A stretch of 64,000 bases of DNA. Source: Candidatus Bathyarchaeota archaeon. GTDB lineage: Archaea; Thermoproteota; Bathyarchaeia; Bathyarchaeales; Bathycorpusculaceae. The DNA lies in assembly GCA_026014685.1 (NCBI GenBank), contig JAOZHW010000003.1:35995-99994 (forward strand). Direction: 5' to 3'. The first letter of the stretch is position 1, and each line of letters starts with the position of its first letter. Positions 1 to 64,000 of this stretch are shown here, piece after piece. Below the pieces are notes generated by a model. The model searched no databases, was not told the DNA's origin, and was given only the letters and a program-made list of their open reading frames with translations. A program made the translations under genes and the position numbers.

Positions 1-2
1 TG

Positions 3-386
3 ACGAAAACCTACAAGTACGTAATCGTTGACTCCCCTGCAGGTTTAGAAAACCTCAATCGCCGCATAACCTCCGAGGTCAACGACATTTTTGACATATT
101 AGATCACTCTAAAAAGTCTCAAGATCATGTCAGACGTGCTTACAAAATAGCTAAAGAAGTTGACATGAAATTCGAAAACTTTTACTTAATTGGCGGCTAC
201 CGTTTTCCTTCAGAACTTGGCAAGCAGGCAGAAGAAGAGCTCAAATTCAAGTACTTAGGCAAAATTGAGGCTGACGAGCGTCTAGACGAGTTTGTTCTCA
301 ACGGTGAGTCGCTTTTAGACCTGCCAAACGACAACAAAGCCTACCTTTCAGTTAAGAAAATCCTTCAGACTTTGGGCTATTTGTAG
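3..386 (+). CDS. cooC: CooC/AcsF-type Ni-insertion ATPase, 5'-truncated by window edge
   Basis: Frame open from position 3; VIVDSPAGLENLNRR resembles the CooC DxxAGxE motif; lies directly upstream of cdhA. Confidence 0.8.
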   Translation, partial: TKTYKYVIVDSPAGLENLNRRITSEVNDIFDILDHSKKSQDHVRRAYKIAKEVDMKFENFYLIGGYRFPSELGKQAEEELKFKYLGKIEADERLDEFVLNGESLLDLPNDNKAYLSVKKILQTLGYL

Positions 387-559
387 TCCAAAATTCTTTT
401 ACATAATTTTTTTCAAACCTTGCATATCTAGTGGTACACCATGACTTTTGCCTAAGAAATCTAGGAAGGTTTAAAAAGATTGTAATCTGGATAACAGGTA
501 AACCTTTACAGAGGTTCTTCAATTTGACTAGTAAAAACGTCCATGTAAAAATAGACGAA

Positions 560-2869
560 ATGAAGACCAACGCTGGTCTCATTAAAAATCTCGAGTTATC
601 TATCGGCAAAGTTATCAACGACAACTATGCTGAGCCGATGGGTCCAACTCCAATGCCCTCCGTTACCGCCCTGCGAGATTGGGACATGAAACTTTTAACC
701 AAATACAAGCCCTTCTACATGCCCGACTGTGACTCATGTTGCCTTTGCACTTTTGGCAAATGCGACTTGACTGCCGGAAAACGCGGAGCATGTGGCTTAG
801 ACATCGCAGCCCAATCATCTCGTATCGTTATGATCGCTTGCGCCATCGGAGCCTCGTGCCACTCAGCACACTCACGCCATCTTGTCCATCACTTAATTGA
901 GAAGTATGGCCGAAGGCATCCCTTAGACATCGGTGGCTTAAACGTAAAAGTTGAAGCCCCAGTCACACGCCTTGTAACCGGTATCAAACCCGAAACACTC
1001 GGCGACCTCGACGATGTTTTAGCATATGTAGAAGAACAAGTTACCCAAATTCTTGCAACAGCCCACACAGGTCAAGAATCATGCAACCTTGACTTCGAAT
1101 CCAAAGCATTCCACATCGGCATGTGTGACCACGTGGGTATGGAAGTCGGTGACATCGCCCAGATTTCAACTTTGGGATATCCAAAGGCTGATCCTGAAGC
1201 GCCACTAGTCAAATTAGGTATCGCCAGCGTTGAACGCTCCAAGCCAGTTGTCATGTGCATCGGTCACAACGTCGTTCCATCAGTTGGCATCATTGACTAT
1301 GCAAAAGAAAAGAAAGTGGACGATAAAATCGAAGTAGTTGGCTTATGCTGCACAGCCCACGACATGACCAGATACTACAACCGCGCCAGAATCGTTGGTC
1401 CAATCAGCTGGGAACTTCGATTCATCCGTGCAGGATTAGCAGATGTCGTCGTCCTTGACGAACAATGCATCAGAACAGATGTTGCCGAAGAAGCAGCAAA
1501 AGTTAACACACCAGTCATAGCGGCATCTGAGAAGAACTGTGTTGGCTTCAAGAACCGCACAAACGACTCAACCGACGCCATCGTAGAAGACCTCGTCAGT
1601 GGCAAAGTCAAAGGTGTACTAATTCTTGACCCAGAAAAAGTCGGTGAAGTTGCAGTCCGTGTTGCCCAAGCAGTTGCTCCAATGCGCAAACGTAAAAACG
1701 TTCTCCCAAGCGTAGAGGAAGTTGTAGCAATCGCAAAGACTTGCACTCAATGCAAACAATGCCAACGCAACTGCCCACAAGACTACGCTATCCCAGCAGC
1801 CCTAAAGGCAGCCGCAGCAGGCGACCTATCTAAATTAACAGACCTCTACGAAGTCTGCATCGGATGTGGAAGATGTGAAAGCGCATGCCCACAAGGAATC
1901 ATGATCCACAGCCTCATCGTTAAAGCAGGCGAAAAATCGATGTACTGTGAAGACAACCTATGCCGCAGCGGCAGAGGTGCAGTCTCCGACGTCGAAATCC
2001 GCAACGTCGGTAGCCCAATCGTACTTGGAGAAATCCCCGGTATCGTAGCAATCGTTGGCTGCAGCAACTATCCAAAAGGCGGCAAAGACGTCTATGACAT
2101 AGCCAGAGAATTTGCCAGCAGACGATATATCGTCGTCCTCTCCGGATGCTCAGCCATGTCCGCAGGCAGCTACCGCAACAGCGAAGGCAAGACCCTCTAT
2201 GAAGAATTCCCAGGTGGATTCGAAGCAGGAGGAGTCAGCAACGTCGGCTCATGCGTCGCAAACAGCCACATCGCAGGTGCAGCCATCAAAGTAGCAAACA
2301 TCTTCGCAAAACGCCCACTAAGAGGCAACTATGAAGAAATTGCAGACTACATCCACAACCGTTTAGGTGCAGTCGGTTTAGCTTGGGGTGCATACAGTCA
2401 GAAAGCAGCCGCAATCGGCGCAGGCTTCTGGCGTTTAGGTGTACCAGTAGTGGTCGGTCCACACGGCAGCAAATACAGACGTATGTTGCTTGGCAGAAAA
2501 GAAGATCCCTCGAACTGGAATGTTCTAGATGCACGCACAGGCGAAACCGTCAACGTCGGCCCCGCACCAGAACACCTCTTCAACGTTGCAGAAACCAAAG
2601 AGGAATGCATCGTTCAAATCGCAAAACTCTGCTTCAGACCAAACGACACTTGGAAGGGACGCGCAGGCAAACTCAGCCACTACATCGACCTACACAAACG
2701 CTACATGGGAGTTATGCCAAACGATGTACACCTCTACGTCAGAACAATGGCTGATGTACCAATCACCCTCAAAGACGAAATCGGCAAGATCCTTGAAGCA
2801 AACAACTGGAAAGAAACAGTTATTCCGGACCCAACCTTGCTTCCTAGAATGGTCCGAAAGATGAAGTGA
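560..2869 (+). CDS. cdhA: ACDS/CODH complex alpha subunit
   Basis: CDSCCLCTFGKC, GASCHSAHSRHL, CIGHN, CCTAHD, two CxxCxxCxxxCP ferredoxin motifs, GSCVANSH. Start taken as ATG 560 rather than 431. Confidence 0.97.
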   Translation: MKTNAGLIKNLELSIGKVINDNYAEPMGPTPMPSVTALRDWDMKLLTKYKPFYMPDCDSCCLCTFGKCDLTAGKRGACGLDIAAQSSRIVMIACAIGASCHSAHSRHLVHHLIEKYGRRHPLDIGGLNVKVEAPVTRLVTGIKPETLGDLDDVLAYVEEQVTQILATAHTGQESCNLDFESKAFHIGMCDHVGMEVGDIAQISTLGYPKADPEAPLVKLGIASVERSKPVVMCIGHNVVPSVGIIDYAKEKKVDDKIEVVGLCCTAHDMTRYYNRARIVGPISWELRFIRAGLADVVVLDEQCIRTDVAEEAAKVNTPVIAASEKNCVGFKNRTNDSTDAIVEDLVSGKVKGVLILDPEKVGEVAVRVAQAVAPMRKRKNVLPSVEEVVAIAKTCTQCKQCQRNCPQDYAIPAALKAAAAGDLSKLTDLYEVCIGCGRCESACPQGIMIHSLIVKAGEKSMYCEDNLCRSGRGAVSDVEIRNVGSPIVLGEIPGIVAIVGCSNYPKGGKDVYDIAREFASRRYIVVLSGCSAMSAGSYRNSEGKTLYEEFPGGFEAGGVSNVGSCVANSHIAGAAIKVANIFAKRPLRGNYEEIADYIHNRLGAVGLAWGAYSQKAAAIGAGFWRLGVPVVVGPHGSKYRRMLLGRKEDPSNWNVLDARTGETVNVGPAPEHLFNVAETKEECIVQIAKLCFRPNDTWKGRAGKLSHYIDLHKRYMGVMPNDVHLYVRTMADVPITLKDEIGKILEANNWKETVIPDPTLLPRMVRKMK

Positions 2870-2885
2870 GTGGAGGAGAAAAAAC

Positions 2886-3428
2886 ATGTCCTGTGAACCA
2901 TGGCAATGTGCAGAAATCGCATCAACTAAAAAAGCAAACGTAATCCAAAAACCCGAGATAGCAGTCGCAATGATGAAGAAGGCTCAACGCCCTCTCCTCA
3001 TTGTAGGCAGCAACGTAACAGAAAGATGGATGGAAGGCAAACAAGCAATCGACTACATCATCGACCTCGCAAACGCATCAAAAATCCCCGTTGTAGCAAC
3101 AGCCCACATGGTCGGCGAATTCATCAAACGTGGCTACACTCCAGCAGCATTCTGGAACGCAATGGAAATCAGCCAACGCGTCTGCGACCCAACCTGGATG
3201 GGACTGGACGGCAAAGGACACCCAGACCTCGTCATCTACGTCGGCATGCCCTACTACATGGAAGCACTCATCTTAGCGGGCCTCAAACACTTCGCACCAG
3301 ACCTGAAAACCATGACCATCGACAACATGTACCATGTCCACGCAAGTTGGTCTTTCCCCAACGCAACCCTTGAAGAATGGGCTGCAAACCTCAAAGTAAT
3401 GACCTCAAAATTTAGTGGAGGAAACTAA
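2886..3428 (+). CDS. cdhB: ACDS complex epsilon subunit
   Basis: KKAQRPLLIVG, W.GLDG.G..DL, LKHFAP; position between cdhA and cdhC. Confidence 0.95.
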   Translation: MSCEPWQCAEIASTKKANVIQKPEIAVAMMKKAQRPLLIVGSNVTERWMEGKQAIDYIIDLANASKIPVVATAHMVGEFIKRGYTPAAFWNAMEISQRVCDPTWMGLDGKGHPDLVIYVGMPYYMEALILAGLKHFAPDLKTMTIDNMYHVHASWSFPNATLEEWAANLKVMTSKFSGGN

Positions 3429-3432
3429 GAAA

Positions 3433-4845
3433 ATGTCAATGTTTAAAGATATACCTGTAGATGTTGGCGTAATCTACGAAGGCGAACGTATCCGCAGAAA
3501 CGACATGCAAGTCGAACTCGGCGGACCAACAGTCAAACAAAAGTTTGAGTTGGCAAAAGTAAAACCCATGAACGAGATCGAAGACGGAAAAATCACCATC
3601 ATCGGTCCAGACTTAAAAGACCTAAAGGAAGGCGGCGCATATCCATTCGGCATTCTGATCGAAGCTGCAGGCGCAAAACTCGACGCAGGCCTTGAAGGTG
3701 TCCTTGAAAGGCGCATTCACGGCTACCTCAACTACATCGAAGGCTTCATGCACCTAAACCAGCGCTACGACATCTGGATACGCATCGGCAAAAAATCCTT
3801 CCAAAAAGGCTTAAACAGCTTTGAACCAATCGGCAAAGTACTCTACCGATTATTCAAGAGCGAGTTGCCAATCGTCGAGAAACTACAGGTTACCTTCATA
3901 ACCGACCCAGCAAAACTAGACGAAATGACCCCTGCAGCAATCCAAGCTTATGAAGCACGCGATGCAAAAGCCAGAGGCCTCAAAGACGCAGAAGTCAGCG
4001 AATTCTACGGTTGCGCACTCTGCCAATCATTCGCCCCAAGCCACGTCTGTGTCATCACACCACAAAGATACAGCAACTGCGGCGCCATCAGCTGGTTCGA
4101 CGGTAAAGCCTCCGCAAGCATCGACCCCAAGGGTCCAGTGTTCGCAATTCCAAGAGGCGAAATCATAAACGAAGAAAAAGGCGAATTCAGCGGCGTCAAC
4201 GAAGCCGCCAAGAAACGCAGCATGGGCGAAGTTAACCAAGTTTGGCTCTACACAGCCTTTGACCACCCACACACCTCCTGTGGATGCTTCGAAGCAGTAG
4301 CTTTCTACATCCCAGAAGTCGACGGCTTAGCAGTCGTACAACGCAACTTCAAAGGCGCAACCGTAAACGGTTTACCGTTCAGCACCATCGCTGACTCCGC
4401 AGCAGGCGGACGCCAAATCGACGGCTTCCACGGAATGTCCATCGAATACATGCGAAGCGCAAAGTTCTTCGCTGCAGACGGTGGATGGAACCGCATCGTT
4501 TGGGTGCCTAAAGAAGTTAAAGAAAAAGTCAAAGACTTCATCCCGAAAGACGTCGTCGACAAAATCGCAACCGAAGAAGACGCAAAGAACGTTGACGAAC
4601 TCAAAGCATTCCTCAAAGCAAAGAACCACCCAGTCGTCGCAAGATGGGAAGCAGAAGCAGCCCCCGAAGCAGCCGAAGCCGCAGCAATCACCGTTAACGA
4701 AGAAGCAGCAGGCACTATGATGCCAGTTGCAACAGCAGGTTCACTGCCAATCATGGCCGGCGGATTCAAGATCATACTCAAAGATGCAAAGATCTACGCC
4801 AACAAAGTCATCATCCAAACCGTCAAAGACGAAAAGAAGCAATAA
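3433..4845 (+). CDS. cdhC: ACDS complex beta subunit (acetyl-CoA synthase)
   Basis: YGCALCQSFAPSHVCVITP.R...CGAI and HTSCGCFE A-cluster ligands; start MSMFKDIP at 3433. Confidence 0.97.
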   Translation: MSMFKDIPVDVGVIYEGERIRRNDMQVELGGPTVKQKFELAKVKPMNEIEDGKITIIGPDLKDLKEGGAYPFGILIEAAGAKLDAGLEGVLERRIHGYLNYIEGFMHLNQRYDIWIRIGKKSFQKGLNSFEPIGKVLYRLFKSELPIVEKLQVTFITDPAKLDEMTPAAIQAYEARDAKARGLKDAEVSEFYGCALCQSFAPSHVCVITPQRYSNCGAISWFDGKASASIDPKGPVFAIPRGEIINEEKGEFSGVNEAAKKRSMGEVNQVWLYTAFDHPHTSCGCFEAVAFYIPEVDGLAVVQRNFKGATVNGLPFSTIADSAAGGRQIDGFHGMSIEYMRSAKFFAADGGWNRIVWVPKEVKEKVKDFIPKDVVDKIATEEDAKNVDELKAFLKAKNHPVVARWEAEAAPEAAEAAAITVNEEAAGTMMPVATAGSLPIMAGGFKIILKDAKIYANKVIIQTVKDEKKQ

Positions 4846-4850
4846 AACTG

Positions 4851-6086
4851 GTGAACTCTACGACTCACCACACTAACGACAAAAAAAAGGATGAGGGCCT
4901 GCAGTTAAGCGACGACTTGCTAGCTGCGCTGGCAAAGTTCAAAAAAATCGAGTTGGAAGACTTCCAGCTTGACGCCAAAGAACTGGAAATCCTCTTCGAG
5001 CCAGGCATGGCGGCAAACGTCCTGCCAAAACTCAAGCTTCCAGGCATAGCAGCAGTCGGCGGCAAACCAGCCAGCCTCCTCTCATCCCCCTTCCTACCCC
5101 CAATCGAGAAGTACCCCAACAGAATCGCAGAAGTCAAACTCGGCGCAACCAAAAGCGAAGGCGGCACACGCGGCAAAACAATCACCATCGGCGGAGAACT
5201 CTCTCCAGCTTTCTACACTTTTGAGAACCCAACACCACATAAACCAGCAGTAACCTTAGACGTTTTCGACATGGAAGTCCCCTTAAGCAAAGCCGTCAAG
5301 ATGCACGTCAAAGACGTCGTCGGCGACCCCGCAGCATGGGCGAAACTTGCAGTCGAAAAATTCGGCGCAGACATGGTAACAATGCACCTCATCAGCGTAG
5401 ACCCCCTACTCAAAGACGCCACCCCCAAAGACGCATGCAAAACCATAGAAAAAGTCCTGCAAGCAGTCGATGTACCCCTGGTAATCGGCGGATGCGGAGA
5501 CCCAGTAAAAGACACAGCCTTATTCGAAGAAGTATGCGCACAATTCCCAGGAGAACGCTTCCTAATCAGCTCCGTCACACGCGACATGGACGTCGAAAAA
5601 TGCGCGAAATTCATCAAGAAAGCAGGCCACGCAGTCCTCGCCTTCACACCAATGGACCTTAACTTTGCACGCGAACTAAACAGACACCTATTCGACAACC
5701 TATCACGCGAAGACATCATTATGGACTTAACAACCGCAGCCTTAGGTTACGGCTTAGACTACGCATTCACAAACATGGAACGCGCACGCATCGGCGGATT
5801 AATGGGTGACCTTGAATTGGCACAACCCATGAGCTCAGGCACAACCAACGCTTGGGCAGCCCGTGAAGCATGGCTTAAGATGTCAGCGGATTGGGAACCA
5901 CGCGAACTCAGAGGCCCACTATGGGAAGTCACCACAGCACTCACCTTGCTAACTGCAGGTGTCGACTTGTTCATGATGATGCACCCAGCTGCAGTAAAGA
6001 CCCTAAAAGACGTCACTAACTACCTGACAGCTAACAAGAAAGCAGACCCAGCCAAATTCCTCGACTGGGTCAAGGTAAAGGCTTAA
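4851..6086 (+). CDS. cdhD: ACDS complex delta subunit (small corrinoid Fe-S subunit)
   Basis: VKLGAT...GGTRG, VDVPLVIGG.G, ALGYGLDYAFTNMERARIGGLMGD, MMMHP. Confidence 0.96.
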   Translation: MNSTTHHTNDKKKDEGLQLSDDLLAALAKFKKIELEDFQLDAKELEILFEPGMAANVLPKLKLPGIAAVGGKPASLLSSPFLPPIEKYPNRIAEVKLGATKSEGGTRGKTITIGGELSPAFYTFENPTPHKPAVTLDVFDMEVPLSKAVKMHVKDVVGDPAAWAKLAVEKFGADMVTMHLISVDPLLKDATPKDACKTIEKVLQAVDVPLVIGGCGDPVKDTALFEEVCAQFPGERFLISSVTRDMDVEKCAKFIKKAGHAVLAFTPMDLNFARELNRHLFDNLSREDIIMDLTTAALGYGLDYAFTNMERARIGGLMGDLELAQPMSSGTTNAWAAREAWLKMSADWEPRELRGPLWEVTTALTLLTAGVDLFMMMHPAAVKTLKDVTNYLTANKKADPAKFLDWVKVKA

Positions 6087-6092
6087 GGAGAC

Positions 6093-7526
6093 ATGACTGA
6101 TATGGCAGAAAAGAAAAAAGGCGGATTAAAAGAACTCAGCCCAATCGCTATTTACAAGAACTTACCTAAAACCAACTGCAAAGAATGCGGCCAAGACAAC
6201 TGTATGGCTTTTGCCACAAAGATTGTCAACCGCGAAGTCGAACTTGAAGCATGCAAACCCCTGCTAAAACCTGAATACGCAAAACAGTACGCTACCTTAA
6301 AAGAACTCCTAAAACCCGCGGTTAAAGAAGTCGTCGTCGGTGTTGGCGATAAAGCCAAAAAAATCGGCGGCAAACTTGTCATGTACCGCCACGAACTCAC
6401 ATACAAGAACCCAACAGCTATCGCCATAGACGTAACCGACGAGATGCCAGAGAGTGAAATTGTTGCCCGCGTACAAAAGACCGAGAATTTCAGCTTCGAA
6501 TACATCGGCAACACCCTTAAACTCGACATGATCGCAGTCCGATGCACAAGCGACGACGCAGACAAATTCAAAGCATGCGTCAAAAAAGTCAGCGAAACAA
6601 CCAAGCTACCCATGATCCTCTGCGCCCTAAACCCACAAGTGATGGAAGCAGGCATCATGGCAGCACCCAAAGCACGCCCACTACTCTACGCCGCAACCGC
6701 ACAGAACTGGAAAGAAATGGCTGAACTCGCAATCATGTACGATGCACCACTAGTAGCATCTTCACCAAACGACCTAAACGGTTTAGCTTCACTGGCAAAA
6801 ACCTTGCAGGAATACGGCGTTAAAGACATCGTCCTAGACCCAGGCACCTTCGCAAACGAAGGCTTACAAGACACCCTGAACAACTTTACCATGCTACGAC
6901 GTGCAGCCACCAAAGCAGGCGACGAACTTGCTGGTTTACCACTACTCGGTATACCTATGGTTGCATGGGCAAACAAAGGCGACACCGCAGACGACCTCAT
7001 TAAATGGCGTGAATCATACATTGCATCCATGTTGGTTGTCCGCTACGCAGACGCACTTATCCTGCACGGCAACGACGGATGGAGCCTACTACCGCTCGCA
7101 GTGCTACGTCAAAACATCTACACTGACCCACGCAAACCAGTCGCAGTTGCACCAGGCCTCAAAGTCTTCGGCACCCCCGACGAAAACAGCCCAGTCATGT
7201 TCACAAGCAACTTCGCCTTAACCTACTACACAGTCGCCTCAGACATAGAAAGCAGCAAAACCAACGCCTACCTCATCGTAGTCGACGCAGAAGGTAGCGC
7301 TATCGACAGCGGAGTCGCAGGACGCAAACTAACCGCAGACAAAATCGCTGAAGCCATTAAAGCCAGCGGCGTCGAAAGCAAAGTTAAGCACCGCAAAATC
7401 ATCAGCCCAGGCAAAGCAAGCAGAATCAGCGGCGAAATCGAAGAACTCAGCGGCTGGAAAGTGCTGGTTGGACCACGCGACAGCAGCGAGATTCCGAAGT
7501 ACATCATCGATAAATGGCAACCATAA
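6093..7526 (+). CDS. cdhE: ACDS complex gamma subunit (large corrinoid Fe-S subunit)
   Basis: LPKTNCKECG..NCMAFA...C N-terminal Fe-S motif; YTDPRKP; TSNFALTY; VGPRDSS. Confidence 0.97.
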   Translation: MTDMAEKKKGGLKELSPIAIYKNLPKTNCKECGQDNCMAFATKIVNREVELEACKPLLKPEYAKQYATLKELLKPAVKEVVVGVGDKAKKIGGKLVMYRHELTYKNPTAIAIDVTDEMPESEIVARVQKTENFSFEYIGNTLKLDMIAVRCTSDDADKFKACVKKVSETTKLPMILCALNPQVMEAGIMAAPKARPLLYAATAQNWKEMAELAIMYDAPLVASSPNDLNGLASLAKTLQEYGVKDIVLDPGTFANEGLQDTLNNFTMLRRAATKAGDELAGLPLLGIPMVAWANKGDTADDLIKWRESYIASMLVVRYADALILHGNDGWSLLPLAVLRQNIYTDPRKPVAVAPGLKVFGTPDENSPVMFTSNFALTYYTVASDIESSKTNAYLIVVDAEGSAIDSGVAGRKLTADKIAEAIKASGVESKVKHRKIISPGKASRISGEIEELSGWKVLVGPRDSSEIPKYIIDKWQP

Positions 7527-7530
7527 ACCA

Positions 7531-7560
7531 TTCTTTTCTTCTTTTAATTTTTTATTTGAA
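7531..7560 (+). terminator. T-rich archaeal terminator after the cdh operon
   Basis: TTCTTTTCTTCTTTTAATTTTTTTATTT immediately after the cdhE stop. Confidence 0.55.
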
Positions 7561-7694
7561 CTTTTGCTTTATCTATTTTGGAAATTTTAATTTAATTAAC
7601 TTACAGGCTGTAAGTAAACACACCGCTACACTAAAAGCCGCATCATTATCTTGGTAGCTCCAGAAAACAGGTCCCTGCAGAGGCGGGTCACTTC

Positions 7695-7752
7695 TTTTAC
7701 GGCTTTATATAAGGGAGGGGAGGTCAGCTCAGAGACGTCGCGTGGTTTACGC
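7695..7752 (+). repeat. Dispersed ~58-bp intergenic cassette, copy 1 (TATA-GGGAGGGGAGG-GAGACGTCGCGTGGTTT)
   Basis: 49/58 identical by hand alignment to the reverse complement of 19407-19464; upstream of rubrerythrin. Confidence 0.85.
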
Positions 7753-7883
7753 GTCCGCGGATACGTTTTCGTATGCGCCTTTAAATAAGGATGCCTAAAG
7801 AAAAACCACAACAGAACACACGTGTTACTCTGGTAGCTAATTGCTTATAACTTCGTGTGGCATTAAATTTCTTGGTGATTTTA

Positions 7884-8387
7884 ATGACTAAAACTGATGA
7901 AAACCTAAAAGCTGCGTTTGCAGGCGAATCCCAAGCTAACCGCATGTACCTCGCCTTCGCCAAAGCAGCCGAACAAGAAGGCTTCCCCCAAATCGCTAAA
8001 CTCTTCAAAGCCGCCGCGGAAGCAGAAACCGTGCATGCCCACAACCACCTCCGCGTGATGGGTAAAGTAAAATCCACCCCCGAAAACCTCGAAGCAGCCG
8101 TTTCAGGCGAAACCTACGAATTCAAAACCATGTACCCACAATTCATCGAAGATGCAAAAGCAGAAGGTAACAAAAAAGCGCTGCAAAGCTTCGATTACGC
8201 TAACAAAGTCGAGCAAGTTCACGCAGGTCTCTACCAGAAAGCCATAGAAGCAGCCAAAACCAAAAAAGACCTCCCCTCAGCCGACATTTACGTTTGCCCA
8301 GTTTGCGGCGACACCTTCGAAGGTACCGCACCAGACAAGTGCCCCATCTGCGGAACACCTAAAGCGAAATTCACAAAAATCGCATAA
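7884..8387 (+). CDS. rbr: Rubrerythrin
   Basis: NLKAAFAGESQANRMY, EAETVHA, ETYE...MYP, EQVHA, C-terminal CPVCG...CPICG rubredoxin domain. Confidence 0.95.
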   Translation: MTKTDENLKAAFAGESQANRMYLAFAKAAEQEGFPQIAKLFKAAAEAETVHAHNHLRVMGKVKSTPENLEAAVSGETYEFKTMYPQFIEDAKAEGNKKALQSFDYANKVEQVHAGLYQKAIEAAKTKKDLPSADIYVCPVCGDTFEGTAPDKCPICGTPKAKFTKIA

Positions 8388-8476
8388 GGCGTTTATGCCT
8401 TATCTTTGTTTTTATTTTTTGATTTTGCACGTAGCGAAGTAGATAAACAAAAAATTTGGAAAAAGAAAGAATGGGT

Positions 8477-9667
8477 TTAGGCTTTGATTTTTTGAGCAAT
8501 CTGTTGCCCAAACTCAAAGCACTTCTTCAACTCGTCAGCTGTAGGAACCCACTTTAGCTCTACACCCTGCTCCACAACATCGAAGCCGAATTCTTTAGCC
8601 ATCTTTTCCATGCCCCGCACTGCGCCACCGCCCCAACCGTAGCTGCCGAAGAAGTACCAGGTTTTGCCTTTGGGTTTTAATCCGCCGATGTAGGTTAAGA
8701 ACGCGCCAAGCGAGGGGAACATGCCGTTGTTTAGGGTTGGTGAACCGACGATTACGGCTTTTGCGTCCACGATTTCGGTGACGACATCGGTGTTGTCGGT
8801 GCAGCGAAGCTTGAGCAGCTTGACTTCGACGTCTTCGCTGGCTAAGCCATCTTCGATTGCTCTGGCCATTTTGTCGGTGCTGCCCCACATAGTATCAAAC
8901 ACGATGACTGCTTTGTTTTTCACACATTTGCCTGTGCACCAATCCATGTAGGCGTTGACGATTTTCATGGGGTCTTTGCGCCATATGACACCGTGACTTG
9001 GGCCGATGATGTCGATGGGTAACTTCATGGCGACGACTTCTTGGATTTTCTTAACGATAAGCGGCGAGAAAGGCGTGAGAATGTTCGCGTAGTAGGTGAC
9101 TGCTTCTTCCATGAGGACATGCTGGTCGACTTCGTCGTCGAAACGTCCGCTACTGGCAAAGTGTTGCCCAAACGCGTCGTTTGGTAAGAGGATTTTGTCT
9201 TCAGGGATGTAGGTGAACATGCTGTCAGGCCAGTGAAGCATCGGCGCTTCCAAGAAGGTGAGGGTTTTCTTTCCGAGTTTTATGGTGTCGCCTGACTTTA
9301 CGATTTCAACGCGCTCGAATTCTGCGCCGTAGTGTTTGATGAGTTCCTCTTTGCCTCTGGAGGTTGAGTAGATTTTGGCTTGAGGCGCAAGTTTGGCGAT
9401 TATTGGCAGACTGCTTGAGTGATCCATCTCCACGTGGTTTACGATGATGTAGTCAAGTTTGTCAAGGTTCGTGTGTTCTTTGATGTGTTCGACGAGTTCG
9501 TTGGCGAACGGAAGCTTTACCGTGTCAACGAGCGCGGTTTTTTCGTCAGAAACTAAGTAGGCGTTGTAGGTGGTGCCGCGGCTGGTGATGTATCCGTGGA
9601 AGTCACGTATGTTCCAGTCGACGACGCCAACCCAGTTAACTCCGTCTTTGAGGGTTACTTTGGTCAT
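8477..9667 (-). CDS. fprA: Flavodiiron protein (FprA family)
   Basis: GTTYNAYL, NHVEMDHS, HWPDSM, DAFGQH, PSHG, flavodoxin domain TMWGST; start MTKV at 9667. Confidence 0.95.
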   Translation of the reverse strand: MTKVTLKDGVNWVGVVDWNIRDFHGYITSRGTTYNAYLVSDEKTALVDTVKLPFANELVEHIKEHTNLDKLDYIIVNHVEMDHSSSLPIIAKLAPQAKIYSTSRGKEELIKHYGAEFERVEIVKSGDTIKLGKKTLTFLEAPMLHWPDSMFTYIPEDKILLPNDAFGQHFASSGRFDDEVDQHVLMEEAVTYYANILTPFSPLIVKKIQEVVAMKLPIDIIGPSHGVIWRKDPMKIVNAYMDWCTGKCVKNKAVIVFDTMWGSTDKMARAIEDGLASEDVEVKLLKLRCTDNTDVVTEIVDAKAVIVGSPTLNNGMFPSLGAFLTYIGGLKPKGKTWYFFGSYGWGGGAVRGMEKMAKEFGFDVVEQGVELKWVPTADELKKCFEFGQQIAQKIKA

Positions 9668-9823
9668 TGATTTACACTCCAAAACAAGTTGAAAATTTGT
9701 TAGAAGACTCATCACTGAAAGCTCTTATATTGATTTCGTCGATGCATGCTTAAACTGTATGGTTATATGCAGGAGCAAACACAATATTTTCCTGTTGCCA
9801 CCGTAAAGTGTGGAGGAATAATT

Positions 9824-10468
9824 TTGAGTTTACTGCCTGAAGACAAAAAACAGCTCTTACGGAACGATTTCAAACAGAAACTTGTTGATCCAGTCAAAAT
9901 CGTCGTTTTCACTCAAGAATTGGAGTGCCGCTACTGTAACGAAACAAGAAAACTAGCCGAAGAATTTCCTTCCTTAAGCGACAAAATTACAACTGAAGTC
10001 TACGACTTCGTTAAAGACCAAGATAAAGCTAAAGAACTTGGCATCGAGCGGATTCCCGCGTTGGCGGTCATCGGGAAGCAGGATTATGGGGTAAGATATT
10101 ATGGTGTACCTTATGGGTATGAGCTCCAGACGTTGATTGAAGCCATAGTTAACGTCTCAAAAGGCACAACTGACCTCTCTGAAAAAACCCGCACCATCCT
10201 AAAAGACGTCAAAACACCTGTAAACATCAAAGTCTTCGTCAGCTTAACCTGTCCGCACTGCCCCGGAGCTGCAGCTATAGCCCACAAACTCGCCATCGAA
10301 AGCAACCTCATCCGAGCCGAAGTCATAGAGGGCAGCGAGTTCCCCGACTTAACCCTCAAATACAACGTCATAGGCGTTCCCAAAGTAATCGTGAACGATA
10401 AAGTGGATTTTGTCGGCGAATTCAACGAAGACCTTTTCGCTGAGCACGTGGTGTTGGGTGCATTCTAA
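9824..10468 (+). CDS. Protein disulfide oxidoreductase (two thioredoxin folds)
   Basis: CRYC and CPHC motifs, RIPA and GVP cis-Pro loops; TTG start after GGAGG. Confidence 0.9.
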   Translation: MSLLPEDKKQLLRNDFKQKLVDPVKIVVFTQELECRYCNETRKLAEEFPSLSDKITTEVYDFVKDQDKAKELGIERIPALAVIGKQDYGVRYYGVPYGYELQTLIEAIVNVSKGTTDLSEKTRTILKDVKTPVNIKVFVSLTCPHCPGAAAIAHKLAIESNLIRAEVIEGSEFPDLTLKYNVIGVPKVIVNDKVDFVGEFNEDLFAEHVVLGAF

Positions 10469-10500
10469 AAAGTAGAATTAAAAAAGGAAAATGATGCGGT

Positions 10501-10743
10501 TTAGTGGTTGTGTTTGCATCCGCAGCCGCAACTGTGGTCGGTTGGTTCGTCGCCTTCGTGGTGGTGATGGTGCTTGTGGTGCTGGTCCTCTGAGACTTCT
10601 GCGCCTAAGTAGAGTTCAGGTTCTTCTTCGAAGGCTTTCTTGCAGCCTAACGCACAAAAATAGTAGGTTTTGCCTTTGTAGACTGTCTTGAACTTTGCTG
10701 TCCGCTCATCTACATCCATGTTACAAACTAAATCTTTCGCCAT
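10501..10743 (-). CDS. YHS/TRASH domain metal chaperone with His/Cys-rich tail
   Basis: KDLVCNMDV...YKGKTYYFCALGCKKAF; tail HHKHHHHH...CGCGCKHNH; directly downstream of copA. Confidence 0.85.
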   Translation of the reverse strand: MAKDLVCNMDVDERTAKFKTVYKGKTYYFCALGCKKAFEEEPELYLGAEVSEDQHHKHHHHHEGDEPTDHSCGCGCKHNH

Positions 10744-10780
10744 AAATTTTTCACCTCCCAAACCAACGTTATTGTGTTAC

Positions 10781-13210
10781 TTAGAGTTTTGGTTTAAACC
10801 GCCGCAGAAGCGACGCATTGGTTACGACGGTAACGGAGCTGCTTGCCATCGCCGCCGCAGCATATACGGGGTCAAAGAGCACGCCTAACAACGGGTAGAA
10901 TACGCCTGCCGCCAGCGGAATCAAAGCGGCGTTGTAGAAGAATGCCCAGAACAGGTTTTGGCGGATTTTGCGCATGGTAGCTTGGCTGAGTTGTATGGCT
11001 ACGACTACGTCTCGTAAGTCGTTTTTAATCAGAACTATGTCGCCTGTTTCCATGGCAACATCTGTTCCACTGCCTACTGCGATGCCGATGTTTGCCTGCG
11101 CTAACGCTGGAGCATCGTTTATGCCGTCACCCACCATCGCTACCACTTTGCCCTCAGCCTGCAGCCGTTTGATTTCGTTAGCTTTTTCACTTGGCAAAAC
11201 CTCTGCCAAAACGCGGTCAACGCCAACTTGGGCTGCGATGGCTTGAGCAGTTCGCTGGTTGTCACCTGTTAGCATGATTACTTCCAGTTTCATCTGCTTT
11301 AGCGCTCGGACAGCTTCGGCAGAATGCTCTTTCACAGTATCCGCAACTGCGATTAATCCTACTGTTTTGCCGTCAACTGCCATGAGCATCACGGTTTTGC
11401 CTTGGTTCTCCAACGCAGTCATTTTTGCTTCAACTTGGTTTATGTCGATGTTGTTGGTTTCCATGAGTTTGCGGTTGCCCAGCAGAACCGCTGAGCCGCT
11501 GATTTTGACTTCGACGCCTTGCCCGGGAACGGCAATGAAATCTTCGGGGTCATCGATTTTTTCTCCGTTTGCGGTGGCTTTTTTGACTATGGCTGCGCCT
11601 AATGGGTGTTCGGAGTTCTTTTCTGCTATGGCTGCGTACTGGAGAAGTTGGTTTTGTGTTAGGGGTTTGTCGGTTTCAGCGGCGATTATGTCGGTGACTT
11701 CGGGTTCGCCTTTGGTTATGGTGCCTGTTTTGTCGAATACGACTGTTCGAAGCTTGTGTGCGGTTTCTAGTGCTTCGCCGCTTTTGATTAGGATGCCGTT
11801 TTCTGCACCTTTTCCGACACCGACCATGATGGCTGTCGGAGTTGCCAACCCCAACGCGCATGGGCAAGCAACAATCAAAACGGCAATGAATACGGTTAAC
11901 GAGAAAATTAGGTTTTCACCGACCAAGAAATACCACGCTAACGCCGACAGAGTGGCGACTGTTATGATGGCTGGAACGAAGTAGCCAGACGCAATGTCGG
12001 CTAATCTCTGCACAGGCGCCTTCGAACTCAAAGCGTCTTCGACTAAGCGGATGATTTGGGCAAGCGCGGTGTCTTTGCCGACTTTGGTGGCTTGGAACTT
12101 GAGCATGCCCGTCTTGTTCATGGTGGCACCGATAACTTGGTCGCCTTTGCGCTTCTCAACAGGTATGCTTTCGCCCGTGATGACCTTCTCGTCCACGCCA
12201 GAGTAGCCCTCAATGACCGTGCCGTCTACTGGGATTTTCTCGCCTGGACGCACAACGATGATGTCGCCGACTTGTACCTCTTCTGCAGGCAACTCGATTT
12301 CTACGCCTTCGCGGATGACCCTTGCCGTTTTGGCTTGGAGCCCCATGATTTTGCGGATGGCTTCTGAGGTGCGACCTTTGGCGATGGCGTCTAAGAGTTT
12401 GCCTGCTAAAATGAAAGAAATTATCATGGTGGATGTGTCGAAGAAGACTGCTGCATGGTGAAAGATGTGGGGGGCGAAGGTGACTATGGTGCTGTAGATC
12501 CACGCTGTGGAGGTGCCCATGGCGATTAGGGTGTCCATGTTGGCGGTTTTGTTGCGTAACCCCTTGTATGCGCCGACGTAGAAGGTCCAGCCGATGATGA
12601 ACTGAACGGGTGTGGCTAAGAGGAACATCAAGATGTTGGTTTGCTCCATGGGTAACGGAGGGAACCACATCAAAAGCATGATGGGGATGGTTAATGCGAC
12701 GCTGACCGCCAAGAGCAGTTTGAGGCGTCTGATGTGGCGTTGGCGTGCTTTGGCTTCGGCGTCTTGGACTGATTTCTGCTGAGGCTCAACCACTTCGTAG
12801 CCAACGTCGCGGATGATTTTTTTGATTGCCGCTAAGCTGATCTGCTCAGAATTGTACTCAACCAAAACGCGCTCGGTTGCAAAGTTGACGACGGCACTGT
12901 AGACGCCTTCTTTGGCGTTGAGTGCTTTTTCTATGGTTTTGGCGCAGTTGATGCAGGTCATTCCACCGACTTGGAGGCTGACTTTTTCATGGATAACTTG
13001 GTAACCCGTTTGGGTTATGGTGTCCTCTATGGTTTTCTGGTCGACCACGTCGGGGTTGTAGTCGATGAGGGCTTTCTCTGCGGCTAAATTGACGGTGGCT
13101 TGGGTTACGCCGTTGAGTTTTTTGAGGGCTTTCTCTATGGTCCGTGCGCAGTTTATGCAGCTCATACCGCCGATGTTGAGAACGATTTTTTTGGTTTTCT
13201 GCTGGCTCAT
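10781..13210 (-). CDS. copA: Cu(I)-translocating P1B-type ATPase
   Basis: Two GMxCxxC HMA domains, [29 protein letters not shown] and MxxSS transmembrane motifs. Confidence 0.96.
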
Positions 13211-13352
13211 TGGCTTGCCTCCGCTTGTGCCTTGTTGTATTTAGGGTTTCGGCAACGATATAAGTATTTCTTTATAAGATATATCTTTTAATTAAAGTAG
13301 TATGCTAAAACCCACCCAACAAACAACAAAACAAAAAAAGAAAACCAAAAAA

Positions 13353-13628
13353 CTACTCTATACGCTTAATGATATGATACCCAAACTGCGTCTTAACCGG
13401 ACCAGAAACCTGCCCCTTCTGCAACTCAAAAGCCGCTTTCTCAAACTCCTTAACCATCTTGCCCCTTGTGAAGGTGCCAAGGTCACCGCCTTTCTTGCCT
13501 GACGAACAAAGCGAAACTTGTTTGGCGACTTCGCCGAATTTTTCGCCTTTGTCTAGGCGGGCTTTTACGTTGTTGGCTTCTGTTAGGGTTTTGACGAGTA
13601 TGTGGCAACAGTGGACTTTGGTTGACAT
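13353..13628 (-). CDS. Single-domain parvulin peptidyl-prolyl isomerase
   Basis: HILVK, SLCSSGKKGGDLG.F.RG.MV.EFE.AAF, PVKTQFGYHIIK. Confidence 0.93.
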   Translation of the reverse strand: MSTKVHCCHILVKTLTEANNVKARLDKGEKFGEVAKQVSLCSSGKKGGDLGTFTRGKMVKEFEKAAFELQKGQVSGPVKTQFGYHIIKRIE

Positions 13629-13740
13629 GGTTAATGGTTAGGTTGGTTTGGCATATAACTCTTACTTGCAGATTTAAAGTTGAAATTGTGGTTTTTTGGT
13701 CGATTTTATTGGTTTGGCTAAATCTTTAATGGTGAAGTTC

Positions 13741-13839
13741 ATGGTTGTGTCTGCAGAATTTGCATGTAACTGTAAAAAATCTCACTCGCAAACAAGCTGT
13801 TACTTCGAACTTCGAAGTAAGTGGGGCAGATACTGTTAA
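13741..13839 (+). CDS. Possible 32-aa Cys-rich small protein
   Basis: GGTGA Shine-Dalgarno 5 nt before ATG; MVVSAEFACNCKKSHSQTSCYFELRSKWGRYC. Confidence 0.3.
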   Translation: MVVSAEFACNCKKSHSQTSCYFELRSKWGRYC

Positions 13840-13865
13840 AGCAAAAGCACCCATAACTGTTAGCT

Positions 13866-13976
13866 ATGGAATCCACCAACGTCATCCTAAACATCGACGA
13901 GGAACAAAACCTCGACCGCGCCACAGCAGAGCAACTGGCAAAAATAATCGAGTTTCTGCTCAACATAGAAGACTAA
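13866..13976 (+). CDS. Possible 36-aa acidic helical small protein
   Basis: MESTNVILNIDEEQNLDRATAEQLAKIIEFLLNIED; host-like codons (ATC, GAC, AAC, CTC). Confidence 0.45.
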   Translation: MESTNVILNIDEEQNLDRATAEQLAKIIEFLLNIED

Positions 13977-14083
13977 ACCGTTTTTAGAAATCGAACATTC
14001 AAGTCTAGTTTCTCGGCATTTTCAGGCAGCTCACTATCTACAGAAACTTCCAAAAAAGTGGAGTGAGGGAATTTTGATTCCCT

Positions 14084-15232
14084 TTAAACTTTGTAGTACT
14101 TAGCGTAGATAACTATACCAACAGCTAAGATGCCAATACACGACCCCAACACTACCGCGAAGTCGATTATCACGGTTGGGCTTGTGATCGCTGCGCCACG
14201 CAGAAACAGTGAAGTTAAGGCGTCTGTGACGTAGTAGCTTGGAACTGCTTTGCCTGCAACCTCCGCAGCACCCGACAGCGATGCGCCTACGAATGTGCCC
14301 AGAAACATTTGCGGTAACAGGAACAGGAAACTCAACCCTGTGGCGGCGCCTGAGGTTTTTGCGATTGACGCGGTGATTAAGCCGAAGCCGACGTTTGAAA
14401 GCGAGAACACCAAAACCAGTATGAACGCGAAGGCATAGTCGGGTAAGCCGATGTTGGGTCTGAAGCCTAAAGCATAAACCATCCCGAACATGATTGCGCA
14501 CTGGATTAGGGCAATAATCAAGTAGGAAGTAACTTGGCTGGCCATGAATTCGGTGGGTGTTGTTGGGGATATGCGTATTCGTTTCATCATGCCGTTTTCT
14601 CGGTCGCCAGTGAACGACTGCGCAACTATCATAATCATAAAGACCGAAGCAAACGTGAACATACCCGGAGCAAAGTAATCAAACGCAGAAACCTGCTTCA
14701 CTTCCAAAGAGGCAGTTTGCAGCTGAATTGGGCTTTGATGGGCTGGCTGGTTTTGGTCAGTGATGCCGTTGAGGACTTGCTGGATGATTGGCGGAATTGC
14801 TTGGGTTGCAACCATTGACCCCTTATCCAGGTACAAGGCGACTGTGGCGTTGACCCATTTGCTGGAATCCTCTGGTGCAGCGTAATAGGATGTGATGCTT
14901 TCGCTGAAGCTTTCAGGAACAATTATGGCTGCTTGGATTTTTCCCTGACTTAAATCCGTCTGGACAGTTTGATTATCCCCGTATGCAGTAACTTTAAGCA
15001 TGGTTACGTTCGATAAGCTGTCGGTGAAGGTTTCTGACCATTGGCTGTTGTTTAAGTCGACGATGCCGACTTGATATGTTACAGTTTGCCCGCCGCCAAC
15101 GCCTCCAAATGACAAACCGAAAGCCAGCACAAACACTACTGGAAACAGGAAAATCATGAATAACGCCGCTGGTTCCCGAACGGTTTTCTTAAGTTCTTTC
15201 TTGGTTAACGCAAATATCCTCTGGGTTTTCAT
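14084..15232 (-). CDS. ABC-2 type exporter permease
   Basis: N-terminal TM, large extracellular loop, YFAPG, five C-terminal TMs, PSYY..DAL. Confidence 0.9.
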   Translation of the reverse strand: MKTQRIFALTKKELKKTVREPAALFMIFLFPVVFVLAFGLSFGGVGGGQTVTYQVGIVDLNNSQWSETFTDSLSNVTMLKVTAYGDNQTVQTDLSQGKIQAAIIVPESFSESITSYYAAPEDSSKWVNATVALYLDKGSMVATQAIPPIIQQVLNGITDQNQPAHQSPIQLQTASLEVKQVSAFDYFAPGMFTFASVFMIMIVAQSFTGDRENGMMKRIRISPTTPTEFMASQVTSYLIIALIQCAIMFGMVYALGFRPNIGLPDYAFAFILVLVFSLSNVGFGLITASIAKTSGAATGLSFLFLLPQMFLGTFVGASLSGAAEVAGKAVPSYYVTDALTSLFLRGAAITSPTVIIDFAVVLGSCIGILAVGIVIYAKYYKV

Positions 15233-15979
15233 TTAGACTTCCTCCCGCATGTTTCTGCCCGTTAACTGGATGAAAACTTCCTCGAGGTTCTTGACGTGGT
15301 TTTTCGCGATGAGTTCTTTAGGTGTACCCAACGCGATGAGTTTGCCATGGTCGATTATGCCCACTCGGTTACATAGCTGCTCTGCTTCTTCCATGTAATG
15401 AGTTGTCAGGATGATGGTTTTGCCCTTTGTGTTTTGTTCTTTGATGAAATCCCAAACAGCATGGCGGGACTGTGGATCCATGGCTACTGTTGGTTCATCC
15501 AGAAATGCAATTTCGGGGTCATGGATTAATGCGAGTGCTAAGCTGAGGCGCCGTTTCATGCCTCCACTGTACTTAGCCGTTAACCGCTTTGCGTCTTCGG
15601 TTAGTCCCATCTTTGACAGCAGCATGGTGCTTCTTTCTTTGATGGTTTTTTTGTTCAGGCAGTAGAGGTTTCCGAATAACTCAAGGTTCTCTTTGCCCGT
15701 CAAGTAGGGGTAGATTGCGGTTTCTTGGATGCAGACGCCGATGAGCTCCTTGACTTTCTGTGCATCTTTTTGTGTGTCGTAGCCTTTGATTTGAGCTGTT
15801 CCACTTGTAGGTTTTATTAGCCCACACATAATGCTGATGGCTGTGGTTTTGCCTGCTCCGTTGGGTCCAAGCAACCCGAAAAGTTCTCCTCTATTAACTT
15901 GCAGCGTGAGGTTGTCGAGTGCAAGTTTATCCTCGTACTTTTTTGTGAGGTTTTTGATTGTTATTGCTTGTTCACTCAT
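15233..15979 (-). CDS. ABC transporter ATP-binding protein
   Basis: GPNGAGKTT Walker A, YSGGMKRR signature, FLDEPT Walker B, LTTHYM. Confidence 0.96.
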   Translation of the reverse strand: MSEQAITIKNLTKKYEDKLALDNLTLQVNRGELFGLLGPNGAGKTTAISIMCGLIKPTSGTAQIKGYDTQKDAQKVKELIGVCIQETAIYPYLTGKENLELFGNLYCLNKKTIKERSTMLLSKMGLTEDAKRLTAKYSGGMKRRLSLALALIHDPEIAFLDEPTVAMDPQSRHAVWDFIKEQNTKGKTIILTTHYMEEAEQLCNRVGIIDHGKLIALGTPKELIAKNHVKNLEEVFIQLTGRNMREEV

Positions 15980-16108
15980 GTTGGATTTCTCCTGTTGGGT
16001 TAATTGGTTTGTGAGAATTTAGTTTCATGTTTACCAGTTGATTACGAAAAGGGCGTTAGTGTTGGCTGTTTGTTCTGTTTTTTACTTTAGTTGGTTAAAA
16101 AAGTGGAA

Positions 16109-17000
16109 CTAGGGTATTTCGTCGCGCCAAATAGGGAAAATGGATCCTGCATAGATAACGTTTGGGACCACAAATTGAACTGCAGGGTTTTGCTCTATGG
16201 TTTCACGGGTTTCTTTGAGTTCTTTGCTTGTCGGTGTCCAAACCATAAAGAAGTAGCTGTTTGGGATGTTGCTGAAGCTCCAGTAAAAGAGCGTGTTGGG
16301 ATAGTGCTTCTGGAGAATTTGATTGGCTGAGTTGGGGTTGGAGTCGTTTTTTAGGTTGATGTGAAAGACACTCATTATGTCGTTAGCCACGTCTGGATAC
16401 CAGTCGATGGAGAATTGCACAAGGAAGTTTTTTGTCATGTATGCAAGTCTGCGGCTAACCGTTTTAGCTGACGCCCCCACTTCTTCAGCGATGTCTGCGG
16501 TCGCTTTGCGCGAATTGTCTTTTAGGGCACGGATGATTTTGTAATCTAATTCAGAGTTTTGTCTTAATATTCATCGCTGTAATGTTGGGCGGTATCGGGG
16601 AATTGGTTAACCCCACAGTCACTTCGGGCATCTCAGCGTTTTCCCTAACAAAGCGGACAAGACCGTCTAGTTCTGCAAGATGTTTTAAGTAGGCGCCTAT
16701 GTAGAGGCTGTTTCCTCCCGCGACCGCTAACCAGTAGATCGCGCCTTGCTTTGCAAGTTTAGTTTTAAGGTTGTTTATGGAGTTGGTTTTGGATGTGCCA
16801 TAGATTAATATGTGGATAGCAGGTTTAGCGACGAGGCTGAGTGTAGTGTTGAAGCGTCGGATTATGCCTAAGTCAATCATGGATTGGATGCGGTTGTGTA
16901 CGGCGGTTACTGATAAATCGAGTTTTTCGGCGAGTTCGCGGTATGGCATTCTGGAGTTCGCTAAGAGAAGTTGGCAGAGTATGACGTCGTTTTTATCCAT
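16109..17000 (-). pseudogene. Tandem double Lrp/AsnC regulator interrupted by a frameshift near 16550
   Basis: First unit MDKNDVILCQLLLANSRMPYRELAE stops at TGA 16551; second unit SELDYKIIRALKDNSRKATADIAEEVG continues in the +1 frame with no own start. Confidence 0.8.
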
Positions 17001-17091
17001 GGCTCTATCAGGAGCTATTTAGGCGGTGCCAGTATTTATAGCTCTTAGCAGATTCCCCTTCTTTGGTTTACAGTCAGTTAACTTACCCGTT

Positions 17092-17148
17092 TTTTTCTAT
17101 ATAATGGAGAGGGGGTCAACGGTAGAGCAGCAGCGTGGTTCCCGCTGC
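17092..17148 (+). repeat. Dispersed cassette, degenerate copy 4
   Basis: CTATATAATGGAGAGGGGGTC...AGAGCAGCAGCGTGGTTCCCGCTGC; hairpin GCAGCG-TGGTTCC-CGCTGC at 17130-17148. Confidence 0.5.
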
Positions 17149-17282
17149 GGGCGCTATAGCAAGATATCGCTACAAACCCACACCTTAAGCCGTAACAGTT
17201 ATTGAAAAACCCAGATAGCAGTTAACTAAAAAAGGTTGTTTAATAAAAGGGAAATTCTCTCAGCAAATGAGAGACTACGTTT

Positions 17283-17462
17283 TTACTCGATTACCTGAAT
17301 TGCACCTTCAGGACATTGTGCTTCACAAGCTCTACAAACCAAGCATTCACTTTCCTTGGTTGGAGTAGCCTTGCCGTTTTTGATTTCATAAACACTGACA
17401 GGGCAAGTGTTGACACAAGTCTCGCATCCAGTGCATTTAGGATCGACAACAATTTTTACCAT
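17283..17462 (-). CDS. 2x[4Fe-4S] ferredoxin, 59 aa (absent from ORF track)
   Basis: Hand translation MVKIVVDPKCTGCETCVNTCPVSVYEIKNGKATPTKESECLVCRACEAQCPEGAIQVIE; two CxxCxxCxxxCP motifs. Confidence 0.95.
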   Translation of the reverse strand: MVKIVVDPKCTGCETCVNTCPVSVYEIKNGKATPTKESECLVCRACEAQCPEGAIQVIE

Positions 17463-17520
17463 TTTTGTCTTACCTCACTGCTATAGTTTTTCAAAAAGCG
17501 GCTGGGTAAAATAAAAGGAT

Positions 17521-19323
17521 TTAGGTGGCACGCCTGATTTTTTCACGTAAACGAGACAGGATTCCGTTTATAGCTGAATCAGCTTTATCTCGCATCTTTT
17601 GCGAGTCCGCCACACTGCGCCTGTAGGTTTCAAGCGAAATTTCCCCTTTCCGCCGTTGTGCCTCATAGATTTTTATGTCTTCTTCAGCCTCAGCTAAATC
17701 CGCTTCAGCTAAATCCAGTTGTCGCACCATATCCGCATGCGAACCACCTGCAGCCAAAAACACCGCTCTCCAACGATCAACGTTCAATTTCAGGTTTGCT
17801 AAGCGGGTTTCCACGGCGTTTCGCTGCAGTTTGTATTGGCTTCTTTGGATTTTGCCCTTCTGAGCCTGCACATCCAACGCTTTGAGTTCAGCAATCGCCA
17901 GCCGCTTACTTTCATATGCTTCTAAGAAGGCTTTGAGAGATGCTAAATCGATGGGTTGACCAGCTTTAACTGTCTCGAGCGCTGGGATTTCTATGGGTTG
18001 CTCCGCCAGTTGCTGAGACCTTGCCCGATAAGTTGGCTCTTTAGGTCTAATTTTTCTGTATCCAACAGCACCTGCACAAACAGCTACAGCTATCAGTGCA
18101 GCCCAAAAGGTCGGTCTAAAAGATACCCAAACAGGGTTATAGCTAAAAGACAAGTGCAGGCTAGTTTGTTGAGGCGTCAAGTTGTCTACGTAGCTTACGC
18201 TGTTTTGTGTAACCGTAAGTGTATCTTGGAAGGTTTGACGTATCAAAGTTGAATTTAGGTCCAACTCTGAAACATCTGGGTCAATTATGGTTGCACCTTC
18301 AGGCAGATTAAATGTCACCGAAGCGTAGTTGACGATGTAGTGGTAATTGGGGAAGAACTCAAAATTCACCAACGTGTATTGGCCGCCAACCAAAGTGGCG
18401 CTCGGCAAGGTATACTGCAATGAGAGGCTGGTGGATTTTTCTTTGTCAATGAAAGCCGTTAAAGTTACGTTCACCAGCGTTGTGCGGCTGGTTTGGGAAA
18501 GGGTTTCCCCGAATTGGAGGGCATTTCCGTTTGCATCTTTAACGGCTATGTTTGAGGCTTCAAACGGTAAACTTATCAAGAGAGCACTTACGGGTGAAAC
18601 AGGGGATTTGCCCGTTATGCGGTAAACTTCTGTGACTGATACTTCACCTTTGGGGTTTATGGTGACTTGGCGATCTAGGCTGTCGACGCTGATTAACTGC
18701 AAAGAACCAAGGGGCACTTTAACTGTGGCTTTGCCCACCGAATACGTGTAAGCCGCCAAGTCTGGGGCTAAATAGTTGACTGTGTTAACTTTTTCTCCGT
18801 CTCTAGAAATCGTGACACTTGTAGGTGTGCTTGGAAAGGTGACTGTTACGTTGCAGAGTCCAACTGTTTGAGTTAAACTGGGGTAAGCAGGGTAATCTAT
18901 GGTAAAGTTGCCGCCTCCCCCGTCTTCAACACGACTGTTAGAGAGAACAAACACCACGTTGAAAACGCTTGGAGCCTCTCCGTTGAAATCAACTTCGACA
19001 GCGTAGAATCCACCGCGGTCCCCAAGAGGCACACCCAAATGCACTCTAAACATGCGAGTTTCATCATAAGCGAATACCTTGAGAACGTCTACACTGTACT
19101 TTAGGGGCAATCCGATGAGAAAACTTTCAGGCACTTGACCTGAAACGTAGATCCTATCTTGCACAATCATGTGACCAGAATACATGACCTCTACGTGGTG
19201 ATCAACCCGACTAATGCTGTAACCGCTGTCTTGTGCAGAAACCACGCTGCCCAGCAAAAGCGACGGCCCAAAGGCACCTAAAACCAAGATAGCAATCAAC
19301 AGTAAGATGTGGGGTCGATTCAC
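17521..19323 (-). CDS. Ribophorin-I (OST1/RPN1)-like membrane protein
   Basis: Signal peptide, two repeated beta-rich units (..RVDHHVEV.. / ..SLDRQVTINPKG..), one TM, helical cytosolic tail. GTG start after GGTGA chosen; ATG 19389 is an alternative. Confidence 0.6.
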   Translation of the reverse strand: MNRPHILLLIAILVLGAFGPSLLLGSVVSAQDSGYSISRVDHHVEVMYSGHMIVQDRIYVSGQVPESFLIGLPLKYSVDVLKVFAYDETRMFRVHLGVPLGDRGGFYAVEVDFNGEAPSVFNVVFVLSNSRVEDGGGGNFTIDYPAYPSLTQTVGLCNVTVTFPSTPTSVTISRDGEKVNTVNYLAPDLAAYTYSVGKATVKVPLGSLQLISVDSLDRQVTINPKGEVSVTEVYRITGKSPVSPVSALLISLPFEASNIAVKDANGNALQFGETLSQTSRTTLVNVTLTAFIDKEKSTSLSLQYTLPSATLVGGQYTLVNFEFFPNYHYIVNYASVTFNLPEGATIIDPDVSELDLNSTLIRQTFQDTLTVTQNSVSYVDNLTPQQTSLHLSFSYNPVWVSFRPTFWAALIAVAVCAGAVGYRKIRPKEPTYRARSQQLAEQPIEIPALETVKAGQPIDLASLKAFLEAYESKRLAIAELKALDVQAQKGKIQRSQYKLQRNAVETRLANLKLNVDRWRAVFLAAGGSHADMVRQLDLAEADLAEAEEDIKIYEAQRRKGEISLETYRRSVADSQKMRDKADSAINGILSRLREKIRRAT

Positions 19324-19406
19324 CGAATTCACCAAACAGCGGTTTAGTTTTAGTGTTAGGTTACGTTGTTTATTTACTTTTACCGACATCTCAAAATGCG
19401 TTGCAG

Positions 19407-19464
19407 GCGAAAACCACGCGACGTCTCAGCGTCTACCTCCCCTCCCTTATTTAAAGACGGAAAA
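19407..19464 (-). repeat. Dispersed cassette, copy 2
   Basis: Reverse complement TTTTCCGTCTTTAAATAAGGGAGGGGAGGTAGACGCTGAGACGTCGCGTGGTTTTCGC; upstream of the RPN1-like gene. Confidence 0.85.
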
Positions 19465-19521
19465 ATTCAGTCATCTCGAGGTTAATGGCCCATGCTGCTG
19501 TCAGCTGCGGTTATTGGTTTG

Positions 19522-19902
19522 CTATTTTTCGCGGCAGAAGAAGCATTTTTCTGCCCAGTCTTTAGGCATTTCCTGCTGGCATTTGGGGCACATCAAACCC
19601 AGTTCGCGGATGGTTGTGCAGGTTTGGCAGAAGAGTTCTAGTACTTGGGTTTTGTTTGTTGGTTCTTTTACCAGTGTTGTAACCATTTGGTTGATTAGGT
19701 CTTTGATTTGGTGGCTGTTTTCGAGGGTTAGGTGGTTGCCGCGTTCGCGTCCGAGGTAGCGGCTGACGGCGGATTGGGATAAGCCGAGGAGGTCGGCGGT
19801 TTGTTTTTCTGTTAAGCCGTGGTTTTCTATTATGGTGCGTGCCATTATGGCTTTGACTGCTGGGAGGACTGTTTTGACTCCTACTTCGCATGGTAGTATC
19901 AA
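19522..19902 (-). CDS. Archaeal HTH transcriptional regulator (COG2522-like) with Cys-rich C-terminus
   Basis: PCE...K.VLPA.K..MA, LTEKQTADLLGLSQSAVSRYL HTH; CQTC, CPKC, CFFC. Confidence 0.8.
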   Translation of the reverse strand: MILPCEVGVKTVLPAVKAIMARTIIENHGLTEKQTADLLGLSQSAVSRYLGRERGNHLTLENSHQIKDLINQMVTTLVKEPTNKTQVLELFCQTCTTIRELGLMCPKCQQEMPKDWAEKCFFCREK

Positions 19903-19948
19903 GGTTTCACCTGAATATTGGTTATTTTGTGGGGTAACTTATTTAAGT

Positions 19949-19981
19949 ATGACGCATGTCATTAAATATGACGCGTGTCAA
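19949..19981. promoter_or_regulatory. Two tandem palindromic operators TGAC-N4-GTCA next to a TATA box
   Basis: ATGACGCATGTCAT (19949-19962) and ATGACGCGTGTCAA (19968-19981) adjacent to TTATTTAA, between divergent regulator genes. Confidence 0.7.
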
Positions 19982-20064
19982 GACGGGTTAGCAGTTGTAT
20001 TAAACACCTAAGCACACCATACCTCCACTTCCTCCCGCCTGACACCGCCAAGGAGACCAAACAA

Positions 20065-21009
20065 ATGGGTAACGTCCTCCAATCTTCCCCCGACAGCCAC
20101 AAAAAAGACCTCGCCACTATGCTAAAAACACTCGACGCTGAATGCCGCAACTGTGCACCCACCTCACCACTCGAATGCATCAACCGCTGCCAAGCCTATA
20201 AACTCAAAAATGAACTTCGCAAACTCAACCAAACAATGGAGAACCCAAACTACCTAAAAGAACTCTTCAACGTACTTAAAAACGAAACTCGGCTCCACAT
20301 ATTAAAAGCCATAGCAGACGGCAAATACTCCGTCAGCCAGCTTCAGCAGGAACTCAAAAAAACTGGCCGCACCCACAGCCAAGAAACCATAAACGAAGAG
20401 TACCTTCAACCTCTTCTGGCAGTGGGCTTAGCTAACGAATCATGCGACGAATACTACGCCACACACTTCGGCGGCCGCCTAACAGAAGTCCTCGGTGTTT
20501 TTCCTGAATTCGCTGAAGTTTTGCCTGCGCGTTCGGAGTGCCATGAAGAAACCCTGCTCAGATCGCTTTTGGCTGGCCCAAAAACCTTTGAAGAAATAGA
20601 AACCGTAATTTCCCCCAAAGTTGCATCACGCATCCTGAAACGTTTACGTGAAGTCGGGTTAATAGAAACACCCGAAGACCGAGATTACATATTCTTTTTC
20701 CGCTCCAAACGTGACCCTTCACTTGAGACTTTGTCAGAAACAGAACGAAAAGTCTACGACAGCATCCCAAATGAGGGCATATCCGCAGGTAAACTGTCCA
20801 GAGAAACTCAGCTATCCACACGTAGAATCTACAAGTACCTCAGAGGCTTAAAGGGGAAAAAACTGGTTTTCGTAAGAAAAACCCCCAAAGCATACGGCTT
20901 AACCTGCAAAGGCGAAACCTTAGCTTCAGTTCTTGAAGGTATGCATGAAATAGTTGAGGAAACGTGGAATTCTTCCCAAAAAGTCTTCCACGCCGCCGAA
21001 AACTCTTAA
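20065..21009 (+). CDS. Multi-winged-helix protein with N-terminal 4-Cys motif
   Basis: CRNC...CINRC, then repeated wHTH-like units (ETRLHILKAI, TFEEIE...ASRILKRL, ERKVYDSI...IYKYLRGL..K.LV). Confidence 0.7.
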   Translation: MGNVLQSSPDSHKKDLATMLKTLDAECRNCAPTSPLECINRCQAYKLKNELRKLNQTMENPNYLKELFNVLKNETRLHILKAIADGKYSVSQLQQELKKTGRTHSQETINEEYLQPLLAVGLANESCDEYYATHFGGRLTEVLGVFPEFAEVLPARSECHEETLLRSLLAGPKTFEEIETVISPKVASRILKRLREVGLIETPEDRDYIFFFRSKRDPSLETLSETERKVYDSIPNEGISAGKLSRETQLSTRRIYKYLRGLKGKKLVFVRKTPKAYGLTCKGETLASVLEGMHEIVEETWNSSQKVFHAAENS

Positions 21010-21026
21010 CTCCACTTTTTTGTGTT

Positions 21027-21509
21027 TTAGCCGCCGCCCGGTGCGCCATGGAATGGTACATTCTCCCAGAGCATCTTCCACCAGTCGTCTTCGGTTATGG
21101 TTTCGCCTTTAACGATGATTTCAAGGGTCATCTTGAGCATGGCGTGGTGGCGGATTTCGTCTTCGAGGATGGCTTTTAGGAGGAAAACGACTTTTTTGTT
21201 TTCGATTTCGGGGATTTTTTCTTTGAGTACTTTGATGAGTTTGGCTTCTATGTCGATGTGTTTTTGGATGAGTTCCCGCTGCGTGTCTAGGTCACCTTGG
21301 GTTAAAGCTGTCGATGCACTTGTCAGTAGAGTAATCGCTGAAGTGTAAAGCTCAGCGTGCTTAACCGAATCCAGAGATACCCCTTTTAGAACGCCTTTAA
21401 CCGCGGGGTTCTTCATATCCACGATAGCTTTCTCTAGTGATTCTACGATTTCTTTTTCTACGTTAACTTGATTTTTCAAGAAATCAAGAAGCTCTTTTTT
21501 TGGTTCCAC
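21027..21509 (-). CDS. Ferritin-like (di-iron carboxylate) protein
   Basis: Duplicated helix pairs with E...DSVKH and E...DEIRH motifs. Confidence 0.8.
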   Translation of the reverse strand: MEPKKELLDFLKNQVNVEKEIVESLEKAIVDMKNPAVKGVLKGVSLDSVKHAELYTSAITLLTSASTALTQGDLDTQRELIQKHIDIEAKLIKVLKEKIPEIENKKVVFLLKAILEDEIRHHAMLKMTLEIIVKGETITEDDWWKMLWENVPFHGAPGGG

Positions 21510-21533
21510 ACAAAATCCTCCAATCGATAGGTG

Positions 21534-21977
21534 TTAAGCGGTGTTCATCAAGGTTTCGGAAATCTTTTTGCCAAGCTCTCTGCAGGCGTCGAGTGCTGTT
21601 TGGTCAGGAATGTATTTGGCAAGTACCGTCGGTTCGACGATTTGCATTTCAAACTCTTGTTTCATAATGTCAAGAACAATCTTTGGCGCTTCCCCACTCC
21701 AACCATAGGAGCCAAACGCCGCAGCAAGTTTACCTTTGAGATTCAAGTTTTGGGCTGAGGCTTCTTCGAAGAGGTTCTTGAAGTCGATTGGTATTTCTTT
21801 TCTGTAAGTCGGCGCTCCCAAAGCTATCGCGTCATAATTGGTTAATTCTTGTGCGTCCACGTGGTAGTTGACATCCACTTCGACACCATTTACGCTCTGG
21901 GCGCCTTCAGCCACAGCTTTCGCCATCTTTTCAGTGTTCCCACTGCGACTATAATACAAAACAAGTAATTTCTTCAT
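21534..21977 (-). CDS. Flavodoxin
   Basis: YYSRSGNTEKMA FMN loop, GAPTY, AFGSYGWSGEA. Confidence 0.92.
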   Translation of the reverse strand: MKKLLVLYYSRSGNTEKMAKAVAEGAQSVNGVEVDVNYHVDAQELTNYDAIALGAPTYRKEIPIDFKNLFEEASAQNLNLKGKLAAAFGSYGWSGEAPKIVLDIMKQEFEMQIVEPTVLAKYIPDQTALDACRELGKKISETLMNTA

Positions 21978-22058
21978 ACCCTAAAATAGGCTTGGAAAAT
22001 ATTTCAATATTGTGTTTGCCTGCTTGAAAACCTCAAAAGAGGCAGAAAAGACAGAACC

Positions 22059-22313
22059 TCAAGCGGCTTTCCTACCCGCAAGCTTCCTTTTTGCTCTACT
22101 ATTTTTCTTTGCTCTATTGCTTCTGCTTTCACCACCTTTTCTGCCGATCTCCTGATAAAACTTGGAACCACGCTGCTCAGCCACAGTTTCGCCACCTTTC
22201 TTGCCGATGGCGCGGTAAAATTCTGGGCCTCTCTCGCTGGCAACTTTTCTTCCGCCGATTCTTCCAGCTTCTTGTCGGGTCATTTTTCTTTTTTGCTCAG
22301 TTTTCATCGCCAA
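22059..22313 (-). CDS. KGG/GsiB-like stress protein (array gene 6)
   Basis: MTRQEAGRIGG, EFYRAIGKKGG, FYQEIGRKGG; GGAGGTGA Shine-Dalgarno. Confidence 0.88.
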   Translation of the reverse strand: MAMKTEQKRKMTRQEAGRIGGRKVASERGPEFYRAIGKKGGETVAEQRGSKFYQEIGRKGGESRSNRAKKNSRAKRKLAGRKAA

Positions 22314-22367
22314 AAATTATTCACCTCCAAAGATTCAGGTCTGAAATTACTTTAACCAATTATACGT

Positions 22368-22384
22368 CTTAAGGGTATGTGGCT
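22368..22384 (-). promoter_or_regulatory. KGG-cluster promoter motif, copy 1
   Basis: Coding strand AGCCACATACCCTTAAG, about 55 nt upstream of the 22313 start. Confidence 0.55.
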
Positions 22385-22409
22385 TTCATGGGGCAACCAC
22401 AAAACAGGT

Positions 22410-22691
22410 TTATTGAATTTTGCCGATTTCTTTAGTTATATCGATGGGTGAGTTGTAGGTTTTTTCTGGCAATCTGTTGATGACGTTCATGACATCGTCG
22501 GGTGCATCCTTGGTTTGGGCGTTGTTAACTAACTTCTCTTTTTCTGCAGGGTAATGCATACCCTTTAGGTACTTCTCCACGATGGCGGGGCTTACATGTC
22601 CTGCTTTGCCGCTTCGGTCAGTGTATTGGCGTCTTGTGCCTCTGCCCTGCCCGATTCCTCTACGCCGTGTAGTGATTGTTTGTTCACTCGT
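22410..22691 (-). CDS. DUF2795-family protein, apparently starting at ACG (absent from ORF track)
   Basis: VSPAIVEKYLKGMHYPAEKEKLVNNAQTKDAPDDVMNVINRLPEKTYNSPIDITKEIG; GGAGGTGG then 6 nt then ACG-AGT-GAA, preceded by an in-frame TAA. Confidence 0.8.
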   Translation of the reverse strand, partial: TSEQTITTRRRGIGQGRGTRRQYTDRSGKAGHVSPAIVEKYLKGMHYPAEKEKLVNNAQTKDAPDDVMNVINRLPEKTYNSPIDITKEIGKIQ

Positions 22692-22755
22692 GATTTACCA
22701 CCTCCAAAAATGTTCAAATAAAATCTCAAAGTAACATGTTAATTTGAATGCTAAC

Positions 22756-22926
22756 TTATCTTTCTTCGAATTCTCTTCCTTGCTCAATGAGTCTTCTTAC
22801 TTTTTGTCCCCCTTTATGACCGATTTCACTGTAGAATTCTTCACCATGGGTTCTAGCGGTTTTTTCTCCACCCATTCGACCTGCTTCTTGTACAGTCATC
22901 TTTCCCTTCCTTCGATTTTCAGACAA
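22756..22926 (-). CDS. KGG/GsiB-like stress protein, 56 aa (array gene 5, absent from ORF track)
   Basis: LSENRRKGKMTVQEAGRMGGEKTARTHGEEFYSEIGHKGGQKVRRLIEQGREFEER; GGAGGTGA then TTG. Confidence 0.9.
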   Translation of the reverse strand: MSENRRKGKMTVQEAGRMGGEKTARTHGEEFYSEIGHKGGQKVRRLIEQGREFEER

Positions 22927-22951
22927 ACAAACTCACCTCCACAAACATCAA

Positions 22952-23131
22952 TCATCTATCTTCTTGCTCTTTTCCTTCCTTGATTAGCCGTTGAACCCTC
23001 AGTCCACCCTTATGCCCAATTTCTTCATAGAACTCCCTGCCATGCGTCTCCGCGGTCCTTCGACCTCCCTTGTGCCCTCCTAATCGCCCTGCTTCCGCCA
23101 CCGTCATAGTTCCCTTCCTTTTTTGAGCCAA
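22952..23131 (-). CDS. KGG/GsiB-like stress protein (array gene 4)
   Basis: MTVAEAGRLGG...THGREFYEEIGHKGG; GGAGGTGA-5nt-TTG. Confidence 0.9.
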   Translation of the reverse strand: MAQKRKGTMTVAEAGRLGGHKGGRRTAETHGREFYEEIGHKGGLRVQRLIKEGKEQEDR

Positions 23132-23194
23132 CAATTTCACCTCCACTAAAACAAGTCACCCACAAAGGGTTCCCTGAACTGGTTTGACCTCTAC

Positions 23195-23446
23195 TTATCC
23201 TTCTTCGTACTGTTTGCCTTCTTGGATTAGTCGGCGGACTCTTTGTCCTCCTCTGTGTCCTGCTTCTTCTAGGCTGGTTTTGCCTCTTGCTTCAGGTGTA
23301 CCCTCATGCTGTTTGGCCCGTTCGGAGCCGCCTTTGCTGCCGATTTCACTGTAGAATTCAGGGCCGTGAGTTTGAGCCGTTTTTTCACCACCTAAACGAC
23401 CTGCTTCTTCTACAGTCATTTTTCCTTTTCTTCTGTCTGCGCTCAA
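23195..23446 (-). CDS. KGG/GsiB-like stress protein (array gene 3)
   Basis: MTVEEAGRLGG..THGPEFYSEIGSKGG..EEAGHRGG; GGAGGTGA-5nt-TTG. Confidence 0.9.
   Translation of the reverse strand: MSADRRKGKMTVEEAGRLGGEKTAQTHGPEFYSEIGSKGGSERAKQHEGTPEARGKTSLEEAGHRGGQRVRRLIQEGKQYEEG
23241..23366. repeat. 126-bp perfect direct repeat, copy A
   Basis: Base-for-base identical to 23914-24039. Confidence 0.95.
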
Positions 23447-23511
23447 ACATTTCACCTCCAAAAAAGTCGTACGGTAGCTTTCTACTCAATGACCTAGCTT
23501 AGAACAAGCTT

Positions 23512-23528
23512 CTTAAACGTATGTGGCT
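23512..23528 (-). promoter_or_regulatory. KGG-cluster promoter motif, copy 2
   Basis: Coding strand AGCCACATACGTTTAAG, about 66 nt upstream of the 23446 start. Confidence 0.55.
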
Positions 23529-23618
23529 GTCCATAAACAGCAACAGCCAACAATACAAGCTAGCCTTAGAGATACACCTACATTACAAAAAAATAACCGA
23601 TTTTTAGATTGCTTTAGT

Positions 23619-23807
23619 TTATTCTTTTTCGCGGGCTTTACCCTGCTCCACAAGTTTGCGGACACGTTGCCCTCCTTTTGGTCCGCCAATCCTTCCGCCT
23701 TTACGTCCAATTTCACTGTAGAATTCTTCGCCATGCGTCTGCGCGGTTTTTAGTCCTCCGCGGCGTCCAGCCTCTTCAACAGTCATTTTTCCACGTTTTT
23801 CCTCCAA
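23619..23807 (-). CDS. KGG/GsiB-like stress protein (array gene 2)
   Basis: MTVEEAGRRGG..THGEEFYSEIGRKGG; GGAGGTGA-5nt-TTG. Confidence 0.9.
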   Translation of the reverse strand: MEEKRGKMTVEEAGRRGGLKTAQTHGEEFYSEIGRKGGRIGGPKGGQRVRKLVEQGKAREKE

Positions 23808-23864
23808 AAATGTCACCTCCCCTAAACTATCGACCTAAAAACAGAGCCTTCAAAACAGGGCTGC

Positions 23865-24188
23865 TTATTCTCTTCCTTCCCGTTCCTTCCCCGCTTGAAT
23901 CAGTCGGCGAACCCTTTGTCCTCCTCTGTGTCCTGCTTCTTCTAGGCTGGTTTTGCCTCTTGCTTCAGGTGTACCCTCATGCTGTTTGGCCCGTTCGGAG
24001 CCGCCTTTGCTGCCGATTTCACTGTAGAATTCAGGGCCGCGTTCTGCTGAGACTTTTTCGCCGCCTTTGCGTCCGATTTCTTCGTAGAATTCGCGTCCGT
24101 GTGTGGCTGCGGTTTTTTGTCCGCCTTTCCTTCCTGCTTCGGCAACGGTCATTTTGCCCTTTCTGGTTTCTTCTGTTCGTGTACTCAA
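23865..24188 (-). CDS. KGG/GsiB-like stress protein (array gene 1)
   Basis: Four (K/R)GG units; GGAGGTGA-5nt-TTG. Confidence 0.9.
   Translation of the reverse strand: MSTRTEETRKGKMTVAEAGRKGGQKTAATHGREFYEEIGRKGGEKVSAERGPEFYSEIGSKGGSERAKQHEGTPEARGKTSLEEAGHRGGQRVRRLIQAGKEREGRE
23914..24039. repeat. 126-bp perfect direct repeat, copy B
   Basis: Identical to 23241-23366. Confidence 0.95.
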
Positions 24189-24247
24189 AAAATTCACCTC
24201 CTACTAAACGATGGAAAAGCTAACAAGATATTTGCCGAATAACCGCT

Positions 24248-24264
24248 CATAAAGATATGTTGTT
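24248..24264 (-). promoter_or_regulatory. KGG-cluster promoter motif, degenerate copy 3
   Basis: Coding strand AACAACATATCTTTATG, about 60 nt upstream of the 24188 start. Confidence 0.45.
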
Positions 24265-24438
24265 GTCGCATGGCAGTAACATACCAAGCTAGCCATAGAA
24301 ACACACTTGTAGACTTGTGCTGTTGGCGTGCTTTTTTCTTCTACTTCTCCTATACAGCCAAAAAACAACAGAGAAAACCGTCTGTTTCAGCAATTTAAAT
24401 ATCGGGCAGGGTTGAACTACTATGTTGCTGAGTGCACC

Positions 24439-25923
24439 ATGAAGGTTCTCCTCGTCAACCCGCCGCAGACATTCTACCCCGGCTCAGACCCACCCGCAGG
24501 CAACCTGCCCTTGGGTTTAATGTACATAGCTGCGGTGCTCCAGAAAAACGGTTACGCAGTGGAGATTTTGGATACGTTTATGGCAGGTGCGGAGTTTGAG
24601 GAAAAAAACGGCGAATCAGTAACCATCGGGTTCCCCCTTAAGCGAATTGAAGAGGAAATCCGAAGCAGAAACCCTGACATAGTGGGCATCGCGGGGCCCT
24701 TCACCAGTCAAATCGGCCACGCCATCGCCGTCAGCAAAGCCGCCAAAGACGCCAACCCAAACATCCTAACCGTGGTCGGCGGACCCCACGTCACCTTGGT
24801 TCCCAAAGAGTTCCTCGAAGAAGCCCAATCAGTGGACATTGCTGTAGCAGGCGAAGGCGAATATGGCATGCTGGAAATCGCCCAACACTTCGAAGGCAAA
24901 AAACCGCTCAGCGAAATCAAAGGAATCGCGTACCGCCAAAACGGCACCGTCGCCGTCAACGAACGACGACCCTTCATCGAAGACCTCGACGAATTGCCAT
25001 ACCCCGCCTACGACTTGGTAGACATGGAGCAGTATCTTGGACCAAGCAAGATTGGCTACCGCAGTTTTCAAAAACGAGCCATCTCGATGATTACCAGTAG
25101 GGGGTGTCCGTTTAACTGCTGTTTCTGCTCGGTGCACCTGCATATGGGTAAGGGGTTCCGTGCACACAGCGCCAAATACGTCCTCGACCACATCCAACAC
25201 GTCGTAGACAAGTACAAGGTCAAAAACATCTTCTTCGAAGACGACAACCTAACCCTTGATTTGAAACGCTTCGAAGCCATCTGCGACGGCATAATCACGC
25301 GGAAAATCAGAATCGGCTGGGAAACCCCCAACGGCGTCCGAGCCGACCGCCTCACCTTGGAGTTGCTTAGGAAGATGAAGCAGTCAGGCTGCAAAAGCGT
25401 GTTCGTCGGCGTGGAATCGGGCGACCAGCAAATCCTCGACAAAGTGGTCTGCAAAAGCCTCGACCTCAACCGCGTGGTCGAATTCGCCAAGAACGCCAAA
25501 GAAGTCGGCTTAAAAACAGGCGCCTTCTACATCATCGGGTTCCCGGGAGAAACAAAGCAGAATATGCAGCGCACCGTCGATTTTGCCCTTGAAATGAAGC
25601 GTAAATACGATGTGGGTATGCACTTGTTTGCGGCGACCCCATCTTATGGCACACGGCTCTATGAGGAGTGTAAGGCTAAAGGGTATATCGCTGCGGATTT
25701 GTCGTGGAACAGTTTTGCACAAGCCCGCCAAGCAAGAGGGCTCCCTTTGATTACCACAGATGAGTTTACGCCTGCAGAAGTCAAAGAGATCGCTGCTAAA
25801 GCGTTGGCAGAATACAAAAAAATACACCTGATCAATCTGGCGAAGCACCCCACTAAGGCACTTAAGACAGCGTTCGATCAGCCACAGCTGATCTGGAAAT
25901 ACCTCAAAAACTTACCGCCATAA
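24439..25923 (+). CDS. B12-binding radical SAM protein
   Basis: MKVLLVNPP, PLGL.YIAAVL, VGGPH, GEGE, TSRGCPFNCCFC, VGVESG, IIGFPGET. Confidence 0.93.
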   Translation: MKVLLVNPPQTFYPGSDPPAGNLPLGLMYIAAVLQKNGYAVEILDTFMAGAEFEEKNGESVTIGFPLKRIEEEIRSRNPDIVGIAGPFTSQIGHAIAVSKAAKDANPNILTVVGGPHVTLVPKEFLEEAQSVDIAVAGEGEYGMLEIAQHFEGKKPLSEIKGIAYRQNGTVAVNERRPFIEDLDELPYPAYDLVDMEQYLGPSKIGYRSFQKRAISMITSRGCPFNCCFCSVHLHMGKGFRAHSAKYVLDHIQHVVDKYKVKNIFFEDDNLTLDLKRFEAICDGIITRKIRIGWETPNGVRADRLTLELLRKMKQSGCKSVFVGVESGDQQILDKVVCKSLDLNRVVEFAKNAKEVGLKTGAFYIIGFPGETKQNMQRTVDFALEMKRKYDVGMHLFAATPSYGTRLYEECKAKGYIAADLSWNSFAQARQARGLPLITTDEFTPAEVKEIAAKALAEYKKIHLINLAKHPTKALKTAFDQPQLIWKYLKNLPP

Positions 25924-25972
25924 AATTTTGCTCAAAATTGGATTGAGACAAAAAATTATTGCTTCACTGTTC

Positions 25973-26788
25973 CTAATTGTTGCTTCTCCCAATTAAAAAC
26001 GGTTGCATTTCACCATGTAAACTAATCTGTCGATAGTAAACTGTACATTTATAGTTTAAAGTAACAAGGATATTTTCGATTCTCTGTTTTTCTTCGGTAA
26101 ACGTGTTGGCTGCTTTACCAATTTGCTTGTGAACTTCGATAATTAAAACTGGCTTGTTTTTTGTAATGGTGTCTTTAGCGCCTTGCAATATTGGTGTTTC
26201 GTATCCTTCTGTGTCTATTTTGATCACGCCTACGTCGGAAAAGTTAAGGCTGTCTAATTTTCGAACTGGGACATCAATTGTTTCCCCTCCAGGCAGGTTG
26301 ACTTCTTCATCCATAGTTCCTGTCACAGCAAACGGGGTAATCCCTAAACGACCCGAGCTATCTCTGTCTCCTATAGCGTACGGGAATGGGTGAATCTGTG
26401 GGAATTTTTTAGCTCTCTGTTTTAGAATTCGGAATGCTTTAGGCATTGGCTCATACGCATAGACTTCACGCCCTTTTTTAGCAACAAGAAGGGTCCAATT
26501 GCCAACGTTTGCTCCAACATCAACGAGGCACTTTCCTGGTTCAGGGATTATGTATTCTTTGAGGAAGTCTTCGCTGCCCTCGTCATCCCCTTCGTCAGAG
26601 AAATCGTCAACTTTGCTAAAAACATCATAAACGGCTCTGGGAAAAGGAATTCTTCTACGATTAAGTACGCGGAGAATGATGTTCAGGATCATGAATGCAT
26701 CTTTTTTGTTTATAACTATGTCGTCGATTTGTAGCTGTGCCTTTTTGATGTATGTTGACATGATTAATAGTTTGTCTGTGGGAAGCAT
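25973..26788 (-). CDS. FkbM-family SAM methyltransferase
   Basis: VDVGANVG, AYEP, IKIDTEGYE..ILQG. Confidence 0.9.
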   Translation of the reverse strand: MLPTDKLLIMSTYIKKAQLQIDDIVINKKDAFMILNIILRVLNRRRIPFPRAVYDVFSKVDDFSDEGDDEGSEDFLKEYIIPEPGKCLVDVGANVGNWTLLVAKKGREVYAYEPMPKAFRILKQRAKKFPQIHPFPYAIGDRDSSGRLGITPFAVTGTMDEEVNLPGGETIDVPVRKLDSLNFSDVGVIKIDTEGYETPILQGAKDTITKNKPVLIIEVHKQIGKAANTFTEEKQRIENILVTLNYKCTVYYRQISLHGEMQPFLIGRSNN

Positions 26789-26859
26789 ATAACGTTATGT
26801 CTTACTGAGCAAAAATTGCGCCCGATTCTAATTCATGTTAATACTCTGTCTGGTAGGGA

Positions 26860-26883
26860 GGTGGCGGGCCCGCTGGTATTCGA
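26860..26883 (-). repeat. Displaced tRNA-Arg 3' fragment (att-like direct repeat)
   Basis: GGTGGCGGGCCCGCTGG (26860-26876) equals 29300-29316; match extends to 24 bp with 2 mismatches into the T-loop. Confidence 0.9.
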
Positions 26884-26893
26884 CAGCCCTGAC

Positions 26894-26907
26894 ACGAATT
26901 TATCCTG
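26894..26907. repeat. Left inverted repeat of the island
   Basis: ACGAATTTATCCTG is the exact reverse complement of 29280-29293. Confidence 0.85.
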
Positions 26908-27628
26908 TTGCCGCTTGATTACTGTTTAAGCTGGTTGCTAAACACCGAAAGTTGATGGTTCTCCGAATTTTATTCTTAGCCTTTAATTTAATAAAAAACA
27001 CGCCGACAGCCACTATGCCAAGTGTTAAAACCACTGCAACGACATAAGGAAATAGCGCTAAATCTGATGACATTTCAGAGCCTGTCGTCTCTTTTTTATC
27101 GTCTATTTTGGCGTTAGTGTTATCAGGTATATTTTCACCATTTACGTTAAAATGTATTGTACTGCTGTCTAGCCCGATATTATTGTTAGAGTTTGGAAAT
27201 TCATATCTAGCATAAACAGTGATATTATGAGGGCCAATAGGCATGTCGGGTAGAGTTGTATATCCACTAATTAAGTGATATGAAAATATCGAGATAGAGG
27301 TTTTACCATCAGCATCCGTATACTCTAGAGGTACTGGAGTTACTTTGATGCCTACGGTTGTATTTTTTTCTCCATCAATGCTGTAAACAAACTCTATATC
27401 CGATTGCTCTGGTTTAAGAAAACTCTTGACTGAGAAGTTAAGGGTTAGAGGTTGAGAAATATATGTTATGTTTGATGGTGAAGTGATGTTGATAGGTGAT
27501 ACAAGGATGAATGCTTTACCCTCAGGGGTATGTTGTGCAGCCGTAGTTTGATTCTCAATCGATAAAGTGGCTGAGAAACCTAATACAAGTAGAGCAAGCC
27601 AGATTGTAATTTTTTTCAATCTTAGCAC
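26900..27628 (-). CDS. Secreted, C-terminally anchored protein with Ig-like domain
   Basis: Signal peptide, INITSPSNITY...YSIDG...GPHNITVYA, C-terminal TM followed by basic residues; stop lies inside the left inverted repeat. Confidence 0.7.
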   Translation of the reverse strand: MLRLKKITIWLALLVLGFSATLSIENQTTAAQHTPEGKAFILVSPINITSPSNITYISQPLTLNFSVKSFLKPEQSDIEFVYSIDGEKNTTVGIKVTPVPLEYTDADGKTSISIFSYHLISGYTTLPDMPIGPHNITVYARYEFPNSNNNIGLDSSTIHFNVNGENIPDNTNAKIDDKKETTGSEMSSDLALFPYVVAVVLTLGIVAVGVFFIKLKAKNKIRRTINFRCLATSLNSNQAATG

Positions 27629-27764
27629 CTAACACTGTTATAAAAAAGGTCTTATTTAATTCTAATTAAGGAACACTTTGTTCCAAACGAGGAACATATT
27701 TCTTTTTCCACTTCTATAAAAAAAGGGTTTAGGGCAAGTAAGCAAATAAGCATGCCAAGTCTAT

Positions 27765-28481
27765 CTATGTGTTTGTGAACCATAACATATCCGCTAAAAG
27801 GTCATTGTAAATACATTGATCGCCCATCATAGTGTTACAGCCAACGGCGGCGTACTTATACGTAGTTGATGTATAACCGACATAGTGATATGCCCACGAA
27901 TTGATCAGTTGTGTATAACCGATAGGTTCCCAACTCCAGTCTAAACCGCTGTTACTACCCCAGACTATGATGTAGTTACCTGTATGTCCGGGTCCTGTAG
28001 GCCCAAGTTTGCCATAGACGTAGACTTGCCCAAATGAATAGTCATAGCTTAGTCGCCCCGCTATACCTGCCCCTTGATTAAGACCAGTCGTTAAAAACCT
28101 TGTATAGTCATAGTTGATGGAACCGCCAAGAATACCGTTAGGGTTAATCACCTGGCCACCGTACAAGGGTTCTATTTTAGTCAGGTACGTCAAATAGCTT
28201 GGATTAACCGTTAAAGCAGAGGGCTGGAATTTCAAAACAGCGCCATTTGTGTCCGCAATCATTTTTTCCCTTAGCTCGATTTGCTTTATCCATAAACCTC
28301 GAATTTCAGCTAATTTAGCGTCAGTTGCATTAGGATACATCAAAGCAATTGATCCTTCGATAAAATCTGGCAAAACTTTTTCGCTCTTTATGGTTGCCGC
28401 TTCTACAGCAGTTAAGCTACTAGCCAATAGTGCTGCTGAAAGAATGACTACGAGGACAAGCTTAACTTTTTGCATTCTCAA
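27765..28481 (-). CDS. Secreted hypothetical protein
   Basis: Signal peptide ending AVEA, GGAGGTGA Shine-Dalgarno, aromatic/Gly-rich beta C-terminal half. Confidence 0.7.
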   Translation of the reverse strand: MRMQKVKLVLVVILSAALLASSLTAVEAATIKSEKVLPDFIEGSIALMYPNATDAKLAEIRGLWIKQIELREKMIADTNGAVLKFQPSALTVNPSYLTYLTKIEPLYGGQVINPNGILGGSINYDYTRFLTTGLNQGAGIAGRLSYDYSFGQVYVYGKLGPTGPGHTGNYIIVWGSNSGLDWSWEPIGYTQLINSWAYHYVGYTSTTYKYAAVGCNTMMGDQCIYNDLLADMLWFTNT

Positions 28482-28631
28482 TTTATCTTCACCTCCCCTC
28501 CTTTATTATCGCTCAGAAGCAGATGATACAAATGATTTTTTGATTTCTTTTAAATTTTTATGTTAATCATATAACATAAGATGTCAACGCTCAAAGATAA
28601 CCTTCTGAGGTAAGCATCGCTTTTTGTATAT

Positions 28632-28909
28632 TTACATGCTGCTGATGGAAAAGAAATGTCCCGGACGAGAGAGTTTACGGTAGACTAGGATTATGTGCCG
28701 CCGCAAAATTCGTTTGGAAGTACTTCAACGGGACTGCCTGCAACTGCCGAACCTGAAACCTCTCAACCTACGATAAATACTGGATAATCGATAGATGCAG
28801 GTAGCTTTCAACCTCTGGAAAACCCTGGACATACATCATAGTTTGTGTTTCAGTATCTTTATTGGCGGGTCTATATGGATTCGGAAAAAATCTAAAAAGG
28901 CCCGTATAG
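28632..28909 (+). pseudogene. Decayed 3' end of a membrane-anchored surface protein gene
   Basis: ADGKEMSRTREFTVD*DYVPP...TAEPETSQPT...* then frameshift to PWTYIIVCVSVSLLAGLYGFGKNLKRPV*. Confidence 0.55.
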
Positions 28910-28950
28910 AGGCTTAAGATGAAGATTAGCTATAACTAGGTAAGATAACG

Positions 28951-29079
28951 TTGAGGCTCAAAGGCTTGTTTTTAGTAGTCATTATAATCATTGCAAGTTT
29001 AGCTTTCATCTATGCGCAGTCTGTTGCACAAATGGGCATCCATATTCAGCTTTTCCACCAGACGACATTAACCCAATAG
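28951..29079 (+). pseudogene. Signal-peptide-only gene remnant (42 codons)
   Basis: LRLKGLFLVVIIIIASLAFIYAQSVAQ followed by an early stop. Confidence 0.4.
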
Positions 29080-29279
29080 CTTCCTTGGAAAAAACACGCT
29101 AAAGTATCCACAAGCGGAACAATTATTCCCATATCATATAAATGCGAGACGTGCAGCGCTGAGTCTAAACGTTATTGGTACGGAAAAAGACCAAAAGTTG
29201 TTTCTGCTTCTTAAATTCTCGGCGACAAAGTATTACGACCCTCAACCAACATAAAAAAGAAAAGGGAAGGTTTGTTGTG

Positions 29280-29293
29280 CAGGATAAATTCGT
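29280..29293. repeat. Right inverted repeat of the island
   Basis: CAGGATAAATTCGT, ending 6 nt before the tRNA-side direct repeat. Confidence 0.85.
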
Positions 29294-29301
29294 TTGGGGG
29301 G

Positions 29302-29380
29302 TGGCGGGCCCGCTGGGATTTGAACCCAGGATTCTCGGCTCCGGAGGCCGATGCCTTAATCCGTGCTAGACTACGAGCCC
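29302..29380 (-). tRNA. tRNA-Arg(CCG), CCA encoded, no intron
   Basis: GGGCTCG/CGGGCCC acceptor stem, TCGGC-CTCCGGA-GCCGA anticodon arm, CTGGG-TTCAAAT-CCCAG T arm. Confidence 0.97.
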
Positions 29381-29426
29381 ACAACGCAGAACCAAACATG
29401 CAAAGAACATTTAAAGCTAACCCAGC

Positions 29427-29927
29427 TTACTCTTGGATTAACTCTTCATCTATCCACCAAGCTTTCTTCTTTCCCGACCGTTCTCCAGCATAGTATTCGA
29501 TGATGGCTTTTCCCGCCTGTTTCTTGCTGTTCTTCTCGATCTTCTGCAGCCTGTTGAGCACCAGCCAGCGGTTAACTTTGAGGTAATCCGCCAATTCGGG
29601 GGTAGTGGCTGATTTATAATTCATTAGGTACTCGATGATTTTGCGGTCTAAGTCGTCGGTGGCGTATTGGTAGGGGTTGATTTTACCATGCTGGAAGGTG
29701 AGAATGTCGAGGTCGGCGAGGTACTTTTTGATTTGCCCAAACTGCTCTTCAAGTTGCTGCATGCGGGTTTCGAGGGCTAAGAGTTTGTCGGGTTTGGGGG
29801 TTTTCTGCAGTTTCTCGGCGATGGCTTCACGGATAAAGTTGCTTCGGTCGCCTTCGGGGATGCGTAGAGCGATTTCTTGGTAGACTTCTTCGGGGAGTTT
29901 GACGGTGACGATTCTGGGTTCAGTCAT
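29427..29927 (-). CDS. Ribbon-helix-helix + coiled coil + winged-helix DNA-binding protein
   Basis: IVTVKLPEEVYQEI...DRSNFIREAI; LDRKIIEYL...TTPELADYL.VNR..VLNRL. Confidence 0.75.
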   Translation of the reverse strand: MTEPRIVTVKLPEEVYQEIALRIPEGDRSNFIREAIAEKLQKTPKPDKLLALETRMQQLEEQFGQIKKYLADLDILTFQHGKINPYQYATDDLDRKIIEYLMNYKSATTPELADYLKVNRWLVLNRLQKIEKNSKKQAGKAIIEYYAGERSGKKKAWWIDEELIQE

Positions 29928-30091
29928 GTTTAGCCCTTGACTGGCTATTATGTGGGGTTTTGTATTTCAGTTTTCCCCAAACCACCAAAAATTTCAGCAA
30001 GGCAACAGAAAATCGTTTACGGCAATTACGGTTTTGGTTTAAGCAATAAACGATTTATTTAAGTAAAACATGATACAGGACACGGTGAGCA

Positions 30092-31009
30092 ATGTTGACC
30101 GATTGGTCTAAAAAGGATTTGCTGATTTTAGCGTTTGATCATCGAGCATCTTTTATCGAGAAACTATTCGGAATCAAAGGCCGACCCCCAACACCTGAGG
30201 AGAAAAAGAAAATTCAGGAAGCTAAAGAAATAATTTTTGAAGGCTTCAAGCTGGCGCTCAACAAAAAGGTCCCCAAAGACATCGCAGGACTTTTGGTTGA
30301 TGAAGAATTCGGCGCAACCATCCTCTCCGAAGCCAAAAAGGAAGGCTTCAACTTCGCCATGCCCGCAGAGAAGTCAGGTCAAGACGAATTCGACTTCGAA
30401 TACGGCAGCCAATACAGCCGCCACATCGAAGAATTCGACCCCACCTTCCTCAAAGTGCTGGTACGCTACAACCCAGAAGGTGACGCCGCCATGAACAAGC
30501 GCCAACTCAAGCGTCTAAAGGAACTAAGCGACTACCTCGCCAAAACAAAGCGACCCTTCCTATTCGAACTCATCGTCCCCGCAACCTCCGCGCAGTTGGC
30601 ATCGCTGGGCGGTTCCAAAGAGCGATATGACCTTGAACTTCGCCCCAAACTCATGTGTGAAAGCCTAAAGCAAATCCAAGACGGCGGCGTGGAACCAGCC
30701 ATCTGGAAACTTGAAGGCGTCGAAGACCCCGCCAACGCTAAAGCCATCGTTAAACAAGCTCAGGCAGGCGGACGCAAAGCGGGCGTCATCACCTTGGGAC
30801 GCGGCGAATCCAAAGACAAAGTCAAAGAGTGGCTTGCAGTCGGAGCCAAAATCCCCGGCATCATCGGCTTCGCAGTGGGCAGAACAATCTTCTGGGATCC
30901 CCTCGTCGAGTTCCGAGCTGGCAAAGCAACACGTAGAGAAGCGGTTGAGAAAATCGCCCAGAACTACATGGAGTTTGTAGAACTCTGGCAAAACGAGAGG
31001 AAAAAGTGA
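30092..31009 (+). CDS. DUF2090 / LacD-like class I aldolase (TIM barrel)
   Basis: LAFDHR, KVLVRYNP, LFELIVP, WKLEG (candidate Schiff-base Lys), LGRG, GFAVGRTIF. Confidence 0.8.
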   Translation: MLTDWSKKDLLILAFDHRASFIEKLFGIKGRPPTPEEKKKIQEAKEIIFEGFKLALNKKVPKDIAGLLVDEEFGATILSEAKKEGFNFAMPAEKSGQDEFDFEYGSQYSRHIEEFDPTFLKVLVRYNPEGDAAMNKRQLKRLKELSDYLAKTKRPFLFELIVPATSAQLASLGGSKERYDLELRPKLMCESLKQIQDGGVEPAIWKLEGVEDPANAKAIVKQAQAGGRKAGVITLGRGESKDKVKEWLAVGAKIPGIIGFAVGRTIFWDPLVEFRAGKATRREAVEKIAQNYMEFVELWQNERKK

Positions 31010-31998
31010 CCAATATGACATCTCTTCGATCTCTTGGGCCATCCTTAATTCGCATAACCACCGCTGGAGCCGTCGGAGCAGCATTACACATCGGCAAAGG
31101 CGACCCCGACATGGTGGATCAAACCGCCCTAGATTTCTCAAGGGCAGTCATGAATCAAATGGAAATCGACGGCGAAGTCATCTGTTGCGAAGGACCCAAA
31201 GACAACGCGCCCGCTTTTAACAACCGTGAAAAAGTCGGCACGGGTAACGGTCCCAAAGTGGAGTTCGTTATCGACCAAGTGGACGGCACAACTGCTACGA
31301 GCAAGGGCAAAAAAGACGCCATCTCAACCTTGGCTTGTGCCCCTGTAGGTTGCCTCCAAGTTTTGCCTGATGATGGCTACTACTTTAAAGTTGCAACTAA
31401 TGGTGTTGCAAAAGGAAAAATCAACCTTGACATGTCTATTGAAGAAATAGTAACAACCATCGCTACACTCAAGAAGCGACCTTTAGCGAATTTCACTGTT
31501 ATCATGCTGGAAAGACCTCGACATGACGAATTGCTTGCACGCCTTAGAAAGATGGGTGTACGCATCATCTTGATCGCTGACGGAGACATCGCAGGCGCCA
31601 TCGTAACCTGCTTGCCTGATTCAGGTGTGGATTTGTTGGTTGGTGCAGGTGCAGGAGCAGAAGCCACCATCGCCGCGACCGCAGTGAAATGCCTCGGAGG
31701 GACGATGCTTGTTAAGGTTTGGAAGGACAAAAAAGACGATCCCAATAGAATGGCACGCCTTGAAGCTGCAGGCGTAGACATAAACAAGACTTACACTGAA
31801 AACGAGTTAGCTAAAGGCAACGAGATGATTTTTGCTGCATCAGGCATCACTAAAGGCGAAATGCTCGACGGCGTGCGGTTCATTCAGGGTGGCGCAAAAG
31901 TTCAATCGCTCTGCACACGGTTGCCCAGCGGAACCATCGAGTGGTCCTCGACGATTCTGAAGTTCAAAGAGCACCCAGTTTACAAGCAAATAACCTAA
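31006..31998 (+). CDS. glpX: Class II fructose-1,6-bisphosphatase, divergent
   Basis: EG..D.AP, EKVGTG, DxxDGT, RPRH, DGDIAGA, E.TIAA.A.KCLGG; 4-bp overlap with the aldolase stop. Confidence 0.88.
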   Translation: MTNMTSLRSLGPSLIRITTAGAVGAALHIGKGDPDMVDQTALDFSRAVMNQMEIDGEVICCEGPKDNAPAFNNREKVGTGNGPKVEFVIDQVDGTTATSKGKKDAISTLACAPVGCLQVLPDDGYYFKVATNGVAKGKINLDMSIEEIVTTIATLKKRPLANFTVIMLERPRHDELLARLRKMGVRIILIADGDIAGAIVTCLPDSGVDLLVGAGAGAEATIAATAVKCLGGTMLVKVWKDKKDDPNRMARLEAAGVDINKTYTENELAKGNEMIFAASGITKGEMLDGVRFIQGGAKVQSLCTRLPSGTIEWSSTILKFKEHPVYKQIT

Positions 31999-32069
31999 AA
32001 ATTTTATTTGGGGTTTTATTCCCCAACCTTCTTTTCATCTAAAAAAGAAAAAAACGGTAATCGCTAGAT

Positions 32070-32741
32070 TTAGCTGTGGTTTTGCACGTGGCCTCCGTGA
32101 GGGTGCGTGTGTGGGTGCTCGTGGGTTTGCCCGTCCTCGTGGGTGTGCGCATGTACATGTTCATTTTCTGGTGCTGCTTGGTCTTCGGGAAACACTTGCC
32201 CAGTTAACTGAGCCAACTCACGGTACCTCTGCTCTACTATATCGTGGAGTTGTTTTCTTAGCGCTTCGCCTGATACGTTGCGTTGCTTGAGCAGAGCCGT
32301 TTTCTTAACTAACTCTTCGTCGCCAAGTCCCTTAAACCAATTCTCAAAGTCTCCGCGTTTAAAGTGGAACTCGACTGAGATGATGTCTGCTTTTTCTATT
32401 TTTCCGACAAAATCACGTAGGTTGTGGGCGTGCATGCTGAGGGGTTTGCCGACGGTGGCGTAGAAGTGGAAGGATTTGTCATGTGGGGCGTAAGCGAGGA
32501 TGGATGTGGCTTTCTCTTTTGTGATTTCAGGAATACCGAGCGCTTTTTTGCCTGCTGCGGTTATGACGTAGAGTCCTTTTTCTGGACTAGAAACGTAGCC
32601 CATGCGTTGAAGTCCCAAGAGGTGCATCATTACTGGCTGGAACTCTTTATGGGCATCTTTAGCGATATCCATAGCTTTCATCGGTTTATCCAATAGAAGC
32701 ATGGATTGGAGAATTTCCAATTTAATAGGTGATAAACTCAT
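32070..32741 (-). CDS. wHTH + DUF5752-like domain protein with His-rich tail
   Basis: N-terminal wHTH (..GYV....G.Y.IT..GK..L); FHFY...A..L.DF...SVEFH..RGDF..W...GD.EL; HVHAHTH...HEHPHTHPH. Confidence 0.7.
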   Translation of the reverse strand: MSLSPIKLEILQSMLLLDKPMKAMDIAKDAHKEFQPVMMHLLGLQRMGYVSSPEKGLYVITAAGKKALGIPEITKEKATSILAYAPHDKSFHFYATVGKPLSMHAHNLRDFVGKIEKADIISVEFHFKRGDFENWFKGLGDEELVKKTALLKQRNVSGEALRKQLHDIVEQRYRELAQLTGQVFPEDQAAPENEHVHAHTHEDGQTHEHPHTHPHGGHVQNHS

Positions 32742-32919
32742 CTTTGGGCACCTTGCCTCTTAGTTGGTTATGTGTTTCAGTCTAATCAAAGTTTTCCCCA
32801 AACCCTACAGAAACCATGAGCAATCTCTTGGTTTTTAGGCAGCATCTCAGGGTTGGGTTAGGTAAAGCTTTAGTACAGAGGCGTCCACTGCTAAATGGAT
32901 AAATGGTGACATTCAAAGC

Positions 32920-34170
32920 ATGAAGATAGCTGTTTTTGTCTATGAATATCCACCTAAAATCGTAGGTGGACTCGGCACCTACGCTGCGGAGATCACCCGC
33001 AAATTCGTCCTCAACGACCACGACGTAACTGTCTTCACAATGAACGACGACGAAGGCTCCATGCCAACCCGAGAAATCTGGCGCGGCATCGAAATCCACC
33101 GTCCTCTACACATAGATATCTCTGACTCGCTTCCCGACGTCATATCTGAAGACATTAAAAAGTGGGGGCGCGGACAGCAATTCTTCGGCAAACTCATGGT
33201 TTACAATTACCTATCTGCTGCAAAGCTTGTTAACGAATTAATCAAGCAAGAATGTATGAAGTACGATGTTGTTGTTGCCCATGACTGGCTCTCTGCGATG
33301 GGCGGCGTAACCGTTAAGCGTGAAACTAACTTGCCTTTTGCGTTTCATGTGCACTCTACTGAAAAAGGGCGCACTATGGGCAACGGTTCAGGTGTTGTTA
33401 GTAACATCGAGTTGCGGGCTGGTCTTATGGCTGACATGGTGGTCACCGTTTCCTACGCCATGAAAGATGAACTTATCGGGCTTGGTTTTCCACGCGATAA
33501 AATACAGGTCAGCTACAACGGCGTAGATCCGCAGAAGTACAATCCTGAAAACGTTTCAAAAGAGGACATTGCTCGTATCCGTGCTAAATACGGCATCAAA
33601 GACGACGAGTACATGATTCTCTTCTTAGGCCGACTCGTAGTCGTCAAAGGCGTAGATAAACTCATTATGGCTATGCCTCACATCTTATCAAAAATTCCCA
33701 AAGCAAAACTTGTCATTGTCGGCGTTGGCGACTTGCAGGAGTACCTCACTAACCTTACTCAGATAACCAAGATGGGTGACTTCGTCAAGTTCTGCTATGA
33801 CTTCATCCCCGAAGAAGAACGCATACGCCACTACGCAGCATGCGACATCGCAGTTTTCCCCAGCCTCTATGAACCGTTTGGCATCGTTGCCCTTGAAGCC
33901 ATGAGCATGGAAAAACCCGTCGTCGTTGGCGCGGCAGGCGTGAGCGGTATGCGTGAAATCGTCATCTGCTGCGGACCTGAACAATGCGGCTACCACATCG
34001 ACCCCAACAACCCAAGCGATATCGCATGGGGAGTCACCAGCGCTCTGGAAAGTCCAGAGTGGAGTAAAACACTTGGTAAAAACGGCAGAAAACGCGTTCT
34101 AGCAGAGTTTACATGGAACAAGATCGCTGAGAAAACCGTTAAGCTCTACGAAACCATCTCTAAACGGTAA
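32920..34170 (+). CDS. GT4 glycosyltransferase (archaeal glycogen-synthase-like)
   Basis: EYPP.IVGGLG, HDWL, HSTE.GR, FLGRL...KG, PSLYEPFGIVALEAM. Confidence 0.9.
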   Translation: MKIAVFVYEYPPKIVGGLGTYAAEITRKFVLNDHDVTVFTMNDDEGSMPTREIWRGIEIHRPLHIDISDSLPDVISEDIKKWGRGQQFFGKLMVYNYLSAAKLVNELIKQECMKYDVVVAHDWLSAMGGVTVKRETNLPFAFHVHSTEKGRTMGNGSGVVSNIELRAGLMADMVVTVSYAMKDELIGLGFPRDKIQVSYNGVDPQKYNPENVSKEDIARIRAKYGIKDDEYMILFLGRLVVVKGVDKLIMAMPHILSKIPKAKLVIVGVGDLQEYLTNLTQITKMGDFVKFCYDFIPEEERIRHYAACDIAVFPSLYEPFGIVALEAMSMEKPVVVGAAGVSGMREIVICCGPEQCGYHIDPNNPSDIAWGVTSALESPEWSKTLGKNGRKRVLAEFTWNKIAEKTVKLYETISKR

Positions 34171-34175
34171 ACGCT

Positions 34176-34790
34176 TTGTCTGAAAGCTTTGATTTAAAAC
34201 GTCGAGTTGCACGGGAAGCCGCAACCCTTCTCTATTTTGGTGCTGAAAAAGAATACAAACAAGCTAAAGAGAAAGCCGCGCAAACTTTGGGCTCAAACTT
34301 TTTGCCCTCAAACCTCGAAGTGGCCTTGGAATTGGACAAAATTGCTGAGGAAAACGAGGGAGAGAAACGTAAAGCACGCTTAATCGAGATGCGTCAGGAG
34401 GCTTTGGATGTGATGCGGTTGCTGTCGGCGTTTTGTCCAGTGCTAATTGGTAGTGTCTGGCGCGGAACCATAAAACAGGGCAGTGACATCGACATCGCCG
34501 TCTATACGGATAATCCTGAACTGGTTCTTTTGGCTTTGAAAGCAGGCGGAATCAAAATAACTAAAACTCAGTGGACAACAGTCAACAAACAAGGCGCCAC
34601 TTTGGAGTCCTACCACATCTACGCCCAAACCACCGCCAAGCATGGCTTGGAAATCGTTGCTCGACGCAGTGAGGAAGCGGGGAAGAAGCGGCGCTGCGAA
34701 ACCTTCGGAGACGAACTCAAAGGCCTCAACATTCTGCAGCTTGAAAAAGTCTTGCAGACGCACCCAACGAGGCAATTTATACCTCAATAA
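34176..34790 (+). CDS. Pol-beta-family nucleotidyltransferase domain protein
   Basis: IGSVWRG....SDIDIAV motif after a helical N-terminal domain. Confidence 0.8.
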   Translation: MSESFDLKRRVAREAATLLYFGAEKEYKQAKEKAAQTLGSNFLPSNLEVALELDKIAEENEGEKRKARLIEMRQEALDVMRLLSAFCPVLIGSVWRGTIKQGSDIDIAVYTDNPELVLLALKAGGIKITKTQWTTVNKQGATLESYHIYAQTTAKHGLEIVARRSEEAGKKRRCETFGDELKGLNILQLEKVLQTHPTRQFIPQ

Positions 34791-34865
34791 CTCCTGAAAA
34801 CAATGTTTATCCATCAAAAAAGGACTTAAACCACCAAAACCAATCCTAGACTCAGCTGATGCCAG

Positions 34866-35270
34866 ATGGAAAAGAAAGACCTCAAAAAAATGTTCCCCCA
34901 TCTCTACGAAGAACTCCAATCAGGCGACGTCAAAGTCTCAATCAACGGCATACGTAAGAATGCGGCTGAGGCAGAGGGCGAAGTGGAGGGATGTGGCTGC
35001 GACGAGTGGCATGAAGGCGAAGAGGACCTGGAACAGTGCACTGAGACTCCTGATAAGCTGCGGCATTTTAACCCGCAAGCGGTGGATTTTCTGCGCAGAT
35101 GTGACACCGAAGCGCAGGCTGAGGAGATAATTGCTTACTTGGAAAAGAAGGGTGAAATCACCAAAGAATACGCCAAAGAGTTAAGGTGTCAACTCAAAAA
35201 GGACGGCGTGCGGGTTTTTGGGCCTAAAAAAGAAGAAAACCATTACTTCCGTGAAGGCGGAATTTACTAA
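34866..35270 (+). CDS. DUF2095 family protein
   Basis: K.MFPHL..EL; DFLRRCDT..QA.EII.YLEKKGEIT.EYA..LR..L.K.GVR.FG.KK. Confidence 0.8.
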   Translation: MEKKDLKKMFPHLYEELQSGDVKVSINGIRKNAAEAEGEVEGCGCDEWHEGEEDLEQCTETPDKLRHFNPQAVDFLRRCDTEAQAEEIIAYLEKKGEITKEYAKELRCQLKKDGVRVFGPKKEENHYFREGGIY

Positions 35271-35497
35271 GCCCGTGCCCTTTCTACATTTTCTTCCTAC
35301 ATCAACTCTTAACAGAACGCATACGATAAGAATCGAGCCTAAACAAAATCTTGTATCTGCCTTTCTCTGTTGAGTTAAATTCTCTAGTTAACCGGTATTT
35401 TTCTTCATTACTGGTTATTATGTTGGGTTTTTTGTAGTTGTTGAGAAAAATATTAATGCATCTTAACCTGAAAAACTCTTTTGGGAGAAGGTGTAAA

Positions 35498-35704
35498 TTG
35501 ATCGCAACGGGTGAGACACTGTTTGTGTGTCCAAGGTGCGGTAAACCAACGTTGTCGGTGCATAGGAAAACCTATGAGCGAACCGTGATTTTCAATTGTA
35601 GCAGTTGCCGCCTAAACTCAGAGTTTGAACCATCTAAGGAAGCCTACTTTGACGCTGCTGCAAGCTGGCAAGAATTCACTGCACAGCAAAAACACGCAAA
35701 ATAA
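35498..35704 (+). CDS. Elf1-like zinc-ribbon protein (paralog 1)
   Basis: LFVCPRCG...LSV......CSSC; TTG start after GGAGAAGGTG. Confidence 0.6.
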   Translation: MIATGETLFVCPRCGKPTLSVHRKTYERTVIFNCSSCRLNSEFEPSKEAYFDAAASWQEFTAQQKHAK

Positions 35705-35871
35705 ACCGTTTACGTTTTGAGCTGCCGACTCTTAGGGATGCCCAAAGCATAGACTATTCCATATCTCTTGGTTGGTTGCGCGTACTCTATAGTTTTTTTA
35801 GATTATTGGTGAAACTATTAAGAGCCAAAACACGTTGATACATTTGCCAACATACATCTCCAAGGGTGCAC

Positions 35872-35953
35872 TGCTGGCGAATCAGGCGTTTACTTTCCAG
35901 ATTAGGTTTCAGCCATTTTACACCTGCCCTGCTAAACGCTGAATTCGCCAGCA
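35872..35953. other. Long intergenic hairpin / inverted repeat
   Basis: TGCTGGCGAATCAGGCGTTTA pairs with TAAACGCTGAATTCGCCAGCA (about 20 bp, two 1-nt bulges) around a 40-nt loop. Confidence 0.6.
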
Positions 35954-36033
35954 AATTCTATTCTCCAAAAAATTGGCAGTCGTTGAGGTTTGGTGTGGAT
36001 GGCAAGACTTAATTATTAATTGCCGCCTATGAG

Positions 36034-36711
36034 TTGCCATTTAAGGTGACACAGCAAGTGAAAGCTATAATCTTTGGAGCGCCAGGCGCAGGCAAAGGCA
36101 CCTATTCTTCAAGGTTGCAGAATCAGCTTGGCGTAGACGTTATCGCTATGGGCGACATTTTCCGTGAATCCGTAAAACAAAATTCCCCTCTGGGTAAAAA
36201 AGTCAAAAGCTACGTCGAAAAAGGAGCACTTGTCCCCGACGACGTGGTGATTGAGGTTCTAAAGGAACGCTTAAGCCGTGTACCCAAAGGCAAAGGCTTT
36301 CTGCTTGATGGTTTTCCACGCACAACTGAGCAAGCAGACGCTTTGGAAGGTATCACCAAAATCGACGTCATACTACAGTTGGATGTGCCAGACGACATTA
36401 TAATCGCCCGTTTATCCTCTCGTCGTGTATGCAAAAAATGCGGTGAAGTCTACAACATCCGTTTCCTCAAACCTAAAAAAGAAGGTATATGCGACAAATG
36501 CGGCGGAGAACTCTACCAACGTGCAGACGACAACGAAGAAGTCATCAAAAACCGCCTGCAAGTCTACAAAAACCAAACCGAACCACTCATAGCTTACTAC
36601 AAGAAAAAGAAGGTTCCCTTTGTCGTTTCAACCACCAAGTCGCTGGATTCGCCACCTGACCCGATGGTTGCCAAGATGCTTGAGGAACTAAAGAAACTAA
36701 AAATCAGCTAA
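36034..36711 (+). CDS. adk: Adenylate kinase (long LID, Zn-binding)
   Basis: GAPGAGKGT, GALVPDD, GFLLDGFPRT, RRVCKKC...CDKC, RADD. Confidence 0.95.
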   Translation: MPFKVTQQVKAIIFGAPGAGKGTYSSRLQNQLGVDVIAMGDIFRESVKQNSPLGKKVKSYVEKGALVPDDVVIEVLKERLSRVPKGKGFLLDGFPRTTEQADALEGITKIDVILQLDVPDDIIIARLSSRRVCKKCGEVYNIRFLKPKKEGICDKCGGELYQRADDNEEVIKNRLQVYKNQTEPLIAYYKKKKVPFVVSTTKSLDSPPDPMVAKMLEELKKLKIS

Positions 36712-37175
36712 ATATCGAGGATAAACTCCAAAACCACCCGTTCAGGTTCGCGGATAACCACCATCAAATGGTATGTTACCGCTTTAACGCCTACTTTCTG
36801 CGGGTGCTTTTTGGGGTCAAACTTTTCTCCCCAAACCTTTGCCGTGAACTTAAATTTTTCAGCGGTTTCTTTCCAGTCAACGATTTGGAATCGACTGTAG
36901 AGCATGCCGTCAGTTTCAAACTTCACCAGCAAAGCTTCCAGCCAGTTATACAGCAACGCGTATTGGTCTTCTGCTTCTACTTCTATGGTTTCCTCTGTAG
37001 TCTGCGCGATTTTGTCGCTGTTAGTCATGGTTTCAAACATGGCAAGCGCCGCGTTTTCGTAGGCTTGCTCCATGCTTGTTCCAAACGCACGGACATAGAC
37101 GTCAGCGGTATGCTCCAGAAACTCAAATCGCCCCGCAAACTTTTCTGGTTTTACAACTTTTTCAGGCTGCTTCAT
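36708..37175 (-). CDS. Archease
   Basis: FEFLEHTADV, VKAVTYH, FILDI. Confidence 0.95.
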   Translation of the reverse strand: MKQPEKVVKPEKFAGRFEFLEHTADVYVRAFGTSMEQAYENAALAMFETMTNSDKIAQTTEETIEVEAEDQYALLYNWLEALLVKFETDGMLYSRFQIVDWKETAEKFKFTAKVWGEKFDPKKHPQKVGVKAVTYHLMVVIREPERVVLEFILDI

Positions 37176-37231
37176 GCCAAATCAACTGTTAGATACAAAG
37201 AAGAAGGAAGGGAAATAAAAAGTAATGCCGC

Positions 37232-38275
37232 CTAAAAGAATTTGGAGGCTTTGTGGATGGCTGCGGCGGCGAGTTTGGCGCTGTTTTCGATGTCCGATAA
37301 GCTGAGCATGCCGACGGGGCTGTGAATGTAGCGTGTGGGGATGGATATGGTTCCGCTTGGGATGCCCTGCCGAGTGATGGAAATGCGTGCTGCATCAGTG
37401 CTGCCCATCAAGCCTGATTCCAGTTGTACAGCGATTTTTTCTTCTTCCGCGGTATCTCTGAACCAACGCAGAATTTTGGGGTGAGTAATCAAGCCTGAAT
37501 CACTAATCGTCAATGCGGGTCCTTTACCCATCTTGACGGTGGTGTCAAACTCGCGCACGCCTGGCACGTCACCTGCGATGGTTACATCTAAAACGATGGC
37601 GAGGTCAGGGTCAACGCCGAAAGCCGCAGTTGCTGCACCACGTAAACCGACTTCTTCTTGCACGGTGCCCACTGCGTAGACGGTGCAGTCGGTTTTTTTG
37701 AGTAGCCTCATGATTTCAATCATGGTGGCGCATCCTGCGCGGTTGTCAAAGGCTTTTCCCATCACAACGTCTGAACCCATTTTTGTGTATGTAACATCGA
37801 AGGCAACTGGGTCGCCGACGGCTATGCCCATTTTGGTGACTTCTTCTTTGTTTGCTGCGCCGACGTCGATGAAGAGGTCGTCGTAGTTTAGGATTTTTTT
37901 GCGGTCCTCCTCTTTTTGTATATGTGGCGGTTTTGATCCGATGACGCCGGGGTAACATGTGTTTTTGCTAAAGACCCTGACTTTCTGTGCGGGAAGAATG
38001 CGGTCGTCGATTCCGCCCATTTTGCTGAATTGGAGAAAGCCCTCTTTGTTGATGGTTTTAACCATTAAGCCAACTTCATCCATGTGAGCGGCAAGCATGA
38101 TTTTAAGGCCGCTGGGTTTGCCTTTTTTGATGGCTATGACGTTTTCCATTCGGTCGATTTTGATTTCGTCTGCGTATGGCTTTAACATCTCAGCCATAAG
38201 GTCGCAGACCTGGTTTTCTCTGCCTGTGACTCCGCAGGCGTTGGAGAGTTTTTCTAAGTTTTGGTTCAGGGACAA
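37232..38275 (-). CDS. M42 family (TET-like) aminopeptidase
   Basis: AAHMDEVG, KAFDNRAG, TVQEEVGLRGA, DVT, STDA, IPTRYIHSP. Confidence 0.93.
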   Translation of the reverse strand: MSLNQNLEKLSNACGVTGRENQVCDLMAEMLKPYADEIKIDRMENVIAIKKGKPSGLKIMLAAHMDEVGLMVKTINKEGFLQFSKMGGIDDRILPAQKVRVFSKNTCYPGVIGSKPPHIQKEEDRKKILNYDDLFIDVGAANKEEVTKMGIAVGDPVAFDVTYTKMGSDVVMGKAFDNRAGCATMIEIMRLLKKTDCTVYAVGTVQEEVGLRGAATAAFGVDPDLAIVLDVTIAGDVPGVREFDTTVKMGKGPALTISDSGLITHPKILRWFRDTAEEEKIAVQLESGLMGSTDAARISITRQGIPSGTISIPTRYIHSPVGMLSLSDIENSAKLAAAAIHKASKFF

Positions 38276-38431
38276 TTTGGTGCCTTCCGTGATTTGGTTG
38301 TTAATGGGTTGATAGGTTTATTATTAAACGGTTGCGGTTGATGCAGATGTTTTTTTCCTAATGGATGTTTTTTCCTTTATGGTTGGATAACTTTTTTATC
38401 TTACTTTTAGGTATTACTTTTTGGTGAGATT

Positions 38432-38662
38432 TTGGTTCAATCTGTGACTGTTTCCACAAAAATCCCCAAACAACTCAAAGAAAAAATACACCGCCTCAAA
38501 ATCAAACCCTCCAAAATCCTACGCAAAGCCCTTGAAGACGAAGTCAAAAAAAGAGAAGTCGAAGAACTAAAAAAAGAAATCGCCAACCTCAAACCAACAC
38601 TCGAAAAAATAACAATGACTGACGTCATTAAATGCATACGAGAAGACCGTGACAGCCGATGA
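38432..38662 (+). CDS. vapB: VapB-like antitoxin (RHH)
   Basis: TVSTKIP..LKE...I..S.ILRKALE.EV, IREDRD; 4-bp overlap with the PIN gene. Confidence 0.8.
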   Translation: MVQSVTVSTKIPKQLKEKIHRLKIKPSKILRKALEDEVKKREVEELKKEIANLKPTLEKITMTDVIKCIREDRDSR

Positions 38663-39054
38663 AGTACCTCTTTGACGCTTCAGCCATCTTTAAAGCCATA
38701 AAAGAAAACAAAATCGAAGCCCTCGCAGGCAACTACACAATAGAGTTAGCAAGATACGAGTTGGGCAACATCCTCTGGAAAGAGCACACCTTACACGCCA
38801 CGCTATCAGAGCAAGAAGCAAAAGCCTTAGCAAAAACCGTCAATCACACCCTCTCCATAATGGGCATAATAGAAACCGTCGGCTACGAAGAAGAGATTCT
38901 GCAAACAGCCATAAACCAAAAAATCACCTACTACGACGCCTCATACGCTCACATAGCCAAAACAAAGCAACTAAAATTCATAACCGAAGACACTCGACTA
39001 ATCAAAAAGATAACCCCCACAACAAACATCACATCACTCGACGATGTCACTTGA
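38659..39054 (+). CDS. vapC: VapC PIN-domain toxin
   Basis: YLFDASA, YELGN, YDASY, ITEDT.L acidic tetrad. Confidence 0.9.
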   Translation: MKYLFDASAIFKAIKENKIEALAGNYTIELARYELGNILWKEHTLHATLSEQEAKALAKTVNHTLSIMGIIETVGYEEEILQTAINQKITYYDASYAHIAKTKQLKFITEDTRLIKKITPTTNITSLDDVT

Positions 39055-39147
39055 TAGCTTGGTTGTTAGATATAACAAGCAGTTATTCTACGTCGGAAAT
39101 GTTTATGCAGTAAGACTCTTTTAGACACACCATCTAAGGCGATATAG

Positions 39148-40068
39148 TTGCATACGAAGAAAATCGGAAAGAACCTCTATCAAGTTGAATTAGACACAGG
39201 CGGCATTAAGCAACTTATCTGCAGCTACATCATAGCTGGCCCTAAACCGATGCTTGTTGAAGCAGGCCCAACCAACTCAGTGCCCAACCTTCTAAGCGGC
39301 ATACAAGAGCTGGGCATAGCGCCCCAAGCTATCGAGTACGTCGCCGTTACCCACATTCACCTTGACCACGGCGGAGGCGCAGGCACCCTACTCAAGCACC
39401 TGCCTAACGCTAAAGTCCTTGTTCACCCCCGCGGCGCACCCCACATGATTGACCCTGAACGCCTCTGGCCTTCTTCACAAGCAGTTTTGGGGTTTGTTAG
39501 CGAAATCTTCGGCAAACCTGAACCTGTTTCCAAAGACCGTGTAGTTTCCCTCACAGAAGGCACCTTTGAATTGGGTGCTGGCGGCAACCTATCAGTGCTC
39601 GAGACGGTTGGGCATGCTTCGCATAACTTGAGTTTCTTTGAGTCGTTCAATGGTGGGGTTTTTCCTGGCGATGCAGCGGGAACGTTTTTGCCTGATTGTG
39701 GGGTGGTAGTTCCGACGACTCCGCCGCCGTTCCACCTTGAAGCGGCATTAGCTTCGTTGGATAAACTCATCGCGCTTAACCCAACCGTGCTGTATTTTAG
39801 TCACTTCGGTATCGCAGACAACGCCGTGGAACGCCTCAAAGCCTACAAGGTGCAGTTGCAGTTGTGGGCAGACATCGCCGAAGCAGGCGTCAAGGCAGGT
39901 CTGAGTTTGGAGCAAATCCGCGACAACATAGTCGCCCAAGACCCCGTCATGACCCAAATCAGTGACTACGTCAAAGCTCATCAAATCTACAAGAAAACCG
40001 TGCTCGAAAACTGTGTCCGCGGCTTCATCGAATACGCCAAAACCAAACAGAGCAAGCCGCAGTCATAA
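39148..40068 (+). CDS. MBL-fold metallo-hydrolase
   Basis: THIHLDHGGGAG, GHASH, GDAAG, SHFG. Confidence 0.92.
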   Translation: MHTKKIGKNLYQVELDTGGIKQLICSYIIAGPKPMLVEAGPTNSVPNLLSGIQELGIAPQAIEYVAVTHIHLDHGGGAGTLLKHLPNAKVLVHPRGAPHMIDPERLWPSSQAVLGFVSEIFGKPEPVSKDRVVSLTEGTFELGAGGNLSVLETVGHASHNLSFFESFNGGVFPGDAAGTFLPDCGVVVPTTPPPFHLEAALASLDKLIALNPTVLYFSHFGIADNAVERLKAYKVQLQLWADIAEAGVKAGLSLEQIRDNIVAQDPVMTQISDYVKAHQIYKKTVLENCVRGFIEYAKTKQSKPQS

Positions 40069-40111
40069 ACGTTATAACATCCAACATCTTTTGTTTGGGT
40101 CGGTGAAAGGA

Positions 40112-41593
40112 ATGGGTGAAAGTGAAAGTAGACCCGCGCCTGAGCGGGTTCCCATAGAGAAAGTTAACGATTACATGTGGCAGATCCCCAAGTATAAATC
40201 CGCCATGCACGTTCCAGGCGTTATTTTTGCCAATCAGGCACTTTTAGAGAAAATGCAAACCGACCGCACACTGTGGCAATGCAGCAACGTCGCACAATTA
40301 CCAGGCATCTACAAACATGCAGTTACGTTGCCTGATGGTCATGAAGGTTACGGTTTCCCCATCGGTGGAGTCGCAGCGACGGATGCAGAAAACGGTGTGA
40401 TTAGTCCTGGCGGCGTCGGTTACGACATAAACTGTGGCGTTCGGCTTCTAGCAACTAATCTATCCGATAAAGATATCCGCCCCAAACTTGCCCCTCTATC
40501 CGAAAGCATCTTTCGCAACGTGCCCTCAGGGTTGGGCAGCAGACGTAAAGACCTAACCATATCCAACCGCGACCTAGAAGCCCTCGCCGTCGAAGGCGTC
40601 CAGTGGCTTATTGACCGTGGGTTTGGTTGGGCAGAGGACGCTAAACACTGCGAAGAAAACGGCCGCATGAAAAACGCCAACCCGGACAAGGTTTCGCAGA
40701 CTGCTAAAAACCGTGGGCTTTCACAGATTGGCACGTTAGGATCAGGTAATCACTTCCTTGAAATTCAGAAAGTGGACAAAATCTTCAACCCTAAAACCGC
40801 TAAAGCTTTCGGGTTAACCCATGAAGGGCAAGTCACGGTTATGATTCACTGTGGTAGCCGTGGATACGGACACCAAGTCTGCAGCGACTACCTCCGCGTC
40901 ATGGAGCACGCCGTCCAGAAATACAAAATCAGCCTCCCCGACCGCGAACTCGCCTGCGCTCCTGGTAACAGTCAAGAAGCCAGAGACTACCTTGAAGCCA
41001 TGGCATGCGCAGTTAACTATGCCTTCTGCAACCGTCAAGCCATCATGCACTGGGTTCGCCAGAGCTTCCAGCAAGTGTACGGGCAAGACCCCGAGAAATT
41101 CGGCTTAAAACTCGTCTACGACGTAGCTCACAACATCGCCAAAATAGAAACCCACGATGTCGGCGAAGGAATGCAGAAAAAGGTGATGGTTCACCGCAAA
41201 GGTGCAACCCGCGCTTTCCCTGCAGGCCACCCCGACGTCCCCGAAGACTACCGCAGCGAAGGACAACCAGTTCTCATTCCGGGCAGCATGGGCACCAGTT
41301 CATGGGTGCTGGTTGGGACACAGAAAGCGATGGATTTGAGTTTTGGTTCAACAGCGCACGGTGCAGGTAGAATGATGAGTCGTTCAGCAGCTAAACGGCA
41401 ATTCTGGGGTGGAGACATAAAAAGTAGCCTCGAAAAACGCGGCATTGCTGTCCGAGCGGCAAGTGCCTCAGTGTTAGCCGAGGAAGCCGACCCCGCCTAC
41501 AAGAACGTGGATATGGTTGCGGAGGTCAGCCACCAAATCGGAATCGCAACCAAAGTTGCGCGGTTGACTCCTTTGGCTGTCGTCAAAGGCTAA
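40112..41593 (+). CDS. rtcB: RNA-splicing ligase RtcB
   Basis: PDGHEGYGFPIGG, GYDINCG, GTLGSGNHF, HCGSRG, HRKGAT, PGSMG, STAHGAGR, EEADPAYK; start ATG 40112. Confidence 0.97.
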   Translation: MGESESRPAPERVPIEKVNDYMWQIPKYKSAMHVPGVIFANQALLEKMQTDRTLWQCSNVAQLPGIYKHAVTLPDGHEGYGFPIGGVAATDAENGVISPGGVGYDINCGVRLLATNLSDKDIRPKLAPLSESIFRNVPSGLGSRRKDLTISNRDLEALAVEGVQWLIDRGFGWAEDAKHCEENGRMKNANPDKVSQTAKNRGLSQIGTLGSGNHFLEIQKVDKIFNPKTAKAFGLTHEGQVTVMIHCGSRGYGHQVCSDYLRVMEHAVQKYKISLPDRELACAPGNSQEARDYLEAMACAVNYAFCNRQAIMHWVRQSFQQVYGQDPEKFGLKLVYDVAHNIAKIETHDVGEGMQKKVMVHRKGATRAFPAGHPDVPEDYRSEGQPVLIPGSMGTSSWVLVGTQKAMDLSFGSTAHGAGRMMSRSAAKRQFWGGDIKSSLEKRGIAVRAASASVLAEEADPAYKNVDMVAEVSHQIGIATKVARLTPLAVVKG

Positions 41594-41710
41594 ACACTTT
41601 TTTCCTTTTCTTTTCATCAGCCACCATATAGTTTAGTTACTGAAAATTAATATCCAGATAATCCCAATCATTAAATAGCGATTTTTTCTGCGCTACCTGA
41701 GGCATTAGAA

Positions 41711-42349
41711 ATGAAGGATGAATGTGGCATATGCGGCAGAGTCATGCGCACCACCTACATGCGGCAGTGTCAACGCTGCAAGAAAATGTTCTGCCGCGAC
41801 TGCATGACCCCAGATGTGGCGACAGGCGACCCTATGTCGATGCTATGCCTCCACTGTGCCCGACGCATCGTTTCCCCCAGAACCGTCAGCAAATACGCAG
41901 GTCTGGAAAGTCACCTCAAATTCCGAGCTGCATTCACGGATTTGGTTACGCTTAAGTTTGCACGCATCGACGGCTTAATCGGCAGCAACCTTCCGATGGC
42001 GGCTTACCGTGACCCGCTTTGGTGGAGTAACACTTCGTCGAGTGCGCATGCTAAGGCGTGGCTGGATGCGGGGTGGGAAGTGCAGGAAGTCAACCTCAAA
42101 GAGGGTACAGTGACTTTCAAAAAAGTCCGCACCTTGCCGCGTAAACCTAAAAAGAAAAGCCTCGAAATCACTCAGCCTTTCACTCCTGTTCCCGTGCGCC
42201 CTTTGCGGTCCTCAAAGAAACCCTCAAACACTAGAGTGTCAAAACTCTACGCTCGAATCAAAAACCTTGAACGCCAACGCAACATGCGCCAACCCATCAG
42301 GGGTATGAAGGGCAAGTCGCAGTATCAGAAGCGGCTTTTCAAGGAATAA
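41711..42349 (+). CDS. Zinc-finger protein fused to a DUF7662-like domain and basic tail
   Basis: CGIC..CQRC..CRDC..CLHC; SKY..L..HL...TL.F..I..LIG..LP..A....WW.N...HA.AW..AGW.V. Confidence 0.65.
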   Translation: MKDECGICGRVMRTTYMRQCQRCKKMFCRDCMTPDVATGDPMSMLCLHCARRIVSPRTVSKYAGLESHLKFRAAFTDLVTLKFARIDGLIGSNLPMAAYRDPLWWSNTSSSAHAKAWLDAGWEVQEVNLKEGTVTFKKVRTLPRKPKKKSLEITQPFTPVPVRPLRSSKKPSNTRVSKLYARIKNLERQRNMRQPIRGMKGKSQYQKRLFKE

Positions 42350-42392
42350 AACCAAATAAGCCCCTTAGCGCTTAACAGTAAAGAGATACTTC

Positions 42393-42920
42393 ATGCCTGA
42401 ACGCACAGTAGATTTAGATGTTGTGCAAGCTTTCGAGAAACTCAAAACCCGCCTCACCGAGAAGGACTGCACAATAATCTCCGAAACCCCGCCCCATCAG
42501 CTTCTATTTGGACAGGGCTCGCTTTGGGGTATCATGCCTAAAACAGCTAAAAAAACCATAAACCTAACCCTACAATCAGAAGGCAACAAAACCAAAATAT
42601 CTTTCACCAGCAAGTTAGCAAAAGACTGGAAAAACATCACCATCATCGGCTGCATCTTAGCGGCTGTTTTGGTGGCAGTGTGCGTTTGGATGGCGCTGGA
42701 TTTGGGAGCTTTTCTGGGGGATGGCAACCCAAGCTTCTGGAGTTGGCTGGTAACCTCGCATGATCAAGTCGAATTCTCTGCAGGTGAAGCCTTCATCAAC
42801 CTTGCATGGGGGCTAACAATTTTCCTCTCAGTAATCATCGCCCTAGAAGCCGCCGTTTACATCTACTGCCATGCAAAAATCGACACCTTCGCAGAAGAAA
42901 CCCTCAGCACACTATCTTAA
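42393..42920 (+). CDS. Hypothetical membrane protein (2 TM)
   Basis: Soluble alpha/beta N-terminus followed by two hydrophobic helices. Confidence 0.75.
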   Translation: MPERTVDLDVVQAFEKLKTRLTEKDCTIISETPPHQLLFGQGSLWGIMPKTAKKTINLTLQSEGNKTKISFTSKLAKDWKNITIIGCILAAVLVAVCVWMALDLGAFLGDGNPSFWSWLVTSHDQVEFSAGEAFINLAWGLTIFLSVIIALEAAVYIYCHAKIDTFAEETLSTLS

Positions 42921-44041
42921 GCTATTTGTTTGCCGCATTTTTCACAGAACGCCGCGTAATCCTTGTTTCCTGCTCCACAGTGACTGCAAGTTTTTCCTTC
43001 GCCTTCAATGTTCTCTAAACTGGTTGAGGCAACGGGCGGTGGTGGAGACGCGGAAACTGATGCAGATGCGGCGGGTCTGGGGCGTCTAGCAGACCAAACT
43101 GTTAGAGCAATCGAAGCTCCAATCGCAAAAACAATCACCACAAACAACGCAGGATTCTCCGAAACCAAATTGAACGATAGAGGCATAACTGGCTGCAATG
43201 AGGGATCAGTTAAGTTGGTGTCGTCGGTTCGGGTCGGGGTGGGTCGCTGTGTAGGTCCAGAAGAAGTGACAGGTGCCTGTGTGGGGCTTGATTTCGGCGG
43301 CACCACAACAATGGTTGGGGTGTATTGTTTGGTTTCGTCTATATCGTAGAGGTATGCGCTTTTTCCTGTGAATTCGATGGGTAGCTGTCCAATTTTGAAG
43401 TTGTTGCCTGTGGTTTCACAGTAATAGTATGTTTTGTTTGAACCCACAGGGTGCTCCCAGTATGTGCCCCGTAAACCGCTACCTAAGATGCCCACGGCGT
43501 AGTGGTTTGTTGGGTTTATGTAGATGGTGCCAAAACCCATGATGATGGTTAAAGTTGCAAAGAGAATCGAGGTGTCTTCACAGTCACCGCCGTCGTCTAC
43601 CAACGTTTCGATGGGGAACCTTGGATACTCATTGTACCCTGCGGTTACGTTGTCGGAGGTGTAGGGTAAACTCTGCACAAACGCTAAGACGAAGCTGACT
43701 TTGTCATAGGAGCCATACCCCATTTGGGTGGCGGTTTCGTTGAGTTTGTCAGCCAGCATTCTTACATAGTGGTCATAAGTGGTAGTTAAAAAACCATAAC
43801 CAACTGGGCCATCACGGGTTCGCCGATAGAGAGAAACCTGCTTGTAATCCTCATAGAGTTCTTTGGGGATGTTTAAAGTCCAAGTCCAATGGTGACCATC
43901 GTAGTCCCAAGCAAAATTCTTCTCGATGTACTCAACATTTTGGGCGCCTACAGGCATGGAGCAAATCATGGAGGAAGCTATAATGAAGACTAAGGTTACG
44001 GTTACGGAGACTTTTAGGGGCCTTAACTTGAGGCTATTCAT
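42917..44041 (-). CDS. Transglutaminase-like surface protein with TM and C-terminal zinc ribbon
   Basis: Signal peptide, FVQSLPY, GDCED, HYAVG, YYCETT; TM; CSHC...CEKC. Confidence 0.85.
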   Translation of the reverse strand: MNSLKLRPLKVSVTVTLVFIIASSMICSMPVGAQNVEYIEKNFAWDYDGHHWTWTLNIPKELYEDYKQVSLYRRTRDGPVGYGFLTTTYDHYVRMLADKLNETATQMGYGSYDKVSFVLAFVQSLPYTSDNVTAGYNEYPRFPIETLVDDGGDCEDTSILFATLTIIMGFGTIYINPTNHYAVGILGSGLRGTYWEHPVGSNKTYYYCETTGNNFKIGQLPIEFTGKSAYLYDIDETKQYTPTIVVVPPKSSPTQAPVTSSGPTQRPTPTRTDDTNLTDPSLQPVMPLSFNLVSENPALFVVIVFAIGASIALTVWSARRPRPAASASVSASPPPPVASTSLENIEGEGKTCSHCGAGNKDYAAFCEKCGKQIA

Positions 44042-44118
44042 CTTTTGATCCTTTGCCTTCTATGATGAAACCTCTAGGGTTTAAAAGTTCTCCCAAACCA
44101 AACTTTTTAGGGAACTGT

Positions 44119-44553
44119 TCAACGCGACCAAGTAATCAAGCTGACGCAGGAAACCGCTACAAGACACGCCAAAACCGCCACCAAAACATAGGAGAAAGCA
44201 GCCAAAACCGAAAGGACACCCAACACCACTGGAACAGGCAACAAAACAGCGTAAAGAAAAACAACCAAACCCAACCTGTTGCCCACGCTTCCCTTTTTGA
44301 GGTTTCCTCTGCCGAAGAAAACCCCTGCTAACCTGCCAAACCCGCTGGTGCACGATTTGCAGTTGTAGCAGCTGCTGCAGCCAAGCCGCCGCAGAATAAC
44401 AAAAACCATAAACGCCAAAAAACCAAGGTACAGCCAACCGTACAGTTGGTTATAAAATCCCACAGTTAAGGCAGCAAGCAGCACCCAAGCCAGCAGTGCC
44501 AAGTTGGATGTAACCAGAAAGTTGCGGTTGAAATCCAGTTTTTCTTCACTCAA
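44119..44553 (-). CDS. Small 4-TM protein with CxxCxxCxxC loop
   Basis: LRRLGCSSCYNCKSCTSGFG between TM2 and TM3. Confidence 0.75.
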   Translation of the reverse strand: MSEEKLDFNRNFLVTSNLALLAWVLLAALTVGFYNQLYGWLYLGFLAFMVFVILRRLGCSSCYNCKSCTSGFGRLAGVFFGRGNLKKGSVGNRLGLVVFLYAVLLPVPVVLGVLSVLAAFSYVLVAVLACLVAVSCVSLITWSR

Positions 44554-44566
44554 AAATTTGTCCAGC

Positions 44567-44872
44567 TTAGCTTGGTTTCTCTGGGGAGGGTGGTTTCTGT
44601 TTTATTATGCCGTAACTCTGTTTCTTCCATGCGTCACGGAACTTGTTGTAGTAATCTACGCCTTGAAACACAGGTGCATAGGCAAGTTCCCATTCTAAGC
44701 CGCATTTGCAGACTGCGTATGCTTTTTTGTTTTTTGTGTCCACGAACATTTGGAGGACTTCTTTGCGGCATTTTGGGCAGTAGTAGGGGCCGTTGACCAT
44801 CTGTTTTGCGTCTTTGGTTAGGATTTTCATGCGGCTGGCAGCGATTTTATGCAGGTCCTTGTCGGAACTCAT
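44567..44872 (-). CDS. Elf1-like zinc-ribbon protein (paralog 2)
   Basis: YYCPKC...VD.K.KKAYAVC.CG...P..Q.VDYYNKF.D; start MSSDK at 44872. Confidence 0.65.
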   Translation of the reverse strand: MSSDKDLHKIAASRMKILTKDAKQMVNGPYYCPKCRKEVLQMFVDTKNKKAYAVCKCGLEWELAYAPVFQGVDYYNKFRDAWKKQSYGIIKQKPPSPEKPS

Positions 44873-45154
44873 GTTTAAGTTGGTGTACGTAGAGTTAGAT
44901 ATAGTATTCCATTTTTGAACCGAAAATTTGTCTATCAATATTGGTGTCGGCTTGTTTGATTGTTCCACGGGAAGTTGAGGTTATAATATTCTCTGTCCAT
45001 GCCACTGCAGAGTATTGTTATACAATATTGACAGGTTTATGTTAGCAATCAAGGCAGACTTTTTTAGTGTTTATCCGTGTTTTTTGTATGATAAATGTTA
45101 AATAGGTTCATATCGGGGCAAGTTTTCATCAAACTTGGAGAGTTGGCAGGGTAA

Positions 45155-45280
45155 ATGGCTGCGTGTCCCAACTGCGGAGAAGAAGTCGAGAAACCCTCAA
45201 AAGTCTTAAAGAACCGCTTTTTCAGTGTAGAACGCTACAACTGCGAAAAATGTCACTTTATGTTCAAAAAAACCAGCTAA
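45155..45280 (+). CDS. 41-aa zinc-ribbon protein, possibly Cren7-like (absent from ORF track)
   Basis: MAACPNCGEEVEKPSKVLKNRFFSVERYNCEKCHFMFKKTS. Confidence 0.75.
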   Translation: MAACPNCGEEVEKPSKVLKNRFFSVERYNCEKCHFMFKKTS

Positions 45281-45295
45281 ACCACACCCGTGGAG

Positions 45296-45655
45296 TCAGC
45301 ATAAAAGCAGATTAACGCTGCAGTTGGCGTATCCTCTATCAATGTATCCTTCAGCGGCTTTTTTCATAAACTCGTACTCGCTTTCAAAAACAAAGTTGTA
45401 ACTCAACAAATCCAAAAACAGGTGCCCTAACGCCACCCTCAAGAAATCCGTAAGCTCCGCCTCATCAGTTGAGCCGCTTTTCTTTACAATCCACTCCTTA
45501 ACCTCTTCGACGTTGATGTTTGCGTAAATGCGGCGGCCTCTTTCTTGGTTGAAACTACCCATCCAGTCATGGACTATGGTGTAGTCTTTGTTGCTGATGG
45601 TTCCTGTTCGTCGGAGGTAGTCGTCGAAGACTAAATGGAGTCTGGTCTGGGGCAC
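45296..45655 (-). CDS. Hypothetical protein with spaced His/Asp residues
   Basis: MP...H ... VHDW ... GHLFLD. Confidence 0.65.
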   Translation of the reverse strand: MPQTRLHLVFDDYLRRTGTISNKDYTIVHDWMGSFNQERGRRIYANINVEEVKEWIVKKSGSTDEAELTDFLRVALGHLFLDLLSYNFVFESEYEFMKKAAEGYIDRGYANCSVNLLLC

Positions 45656-45880
45656 GCCAAATCACGTATTGGGCAGATAAGTTGTAATGTGATGTGATTT
45701 AATTTAACTATTATGAATTTGAAATATTCTTGTAGCTCAATGTGTTTTGATGAATTTTAAACGATAAAAGCCCGCATTTTAACGGTTGATGGGTTAATCC
45801 CCATGTTGGCGCCCTCATTAGAAAGGGACTGCAATAAACTTAAATTACGCTTAGCTAATGGAAATACAGCAATATTGTAT

Positions 45881-45959
45881 GCGGCCGTCGTCTAGTCTGG
45901 TTTAGGACTTTAGCCTTCCAAGCTAATGATCCCGGGTTCAAATCCCGGCGACCGCACCA
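45881..45959 (+). tRNA. tRNA-Gly(TCC), CCA encoded
   Basis: TTAGC-CTTCCAA-GCTAA anticodon arm, CCGGG-TTCAAAT-CCCGG T arm; acceptor stem has a C5-A68 mismatch. Confidence 0.96.
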
Positions 45960-45975
45960 ACCACCCTTGCTTAGC

Positions 45976-46013
45976 GGCTTTATTTAAAGGGAGGAGGTCT
46001 TGGTAGAGCAACA
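45976..46013 (+). repeat. Dispersed cassette, partial copy 5
   Basis: GGCTTTATTTAAAGGGAGGAGGTCTTGGTAGAGCAACA, 16 nt after the tRNA-Gly CCA; shares GGTAGAGCA with copy 4. Confidence 0.45.
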
Positions 46014-46133
46014 AAGAATACTTGTTTACATTCGGTATTGTTTGAAGAGACCGTTTAACAGTCGCAAAGCCAACTTTGAGGGAGCGAAAAGGTGAAATGT
46101 CACAGTGAATAATACAGAGGCAGGTGAAATTTG

Positions 46134-46334
46134 ATGAGTGAGCAACCAAACATGGCAACCATCCAACTAAACGGTGATAAACAGAACTTCATCATCGACA
46201 AAAAAGACTTCAAAACCGGAAGCAGAGGCTACTATGGAACAGGTAAAATGGTGGCTGGCGGCAAAAAATACCAAATCAGCATCCAAGTAGTCGAAATCGG
46301 CTCAAAACCGAAACCAGAAGAAAAGAAAAAATAA
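46134..46334 (+). CDS. Small basic beta-rich hypothetical protein
   Basis: KKDFKTGSRGYYGTGK...KYQISIQVVEIGSK; AGGTGA Shine-Dalgarno. Confidence 0.8.
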   Translation: MSEQPNMATIQLNGDKQNFIIDKKDFKTGSRGYYGTGKMVAGGKKYQISIQVVEIGSKPKPEEKKK

Positions 46335-46349
46335 TTACCCTTTTTTAGT

Positions 46350-46832
46350 TTACGGCAAAACCGCCGCGTTAACTATAACAACTTCTTTTAGGGGACGGTC
46401 GTTTCGGTTGGTCGCCACTTTCCCGATTGCGTCAACCACATCCATTCCAGAGATGACTTTGCCGAATTGGGGGTGCTTGGTGTCAAGGTAATTGTTGTTG
46501 ACTATGTTTATGAAGAATTGGCTGCTGCCCGTGTTCGGTCCCGCGTTTGCCATGGCGATGGTGCCTCGGTCGTTGCGGTTTTTGCGTGTGAACTCGTCTT
46601 TGATTTCGGGTATGGCGGGGTCGCCGTATCCTGTTCCTGTGGGGTCGCCGCCTTGAATCATGAATTCGTCGATGACGCGGTGAAATATGGTGCCGTTATA
46701 GGTGCCTTTTGAGACGAGGTTTTTGAAGTTGCCTGTTGTTATGGGCATGTCGTTTCGGAGCTGGATGGTTATGTCGCCCATGTTGGTGTGAAGCAAGATT
46801 TTAGTTCCATTTGTATACTCGTTTTCTGCCAT
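46350..46832 (-). CDS. Cyclophilin-type PPIase, cytoplasmic
   Basis: FHRVI..FMIQGGDPTG.G, AMANAGPNTGSSQFFIN, LD.KH..FG.V..G. Confidence 0.95.
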   Translation of the reverse strand: MAENEYTNGTKILLHTNMGDITIQLRNDMPITTGNFKNLVSKGTYNGTIFHRVIDEFMIQGGDPTGTGYGDPAIPEIKDEFTRKNRNDRGTIAMANAGPNTGSSQFFINIVNNNYLDTKHPQFGKVISGMDVVDAIGKVATNRNDRPLKEVVIVNAAVLP

Positions 46833-46923
46833 AATAATCGCCTATACCAAATAACTATGACTGCTATTATGCCTATTGTTTAGGTTTATAAGGAAAAAAT
46901 TTTAGATAAAAAAATTGAAACGG

Positions 46924-47574
46924 TTAGCTAACTATTGATGCACGTATAATGGTGACTGGATTGACAGGTAAACTCATTTCACCATTCATAGCAGGGTTTT
47001 CAGTTACGGGTGCATTAGCTATTGCGTCAACAACATCTTGACCTGCAATTACCGTTCCAAACACCGTGTATGTGTCGTCGAAGCCTGCGTATCGTTTAAC
47101 TCCACTGTTATCCACGGTGTTTATGAAGAACTCGCTTGTGGCAGAATTCGGTTGACTGGTTTTCGCCATGGCTATAGTGTATTTGGTGTTGTGGTTGTCG
47201 GTGCCTATTTCATCTTTTATAGGTGCAACATAGCTGTTTACTCGTCCGCCTTGAATCATGAAACTCGAAATCACTCGGTGGAAGGTTGTGTTGTCGTATT
47301 TGCCTTCTTTGACCAGATTGATAAAGTTGCCTGACGTGATGGGTTTGTCGGTTCTTAAATCTATGGTTATGTTTCCTGCGGTGGTTTGAAGTAAAACTTT
47401 AGTTGGAGCAATCGATGCCGGAGCGGAGTTAAACAACCCTGAACCAGCTAACACCCCAAAAACTATAACAACCACTGCTATGACGCCGAGTGCTATCCAG
47501 GTGGATTTGTTGGAGTTGCGTTTCTGCAGTTGCTTTTTAGGTGGCAGGTTTTTTTTCTTGTGTTTTGGAGCCAT
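46924..47574 (-). CDS. Cyclophilin-type PPIase with N-terminal membrane anchor
   Basis: Lys-rich N-terminus plus TM; FHRVISSFMIQGG, AMA.T..PNSATSEFFIN, YTVFG. Confidence 0.92.
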   Translation of the reverse strand: MAPKHKKKNLPPKKQLQKRNSNKSTWIALGVIAVVVIVFGVLAGSGLFNSAPASIAPTKVLLQTTAGNITIDLRTDKPITSGNFINLVKEGKYDNTTFHRVISSFMIQGGRVNSYVAPIKDEIGTDNHNTKYTIAMAKTSQPNSATSEFFINTVDNSGVKRYAGFDDTYTVFGTVIAGQDVVDAIANAPVTENPAMNGEMSLPVNPVTIIRASIVS

Positions 47575-47645
47575 GCCTCTGTAGTCTTCTGCTTTTCATA
47601 TAAAATTTTTCCCCAATCACTATAGAGAATCAGGTTAAGCTCTTT

Positions 47646-47698
47646 GAAATCACGCGACGTCTCTGCGCAGAGGTCCCCTCCCTTATTTAAAGGGTAAA
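47646..47698 (-). repeat. Dispersed cassette, copy 3
   Basis: Reverse complement CTTTAAATAAGGGAGGGGACCTCTGCGCAGAGACGTCGCGTGATTTC, 40/47 identical to copy 1; just past the initiator tRNA 3' end, upstream of the cyclophilin. Confidence 0.85.
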
Positions 47699-47724
47699 CG
47701 CAGGGTGGACTGGGGTTGTTGATT

Positions 47725-47803
47725 TGGTAGCGGGGAATAGATTTGAACTATTGATCTCTGGGTTATGAGCCCAGCGGGTTGATCCTGGCTACCCCACCCC
47801 GCT
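47725..47803 (-). tRNA. Initiator tRNA-Met(CAT)
   Basis: A1-U72 pair (AGCGGGG/CCCCGCT), CTGGG-CTCATAA-CCCAG with three G-C pairs, CCA encoded. Confidence 0.96.
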
Positions 47804-47932
47804 ACGTTTCTGTATACCTAAAACGGTTGGGTGCAACTATTACTTGAAATGTCGAATATTAATAGTTTCTTTTTCGTTGCTCAGCAAAAGCATTTTAGTG
47901 TCGAATATATCTCATAGGCTGGATGAAACTCG

Positions 47933-48604
47933 ATGGATAAGCCGTATCTACGTAAACTTTCAAACCCCACCCTAGACAACCCAATCTTCGTACAGGGCTT
48001 ACCCGGATTCGGCAACGTGGGGCGTATTGCGGCTCATCTGCTGATAAAATTCTGCGACGCCAAACCCTTCGCCGAACTCTACTCACCTTCATTCCCCGAT
48101 TACATCTCCATAACCACCAAAGGCATCGCACATCTACCCCGCTACGAATTCTACTATGCACCTATGGAGAAAAACAACCTCGTAATCATGACTGGCGAAA
48201 TCCAGCCTAGCTTCGACGACGTCGTAGCCCATTACATGGTTTGCGAGTCAGTGATTGATTTTGTGCAGGAAATAGGCTGCCAATTTCTAGTTACCATGGG
48301 CGGCGTCCCCATAACTGAGGACAAAACACAGGTGTTCATAGCTGCCACTTCGCCCCGTTTAGCGACAGAATTCATGGAAAAAGGCGGCGTCATCTACAGC
48401 AAAGGCCGAATCGTCGGCGGCACAGGTTTAACTTTGGCGTTGGCTAAGGAACGTAAAATCGACGGCGTCAGCCTATTGGGCACAACAATGGGTTTCAAGG
48501 CTGATAAGGGCGCTGGTTTTCTAGTTTTCAAGTTTTTGATGAAGGCGTTGGGAAAAGAGATAAAAGAAGGTTTGGCTGAAAACAATCAGCCTGAAGAGCA
48601 ATAA
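47933..48604 (+). CDS. PAC2-family proteasome assembly chaperone
   Basis: QGLPGFGNVGRIAA, LYSPSFP, GEIQP, TMGG, GRIVG..GL. Confidence 0.9.
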   Translation: MDKPYLRKLSNPTLDNPIFVQGLPGFGNVGRIAAHLLIKFCDAKPFAELYSPSFPDYISITTKGIAHLPRYEFYYAPMEKNNLVIMTGEIQPSFDDVVAHYMVCESVIDFVQEIGCQFLVTMGGVPITEDKTQVFIAATSPRLATEFMEKGGVIYSKGRIVGGTGLTLALAKERKIDGVSLLGTTMGFKADKGAGFLVFKFLMKALGKEIKEGLAENNQPEEQ

Positions 48605-48605
48605 G

Positions 48606-48845
48606 GTGCGCGATGGGATGACACAAACTGAAAACCTGCAAGTAAGCGGTATGGATTCAAAATTCTCCAAAATAGCCTTAACCCTTTTGACTGTTCTGTT
48701 GCTCTTTTTAGGTCCAACATACGTTCCGTACCTATTGACTAGCGTGGGCTTAGAATACTTTGCTTCCATCGGGTTGGGCTTTGTGTTCTTTGTCGTTGGC
48801 TTAGTTATGCTGGTTTATTTGATCCGCAAAAAAGTCATAACCTAA
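48606..48845 (+). CDS. Small 2-TM membrane protein
   Basis: Two hydrophobic helices around GPTY; immediately after PAC2. Confidence 0.7.
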   Translation: MRDGMTQTENLQVSGMDSKFSKIALTLLTVLLLFLGPTYVPYLLTSVGLEYFASIGLGFVFFVVGLVMLVYLIRKKVIT

Positions 48846-48984
48846 ACTTTTTCCGTTTTTAGAAATTTTGCCTCAGATACCCTAGAGTGCATCATTCAAT
48901 CAGCTTTTTAGATTCTTCATCGGCACCAAACAAGGACTAAACCTGTTTAATTAACCATTTCTTCTAAGCCCAAAAGAAGCACGT

Positions 48985-49263
48985 CTATCGGTAAGCTATC
49001 CCCATACGTTTCATGAAATCCAAAACTTGCTCGTATTCGACGAGGAACTGCCTGCCTTTATCTGTAAGTTTGCATGAAGTTTGATCTTCAATTAAACCTA
49101 AATCACAAAGTTCACTGATGTAGGTTTTTAACCTGTCAAAAGGAACATTGATATGCACTTGAACTCGAGTTAACACTATTTTTTCTTCTTTGCTTTCAGC
49201 TTGGAGTACCGCCAAGAGGTCGCCATAGATTTTTAATCGATCTCTACGCGCGATTTTTTTCAA
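48985..49263 (-). CDS. Stand-alone winged-helix regulator (module 1)
   Basis: RRD.LKIYGDLL...NVPFDRLKTYI.EL..LGLI....LT.KG..L; start overlaps the 7TM stop by 4 bp. Confidence 0.88.
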   Translation of the reverse strand: MKKIARRDRLKIYGDLLAVLQAESKEEKIVLTRVQVHINVPFDRLKTYISELCDLGLIEDQTSCKLTDKGRQFLVEYEQVLDFMKRMGIAYR

Positions 49264-49973
49264 CTAATTCCCCTTTTGACGCAATGGAAGGACTTGCAAG
49301 ATATTATCAGAAATATCGCTAAACCCATCCAGCGAATCGCCAAAGCTGACCACCAAGCCGTCATGCTTGCATCTAAAGCATAGATTATCAAAGCATACTG
49401 GCTTACTGCGAGGAAAATGTAGCCGAAGGGTATCCACAGGGTTCCCGGGTCAGGTTTTTCAATATGACTTCTTAATGTATGAGCACAAAGATAAACAAGA
49501 CATACAAGGTTAAACACCCTTGTAAACGAGCTTGTAAGTGAATAGCTTGGTAGGTCAACGACTGGAATGTTTGTAATTACAAAGAAAGTCAACAGAGAGG
49601 CAAGTAGAAGCACCAACGTAACGTTCCAAAGTTTTCTTCTGCTGTTTTCTACGCTTTTTCTAGAGAAATAGTAGGTTACACAGAGGAACACAAAAGCGTA
49701 GCTTCTTAGGATAAGTTGAAAGTATATTGTTCCGTTACCAAACAAGTACGGTTGATAATATACCAGAGCGGATAGTGCGTAGGTTGCTCCGAGGAATCCA
49801 AATCCAAGTGGAAGTCCAAGGTAGCGGCTTTCCTTGGTGAATTGGTATGGTTTAACCATGAATCTGACAAGAATAAAGCATATCACTGCTGAGGTAACTT
49901 CGTAGGCAATTCGGAATGTTTGTAACTCATAAGGATCCATTGACCAATTCACCGAGTTTTGTGTTTTTAACAA
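49260..49973 (-). CDS. 7-TM membrane protein (module 1)
   Basis: Seven hydrophobic helices; KPY..T.E.RYLGLPLGFGFLG, HTLRSH...DP.T.WIP. Confidence 0.85.
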   Translation of the reverse strand: MLKTQNSVNWSMDPYELQTFRIAYEVTSAVICFILVRFMVKPYQFTKESRYLGLPLGFGFLGATYALSALVYYQPYLFGNGTIYFQLILRSYAFVFLCVTYYFSRKSVENSRRKLWNVTLVLLLASLLTFFVITNIPVVDLPSYSLTSSFTRVFNLVCLVYLCAHTLRSHIEKPDPGTLWIPFGYIFLAVSQYALIIYALDASMTAWWSALAIRWMGLAIFLIISCKSFHCVKRGIS

Positions 49974-50001
49974 TCTTGTCTGGTTTAACTAATATTTTGC
50001 C

Positions 50002-50016
50002 CTCACGATAGGTGAG
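50002..50016. promoter_or_regulatory. Palindromic operator CTCAC-GATAG-GTGAG, copy a
   Basis: Identical 17-mer CTCACGATAGGTGAGTG also at 51340 and 54231; 29 nt upstream of the 49973 start. Confidence 0.8.
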
Positions 50017-50057
50017 TGCCGCAAATGTTATCACCATCCACCTCAACAAAAAAACCT

Positions 50058-50336
50058 TCATTGATATGCTAAACCCATACGTTTCATGAAATCAAGTACA
50101 CTTTCGTATTCCTTTAGGTACTGTTTGCCTTTTTCCGTTAGCTTCAATGAATTTTCATCCTCAATTAAGCCCAATCCACCCAGCTCAGTAATGTACGTTT
50201 TTAAGCGGTCAAAGGGAACGTTTAATCTCACTTGAACGCGTGTTAGGACAACTTTGTCTTTGCCTGTTTCCTCGTTTAGTATGGAGAGGAGGTCTCCGTA
50301 AATTTTTAGTTTATCCCTACGAGCGATCCGCTTCAT
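50058..50336 (-). CDS. Stand-alone winged-helix regulator (module 2)
   Basis: Close paralog of 48985-49263 with identical NVPFDRLKTYI segment. Confidence 0.88.
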   Translation of the reverse strand: MKRIARRDKLKIYGDLLSILNEETGKDKVVLTRVQVRLNVPFDRLKTYITELGGLGLIEDENSLKLTEKGKQYLKEYESVLDFMKRMGLAYQ

Positions 50337-51006
50337 CGATTCCTCCCCTCTTTGTTGCCCTATAGAATGTTCGATACGCCACGTACAGAAAGACCGCTAA
50401 AGCGATAAGGCGGGCTGTTAAGCCACCTACAAAAGCGACCCCGTAAAGATAGTTCTCGTCTGCAGCCCTGATTAACTGTGAATACTGACTTACCGAGAGC
50501 ATTATAAATCCTAGCGGTATCCAAATCGTGGTTGGATCTAGAGATTTTAGGTGACTTCTAAGCGTATGGACGCAAATGTACGCTAAGCAAACTAAGGCAA
50601 GTATTCTGAGGAAGATGCCAAAGCCTGCAGTTATCCCCAAAGCCAAGAGGGGCGCGCTAAACAGCCACAAAAACCAAGTTGTTAAGCCGACTATTATTGC
50701 GCTAAGAATAATTACCCAGATGAAGCGGCTGTTTTTTGAGGGTTTTTTTGAGAAATAATATGTGAACGCGAGAAACACAAATGCGAATGTTCTCATGACA
50801 ACTGAGACAGTTCCCAACCCATTTATCGGGTAAATGATTCCTATGGCTAGGATTGTTTCTGCGACACCAAGAAAGCCGAATCCGAGTGGTAAGCCAAGGT
50901 ATCTTTCTTCTCTTGTGAGGCCATAGGGCTTTATCATGTACCTTAAGAGAATAAAGTACATTACTGCTGACGCTATCTCGATTGCAAACCTAGGAGCCTC
51001 ATACAT
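50317..51006 (-). CDS. 7-TM membrane protein (module 2)
   Basis: Paralog of 49260-49973; overlaps the wHTH start by 20 bp. Confidence 0.85.
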   Translation of the reverse strand: MYEAPRFAIEIASAVMYFILLRYMIKPYGLTREERYLGLPLGFGFLGVAETILAIGIIYPINGLGTVSVVMRTFAFVFLAFTYYFSKKPSKNSRFIWVIILSAIIVGLTTWFLWLFSAPLLALGITAGFGIFLRILALVCLAYICVHTLRSHLKSLDPTTIWIPLGFIMLSVSQYSQLIRAADENYLYGVAFVGGLTARLIALAVFLYVAYRTFYRATKRGGIDEADRS

Positions 51007-51339
51007 GGTGCTAATTTATTTAAGGTTTGACGCTTATTTTGTTTTTCCCTAATTGAAACTTTTCTGTATTTAATTCATTGATTATTTGGTTTACGCACAT
51101 TAAGTGAGTTAGGGCATACTAAACTGCCTTTGAAAAACGTAAAATTTTCCTCAGAATTCAGCGTGTGTTGCCTTATCATTTAATGCTTAACTATTTTTGT
51201 AAGGTCGGCGTTTGTTCATTAAAAAATATGTCACATCGCTTATAGTAATTGTTGGTTTTTGGGAGTCAATGTCTGCTTAGCGTTTCTTTTTTGTCCTGTC
51301 AGTGGTCGGTTGGAGGATTTGGAGGATTATTTAACTTTC

Positions 51340-51354
51340 CTCACGATAGGTGAG
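51340..51354. promoter_or_regulatory. Palindromic operator, copy b
   Basis: Ends 6 nt before TTATAA (51361), upstream of the 51409 start. Confidence 0.85.
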
Positions 51355-51408
51355 TGAGTCTTATAACTGCTTTTCGTTAACTTGCATGAATACAAAGGAG
51401 AAATAAAA

Positions 51409-54102
51409 ATGCAAAATGAAAATCAATCTGCAAAAAAGAAAATATACTTTTCAATCGCAGCTCTTCTAATGCTGTCAATGGCTATTCCATTGACTACCCT
51501 ACAAACAGCTAGTGCTCACACACCAGCATGGCAAATCGTTTCATATGCATACATTTCTGCAGCTCCAAGCCCAGTTGGCGTAGGCCAAGAAGTCTACGTA
51601 TTCGTATGGGTTGACACACCCTTCGCAGGCGCATTAGTAACAAACGACATTCGACGGCACAACTATAAACTTGTAATCACAGACCCAGACGGCCAAAACT
51701 CAACTCAAACTTGGGCTAGAGTTGAAGACACCACAGGTGTCCAAGCATACTCATTCACACCAAACAAAGTCGGAAACTACACATTGTCATTCTACTATCC
51801 AGGTGAAAAATACGTCTGGAACACCGTTAACACTCCAGGACTTTCAGCAGCAAACGCTCTCTTCGAAAACGACACATTCCTCCCAGCTTCAGCAATAAGA
51901 ACCCTCGAAGTAACCGAAGAACAAGTACCACCACCTTCAAGCGGCGCTCCACTTCCAACTGAATACTGGACACGACCTATAAACGGCCAAAACAGTAACT
52001 GGTACGTAATTTCCTCTAACTGGCTAAACGCCCCCTACATCCGCTCAGGCGCTACTTCAACTGGCGGTGCAGGATACGGCAGATTCCAAAAAGACGGCGC
52101 AGGCCCAGAAACATCCCACATAATGTGGACTAAACCCATACAATGGGGCGGTGTCGTCGGCGGAACCAACACCATGAACTTAGGTGAAGGCTACTACACA
52201 GGCAGCTCCTACAACCCAAGATTCGCAAACGCAATCATCATGCACGGAACTCTCTTCTACCAAGAGCCATGGGGCAACTCAGGCGGAGGCGGCGACTACG
52301 TTTCAGTAGACCTGCTAACAGGTAAAGAGAACTGGCGCATAAATACAACCGCTACAGGCGTAAACCTAACACCAAGCTTTGGCTACCTATACGGCTTTGA
52401 AGACGGCAACCAGCATGGTGTATTACCAAACGGTTTACTCATCGCATCCACAACAGCTTACACTGGTCTTGGCACAGTTTGGAGAGCATATGATGCCCGA
52501 ACAGGTGTACTAACAAACTTCAACCTAACCAACGTTCCCTCAGGCTCAGCAGCATCAGCCACACTGGCAGCTAACTCCGCAAACGGTGCATCAGCAGCAG
52601 GTCCAAGAGGCGAATACCTAATCTACTCATTAACCAACCTCGGCACCACAGCAAACCCAAGCTACTATCTAATGCAGTGGAACTCTTCCAAGTATCATCA
52701 ACTCGCAGCAGGCCAAATCGGCGCAGGCAACTGGTATCCATCTTCAGCAAACCCAGGATTCAACGCAACCGATGTCCGTATGTACGACTGGAATGTATCC
52801 CTGCCAACTGTTAAAGGGCAAGGTTGGACGATCTTTAGAGACGCTATCGTCGGTGATCGTATACTCCTCGTCCAAGGTAGCATGGGAACAGGTCCAAGAA
52901 CAGAAGGCTTCGGCGCAAACATAACTGCAGTAAGCGTTAACCCAGACAGCAAAGGCCAAATCCTCTGGACAAAGTACTACGCACCAGCTCCTGGAAACGT
53001 AACTAGAGCAATCATAGCAGTCGACGCAGAAGCAGGCACATTTGTCACAGAAGACAAAGAAACCCTACAACTAAACGGTTTCAGTCTCGCCAACGGAAAC
53101 CACGTTTGGACAGCAGAAACTCCAGTCGTTGAATGGGATACTCTTCGAAGAGACACCCTTAGCGCGTATGGTAAACTATACGCTGCAGGCTACGACGGCA
53201 TAGTTTACTGCTATGACGACGCAACAGGCAAATTACTATGGACTTATGGCAACGGCGGTCCAGGTAACTCCACTTTCGCAGGCTTAGACACAGTCTACGG
53301 ACACTACCCAGTATTCATCGACGTCATCGCAGACGGCAAAGTCTACATCGGAACAACCGAGCACTCACCCGACCAACCACTCTACAAAGGCTCAATATAC
53401 GCATGCATGAACGCAACCACCGGCGAAGAAATCTGGACCCTAACAGGTATGGGCTCCGGTATGTACGTCGGACAAAACGACCTCGTCGCAGACGGCTACT
53501 TCGTATTCCTAAACATCTACGACATGCAGATCTACACACTCGGCAAAGGTCCAAGTAAACTAACCGTTGAAGCACCTCTCGCCGCAGTAACTGAAGGTCA
53601 AAGCATAGTCATCCGCGGAACCATAACCGACATCTCAGCTGGCACAAAACAGAACGAGCAAGCAGCTAGATTCCCCAACGGCGTTCCATGTGTCTCTGAC
53701 TCAAGCATGCAAGGTTGGATGGAATACGTCTACATGCAGCAAGCATGCCCAACAGACGTAACAGGCGTCCAAATCAACCTCGCAGTCTTAGACGCTAACG
53801 GCAACTACCGAAACATCGGCACAACCACAAGTGACGGAAGCGGAACCTACAGCTACCAATGGAAACCAGACATCCCGGGCAAATACGTAGTAGTTGCAAC
53901 CTTTGCAGGCACAAACGCATACTATGGTTCATCAGCCCAAACTGCTTTTGCAGTTGACGAAGCCCCAGCAACTCCAACTCCACAAGCCACACAACCTCCA
54001 TCAGCAGCTGACCTCTACATCCTCCCCGGCATTGCAGGCATAATCGTCACCATTATCTTGGTCGGCGCAGCCATAATACTCCTGCAAAGAAAACGCCCAT
54101 AA
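51409..54102 (+). CDS. Large surface protein: Ig-like + PQQ-like beta-propeller + Ig-like + C-terminal anchor (paralog 1)
   Basis: Signal peptide, repeated D..TG...W motifs, Pro/Thr linker, TM, RKRP; AAGGAG Shine-Dalgarno before ATG 51409. Confidence 0.85.
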   Translation: MQNENQSAKKKIYFSIAALLMLSMAIPLTTLQTASAHTPAWQIVSYAYISAAPSPVGVGQEVYVFVWVDTPFAGALVTNDIRRHNYKLVITDPDGQNSTQTWARVEDTTGVQAYSFTPNKVGNYTLSFYYPGEKYVWNTVNTPGLSAANALFENDTFLPASAIRTLEVTEEQVPPPSSGAPLPTEYWTRPINGQNSNWYVISSNWLNAPYIRSGATSTGGAGYGRFQKDGAGPETSHIMWTKPIQWGGVVGGTNTMNLGEGYYTGSSYNPRFANAIIMHGTLFYQEPWGNSGGGGDYVSVDLLTGKENWRINTTATGVNLTPSFGYLYGFEDGNQHGVLPNGLLIASTTAYTGLGTVWRAYDARTGVLTNFNLTNVPSGSAASATLAANSANGASAAGPRGEYLIYSLTNLGTTANPSYYLMQWNSSKYHQLAAGQIGAGNWYPSSANPGFNATDVRMYDWNVSLPTVKGQGWTIFRDAIVGDRILLVQGSMGTGPRTEGFGANITAVSVNPDSKGQILWTKYYAPAPGNVTRAIIAVDAEAGTFVTEDKETLQLNGFSLANGNHVWTAETPVVEWDTLRRDTLSAYGKLYAAGYDGIVYCYDDATGKLLWTYGNGGPGNSTFAGLDTVYGHYPVFIDVIADGKVYIGTTEHSPDQPLYKGSIYACMNATTGEEIWTLTGMGSGMYVGQNDLVADGYFVFLNIYDMQIYTLGKGPSKLTVEAPLAAVTEGQSIVIRGTITDISAGTKQNEQAARFPNGVPCVSDSSMQGWMEYVYMQQACPTDVTGVQINLAVLDANGNYRNIGTTTSDGSGTYSYQWKPDIPGKYVVVATFAGTNAYYGSSAQTAFAVDEAPATPTPQATQPPSAADLYILPGIAGIIVTIILVGAAIILLQRKRP

Positions 54103-54230
54103 ATCAAGAAAAGACTAAAATCCTCTCTCTTTCTTCTTTTTTTAGTTGCAAGCAGCCCAAAAATGAATTTTAGGGCATTCTGCAGGGTTAATGTGGTTTT
54201 TTAGGGTTTTTTGTGGCTTCTTTAACTTTG

Positions 54231-54245
54231 CTCACGATAGGTGAG
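54231..54245. promoter_or_regulatory. Palindromic operator, copy c
   Basis: Ends 6 nt before TTATTA (54252), the same spacing as copy b. Confidence 0.85.
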
Positions 54246-54305
54246 TGAATCTTATTAGCCGTTAAGCGCCTCTAAGGTAGTCACAAAATAGGAGAAAGAA
54301 AAAAC

Positions 54306-57017
54306 ATGAAAACTCAAAAAACATTAGCCTTAATTGCGTTTGTACTAATCGCAAGCATGGCCATAACAGCAATTTCAGCGCCATTCGCAAAAGCACAAAC
54401 TTCAGGTCAAATGAAATCCTTTGCATACCTCATCGTCGAACCCAATCCAGTCGGCGTAGGCCAAACAACCTACGTCGCCATGATGGTTGATGTGCCACTA
54501 CCTGGATCGTCCGAAGCAAACGACATCAGAAGACATAACTACAAACTAACCATTACCGCACCAGACGGTAAAGTAACGACAAAAACATGGGCAGTAGTTG
54601 CAGATACTACAGGTGTCCAGTCAACTGCATTCACACCCGATCAAGTAGGTAACTACACCTTCTTCTTCGAATACCCAAACCAAAACTACACATGGACCAC
54701 AGGAACCTACCTTGTTAACACAGCATACACTGGCGTTATCTTCCTAGGTTGCAACGCAACAGCAACTCTCACTGTCCAAGAAGATCCAGTTCCATACACC
54801 GCAAACTCACCTCTTCCAACTGAATACTGGACAAGACCCATCTACGGCGAAGACTCAAACTGGTACGTAGTCGGTTCACATTGGCTCGGCAGTGGCAGTT
54901 CCTATACTGCAGCTAGCAGCAACTACTTTGGTTCATTCCAACAAGGCGGTATGAACCTCTGGCAGCAAGGTGGAACCGGCCCAGATAGTCCACACATTGT
55001 CTGGACAACTCCACTTGAAGACGGAGGCGTCGTCGGCGGAATCAACACTGGTATCGAGGGAGCAACCTTCTACTCAGGCGGTTCATATGAAGGCAGATTC
55101 CAAAACGCACTCATAGTCAACGGCAGATTATACTACAAAGCACCCCTAAGCGACCAAGTCAGCGTTACTGCGACTGGCGGAGGCGCTTACATATGCAGAG
55201 ACTTACGTACAGGCGAAATCATCTGGACAAATGACAACATAAACCCAACATTCGGCGAACTCTACTGCTATGAATCACCCAACCAACACGGAGTAATTCC
55301 AAACGGCTACCTATGGCAAGCAGTAACCCCTTCAGGGTCAGTAACAAACCAAACATGGATTGCTTGGGACGCTCTAACCGGTAAATGGCTATTTAACATC
55401 ACCGACGTTCCAGTAACCTCAGCAACCACAACCCCCAACATGTCAAGTGCAATCGCTTACACAAATCAAGGTGAAATTGTCAAATACATCCTAAGTTACA
55501 ACCGAACAGCAAAGACTGGTTGGTTGGCGCTTTGGAATTGGACTTGTGCCCAGGGAGTACCACCAACTACGACCGGTACTGGTGGTGTTCAAGCAGGCAT
55601 GAATGGAACAGGCACCAACTTCCTACAATTCCGACCCGTCGGCAAAGTCATCAATGCAAGCACCGCATACTCATGGAACGTCACCATAACAGCAGACTTA
55701 ACCGGTACGCTTTCATCACAAGTTCCGACAATCCAGTATGTACTACCAGGAGATATACTGCTTGGAACAACGCCATCTTTAGCACCAGGTGTTCTATCCT
55801 TAAGAGGTACAGTTGACCCGTACCAAGTATGGACACTAAGCTTAGCTGAAGACAACAAAGGCGCACTACTCTGGAAGAAATCATACAATGCACCATCAGG
55901 TAACATGACACTCAACCTCGGCCCAATCGATCCAGTAAACCGCGTTTGGACAACAACCACAGCAGAAGACATGCAATACCAAGGCTACAGTCTAGCTAAC
56001 GGAAACAAACTATGGGAAACCGACATGAAAGTCCGACCAATGCAATTCTTCAGCAGCGGCTCAGGTGCAGGTCAAAGATGTGTAACCGCATACGGAAACC
56101 TCTATACACAAGGCTTCGGCGGCGAAATCTTCTGCATCGACACAAACACAGGCAAAGTCGTCTGGAAATATAACAACACAAGCGGCGGCGTCGACACATC
56201 TTGGGGCTTAATCCCAACATTCATCGGCGTAATCGCTGACGGAAAAGTCTACGCCTTCAACAACGAACACTCACCAAACAGCCCGCTATACAAAGGCTAC
56301 AGCATCTATTGCATCAACGCAACTACTGGCGAAGAAATCTACAAGATGCTCTCTTGGTCAGGCCAAACAGGCGGCCAAGGTCTAAGCACACAGATTCTAG
56401 CAGACGGAACATTAGTCTACTACAACTACTACGACAACCAACTCTACGCAATCGCTAAAGGTCCAAGCCAAACCACAGTAACAGCAGGACCGAAAGTAAC
56501 CGAGCTAGGTCAAAAAGTCCTAGTTGAAGGTACAGTAATAGACATCTCAGCAGGCACAAAACAAACCGAGCAAGCAGCAAGATTCCCAAGCGGTGTTCCA
56601 GCAGTCTCTGACGCAAGCCAAGCAGCCTGGATGGAATACGTCTATATGGACCAGCCACGTCCAACAGACGCTACAGGTGTTCCAGTGACAGTTAGCGTAG
56701 TCGACCCCAACGGCAACTACTACGTTGTCGGCACAGCTACAAGTGACTCCAACGGCGCTTTCAAGGTTGTATTCACTCCAGAAGTACCAGGAGTATACAC
56801 CGTGATGGCAAACTTTGCAGGCTCCGCTTCATACTATGGTTCACATGCAACAACAGCCGTCTACGTTGACGAAGCACACGCAACAGCAACTCCACAAGCA
56901 ACAAAAGAACCAACAGCAGCTGACTTATACTTCGTACCCGCAATTGCAGGGCTATTCGTCTTAGTCATCATAGTACTAGCATTGCTAGTAGTTTTGATGA
57001 TGAAAAAACGTCCATAA
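54306..57017 (+). CDS. Large surface beta-propeller protein (paralog 2)
   Basis: Shares PVGVGQ, DIRRHNYKL.IT.PDG, LPTEYWTRPI, EHSP, ISAGTKQ.EQAARFP with paralog 1. Confidence 0.85.
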   Translation: MKTQKTLALIAFVLIASMAITAISAPFAKAQTSGQMKSFAYLIVEPNPVGVGQTTYVAMMVDVPLPGSSEANDIRRHNYKLTITAPDGKVTTKTWAVVADTTGVQSTAFTPDQVGNYTFFFEYPNQNYTWTTGTYLVNTAYTGVIFLGCNATATLTVQEDPVPYTANSPLPTEYWTRPIYGEDSNWYVVGSHWLGSGSSYTAASSNYFGSFQQGGMNLWQQGGTGPDSPHIVWTTPLEDGGVVGGINTGIEGATFYSGGSYEGRFQNALIVNGRLYYKAPLSDQVSVTATGGGAYICRDLRTGEIIWTNDNINPTFGELYCYESPNQHGVIPNGYLWQAVTPSGSVTNQTWIAWDALTGKWLFNITDVPVTSATTTPNMSSAIAYTNQGEIVKYILSYNRTAKTGWLALWNWTCAQGVPPTTTGTGGVQAGMNGTGTNFLQFRPVGKVINASTAYSWNVTITADLTGTLSSQVPTIQYVLPGDILLGTTPSLAPGVLSLRGTVDPYQVWTLSLAEDNKGALLWKKSYNAPSGNMTLNLGPIDPVNRVWTTTTAEDMQYQGYSLANGNKLWETDMKVRPMQFFSSGSGAGQRCVTAYGNLYTQGFGGEIFCIDTNTGKVVWKYNNTSGGVDTSWGLIPTFIGVIADGKVYAFNNEHSPNSPLYKGYSIYCINATTGEEIYKMLSWSGQTGGQGLSTQILADGTLVYYNYYDNQLYAIAKGPSQTTVTAGPKVTELGQKVLVEGTVIDISAGTKQTEQAARFPSGVPAVSDASQAAWMEYVYMDQPRPTDATGVPVTVSVVDPNGNYYVVGTATSDSNGAFKVVFTPEVPGVYTVMANFAGSASYYGSHATTAVYVDEAHATATPQATKEPTAADLYFVPAIAGLFVLVIIVLALLVVLMMKKRP

Positions 57018-57281
57018 GGTGAAAACGTTGAATCAATCAACTTTCCCTCCTTTTCTTTGTTTGAATCTGGCTTTAGAAGCTGGGGCTGAGAGGGTTTCTG
57101 GTTTAAATTCACGATGTTGCGATCGTGGTTTTTCATTTTTCTTTTCTCCTTAAGAAGAATTATGACCCAGAAACCCCAGCAAACCCCCAAAAAACTGCTT
57201 TTATCTTGTTTCGAGGGTTTAGTTAGAATACACTTCCAGAATACATAAGGCATATAGGTTATAGCTAAAAGAATAATTTCT

Positions 57282-57848
57282 ATGCAGGATAGCCGTTCTA
57301 GAATTCCCGAAGCTCTGAAAAGTGAAGAGGCTAAGCGCACAACCATAATTTTAGAGCCTGCAGAACGCGCATACGTAGAGCACCTTATCAAGGAGGGCAA
57401 GGAACCTGGCATAAAGGCCCTCATCTCGAAAATGCTTGACATCTACAAAAACCTAAACGTAGATGACTGGCAGTTCCCAGGCGAGTATTACTGTGGAATC
57501 AGCCGCATAGCAATCATAAACGTGGAACTCATAAACATCTTCACTCAGTACCTGCCTAAAGAAAAATTTCATGAAGTCGGATCACGCATGGGTGAAGCCC
57601 TTAAGGTTTCAATGCAATCTACCCTTGGTATAGACTCGTCAAACAAGGAAAATTGGGAAGCCATCTTTAAACGCCTAAAAATCCAAGGCTTAGGAGACTT
57701 ATACTTAAAAGACCGCTTCCTCCTCATTAAGTCGCCTGTCATCAGCGAATGCGAAATATGGAAGGGCCTGCTTGAAGGCTTGTTAACTACTAAACTTGAA
57801 ACCAAAAACGCTATGCCTCCACTGGTTTTCGAAATAAAACAGCATTAA
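57282..57848 (+). CDS. Putative regulator: RHH-like N-terminus + V4R/HNOB-like ligand-binding domain
   Basis: KRTTIIL...ERAYV beta-alpha-alpha pattern; G.RMG...L...G.G.L...KG.LEG.L V4R-like pattern. Confidence 0.55.
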   Translation: MQDSRSRIPEALKSEEAKRTTIILEPAERAYVEHLIKEGKEPGIKALISKMLDIYKNLNVDDWQFPGEYYCGISRIAIINVELINIFTQYLPKEKFHEVGSRMGEALKVSMQSTLGIDSSNKENWEAIFKRLKIQGLGDLYLKDRFLLIKSPVISECEIWKGLLEGLLTTKLETKNAMPPLVFEIKQH

Positions 57849-58082
57849 GTAGCGCCTGTGCTTGTTCGACAGTTAAATATTGGTGGACAAGTTTTATATG
57901 GGAGACAGGTGTTGTGGTGTCGTTTAGTGACGTATGATGAGGGATTGCGTTCATACAAGGCGATTGCCTTCATTGAAAGCTTAACGAAAACATATTGTAA
58001 ATTAGACGCAACCCCGCAGCGAAACGTTCTATCAAAAACAAAAAACCCCAGAATACTCTCTAAATGTTATGGTGAAAATGTT

Positions 58083-59081
58083 ATGGATAAACTAAAATTT
58101 GCAATACCAAAAGGTTCATTAGAAAAAGCAACGGCGGAATTCTTCTCTAAATCAGGCTTCAAAATCGGCGCTTCAGACCGAACATACCGCCCCAGCATAA
58201 ACGACCCCCAAATTGAAATGAAAGTTCTGCGTCCCCAAGAAATCCCCGTGTTCGTCAGCGAAGGTCTCCAAGACATAGGCATAACAGGCGAAGATTGGGT
58301 GAAAGAAAACCGCGCAGATGTCGAAATCCTCCAAAACCTCGAGTACGGTAAAATCCGTCTCGTCATCGCGGTCCCCAAAAGTGTTCCTGAAGGCACTACA
58401 CTGGGGCAATTCATGGAGTCCGTTTGGGCGCAGGGCAGAAACTTCCGCGTCAGCACCGAATACCTAAACATCGCCTCAGAATTCCTCAAAAGCACCCCCG
58501 AATACCAGAAACGATTCGGCAATAGCGAGCCGATGCTGGTTACGCCTTGGTGGAGAAAAGGCGATAACCCCCGCGCCAAAATCTTCCTCTCATTTGGGGC
58601 AACCGAGGCTAAGCCACCAGAAAACAGCGACTGCATCATGGACGTCACCGAAACAGGCACCACAATAGAAGCCAACAACCTCCGCATCATCCAAACAGTC
58701 CTCACTTCCTCAGCGGTTCTAATCGCCAACAAAAAAGCCTTGGAAGACCCTGAAAAACGCGAAAAAATCTTCGACATAGTCGCACTCCTCAAAGGCGTCG
58801 TGGATGGCTCTAAGCGGATACACATCTTTGTTAACGTCAAAAAAGAAAACCTCCAAAAGCTTCTAACAGAGCTGCCAGCGCTGAAGAACCCGACGATTTC
58901 TCCACTCGCAGACGACGCCTGGGTGGGCGTAAATACAGTCATAGAGAAGGACTGCTTCATCGGGTTGCTGCCGAAAATCCGCAAGTTAGCACAGGGCTTG
59001 GTGGTGTTTGAACCGCGGCAGGTGTTGGCGCTGGATGAGATTGAACGGAGAAAAGAAGGTCAATGCAAAAAGGCCTCATAA
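58083..59081 (+). CDS. hisG: ATP phosphoribosyltransferase (long form)
   Basis: FAIPKGSL, RPQEIP, DIGITGED, SFGATEA.P, DVTETG.T; start ATG 58083. Confidence 0.96.
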   Translation: MDKLKFAIPKGSLEKATAEFFSKSGFKIGASDRTYRPSINDPQIEMKVLRPQEIPVFVSEGLQDIGITGEDWVKENRADVEILQNLEYGKIRLVIAVPKSVPEGTTLGQFMESVWAQGRNFRVSTEYLNIASEFLKSTPEYQKRFGNSEPMLVTPWWRKGDNPRAKIFLSFGATEAKPPENSDCIMDVTETGTTIEANNLRIIQTVLTSSAVLIANKKALEDPEKREKIFDIVALLKGVVDGSKRIHIFVNVKKENLQKLLTELPALKNPTISPLADDAWVGVNTVIEKDCFIGLLPKIRKLAQGLVVFEPRQVLALDEIERRKEGQCKKAS

Positions 59082-60361
59082 AGGTTTGGGAATCAAAACA
59101 GTTACCCTCTGACTGGTTTAAGCGCCAGCAGGTGGACCAAAAAGCCACTGCTGACCTTGAAGCCAACGTCAAAACCATCCTAAACCAAGTTAAAACCGAA
59201 GGCGACAAGGCACTCATAGAGTTCGCGCAGAAATTCGACAAAGCCCAACTCACAGCAGCCACGCTCAAAGCCAGCCCCGAAGAAATTAAAGACGCCTACA
59301 CCCAAGTTACCAAAGAACAAGTCGCCGCCATCGAGTTCATGAAGCAACGCGTAAGCGTCTTCCAAAAGCAACTGCTCGCAAACACCGAAGTGAAAGCCTT
59401 CAACGAGGGCATCATGGTTCAAACCGTGCTACGCCCCATCGAAAGCGTCGGCTGCTACGTTCCCGGTGGACAAGCCGCTTACCCAAGCACAGTTGTGATG
59501 ACTGCCTTGGTAGCCAAGATTGCTGGTGTACCCAGGATTGTTGTCTGTTCGCCTTCTGATGCAGCGGGCAAAGTTAACCCGCTGGTATTGGTTGCCTCAG
59601 ATATCTGCGGCGTAGATGAGGTCTACAAGGTTGGCGGAGCTCAAGCGATCGCGGCATTGGCGTACGGCACAGAAACTATAGCGCCAGTCCGTAAAATCGT
59701 TGGGCCAGGCAGCAAATACGTAACCATGGCCAAAGTTCTCGTATCTCAAGATGTTGCCATCGACATGCCCGCAGGTCCCAGTGAAGTTCTTATCTTAGCC
59801 GACCAATATGCCGACGCACGCTTGATCGCCGCTGACATGATCTCGCAAGCTGAGCACGGCACAGACAGCGTCGCCGCCCTGATAACTCCATCAGCGAAAC
59901 TGGCTCATGAAGTCCAAGACAACCTCTTCAAAATGGCTGCCTCTGCGCCTCGTGCTGAAAAAGTCGTCGATTCCTTATCCAAATACGGCTTCATAATCGT
60001 CTGCACAGACATTGACGAAGCAGTAAAACTCACAAACCAATTCGCCGCGGAACACCTTGAAGTCATGGCTAACGACGCTCAGAAACTCTCCGAGAAACTC
60101 GTCGCAGGCCTCATCCTCATCGGACCAAACAGCCCCGTCGCACTCAGCGACTACGCAAGCGGAACCAACCATGTGCTTCCCACCGGCGGCTTCGCACAGG
60201 CATTCTCAGGTTTATCCGCGATTGATTTCATGCGTCGAGTCAGCATAGCCGAGTGTTCACGTGAGGCACTGGAAAAAGTTAAAGCCCAAATCAAAGTCTT
60301 AACTGACACCGAAAACCTCCCCAATCACTACAGAGCCATAGAGGTACGGTTCCAAAAATGA
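59063..60361 (+). CDS. hisD: Histidinol dehydrogenase
   Basis: GCYVPGG, GGAQAIAALAYG, DMPAGPSE, QAEH, EHLE, DY.SGTNHVLPT. Confidence 0.97.
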   Translation: MQKGLIKVWESKQLPSDWFKRQQVDQKATADLEANVKTILNQVKTEGDKALIEFAQKFDKAQLTAATLKASPEEIKDAYTQVTKEQVAAIEFMKQRVSVFQKQLLANTEVKAFNEGIMVQTVLRPIESVGCYVPGGQAAYPSTVVMTALVAKIAGVPRIVVCSPSDAAGKVNPLVLVASDICGVDEVYKVGGAQAIAALAYGTETIAPVRKIVGPGSKYVTMAKVLVSQDVAIDMPAGPSEVLILADQYADARLIAADMISQAEHGTDSVAALITPSAKLAHEVQDNLFKMAASAPRAEKVVDSLSKYGFIIVCTDIDEAVKLTNQFAAEHLEVMANDAQKLSEKLVAGLILIGPNSPVALSDYASGTNHVLPTGGFAQAFSGLSAIDFMRRVSIAECSREALEKVKAQIKVLTDTENLPNHYRAIEVRFQK

Positions 60362-61476
60362 GCGCATCCTACCAAACCTGGTTAAAGCAGAAGCTGGCGA
60401 AACTGCAAGCTATAGACTGCTACTCTGCAGGCGTCACGCCCGAAGGTTTAGCGGAGCAACTCGGCGTTGACCTCTCAAAAATCGTCAAACTAAACTTTAA
60501 CGAAAACCTCTTCGTTGACCGCGCCCGCCAAACCGCGTTGATGAAGGAACTCGCCGAAGAAATCGACTTGCGCATGTACCCCGAAGACGAAGAAGCCAAA
60601 CTCCGAGACAAACTCACAGACTATATAGGTGTCCCAGCGGATTACTTGGCGATTAGCAATGCAGGTGACGAATTAATCGACCGCATAGTACGCCTCTTCA
60701 TCGAAAAAGGCGAGGCGGCGGTTTCGTTTGAACCGACGTTTGCGATTCCACGATTGTGCGTGAAGCGCCAAGAAGGCGCATACGTATCGGTACCGTTAAA
60801 GGGCGATTTCCAACTTGACGTCGAGGGCATGCTCAAAGCATTTTCGGACAAAACCCGCTTGCTCTATCTCTGCTCACCCAACAATCCCACATCCAACCAA
60901 ATGAACCCTGACGACGTTGAGAAACTCGTCAAAGCCTTCCCTGGAATCGTCATCCTAGACGAAGCTTATGGCGAATTCGCTGACTACAGCTTTGTACCAC
61001 GCATTCGAGAGTTCCCGAACATGGTTATTCTGCGGACGTTTTCCAAGGCGTTTGGTTTGGCGATGCTACGGTTGGGTTACGCCGTTGCAAACCCAGAATT
61101 AGCAAAAGTGATACGCGAAAAAGCGCCTCTTCCCTATCCAGTTTCTGGCTTCACCATACGCATGGGCATCAAGATGCTCGAAAACATGGAAATAATGCGG
61201 AACGCTGTTTCTGCGTTGGTGGCGGAGCGGGGAAAATTCATAAAAGCACTCAATCAAATAGAAGGAGTACAAGCATTCCCCTCCCAAGCAGATTTCGTCC
61301 TAATCAACACCAAAAAACCCGCAGAAGAAGTCTACACGGCTCTACTCAAACGGGGCATTATGCTAAAGAAATGGGGTAAACTACTCCAATACGACAACTG
61401 CTTCCGCGTCACAGTGGGGTTGCCTGAAATGAACGCCAAACTAATCGAAGCACTAAAACAAATTCAAAGTGACTAA
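60358..61476 (+). CDS. hisC: Histidinol-phosphate aminotransferase
   Basis: KLNFNEN, YP, SPNNPT, LDEAY.EF, LRTFSKAFGLA.LRLGY. Confidence 0.96.
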   Translation: MSASYQTWLKQKLAKLQAIDCYSAGVTPEGLAEQLGVDLSKIVKLNFNENLFVDRARQTALMKELAEEIDLRMYPEDEEAKLRDKLTDYIGVPADYLAISNAGDELIDRIVRLFIEKGEAAVSFEPTFAIPRLCVKRQEGAYVSVPLKGDFQLDVEGMLKAFSDKTRLLYLCSPNNPTSNQMNPDDVEKLVKAFPGIVILDEAYGEFADYSFVPRIREFPNMVILRTFSKAFGLAMLRLGYAVANPELAKVIREKAPLPYPVSGFTIRMGIKMLENMEIMRNAVSALVAERGKFIKALNQIEGVQAFPSQADFVLINTKKPAEEVYTALLKRGIMLKKWGKLLQYDNCFRVTVGLPEMNAKLIEALKQIQSD

Positions 61477-61478
61477 AC

Positions 61479-62054
61479 ATGAGGACAGAAGAGGTTTACC
61501 GAAAAACCAAAGAAACCGAAGTAAAAGTCAAAGTCAACATAGACGGCGAAGGTAAAGCCCAAGTAGCCACAAACGTGCCGTTTTTAGACCACATGCTCAC
61601 CTCACTTGCCACACATAGCCTAATCGACATATCCGCTTCCGTTCAGGGCGACTTGGTGCACCACATGGTTGAAGACCTCGCGCTCGGCTTAGGCGAAGCC
61701 CTAAACAAAGCGCTAGGCACACGCGAAGGCATAGCCCGCTTCGGCAACGCAGCCGCCCCCATGGACGAATCACTGGCATTCGCTGCTGTTGATTTGGTCA
61801 AACGCCCCTACTTCAAAATAGACCTCAAACTCAGAGGCAAAAAAGTAGAAAACATGCCCACCGAAGACATCGTCCACTTCTATGAATCCCTCACACAAAC
61901 CCTACAAGCAAACGTGCACATCTTTGTTGAATACGGCGGCAACGACCACCACAAAGCAGAAGCCGCCACCAAAGCCTTTGCCCTCTCACTTCGCCAAGCC
62001 ACCACCATCGACCCCCGACGCAAAGGCGTACCCAGCTCAAAGGGCGTAATCTGA
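61479..62054 (+). CDS. hisB: Imidazoleglycerol-phosphate dehydratase
   Basis: R.TKET, FLDHML, HH.VED, PMDESL, NDHH.AEA. Confidence 0.97.
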   Translation: MRTEEVYRKTKETEVKVKVNIDGEGKAQVATNVPFLDHMLTSLATHSLIDISASVQGDLVHHMVEDLALGLGEALNKALGTREGIARFGNAAAPMDESLAFAAVDLVKRPYFKIDLKLRGKKVENMPTEDIVHFYESLTQTLQANVHIFVEYGGNDHHKAEAATKAFALSLRQATTIDPRRKGVPSSKGVI

Positions 62055-62659
62055 TGGCAAACGCAGTCATATTCGACTACGGCGTCGGAAACCTACTGAG
62101 CCTCAAAACGGCGCTTGAAAAAGCAGGCTTAACCGCCACCATAGGCACCACCTCCGCGGATTTAGCTAAAGCAGACGCCATCGCCCTGCCCGGTGTCGGA
62201 AGCTTCACAGCATCACTGGAAAGACTCGACAAAGTTAAAGACACCCTGCAAACCAAAGTTTCAGAGGGCACTCCGCTTTTAGGCATCTGTTTGGGGATGC
62301 AGTTGTTCTTTGAATCCAGCCAGGAAGGCCCAGGCAGCGGTTTATCATTCTTCAAAGGCACCGTCAAACAGTTACCTAGCACAGTCAAGGTGCCTCATAT
62401 GGGCTGGAACACACTCAACATCACACGCCCCAACGAACTCTTTGACGGCATCGCAGAAGGCACTTATGTCTACTTTGTGCACTCTCTTTACCCCGCCCCC
62501 GCAGATCCCGAAATCGTAGTCACAAAAACCGAGTACGGCACAACCTTTACCTCAGCAGTCGCCCAAAAAAACATCTACGGCACCCAATTCCACCCTGAAA
62601 AATCAGGAGACGCCGGGTTGGCGATTCTCAAAAACTTTGCTAAAACAGTGGTAAGGTGA
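62054..62659 (+). CDS. hisH: Imidazole glycerol phosphate synthase glutaminase subunit
   Basis: DYGVGNL.S, LPGVGSF, GICLGMQ, VPHMGWN, YFVHS, QFHPEKSG. Confidence 0.97.
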   Translation: MANAVIFDYGVGNLLSLKTALEKAGLTATIGTTSADLAKADAIALPGVGSFTASLERLDKVKDTLQTKVSEGTPLLGICLGMQLFFESSQEGPGSGLSFFKGTVKQLPSTVKVPHMGWNTLNITRPNELFDGIAEGTYVYFVHSLYPAPADPEIVVTKTEYGTTFTSAVAQKNIYGTQFHPEKSGDAGLAILKNFAKTVVR

Positions 62660-63390
62660 ATGTTATGCAGCTTATTCCCGCAATTGACCTTATGAGCGGC
62701 AAAATCGTTCGCTTAACCCGCGGGGAAGCCGAAACCGCTAAAAGCTACGAAGCCAAATTCGGTACCCCCCTCCAAGCCGCAGAGCGATGGAAAAGTGAGG
62801 GCGCAGGCAAACTTCACATCATCGACCTCGACGCCGCATTCAGCATAGGCGACAACCGAGCCGTCATTGCTGAAATCGCAAAAAACGTCTCGCTCCCCAT
62901 CCAAGTTGGCGGAGGTATTCGAAGCTATGAAACCGCAGAGAAACTTCTCAAAACAGGTATCGCCCAAGTTATACTCGGTTCTTTAGCGTTCAGCAACCCA
63001 GAGGTTATCCCGAAAATCCTCAATAGGTTCGGTAGAGACTCCGTCATTGTCGCCTTAGACAACCGGGATGGGCGTATCATGGTGGAGGGTTGGCAAACTG
63101 AAACTCCTCTGACCGTAGACGAAGCGCTGGAGAAGTACACGCAACTCGGTGTCCAAACCTTCCTGATAACTTCCATCGCTCAGGATGGCATGCTTAGCGG
63201 CCCAGACCTGCAAACCCTCAACGCAGCAACCCTGTTCCCTGAAGCTAAAATCATCGCAGCAGGCGGAATCGGCTCCATCGGAGACCTAACCGCACTAAAA
63301 CAGATCGGGTGTGAAGGGGCAGTGATCGGGAAAGCCCTATATGAGGGGCGTTTCACGTTAAAAGAAGCCTTAGCAAAGATAGGAGTTTGA
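62656..63390 (+). CDS. hisA: ProFAR isomerase
   Basis: IPAIDL..G..VRL, LHIIDLD.A, QVGGGIR, DG.LSGPD, GGI. ATG 62665 is an alternative start. Confidence 0.96.
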   Translation: MNVMQLIPAIDLMSGKIVRLTRGEAETAKSYEAKFGTPLQAAERWKSEGAGKLHIIDLDAAFSIGDNRAVIAEIAKNVSLPIQVGGGIRSYETAEKLLKTGIAQVILGSLAFSNPEVIPKILNRFGRDSVIVALDNRDGRIMVEGWQTETPLTVDEALEKYTQLGVQTFLITSIAQDGMLSGPDLQTLNAATLFPEAKIIAAGGIGSIGDLTALKQIGCEGAVIGKALYEGRFTLKEALAKIGV

Positions 63391-63393
63391 TAA

Positions 63394-64000
63394 ATGACCT
63401 TAGCTAAACGCATAGTGCCCTGCCTCGATGTTGATCACGGCAAAGTTGTAAAGGGCATAAACTTTCTGCAGCTCAAGCACGCAGGTGACCCCGTCGAGAT
63501 GGCGAAACGCTACAGCGACGAAGGCGCCGACGAACTCGTATTCCTCGACATCACCGCGTCACATGAGAAGCGCGACATCATGCGCCAATACGTGGAAGGT
63601 GTCGCCAAGGCTATCAGTATTCCGTTCACTGTCGGAGGAGGAATCCGCAACGTCTCAGATGCACGCCTCGTTCTCTGCAGCGGCGCCGACAAAGTATCGG
63701 TTAACACAGCTGCCATCGAAAACCCAAACGTGATAACCGAATTAGCTGACGTTTTCGGACGCCAATGCGTCGTAATCGCCATCGACGCCAAACGCAACCG
63801 CAACCCTACTGACGGAAAAATAATGATAGAAACCTCAGAAGGCAAAGTCTGGTTTGAAGTCAACACATACGGCGGCAGAAAACCAACAGGCATAGATGCA
63901 GTCGCGTGGGCAATGCAGGCTGAAAAGCTCGGTGCAGGAGAATTCTTGGTAACCTCTATGGATAAGGACGGCACGGAAGACGGCTACGACATCGAACTCA
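63394..64000 (+). CDS. hisF: Imidazole glycerol phosphate synthase cyclase subunit, 3'-truncated by window edge
   Basis: [59 protein letters not shown]. Confidence 0.97.

Follow-up and report, generated by a model that had tools for sequence, protein, structure and literature searches.

Upstream activator sites adjoining the BRE/TATA region are known from several archaea, as exemplified by Ptr2 in Methanocaldococcus, TFB-RF1 in Pyrococcus, EarA in Methanococcus, and the GvpE upstream activating sequence (UAS) in Halobacterium. In bacteria, LytTR regulatory systems (HdrRM, BrsRM) and ECF sigma/anti-sigma pairs are autoregulated modules made of a transcription factor and a membrane protein. In the 64-kb stretch of Bathyarchaeia DNA analyzed here (the window), a 15-bp dyad, CTCAC-GATAG-GTGAG (CTCACGATAGGTGAG), is probably the operator of the 92-aa HTH_45 wHTH protein of its own gene cluster, which would be autoregulated and would control PQQ-propeller genes, most likely by activation.

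Like the archaeal UAS, this site is a short dyad directly upstream of a putative BRE/TATA, at a fixed distance and next to a core promoter that is off consensus; as with the GvpE UAS, one site can serve divergent promoters. Its sequence, however, is unrelated to those motifs, and the putative activator is a 92-aa, Sso10a-like HTH_45 protein rather than one of the Lrp/AsnC, TrmB, or GvpE type. With the bacterial modules the locus shares the overlap and cotranscription of two genes, one encoding a small DNA-binding protein and the other a polytopic membrane protein, an operon with its own operator, and apparent control of surface or secreted proteins; it differs from them in the absence of homology, in having the membrane protein gene first, and in that control by the partner is putative. 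The membrane protein 7TM_1 aligns over about 190 residues with the MASE3 domain of bacterial histidine kinases and diguanylate cyclases (PF17159, NF047874), but unlike in these enzymes the 7TM protein (220 to 237 aa) stands alone, without a kinase, PAS, or GGDEF output domain.

The wHTH protein resembles Sso10a/Sul10a (PDB 1R7J and 4HW0) and AF1382 (PDB 2QVO) in size and in joining a wHTH to a long C-terminal helix (TM-scores of 0.63 to 0.70, identity of 21 to 24%). Sso10a proteins appear in the abstract of PMC4941522 as architectural chromatin proteins, bending or bridging, rather than as specific regulators. In contrast, the wHTH of the window is associated with a membrane partner and one specific 15-bp operator, and it scores below the NCBIfam cutoff. 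As for the target genes, the passages of PMC11697101 on the PQQ family report that a secreted PQQ-domain family (pfam13360) is expanded to 24 to 46 copies per genome in Bathy-6 Bathyarchaeia, propose lignin redox chemistry as the role of this expansion, and make no mention of a transcriptional regulator. The target genes resemble that family, as portrayed in those passages, in their signal peptide, PQQ_2 propeller, Ig-like domains, and tandem arrays, and the genome behind one related locus (L052) bears a name, Bathy6-F18_MillA, that follows the naming of that study.

RESULTS

Three identical palindromes ahead of TATA-like boxes

The features of the locus, in window coordinates, are the following.

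48985-49263, minus strand: wHTH_1, 92 aa, paralogue of wHTH_2 (72% identical), recognition segment shared
49260-49940, minus strand: 7TM_1, MASE3-like, 226 aa (ATG 49940) or 237 aa (TTG 49973), 4-nt overlap with wHTH_1
49989-49996, minus strand: TATA-like octamer AATATTAG, 5 nt from the operator, 56 nt ahead of ATG 49940
50002-50016, minus strand: putative operator in the 7TM_1-wHTH_1 operon promoter, CTCAC-CTATC-GTGAG-GGCAA-AATATTAG
50058-50336, minus strand: wHTH_2, 92 aa, HTH_45, candidate operator-binding regulator, recognition segment NVPFDRLKTY
50317-51006, minus strand: 7TM_2, 229 aa, polytopic, 44% identical to 7TM_1, 3' end overlapping the wHTH_2 start by 20 nt
51094-51108, minus strand: decayed operator of the 7TM_2-wHTH_2 operon, CTCAC-TTAAT-GTGCG, one arm mismatch, 87 nt ahead of ATG 51006
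51340-51354, plus strand: putative operator in the propeller gene 1 promoter, CTCAC-GATAG-GTGAG, then linker TGAGT (51355-51359); exact 17-mer, matching the class I consensus
51360-51367, plus strand: TATA-like octamer CTTATAAC, 5 nt past the operator, 49 nt ahead of ATG 51409; presumed TATA role
51409-54102, plus strand: propeller gene 1, with signal peptide, Ig-like domains, PQQ_2 beta-propeller, and C-terminal TM anchor
54231-54245, plus strand: putative operator in the propeller gene 2 promoter, then linker TGAAT; exact 17-mer
54251-54258, plus strand: TATA-like octamer CTTATTAG, 55 nt ahead of ATG 54306
54306-57017, plus strand: propeller gene 2, paralogue of propeller gene 1 (42% amino acid identity)

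A previous sequence-only reading had pointed to an identical 17-mer at 50002, 51340, and 54231. An exact-match scan confirmed CTCACGATAGGTGAGTG at 50002-50018, 51340-51356, and 54231-54247, i.e., three copies against the 0.07 expected from shuffles, and no further copy was found in the window with up to three mismatches allowed. Two copies lie ahead of secreted PQQ-propeller genes and one ahead of a 7TM-wHTH operon; all three are followed 5 nt downstream by an A/T-rich TATA-like octamer, itself placed 49 to 56 nt ahead of the start codon. On the propeller side, the sequence also agrees with that reading in that TTTAACTTT (51330-51338 and 54221-54229) precedes both palindromes, which end at 51354 and 54245, leaving 6 nt before TTATAA (from 51361) and TTATTA (from 54252); the gap to the respective octamers, CTTATAAC and CTTATTAG, is 5 nt. 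The copy at 50002 is oppositely oriented and reads CTCACCTATCGTGAG-GGCAA-AATATTAG on the minus strand, with the 5-nt offset retained. Its spacer is thus inverted with respect to the propeller promoters, and other loci are alike on the 7TM side.

The two propeller promoters have a 63-nt stretch in common (79% identity), and their core promoters agree at 33 of 35 bases. Paralogous proteins of the window are 42% (propellers), 44% (7TM), and 72% (wHTH) identical; the 17-mer is nonetheless the same throughout.

A degenerate site upstream of the second 7TM gene (CGCAC-ATTAA-GTGAG on the plus strand, 51094-51108) had likewise been proposed. The window holds four sites with at most one mismatch against 1.48 expected, but four or more occurred in 8 of 100 shuffles, so that this site is not significant on its own. 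In an aligned orthologous locus (L007), a perfect operator takes its place, 87 to 88 nt ahead of the 7TM start codon; because of this positional orthology, the site at 51094-51108 is a decayed operator homologue. An insertion of 246 nt, relative to L007, lies in the window between the decayed site and the copy on the propeller side.

Conservation across Bathyarchaeia

The comparison set comprised 52 loci (895 kb) around wHTH homologues in other Bathyarchaeia genomes. Perfect CTCAC-N5-GTGAG sites occur 75 times in these 895 kb, against 0.6 expected, and are present in 38 of the 52 loci. In the 200 nt ahead of the gene, such a site is present for 52 of 118 propeller open reading frames (44%), 35 of 63 7TM open reading frames (56%), and 11 of 555 others (2%), an enrichment that holds within wHTH neighborhoods rather than genome-wide, since the loci were picked for a wHTH homologue. 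With up to one mismatch allowed, the operator is found upstream of 46 of the 63 7TM genes; about 40% of the propeller genes in these loci are without the motif. The scan for enrichment ahead of propeller genes gave a strong signal within the 52 loci and, together with the sites ahead of 7TM-wHTH operons, fits the earlier proposal of a regulon with feedback on the sensor.

Measured over roughly 80 sites (about 40 genomes), the information content per position falls from about 2 bits in the arms to about 1 bit in the spacer, and the flanks carry about 0.1 bit. Since arms, spacer, and TATA-like box are kept while the flanks are random, the motif is not recently copied DNA. It had been anticipated that a random distribution, or mere membership in longer duplicated promoters, would undo the regulatory reading; the motif survived this test, its arms being selectively kept in about 40 other genomes, at orthologous as well as paralogous promoters, next to randomized flanks. 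Judged by this pattern, the recurring palindrome of 15 bases is genuine regulatory DNA, kept across dozens of uncultured Bathyarchaeia genomes. A literature search on the palindrome retrieved no published account of it, and a search for RNA runs came back empty. For the conserved spacer, the sequence-only reading had offered recent copying or asymmetric contacts. The former is dismissed because the paralogous proteins are only 42 to 44% identical. With about 1 bit per spacer position kept across genomes, selection acting on the spacer itself is favored, whether by way of asymmetric contacts or of DNA shape.

Promoter geometry

The class I consensus (79 sites) reads TTTTTTgtA-CTCAC-GATAG-GTGAG-TGaGg-CTTATTAG. 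When offsets of 2 to 9 nt were permitted, the distance from operator to CTTATTAG was 5 nt in 79 of 80 sites, and 43 of 68 exact CTTATTAG octamers in related loci have an operator at this offset. The palindrome therefore holds a fixed position directly upstream of a putative BRE/TATA, as a Ptr2-type UAS does. The octamer is usually 48 to 61 nt ahead of the start codon in related loci, a position from which we infer that it is the TATA box; on a near-identical contig (L001), the gene call puts the start of the 226-aa 7TM protein 61 nt past the motif. In bidirectional loci, two divergent TATA-like boxes flank the operator at 5 nt each, which places it upstream of both presumed transcription starts. 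Motif-less propeller genes and other genes of these genomes have TTTATATA/TTTAAATA boxes, unlike TGAGT-CTTATTAG.

The wHTH and 7TM proteins

Both wHTH proteins match Pfam HTH_45 (PF14947) with 43.2 and 42.5 bits (42.5 for wHTH_2) against a threshold of 25.5, whereas NCBIfam Sso10a_fam (NF053610) gives 34.9 bits for wHTH_2, under its cutoff of 60. The structural model (mean pLDDT of 76.5) places helices at residues 6 to 24, 31 to 38, 42 to 54, and 68 to 86 and a wing at 57 to 66. It has the wHTH of the Sso10a fold and, after it, the long C-terminal helix that would serve dimerization, and it superimposes on PDB 1R7J with a TM-score of 0.70 and an rmsd of 2.5 Å. Its likeness to the MarR family (TM-score of 0.58 to 0.72) is one of fold and is confined to the wHTH core; membership was rejected on the lack of a MarR Pfam match and on the length of 92 aa, versus about 140 aa in that family, where N- and C-terminal helices make up the dimer interface. 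Membership in Lrp/AsnC, to which Ptr2 belongs, was rejected as well, HTH_45 being the sole Pfam match of the linked regulator. Among the proteins of the cluster, conservation is by far the strongest in the wHTH, at 70 to 80% identity compared with 45 to 60% for the 7TM proteins and 30 to 70% for the propellers.

Each wHTH gene overlaps its 7TM gene (50317-50336, 20 nt, for 7TM_2/wHTH_2; 49260-49263, 4 nt, for 7TM_1/wHTH_1). These overlaps and the operators ahead of 46 of 63 7TM genes point to an autoregulated module of two cotranscribed genes. Pfam MASE3 (PF17159) gives 29.8 bits for 7TM_1 against a cutoff of 31 and no match for 7TM_2; 7TM_1 matches the N-terminal 200 positions of NCBIfam MASE3_PAS_HK (NF047874), and a few 7TM homologues have a precomputed PF17159 match. 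No kinase or GGDEF output domain was found, and the best 120 homologues listed are 200 to 236 aa long with no further Pfam domain. The 7TM protein would be a sensor of a membrane or extracellular cue.

Covariation of regulator and operator

The predicted recognition helix spans residues 42 to 54, so that position 43 comes second in it. Among wHTHs with the PF-D-RLK segment, 58 of 72 have a class I operator ahead of the 7TM partner; among those with Thr, Val, or Gly in place of Asp43, none of nine does. Eight of these nine are accompanied by YGRAC-N5-GTYCR instead, with a perfect fit in seven of the eight and, in those seven, a promoter offset identical to that of class I (e.g., TGAAC-CATAG-GTTCA-tgagt-CTTATTAG). 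Fisher tests gave 3e-6 and 1e-8, without phylogenetic correction, and the covariation amounts to few independent events because the non-Asp wHTHs fall in one or two clades. Two regulator/operator classes coexist within one genome at L025 and L051 and again at L032 and L044. That the arms vary in step with a recognition-helix residue is the decisive result; it supports assigning the operator to the wHTH, in line with the earlier suggestion that the palindrome is the wHTH site. The linker and the TATA-like octamer are kept in both arm classes.

DISCUSSION

In the mechanism that we propose, a wHTH dimer would insert its pair of recognition helices into consecutive major grooves, the half-site centers being 10 bp apart, and Asp43, at the N terminus of the recognition helix, would contribute to recognition of the three outermost bases in either arm. 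The operator lies 5 bp ahead of a core promoter specific to the regulon, made of the linker TGAGT and the TATA-like CTTATTAG; this would put it at roughly -50 to -36 from the presumed transcription start, next to the BRE position or overlapping it. Bound at this place, the wHTH would help TBP/TFB onto this nonconsensus core promoter. The promoters so activated would be those of large secreted, membrane-anchored PQQ-propeller/Ig proteins and of the regulator's own 7TM-wHTH operons, with autoregulation exerted in many genomes from one shared operator between divergent TATA-like boxes. The activity of the wHTH would probably be set by its cotranslated MASE3-like 7TM partner.

Activation is the most likely sign on the grounds of operator position and the nonconsensus core promoter. 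The same wHTH could also act as a repressor from the same operator, occluding BRE and blocking TFB/TBP until a signal from the 7TM protein releases it, with negative autoregulation as a result. Such a role would suit the right arm and linker, which occupy the expected place of BRE, as well as the presence of MarR-family repressors among the best fold matches of the model, and occlusion is indeed how many archaeal wHTH regulators (MarR-like, TrmB-like) repress. We nevertheless consider it less likely, although repression or a dual role may yet apply. Typical repressor sites in archaea overlap TATA or the start of transcription; this operator lies wholly upstream of the TATA-like box, at a spacing fixed to the single nucleotide (79/80), and the departure of TGAGT-CTTATTAG from the TTTATATA/TTTAAATA boxes suits an activator-dependent promoter. 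It is much less probable still that another factor, such as a TFB/TBP paralogue or an unlinked regulator, reads the palindrome and that the wHTH genes are mere members of the regulon. Retention of linker and octamer in either arm class does imply a composite element partly read by something besides the specificity-determining residue, but the arms track one residue of the wHTH recognition helix at several promoters per genome, the 5+5+5 dyad fits a dimeric wHTH, and the wHTH is by far better conserved than the other proteins of the cluster.

Explanations that dispense with a binding protein fare worst. Functionless promoter DNA hitchhiking with gene duplications would account for the 63-nt stretch at 79% identity ahead of tandem paralogues; yet the proteins are 42% identical against 33 of 35 core promoter bases, flanks of about 0.1 bit border arms of about 2 bits in roughly 80 sites from about 40 genomes, and the third copy is inverted in another promoter, which makes this origin highly improbable. 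A nucleic acid hairpin (terminator, attenuator, 5'-UTR structure, or cruciform DNA) strikes us as equally hard to credit. Folded as DNA, the element would pair into a stem of 5 bp around a loop of 5 nt (-3.6 to -4.2 kcal/mol, z-score of -3 to -5), and the 54231 copy lies 130 nt past the stop codon of propeller gene 1. The stem is, however, short and weak and lacks a subsequent T-run, the unpaired loop sequence is also conserved, and all three complete copies of the window lie upstream of a TATA-like box; in bidirectional loci, the hairpin would not be transcribed because the operator lies between two divergent boxes. An Rfam search with the element returned no family match, and an intrinsic terminator or structured RNA was rejected on the weak stem, this result, and the position upstream of TATA-like boxes.

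Returning to the wHTH as an operator-bound activator, a bolder extension can be advanced tentatively. A stand-alone MASE3-like receptor without enzymatic output might directly control the Sso10a-like wHTH, e.g., by holding it at the membrane, and thereby govern activation of the composite promoter dyad-N5-TGAGT-CTTATTAG. Paralogous modules might then have diverged into at least two orthogonal regulator/operator codes by substitution of one residue in the recognition helix (Asp with GTGAG; Thr or Val with GTYCA) and together serve as master switches of the propeller family. If true, this would be a previously undescribed archaeal signaling device in Bathyarchaeia, and its modules would govern the secreted PQQ propellers, which represent the largest gene expansion reported from these archaea.

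Results

A palindrome in the promoters of a divergent gene cluster

The 17-mer CTCACGATAGGTGAGTG, built around the 15-bp dyad CTCAC-GATAG-GTGAG, occurs exactly at 50002, 51340 and 54231, as the sequence-only reading had stated, and nowhere else in the 64-kb window even with three mismatches allowed (0.07 expected). All three copies lie in promoters within a cluster of the following genes:

48985-49263, minus strand: wHTH_1, winged-helix protein (Pfam HTH_45), 92 aa
49260-49940, minus strand: 7TM_1, MASE3-like membrane protein
50058-50336, minus strand: wHTH_2, winged-helix protein (Pfam HTH_45), 92 aa
50317-51006, minus strand: 7TM_2, membrane partner of wHTH_2
51409-54102, plus strand: propeller 1, with signal peptide, Ig-like domains, PQQ_2 beta-propeller and C-terminal membrane anchor; ~900 aa
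54306-57017, plus strand: propeller 2, same domain composition; ~900 aa

The 7TM genes overlap their wHTH genes by 20 nt (7TM_2/wHTH_2) and 4 nt (7TM_1/wHTH_1) and thus form two tandem two-gene operons. 7TM_1 scores 29.8 bits against MASE3 (cut-off, 31), has a second match in the membrane module at the N-terminus of NCBIfam MASE3_PAS_HK, and more likely starts at the ATG at 49940 (226 aa) than at the TTG at 49973. In public annotations, a 44-aa ORF between wHTH_2 and 7TM_1 (minus strand, 49925-50060; 10276-10410 in comparison locus L001) spans the operator and its TATA-like box; it is probably a gene-calling artefact. Homologues carry the names Candidatus Bathyarchaeota or Bathyarchaeia, and the arrangement is repeated on near-identical contigs assembled from several metagenomes of hot springs and sediments; the sequencing runs containing the locus were all metagenomic DNA from these two habitats, with no RNA run among them.

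The copies at 51340 and 54231 are oriented toward the propeller genes, and the 50002 copy, whose minus-strand sequence is CTCACCTATCGTGAG-GGCAA-AATATTAG, toward 7TM_1. At the former two, the palindrome ends 6 nt before TTATAA or TTATTA, i.e., 5 nt before the octamers CTTATAAC and CTTATTAG, and TTTAACTTT stands one base ahead of the 17-mer, in agreement with the layout given in the sequence-only reading. The TATA-like octamers of the three copies start 49, 55 and 56 nt ahead of the ATG. Allowing two mismatches in the palindrome gave 11 sites in the window, below the 20.9 expected by chance, and added no promoter site. A perfect palindrome with other arms but operator-like architecture, CTTAC-AGGCT-GTAAG, occupies intergenic positions 7600-7614, past an ORF ending at 7526; such palindromes are within chance expectation.

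A dedicated composite promoter

For an alignment anchored on a CTTATTAG-like octamer, we took sites with no more than one mismatch in the arms and searched offsets of 2 to 9 nt. The offset was 5 nt in 79 of 80 aligned sites, which yielded the consensus TTTTTTgtA-CTCAC-GATAG-GTGAG-TGaGg-CTTATTAG. In the comparison loci, the octamer usually lies 48 to 61 nt ahead of the start codon; offset 5 is occupied by a class I dyad (CTCAC-N5-GTGAG) in 43 of its 68 exact occurrences and by a variant dyad in six others. Propeller genes devoid of the motif and other genes instead have boxes of the TTTATATA or TTTAAATA type. These genomes thus do not use CTTATTAG as a promoter word in general, and the unit is dyad-N5(TGAGT)-CTTATTAG. 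From its position, we infer that the octamer serves as TATA box; the dyad would then span roughly -50 to -36, with the linker at the BRE position.

Most loci have one dyad, located where a propeller gene and a 7TM-wHTH operon diverge. At about 10 sites the 7TM side, too, has a good TATA-like box at a distance of 5 nt (AATATTAG, ATTATTAG or GATATTAG), and most of these are bidirectional, with the symmetric layout TATA-5-[15]-5-TATA. The spacer is asymmetric and keeps its orientation: in ~80% of aligned sites GATAG, GATAA or AATAG is read toward the propeller box, whereas the reading toward the 7TM side is CTATC, a rule that the 50002 copy obeys; the orientation is opposite in one clade (L008, L013, L031, L034, L038, L055). 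A hairpin or RNA element was also considered as the function of the palindrome, and this reading is contradicted by its position, by weak stem energy and by the absence of an Rfam match.

Conservation and gene association across Bathyarchaeia

The comparison set comprised 52 neighborhoods of wHTH homologues (895 kb in total) in species-representative genomes, nearly all labeled Bathyarchaeota or Bathyarchaeia. Perfect class I dyads numbered 75, against 0.6 expected from composition, and were spread over 38 of the 52 loci. Enrichment upstream of propeller genes, proposed as a check on the motif, was evident in these loci, to which the figures apply since each was chosen for its wHTH gene: a perfect site lies within 200 nt upstream of 52/118 propeller homologues (66/118 allowing one mismatch), compared with 11/555 other ORFs (13/555). 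The 7TM genes behave likewise (35/63 perfect; 46/63 with one mismatch), as anticipated for a regulon with feedback on the sensor.

The site-bearing other ORFs specify mostly secreted or membrane products (Ig-like, AIM24, DUF6159-SHOCT, DUF4386) and a further HTH_45 protein, and most come from loci of a single clade (L008, L031, L034). There (L008 9180-15700 and its counterparts), the dyad stands in the opposite orientation, beside TTAAATA boxes, ahead of genes for AIM24-family proteins, DUF6159-SHOCT membrane proteins, small secreted Ig-like proteins and a second, longer HTH_45 protein, which indicates that regulon content varies by clade.

Could the identical sites simply reflect recent copying of promoter DNA, an option initially left open for the conserved spacer? 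The 17-mer is identical in three window promoters and 33 of 35 core bases are common to both propeller promoters, but the flanking paralogues have diverged to 42% (propellers), 44% (7TM) and 72% (wHTH) protein identity. In the aligned sites, the arms, on which the sites were picked, carry ~2 bits, the spacer ~1 bit and the octamer 0.9 to 1.8 bits, compared with ~0.1 bit in the outer flanks. Paralogue divergence, together with conservation of arms and spacer over flanks, contradicts recent duplication, and the spacer is conserved across genomes. The arms are selectively conserved in orthologous promoters, contrary to what the sequence-only reading gave as grounds for refutation. The palindrome is real, nonrandom and functionally constrained, and its interpretation as an operator is supported.

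A decayed copy of the proposed operator upstream of 7TM_2

The degenerate site noticed upstream of 7TM_2 (51094-51108) exists, reading CTCAC-TTAAT-GTGCG on the minus strand with one mismatch, but by itself is not beyond chance (1.48 one-mismatch palindromes expected in the window). Alignment with L007, the closest other species (wHTH 91% identical), adds context. In L007 a single perfect dyad serves both the propeller gene and 7TM_2, and comparison of window positions 51109-51354 with L007 9130-9350 revealed a 246-nt insertion in the 7TM_2/propeller 1 divergent region that duplicates the operator, leaving a perfect copy at 51340 on the propeller side and a decayed one at 51094 on the 7TM_2 side. 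The latter lies 87 nt from the 7TM_2 ATG, as in L007. Judged by this alignment, the 51094 site is a true operator homologue, possibly weakened.

The candidate regulator

Of the proteins encoded in the cluster, the wHTH is conserved best, and its NVPFDRLK segment is nearly invariant. Best database matches are 70 to 80% identical to the window copy for the wHTH versus 45 to 60% for the 7TM protein, which would fit sensors diversifying on a fixed DNA code. The AlphaFold model (mean pLDDT, 76.5) shows four helices (residues 6-24, 31-38, 42-54 and 68-86) plus a wing (57-66); from this topology, residues 42-54 form the predicted recognition helix, with Asp43 as its second residue. The best fold matches were AF1382, Sso10a (1R7J; TM-score 0.70, rmsd 2.5 A), Sso10a-2 and MarR-family wHTH cores. 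A PDB sequence search with the wHTH returned nothing significant (best relevant match, AF1382, E=0.95), and NCBIfam Sso10a_fam matches below its curated cut-off.

Covariation of the candidate regulator and the proposed operator

A search with the L015 protein uncovered a wHTH subfamily in which Asp43 is replaced by Thr, Val, Ile, Met or Asn. All members with available DNA have a dyad unlike class I, at the usual 5-nt offset and with the same linker and octamer region.

Class II sites (YGRAC-N5-GTYCR) by comparison locus
L087, L090: TGAAC-CATAG-GTTCA-tgagt-CTTATTAG
L089, L091: TGAAC-CATAG-GTTCA, variant octamers
L088: CGAAC-CACAG-GTCCA-tgagt-CTTATTAA
L015: CGAAC-CATAA-GTCCG
L059: CGGAC-GATAG-GTCCA

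L087 alone has four class II sites ahead of propeller genes. Upstream of the 7TM partner, Asp43 proteins have a class I dyad in 58/72 cases and a class II dyad (up to one mismatch) in 2/72, whereas the nine non-Asp proteins counted (Thr, Val or Gly at position 43) have class I in 0/9 and class II in 8/9, seven of them perfect. Fisher tests of residue 43 versus operator class gave 3e-6 and 1e-8, values uncorrected for shared ancestry and resting on few independent events. Both classes coexist in one genome in two instances (L025 with L051; L032 with L044). A metagenome scan for the non-Asp subfamily with a generic peptide pattern recovered mostly canonical loci, L059 being the only Thr variant.

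One helix residue and the outer three bases of each half-site thus change together while spacer, linker and octamer stay constant, as direct readout predicts. This covariation is the main support for the earlier proposal that the palindrome is the wHTH site. A Pro-to-Ser group of wHTH variants, NVS[FY]DRLKKY (L043, L056 (1704), L081, L083), is likewise accompanied by altered sites (CTCAC-GCTTA-AGGAG, TGCAC-TACAG-AGGAG, TGCAT-GATGG-GAGAG and TGTAC-GATAG-GAGAG), which keep the usual offset from CTTATTAG. No clean dyad emerged among these four, which may represent a third specificity class or decaying sites.

Other features of the window

Two minus-strand genes, a 622-aa ORF (start 19389) and a cyclophilin gene (start 47574), are each closely preceded by a copy of a 46-nt repeat (19411-19456 and 47647-47692; 85% identity). 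Read on that strand, the repeat opens with the TATA-like CTTTAAATAAGGGAGGGGA, continues with a short palindrome rich in GC, and may be a shared promoter plus leader or another regulatory site. Positions 22000-24230 (minus strand) hold a tandem array of small paralogous genes (~84-110 aa; period, ~366 nt; GC and AT skews strongly negative) for KGG-repeat proteins that resemble stress-induced proteins, with motifs GRKGGE and GSKGG and the ending EEAGHRGGQRVRRLI. The operator motif accompanies none of the further genes noted at 431-2869, 10781-13210, 24328-25923, 39962-41593 and 57858-63390, among them those for a 4Fe-4S-domain protein of the CO dehydrogenase/prismane family, a heavy-metal P-type ATPase, a B12-binding radical SAM enzyme and RtcB, and a histidine-biosynthesis operon with hisG first.

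Discussion

On sequence grounds, the element is most probably an archaeal operator with its cognate wHTH. A wHTH dimer would bind the dyad, with half-site centers 10 bp apart, and would contact or assist TBP/TFB on a nonconsensus core promoter; the protein would also autoregulate its own 7TM-wHTH operon, with the 7TM partner gating its activity. We somewhat favor an activator over a repressor or a dual role. The apparent one-residue specificity switch may have created orthogonal paralogous regulons.

The site is alike in function to the archaeal upstream activator sites of Ptr2, TFB-RF1, EarA and GvpE, with a regulator from a different family. The two-gene layout resembles bacterial pairs of membrane inhibitor and transcription factor by analogy only. 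Sso10a proteins, which the window wHTH resembles in fold, are described as architectural (PMC4941522). In domains and tandem arrays, the target genes are like the family of secreted PQQ-domain proteins that is expanded in Bathy-6 genomes (PMC11697101). The secreted PQQ-propeller proteins, the most expanded gene family of Bathyarchaeia, have been proposed to act on lignin or humics (PMC11697101); the searched passages of that paper contain nothing on regulation. Neither orientation of the 15-mer, PF14947 nor a description of PQQ-propeller family regulation was found in the literature searched.

Bathyarchaeia belong to the most abundant groups of uncultured archaea in anoxic sediments. To our knowledge, this would be the first proposal of a sequence-specific operator in the HTH_45/Sso10a-like family, whose characterized members are regarded as chromatin proteins. 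Added interest comes from the class-wide conservation, the dedicated composite promoter and the apparent specificity switch, which, as one residue versus three bases, is readily testable. The regulator and sensor could be expressed heterologously to search for the inducing signal, and a class-wide, precisely placed operator with an assignable regulator would allow regulon prediction in any MAG by a simple motif scan.
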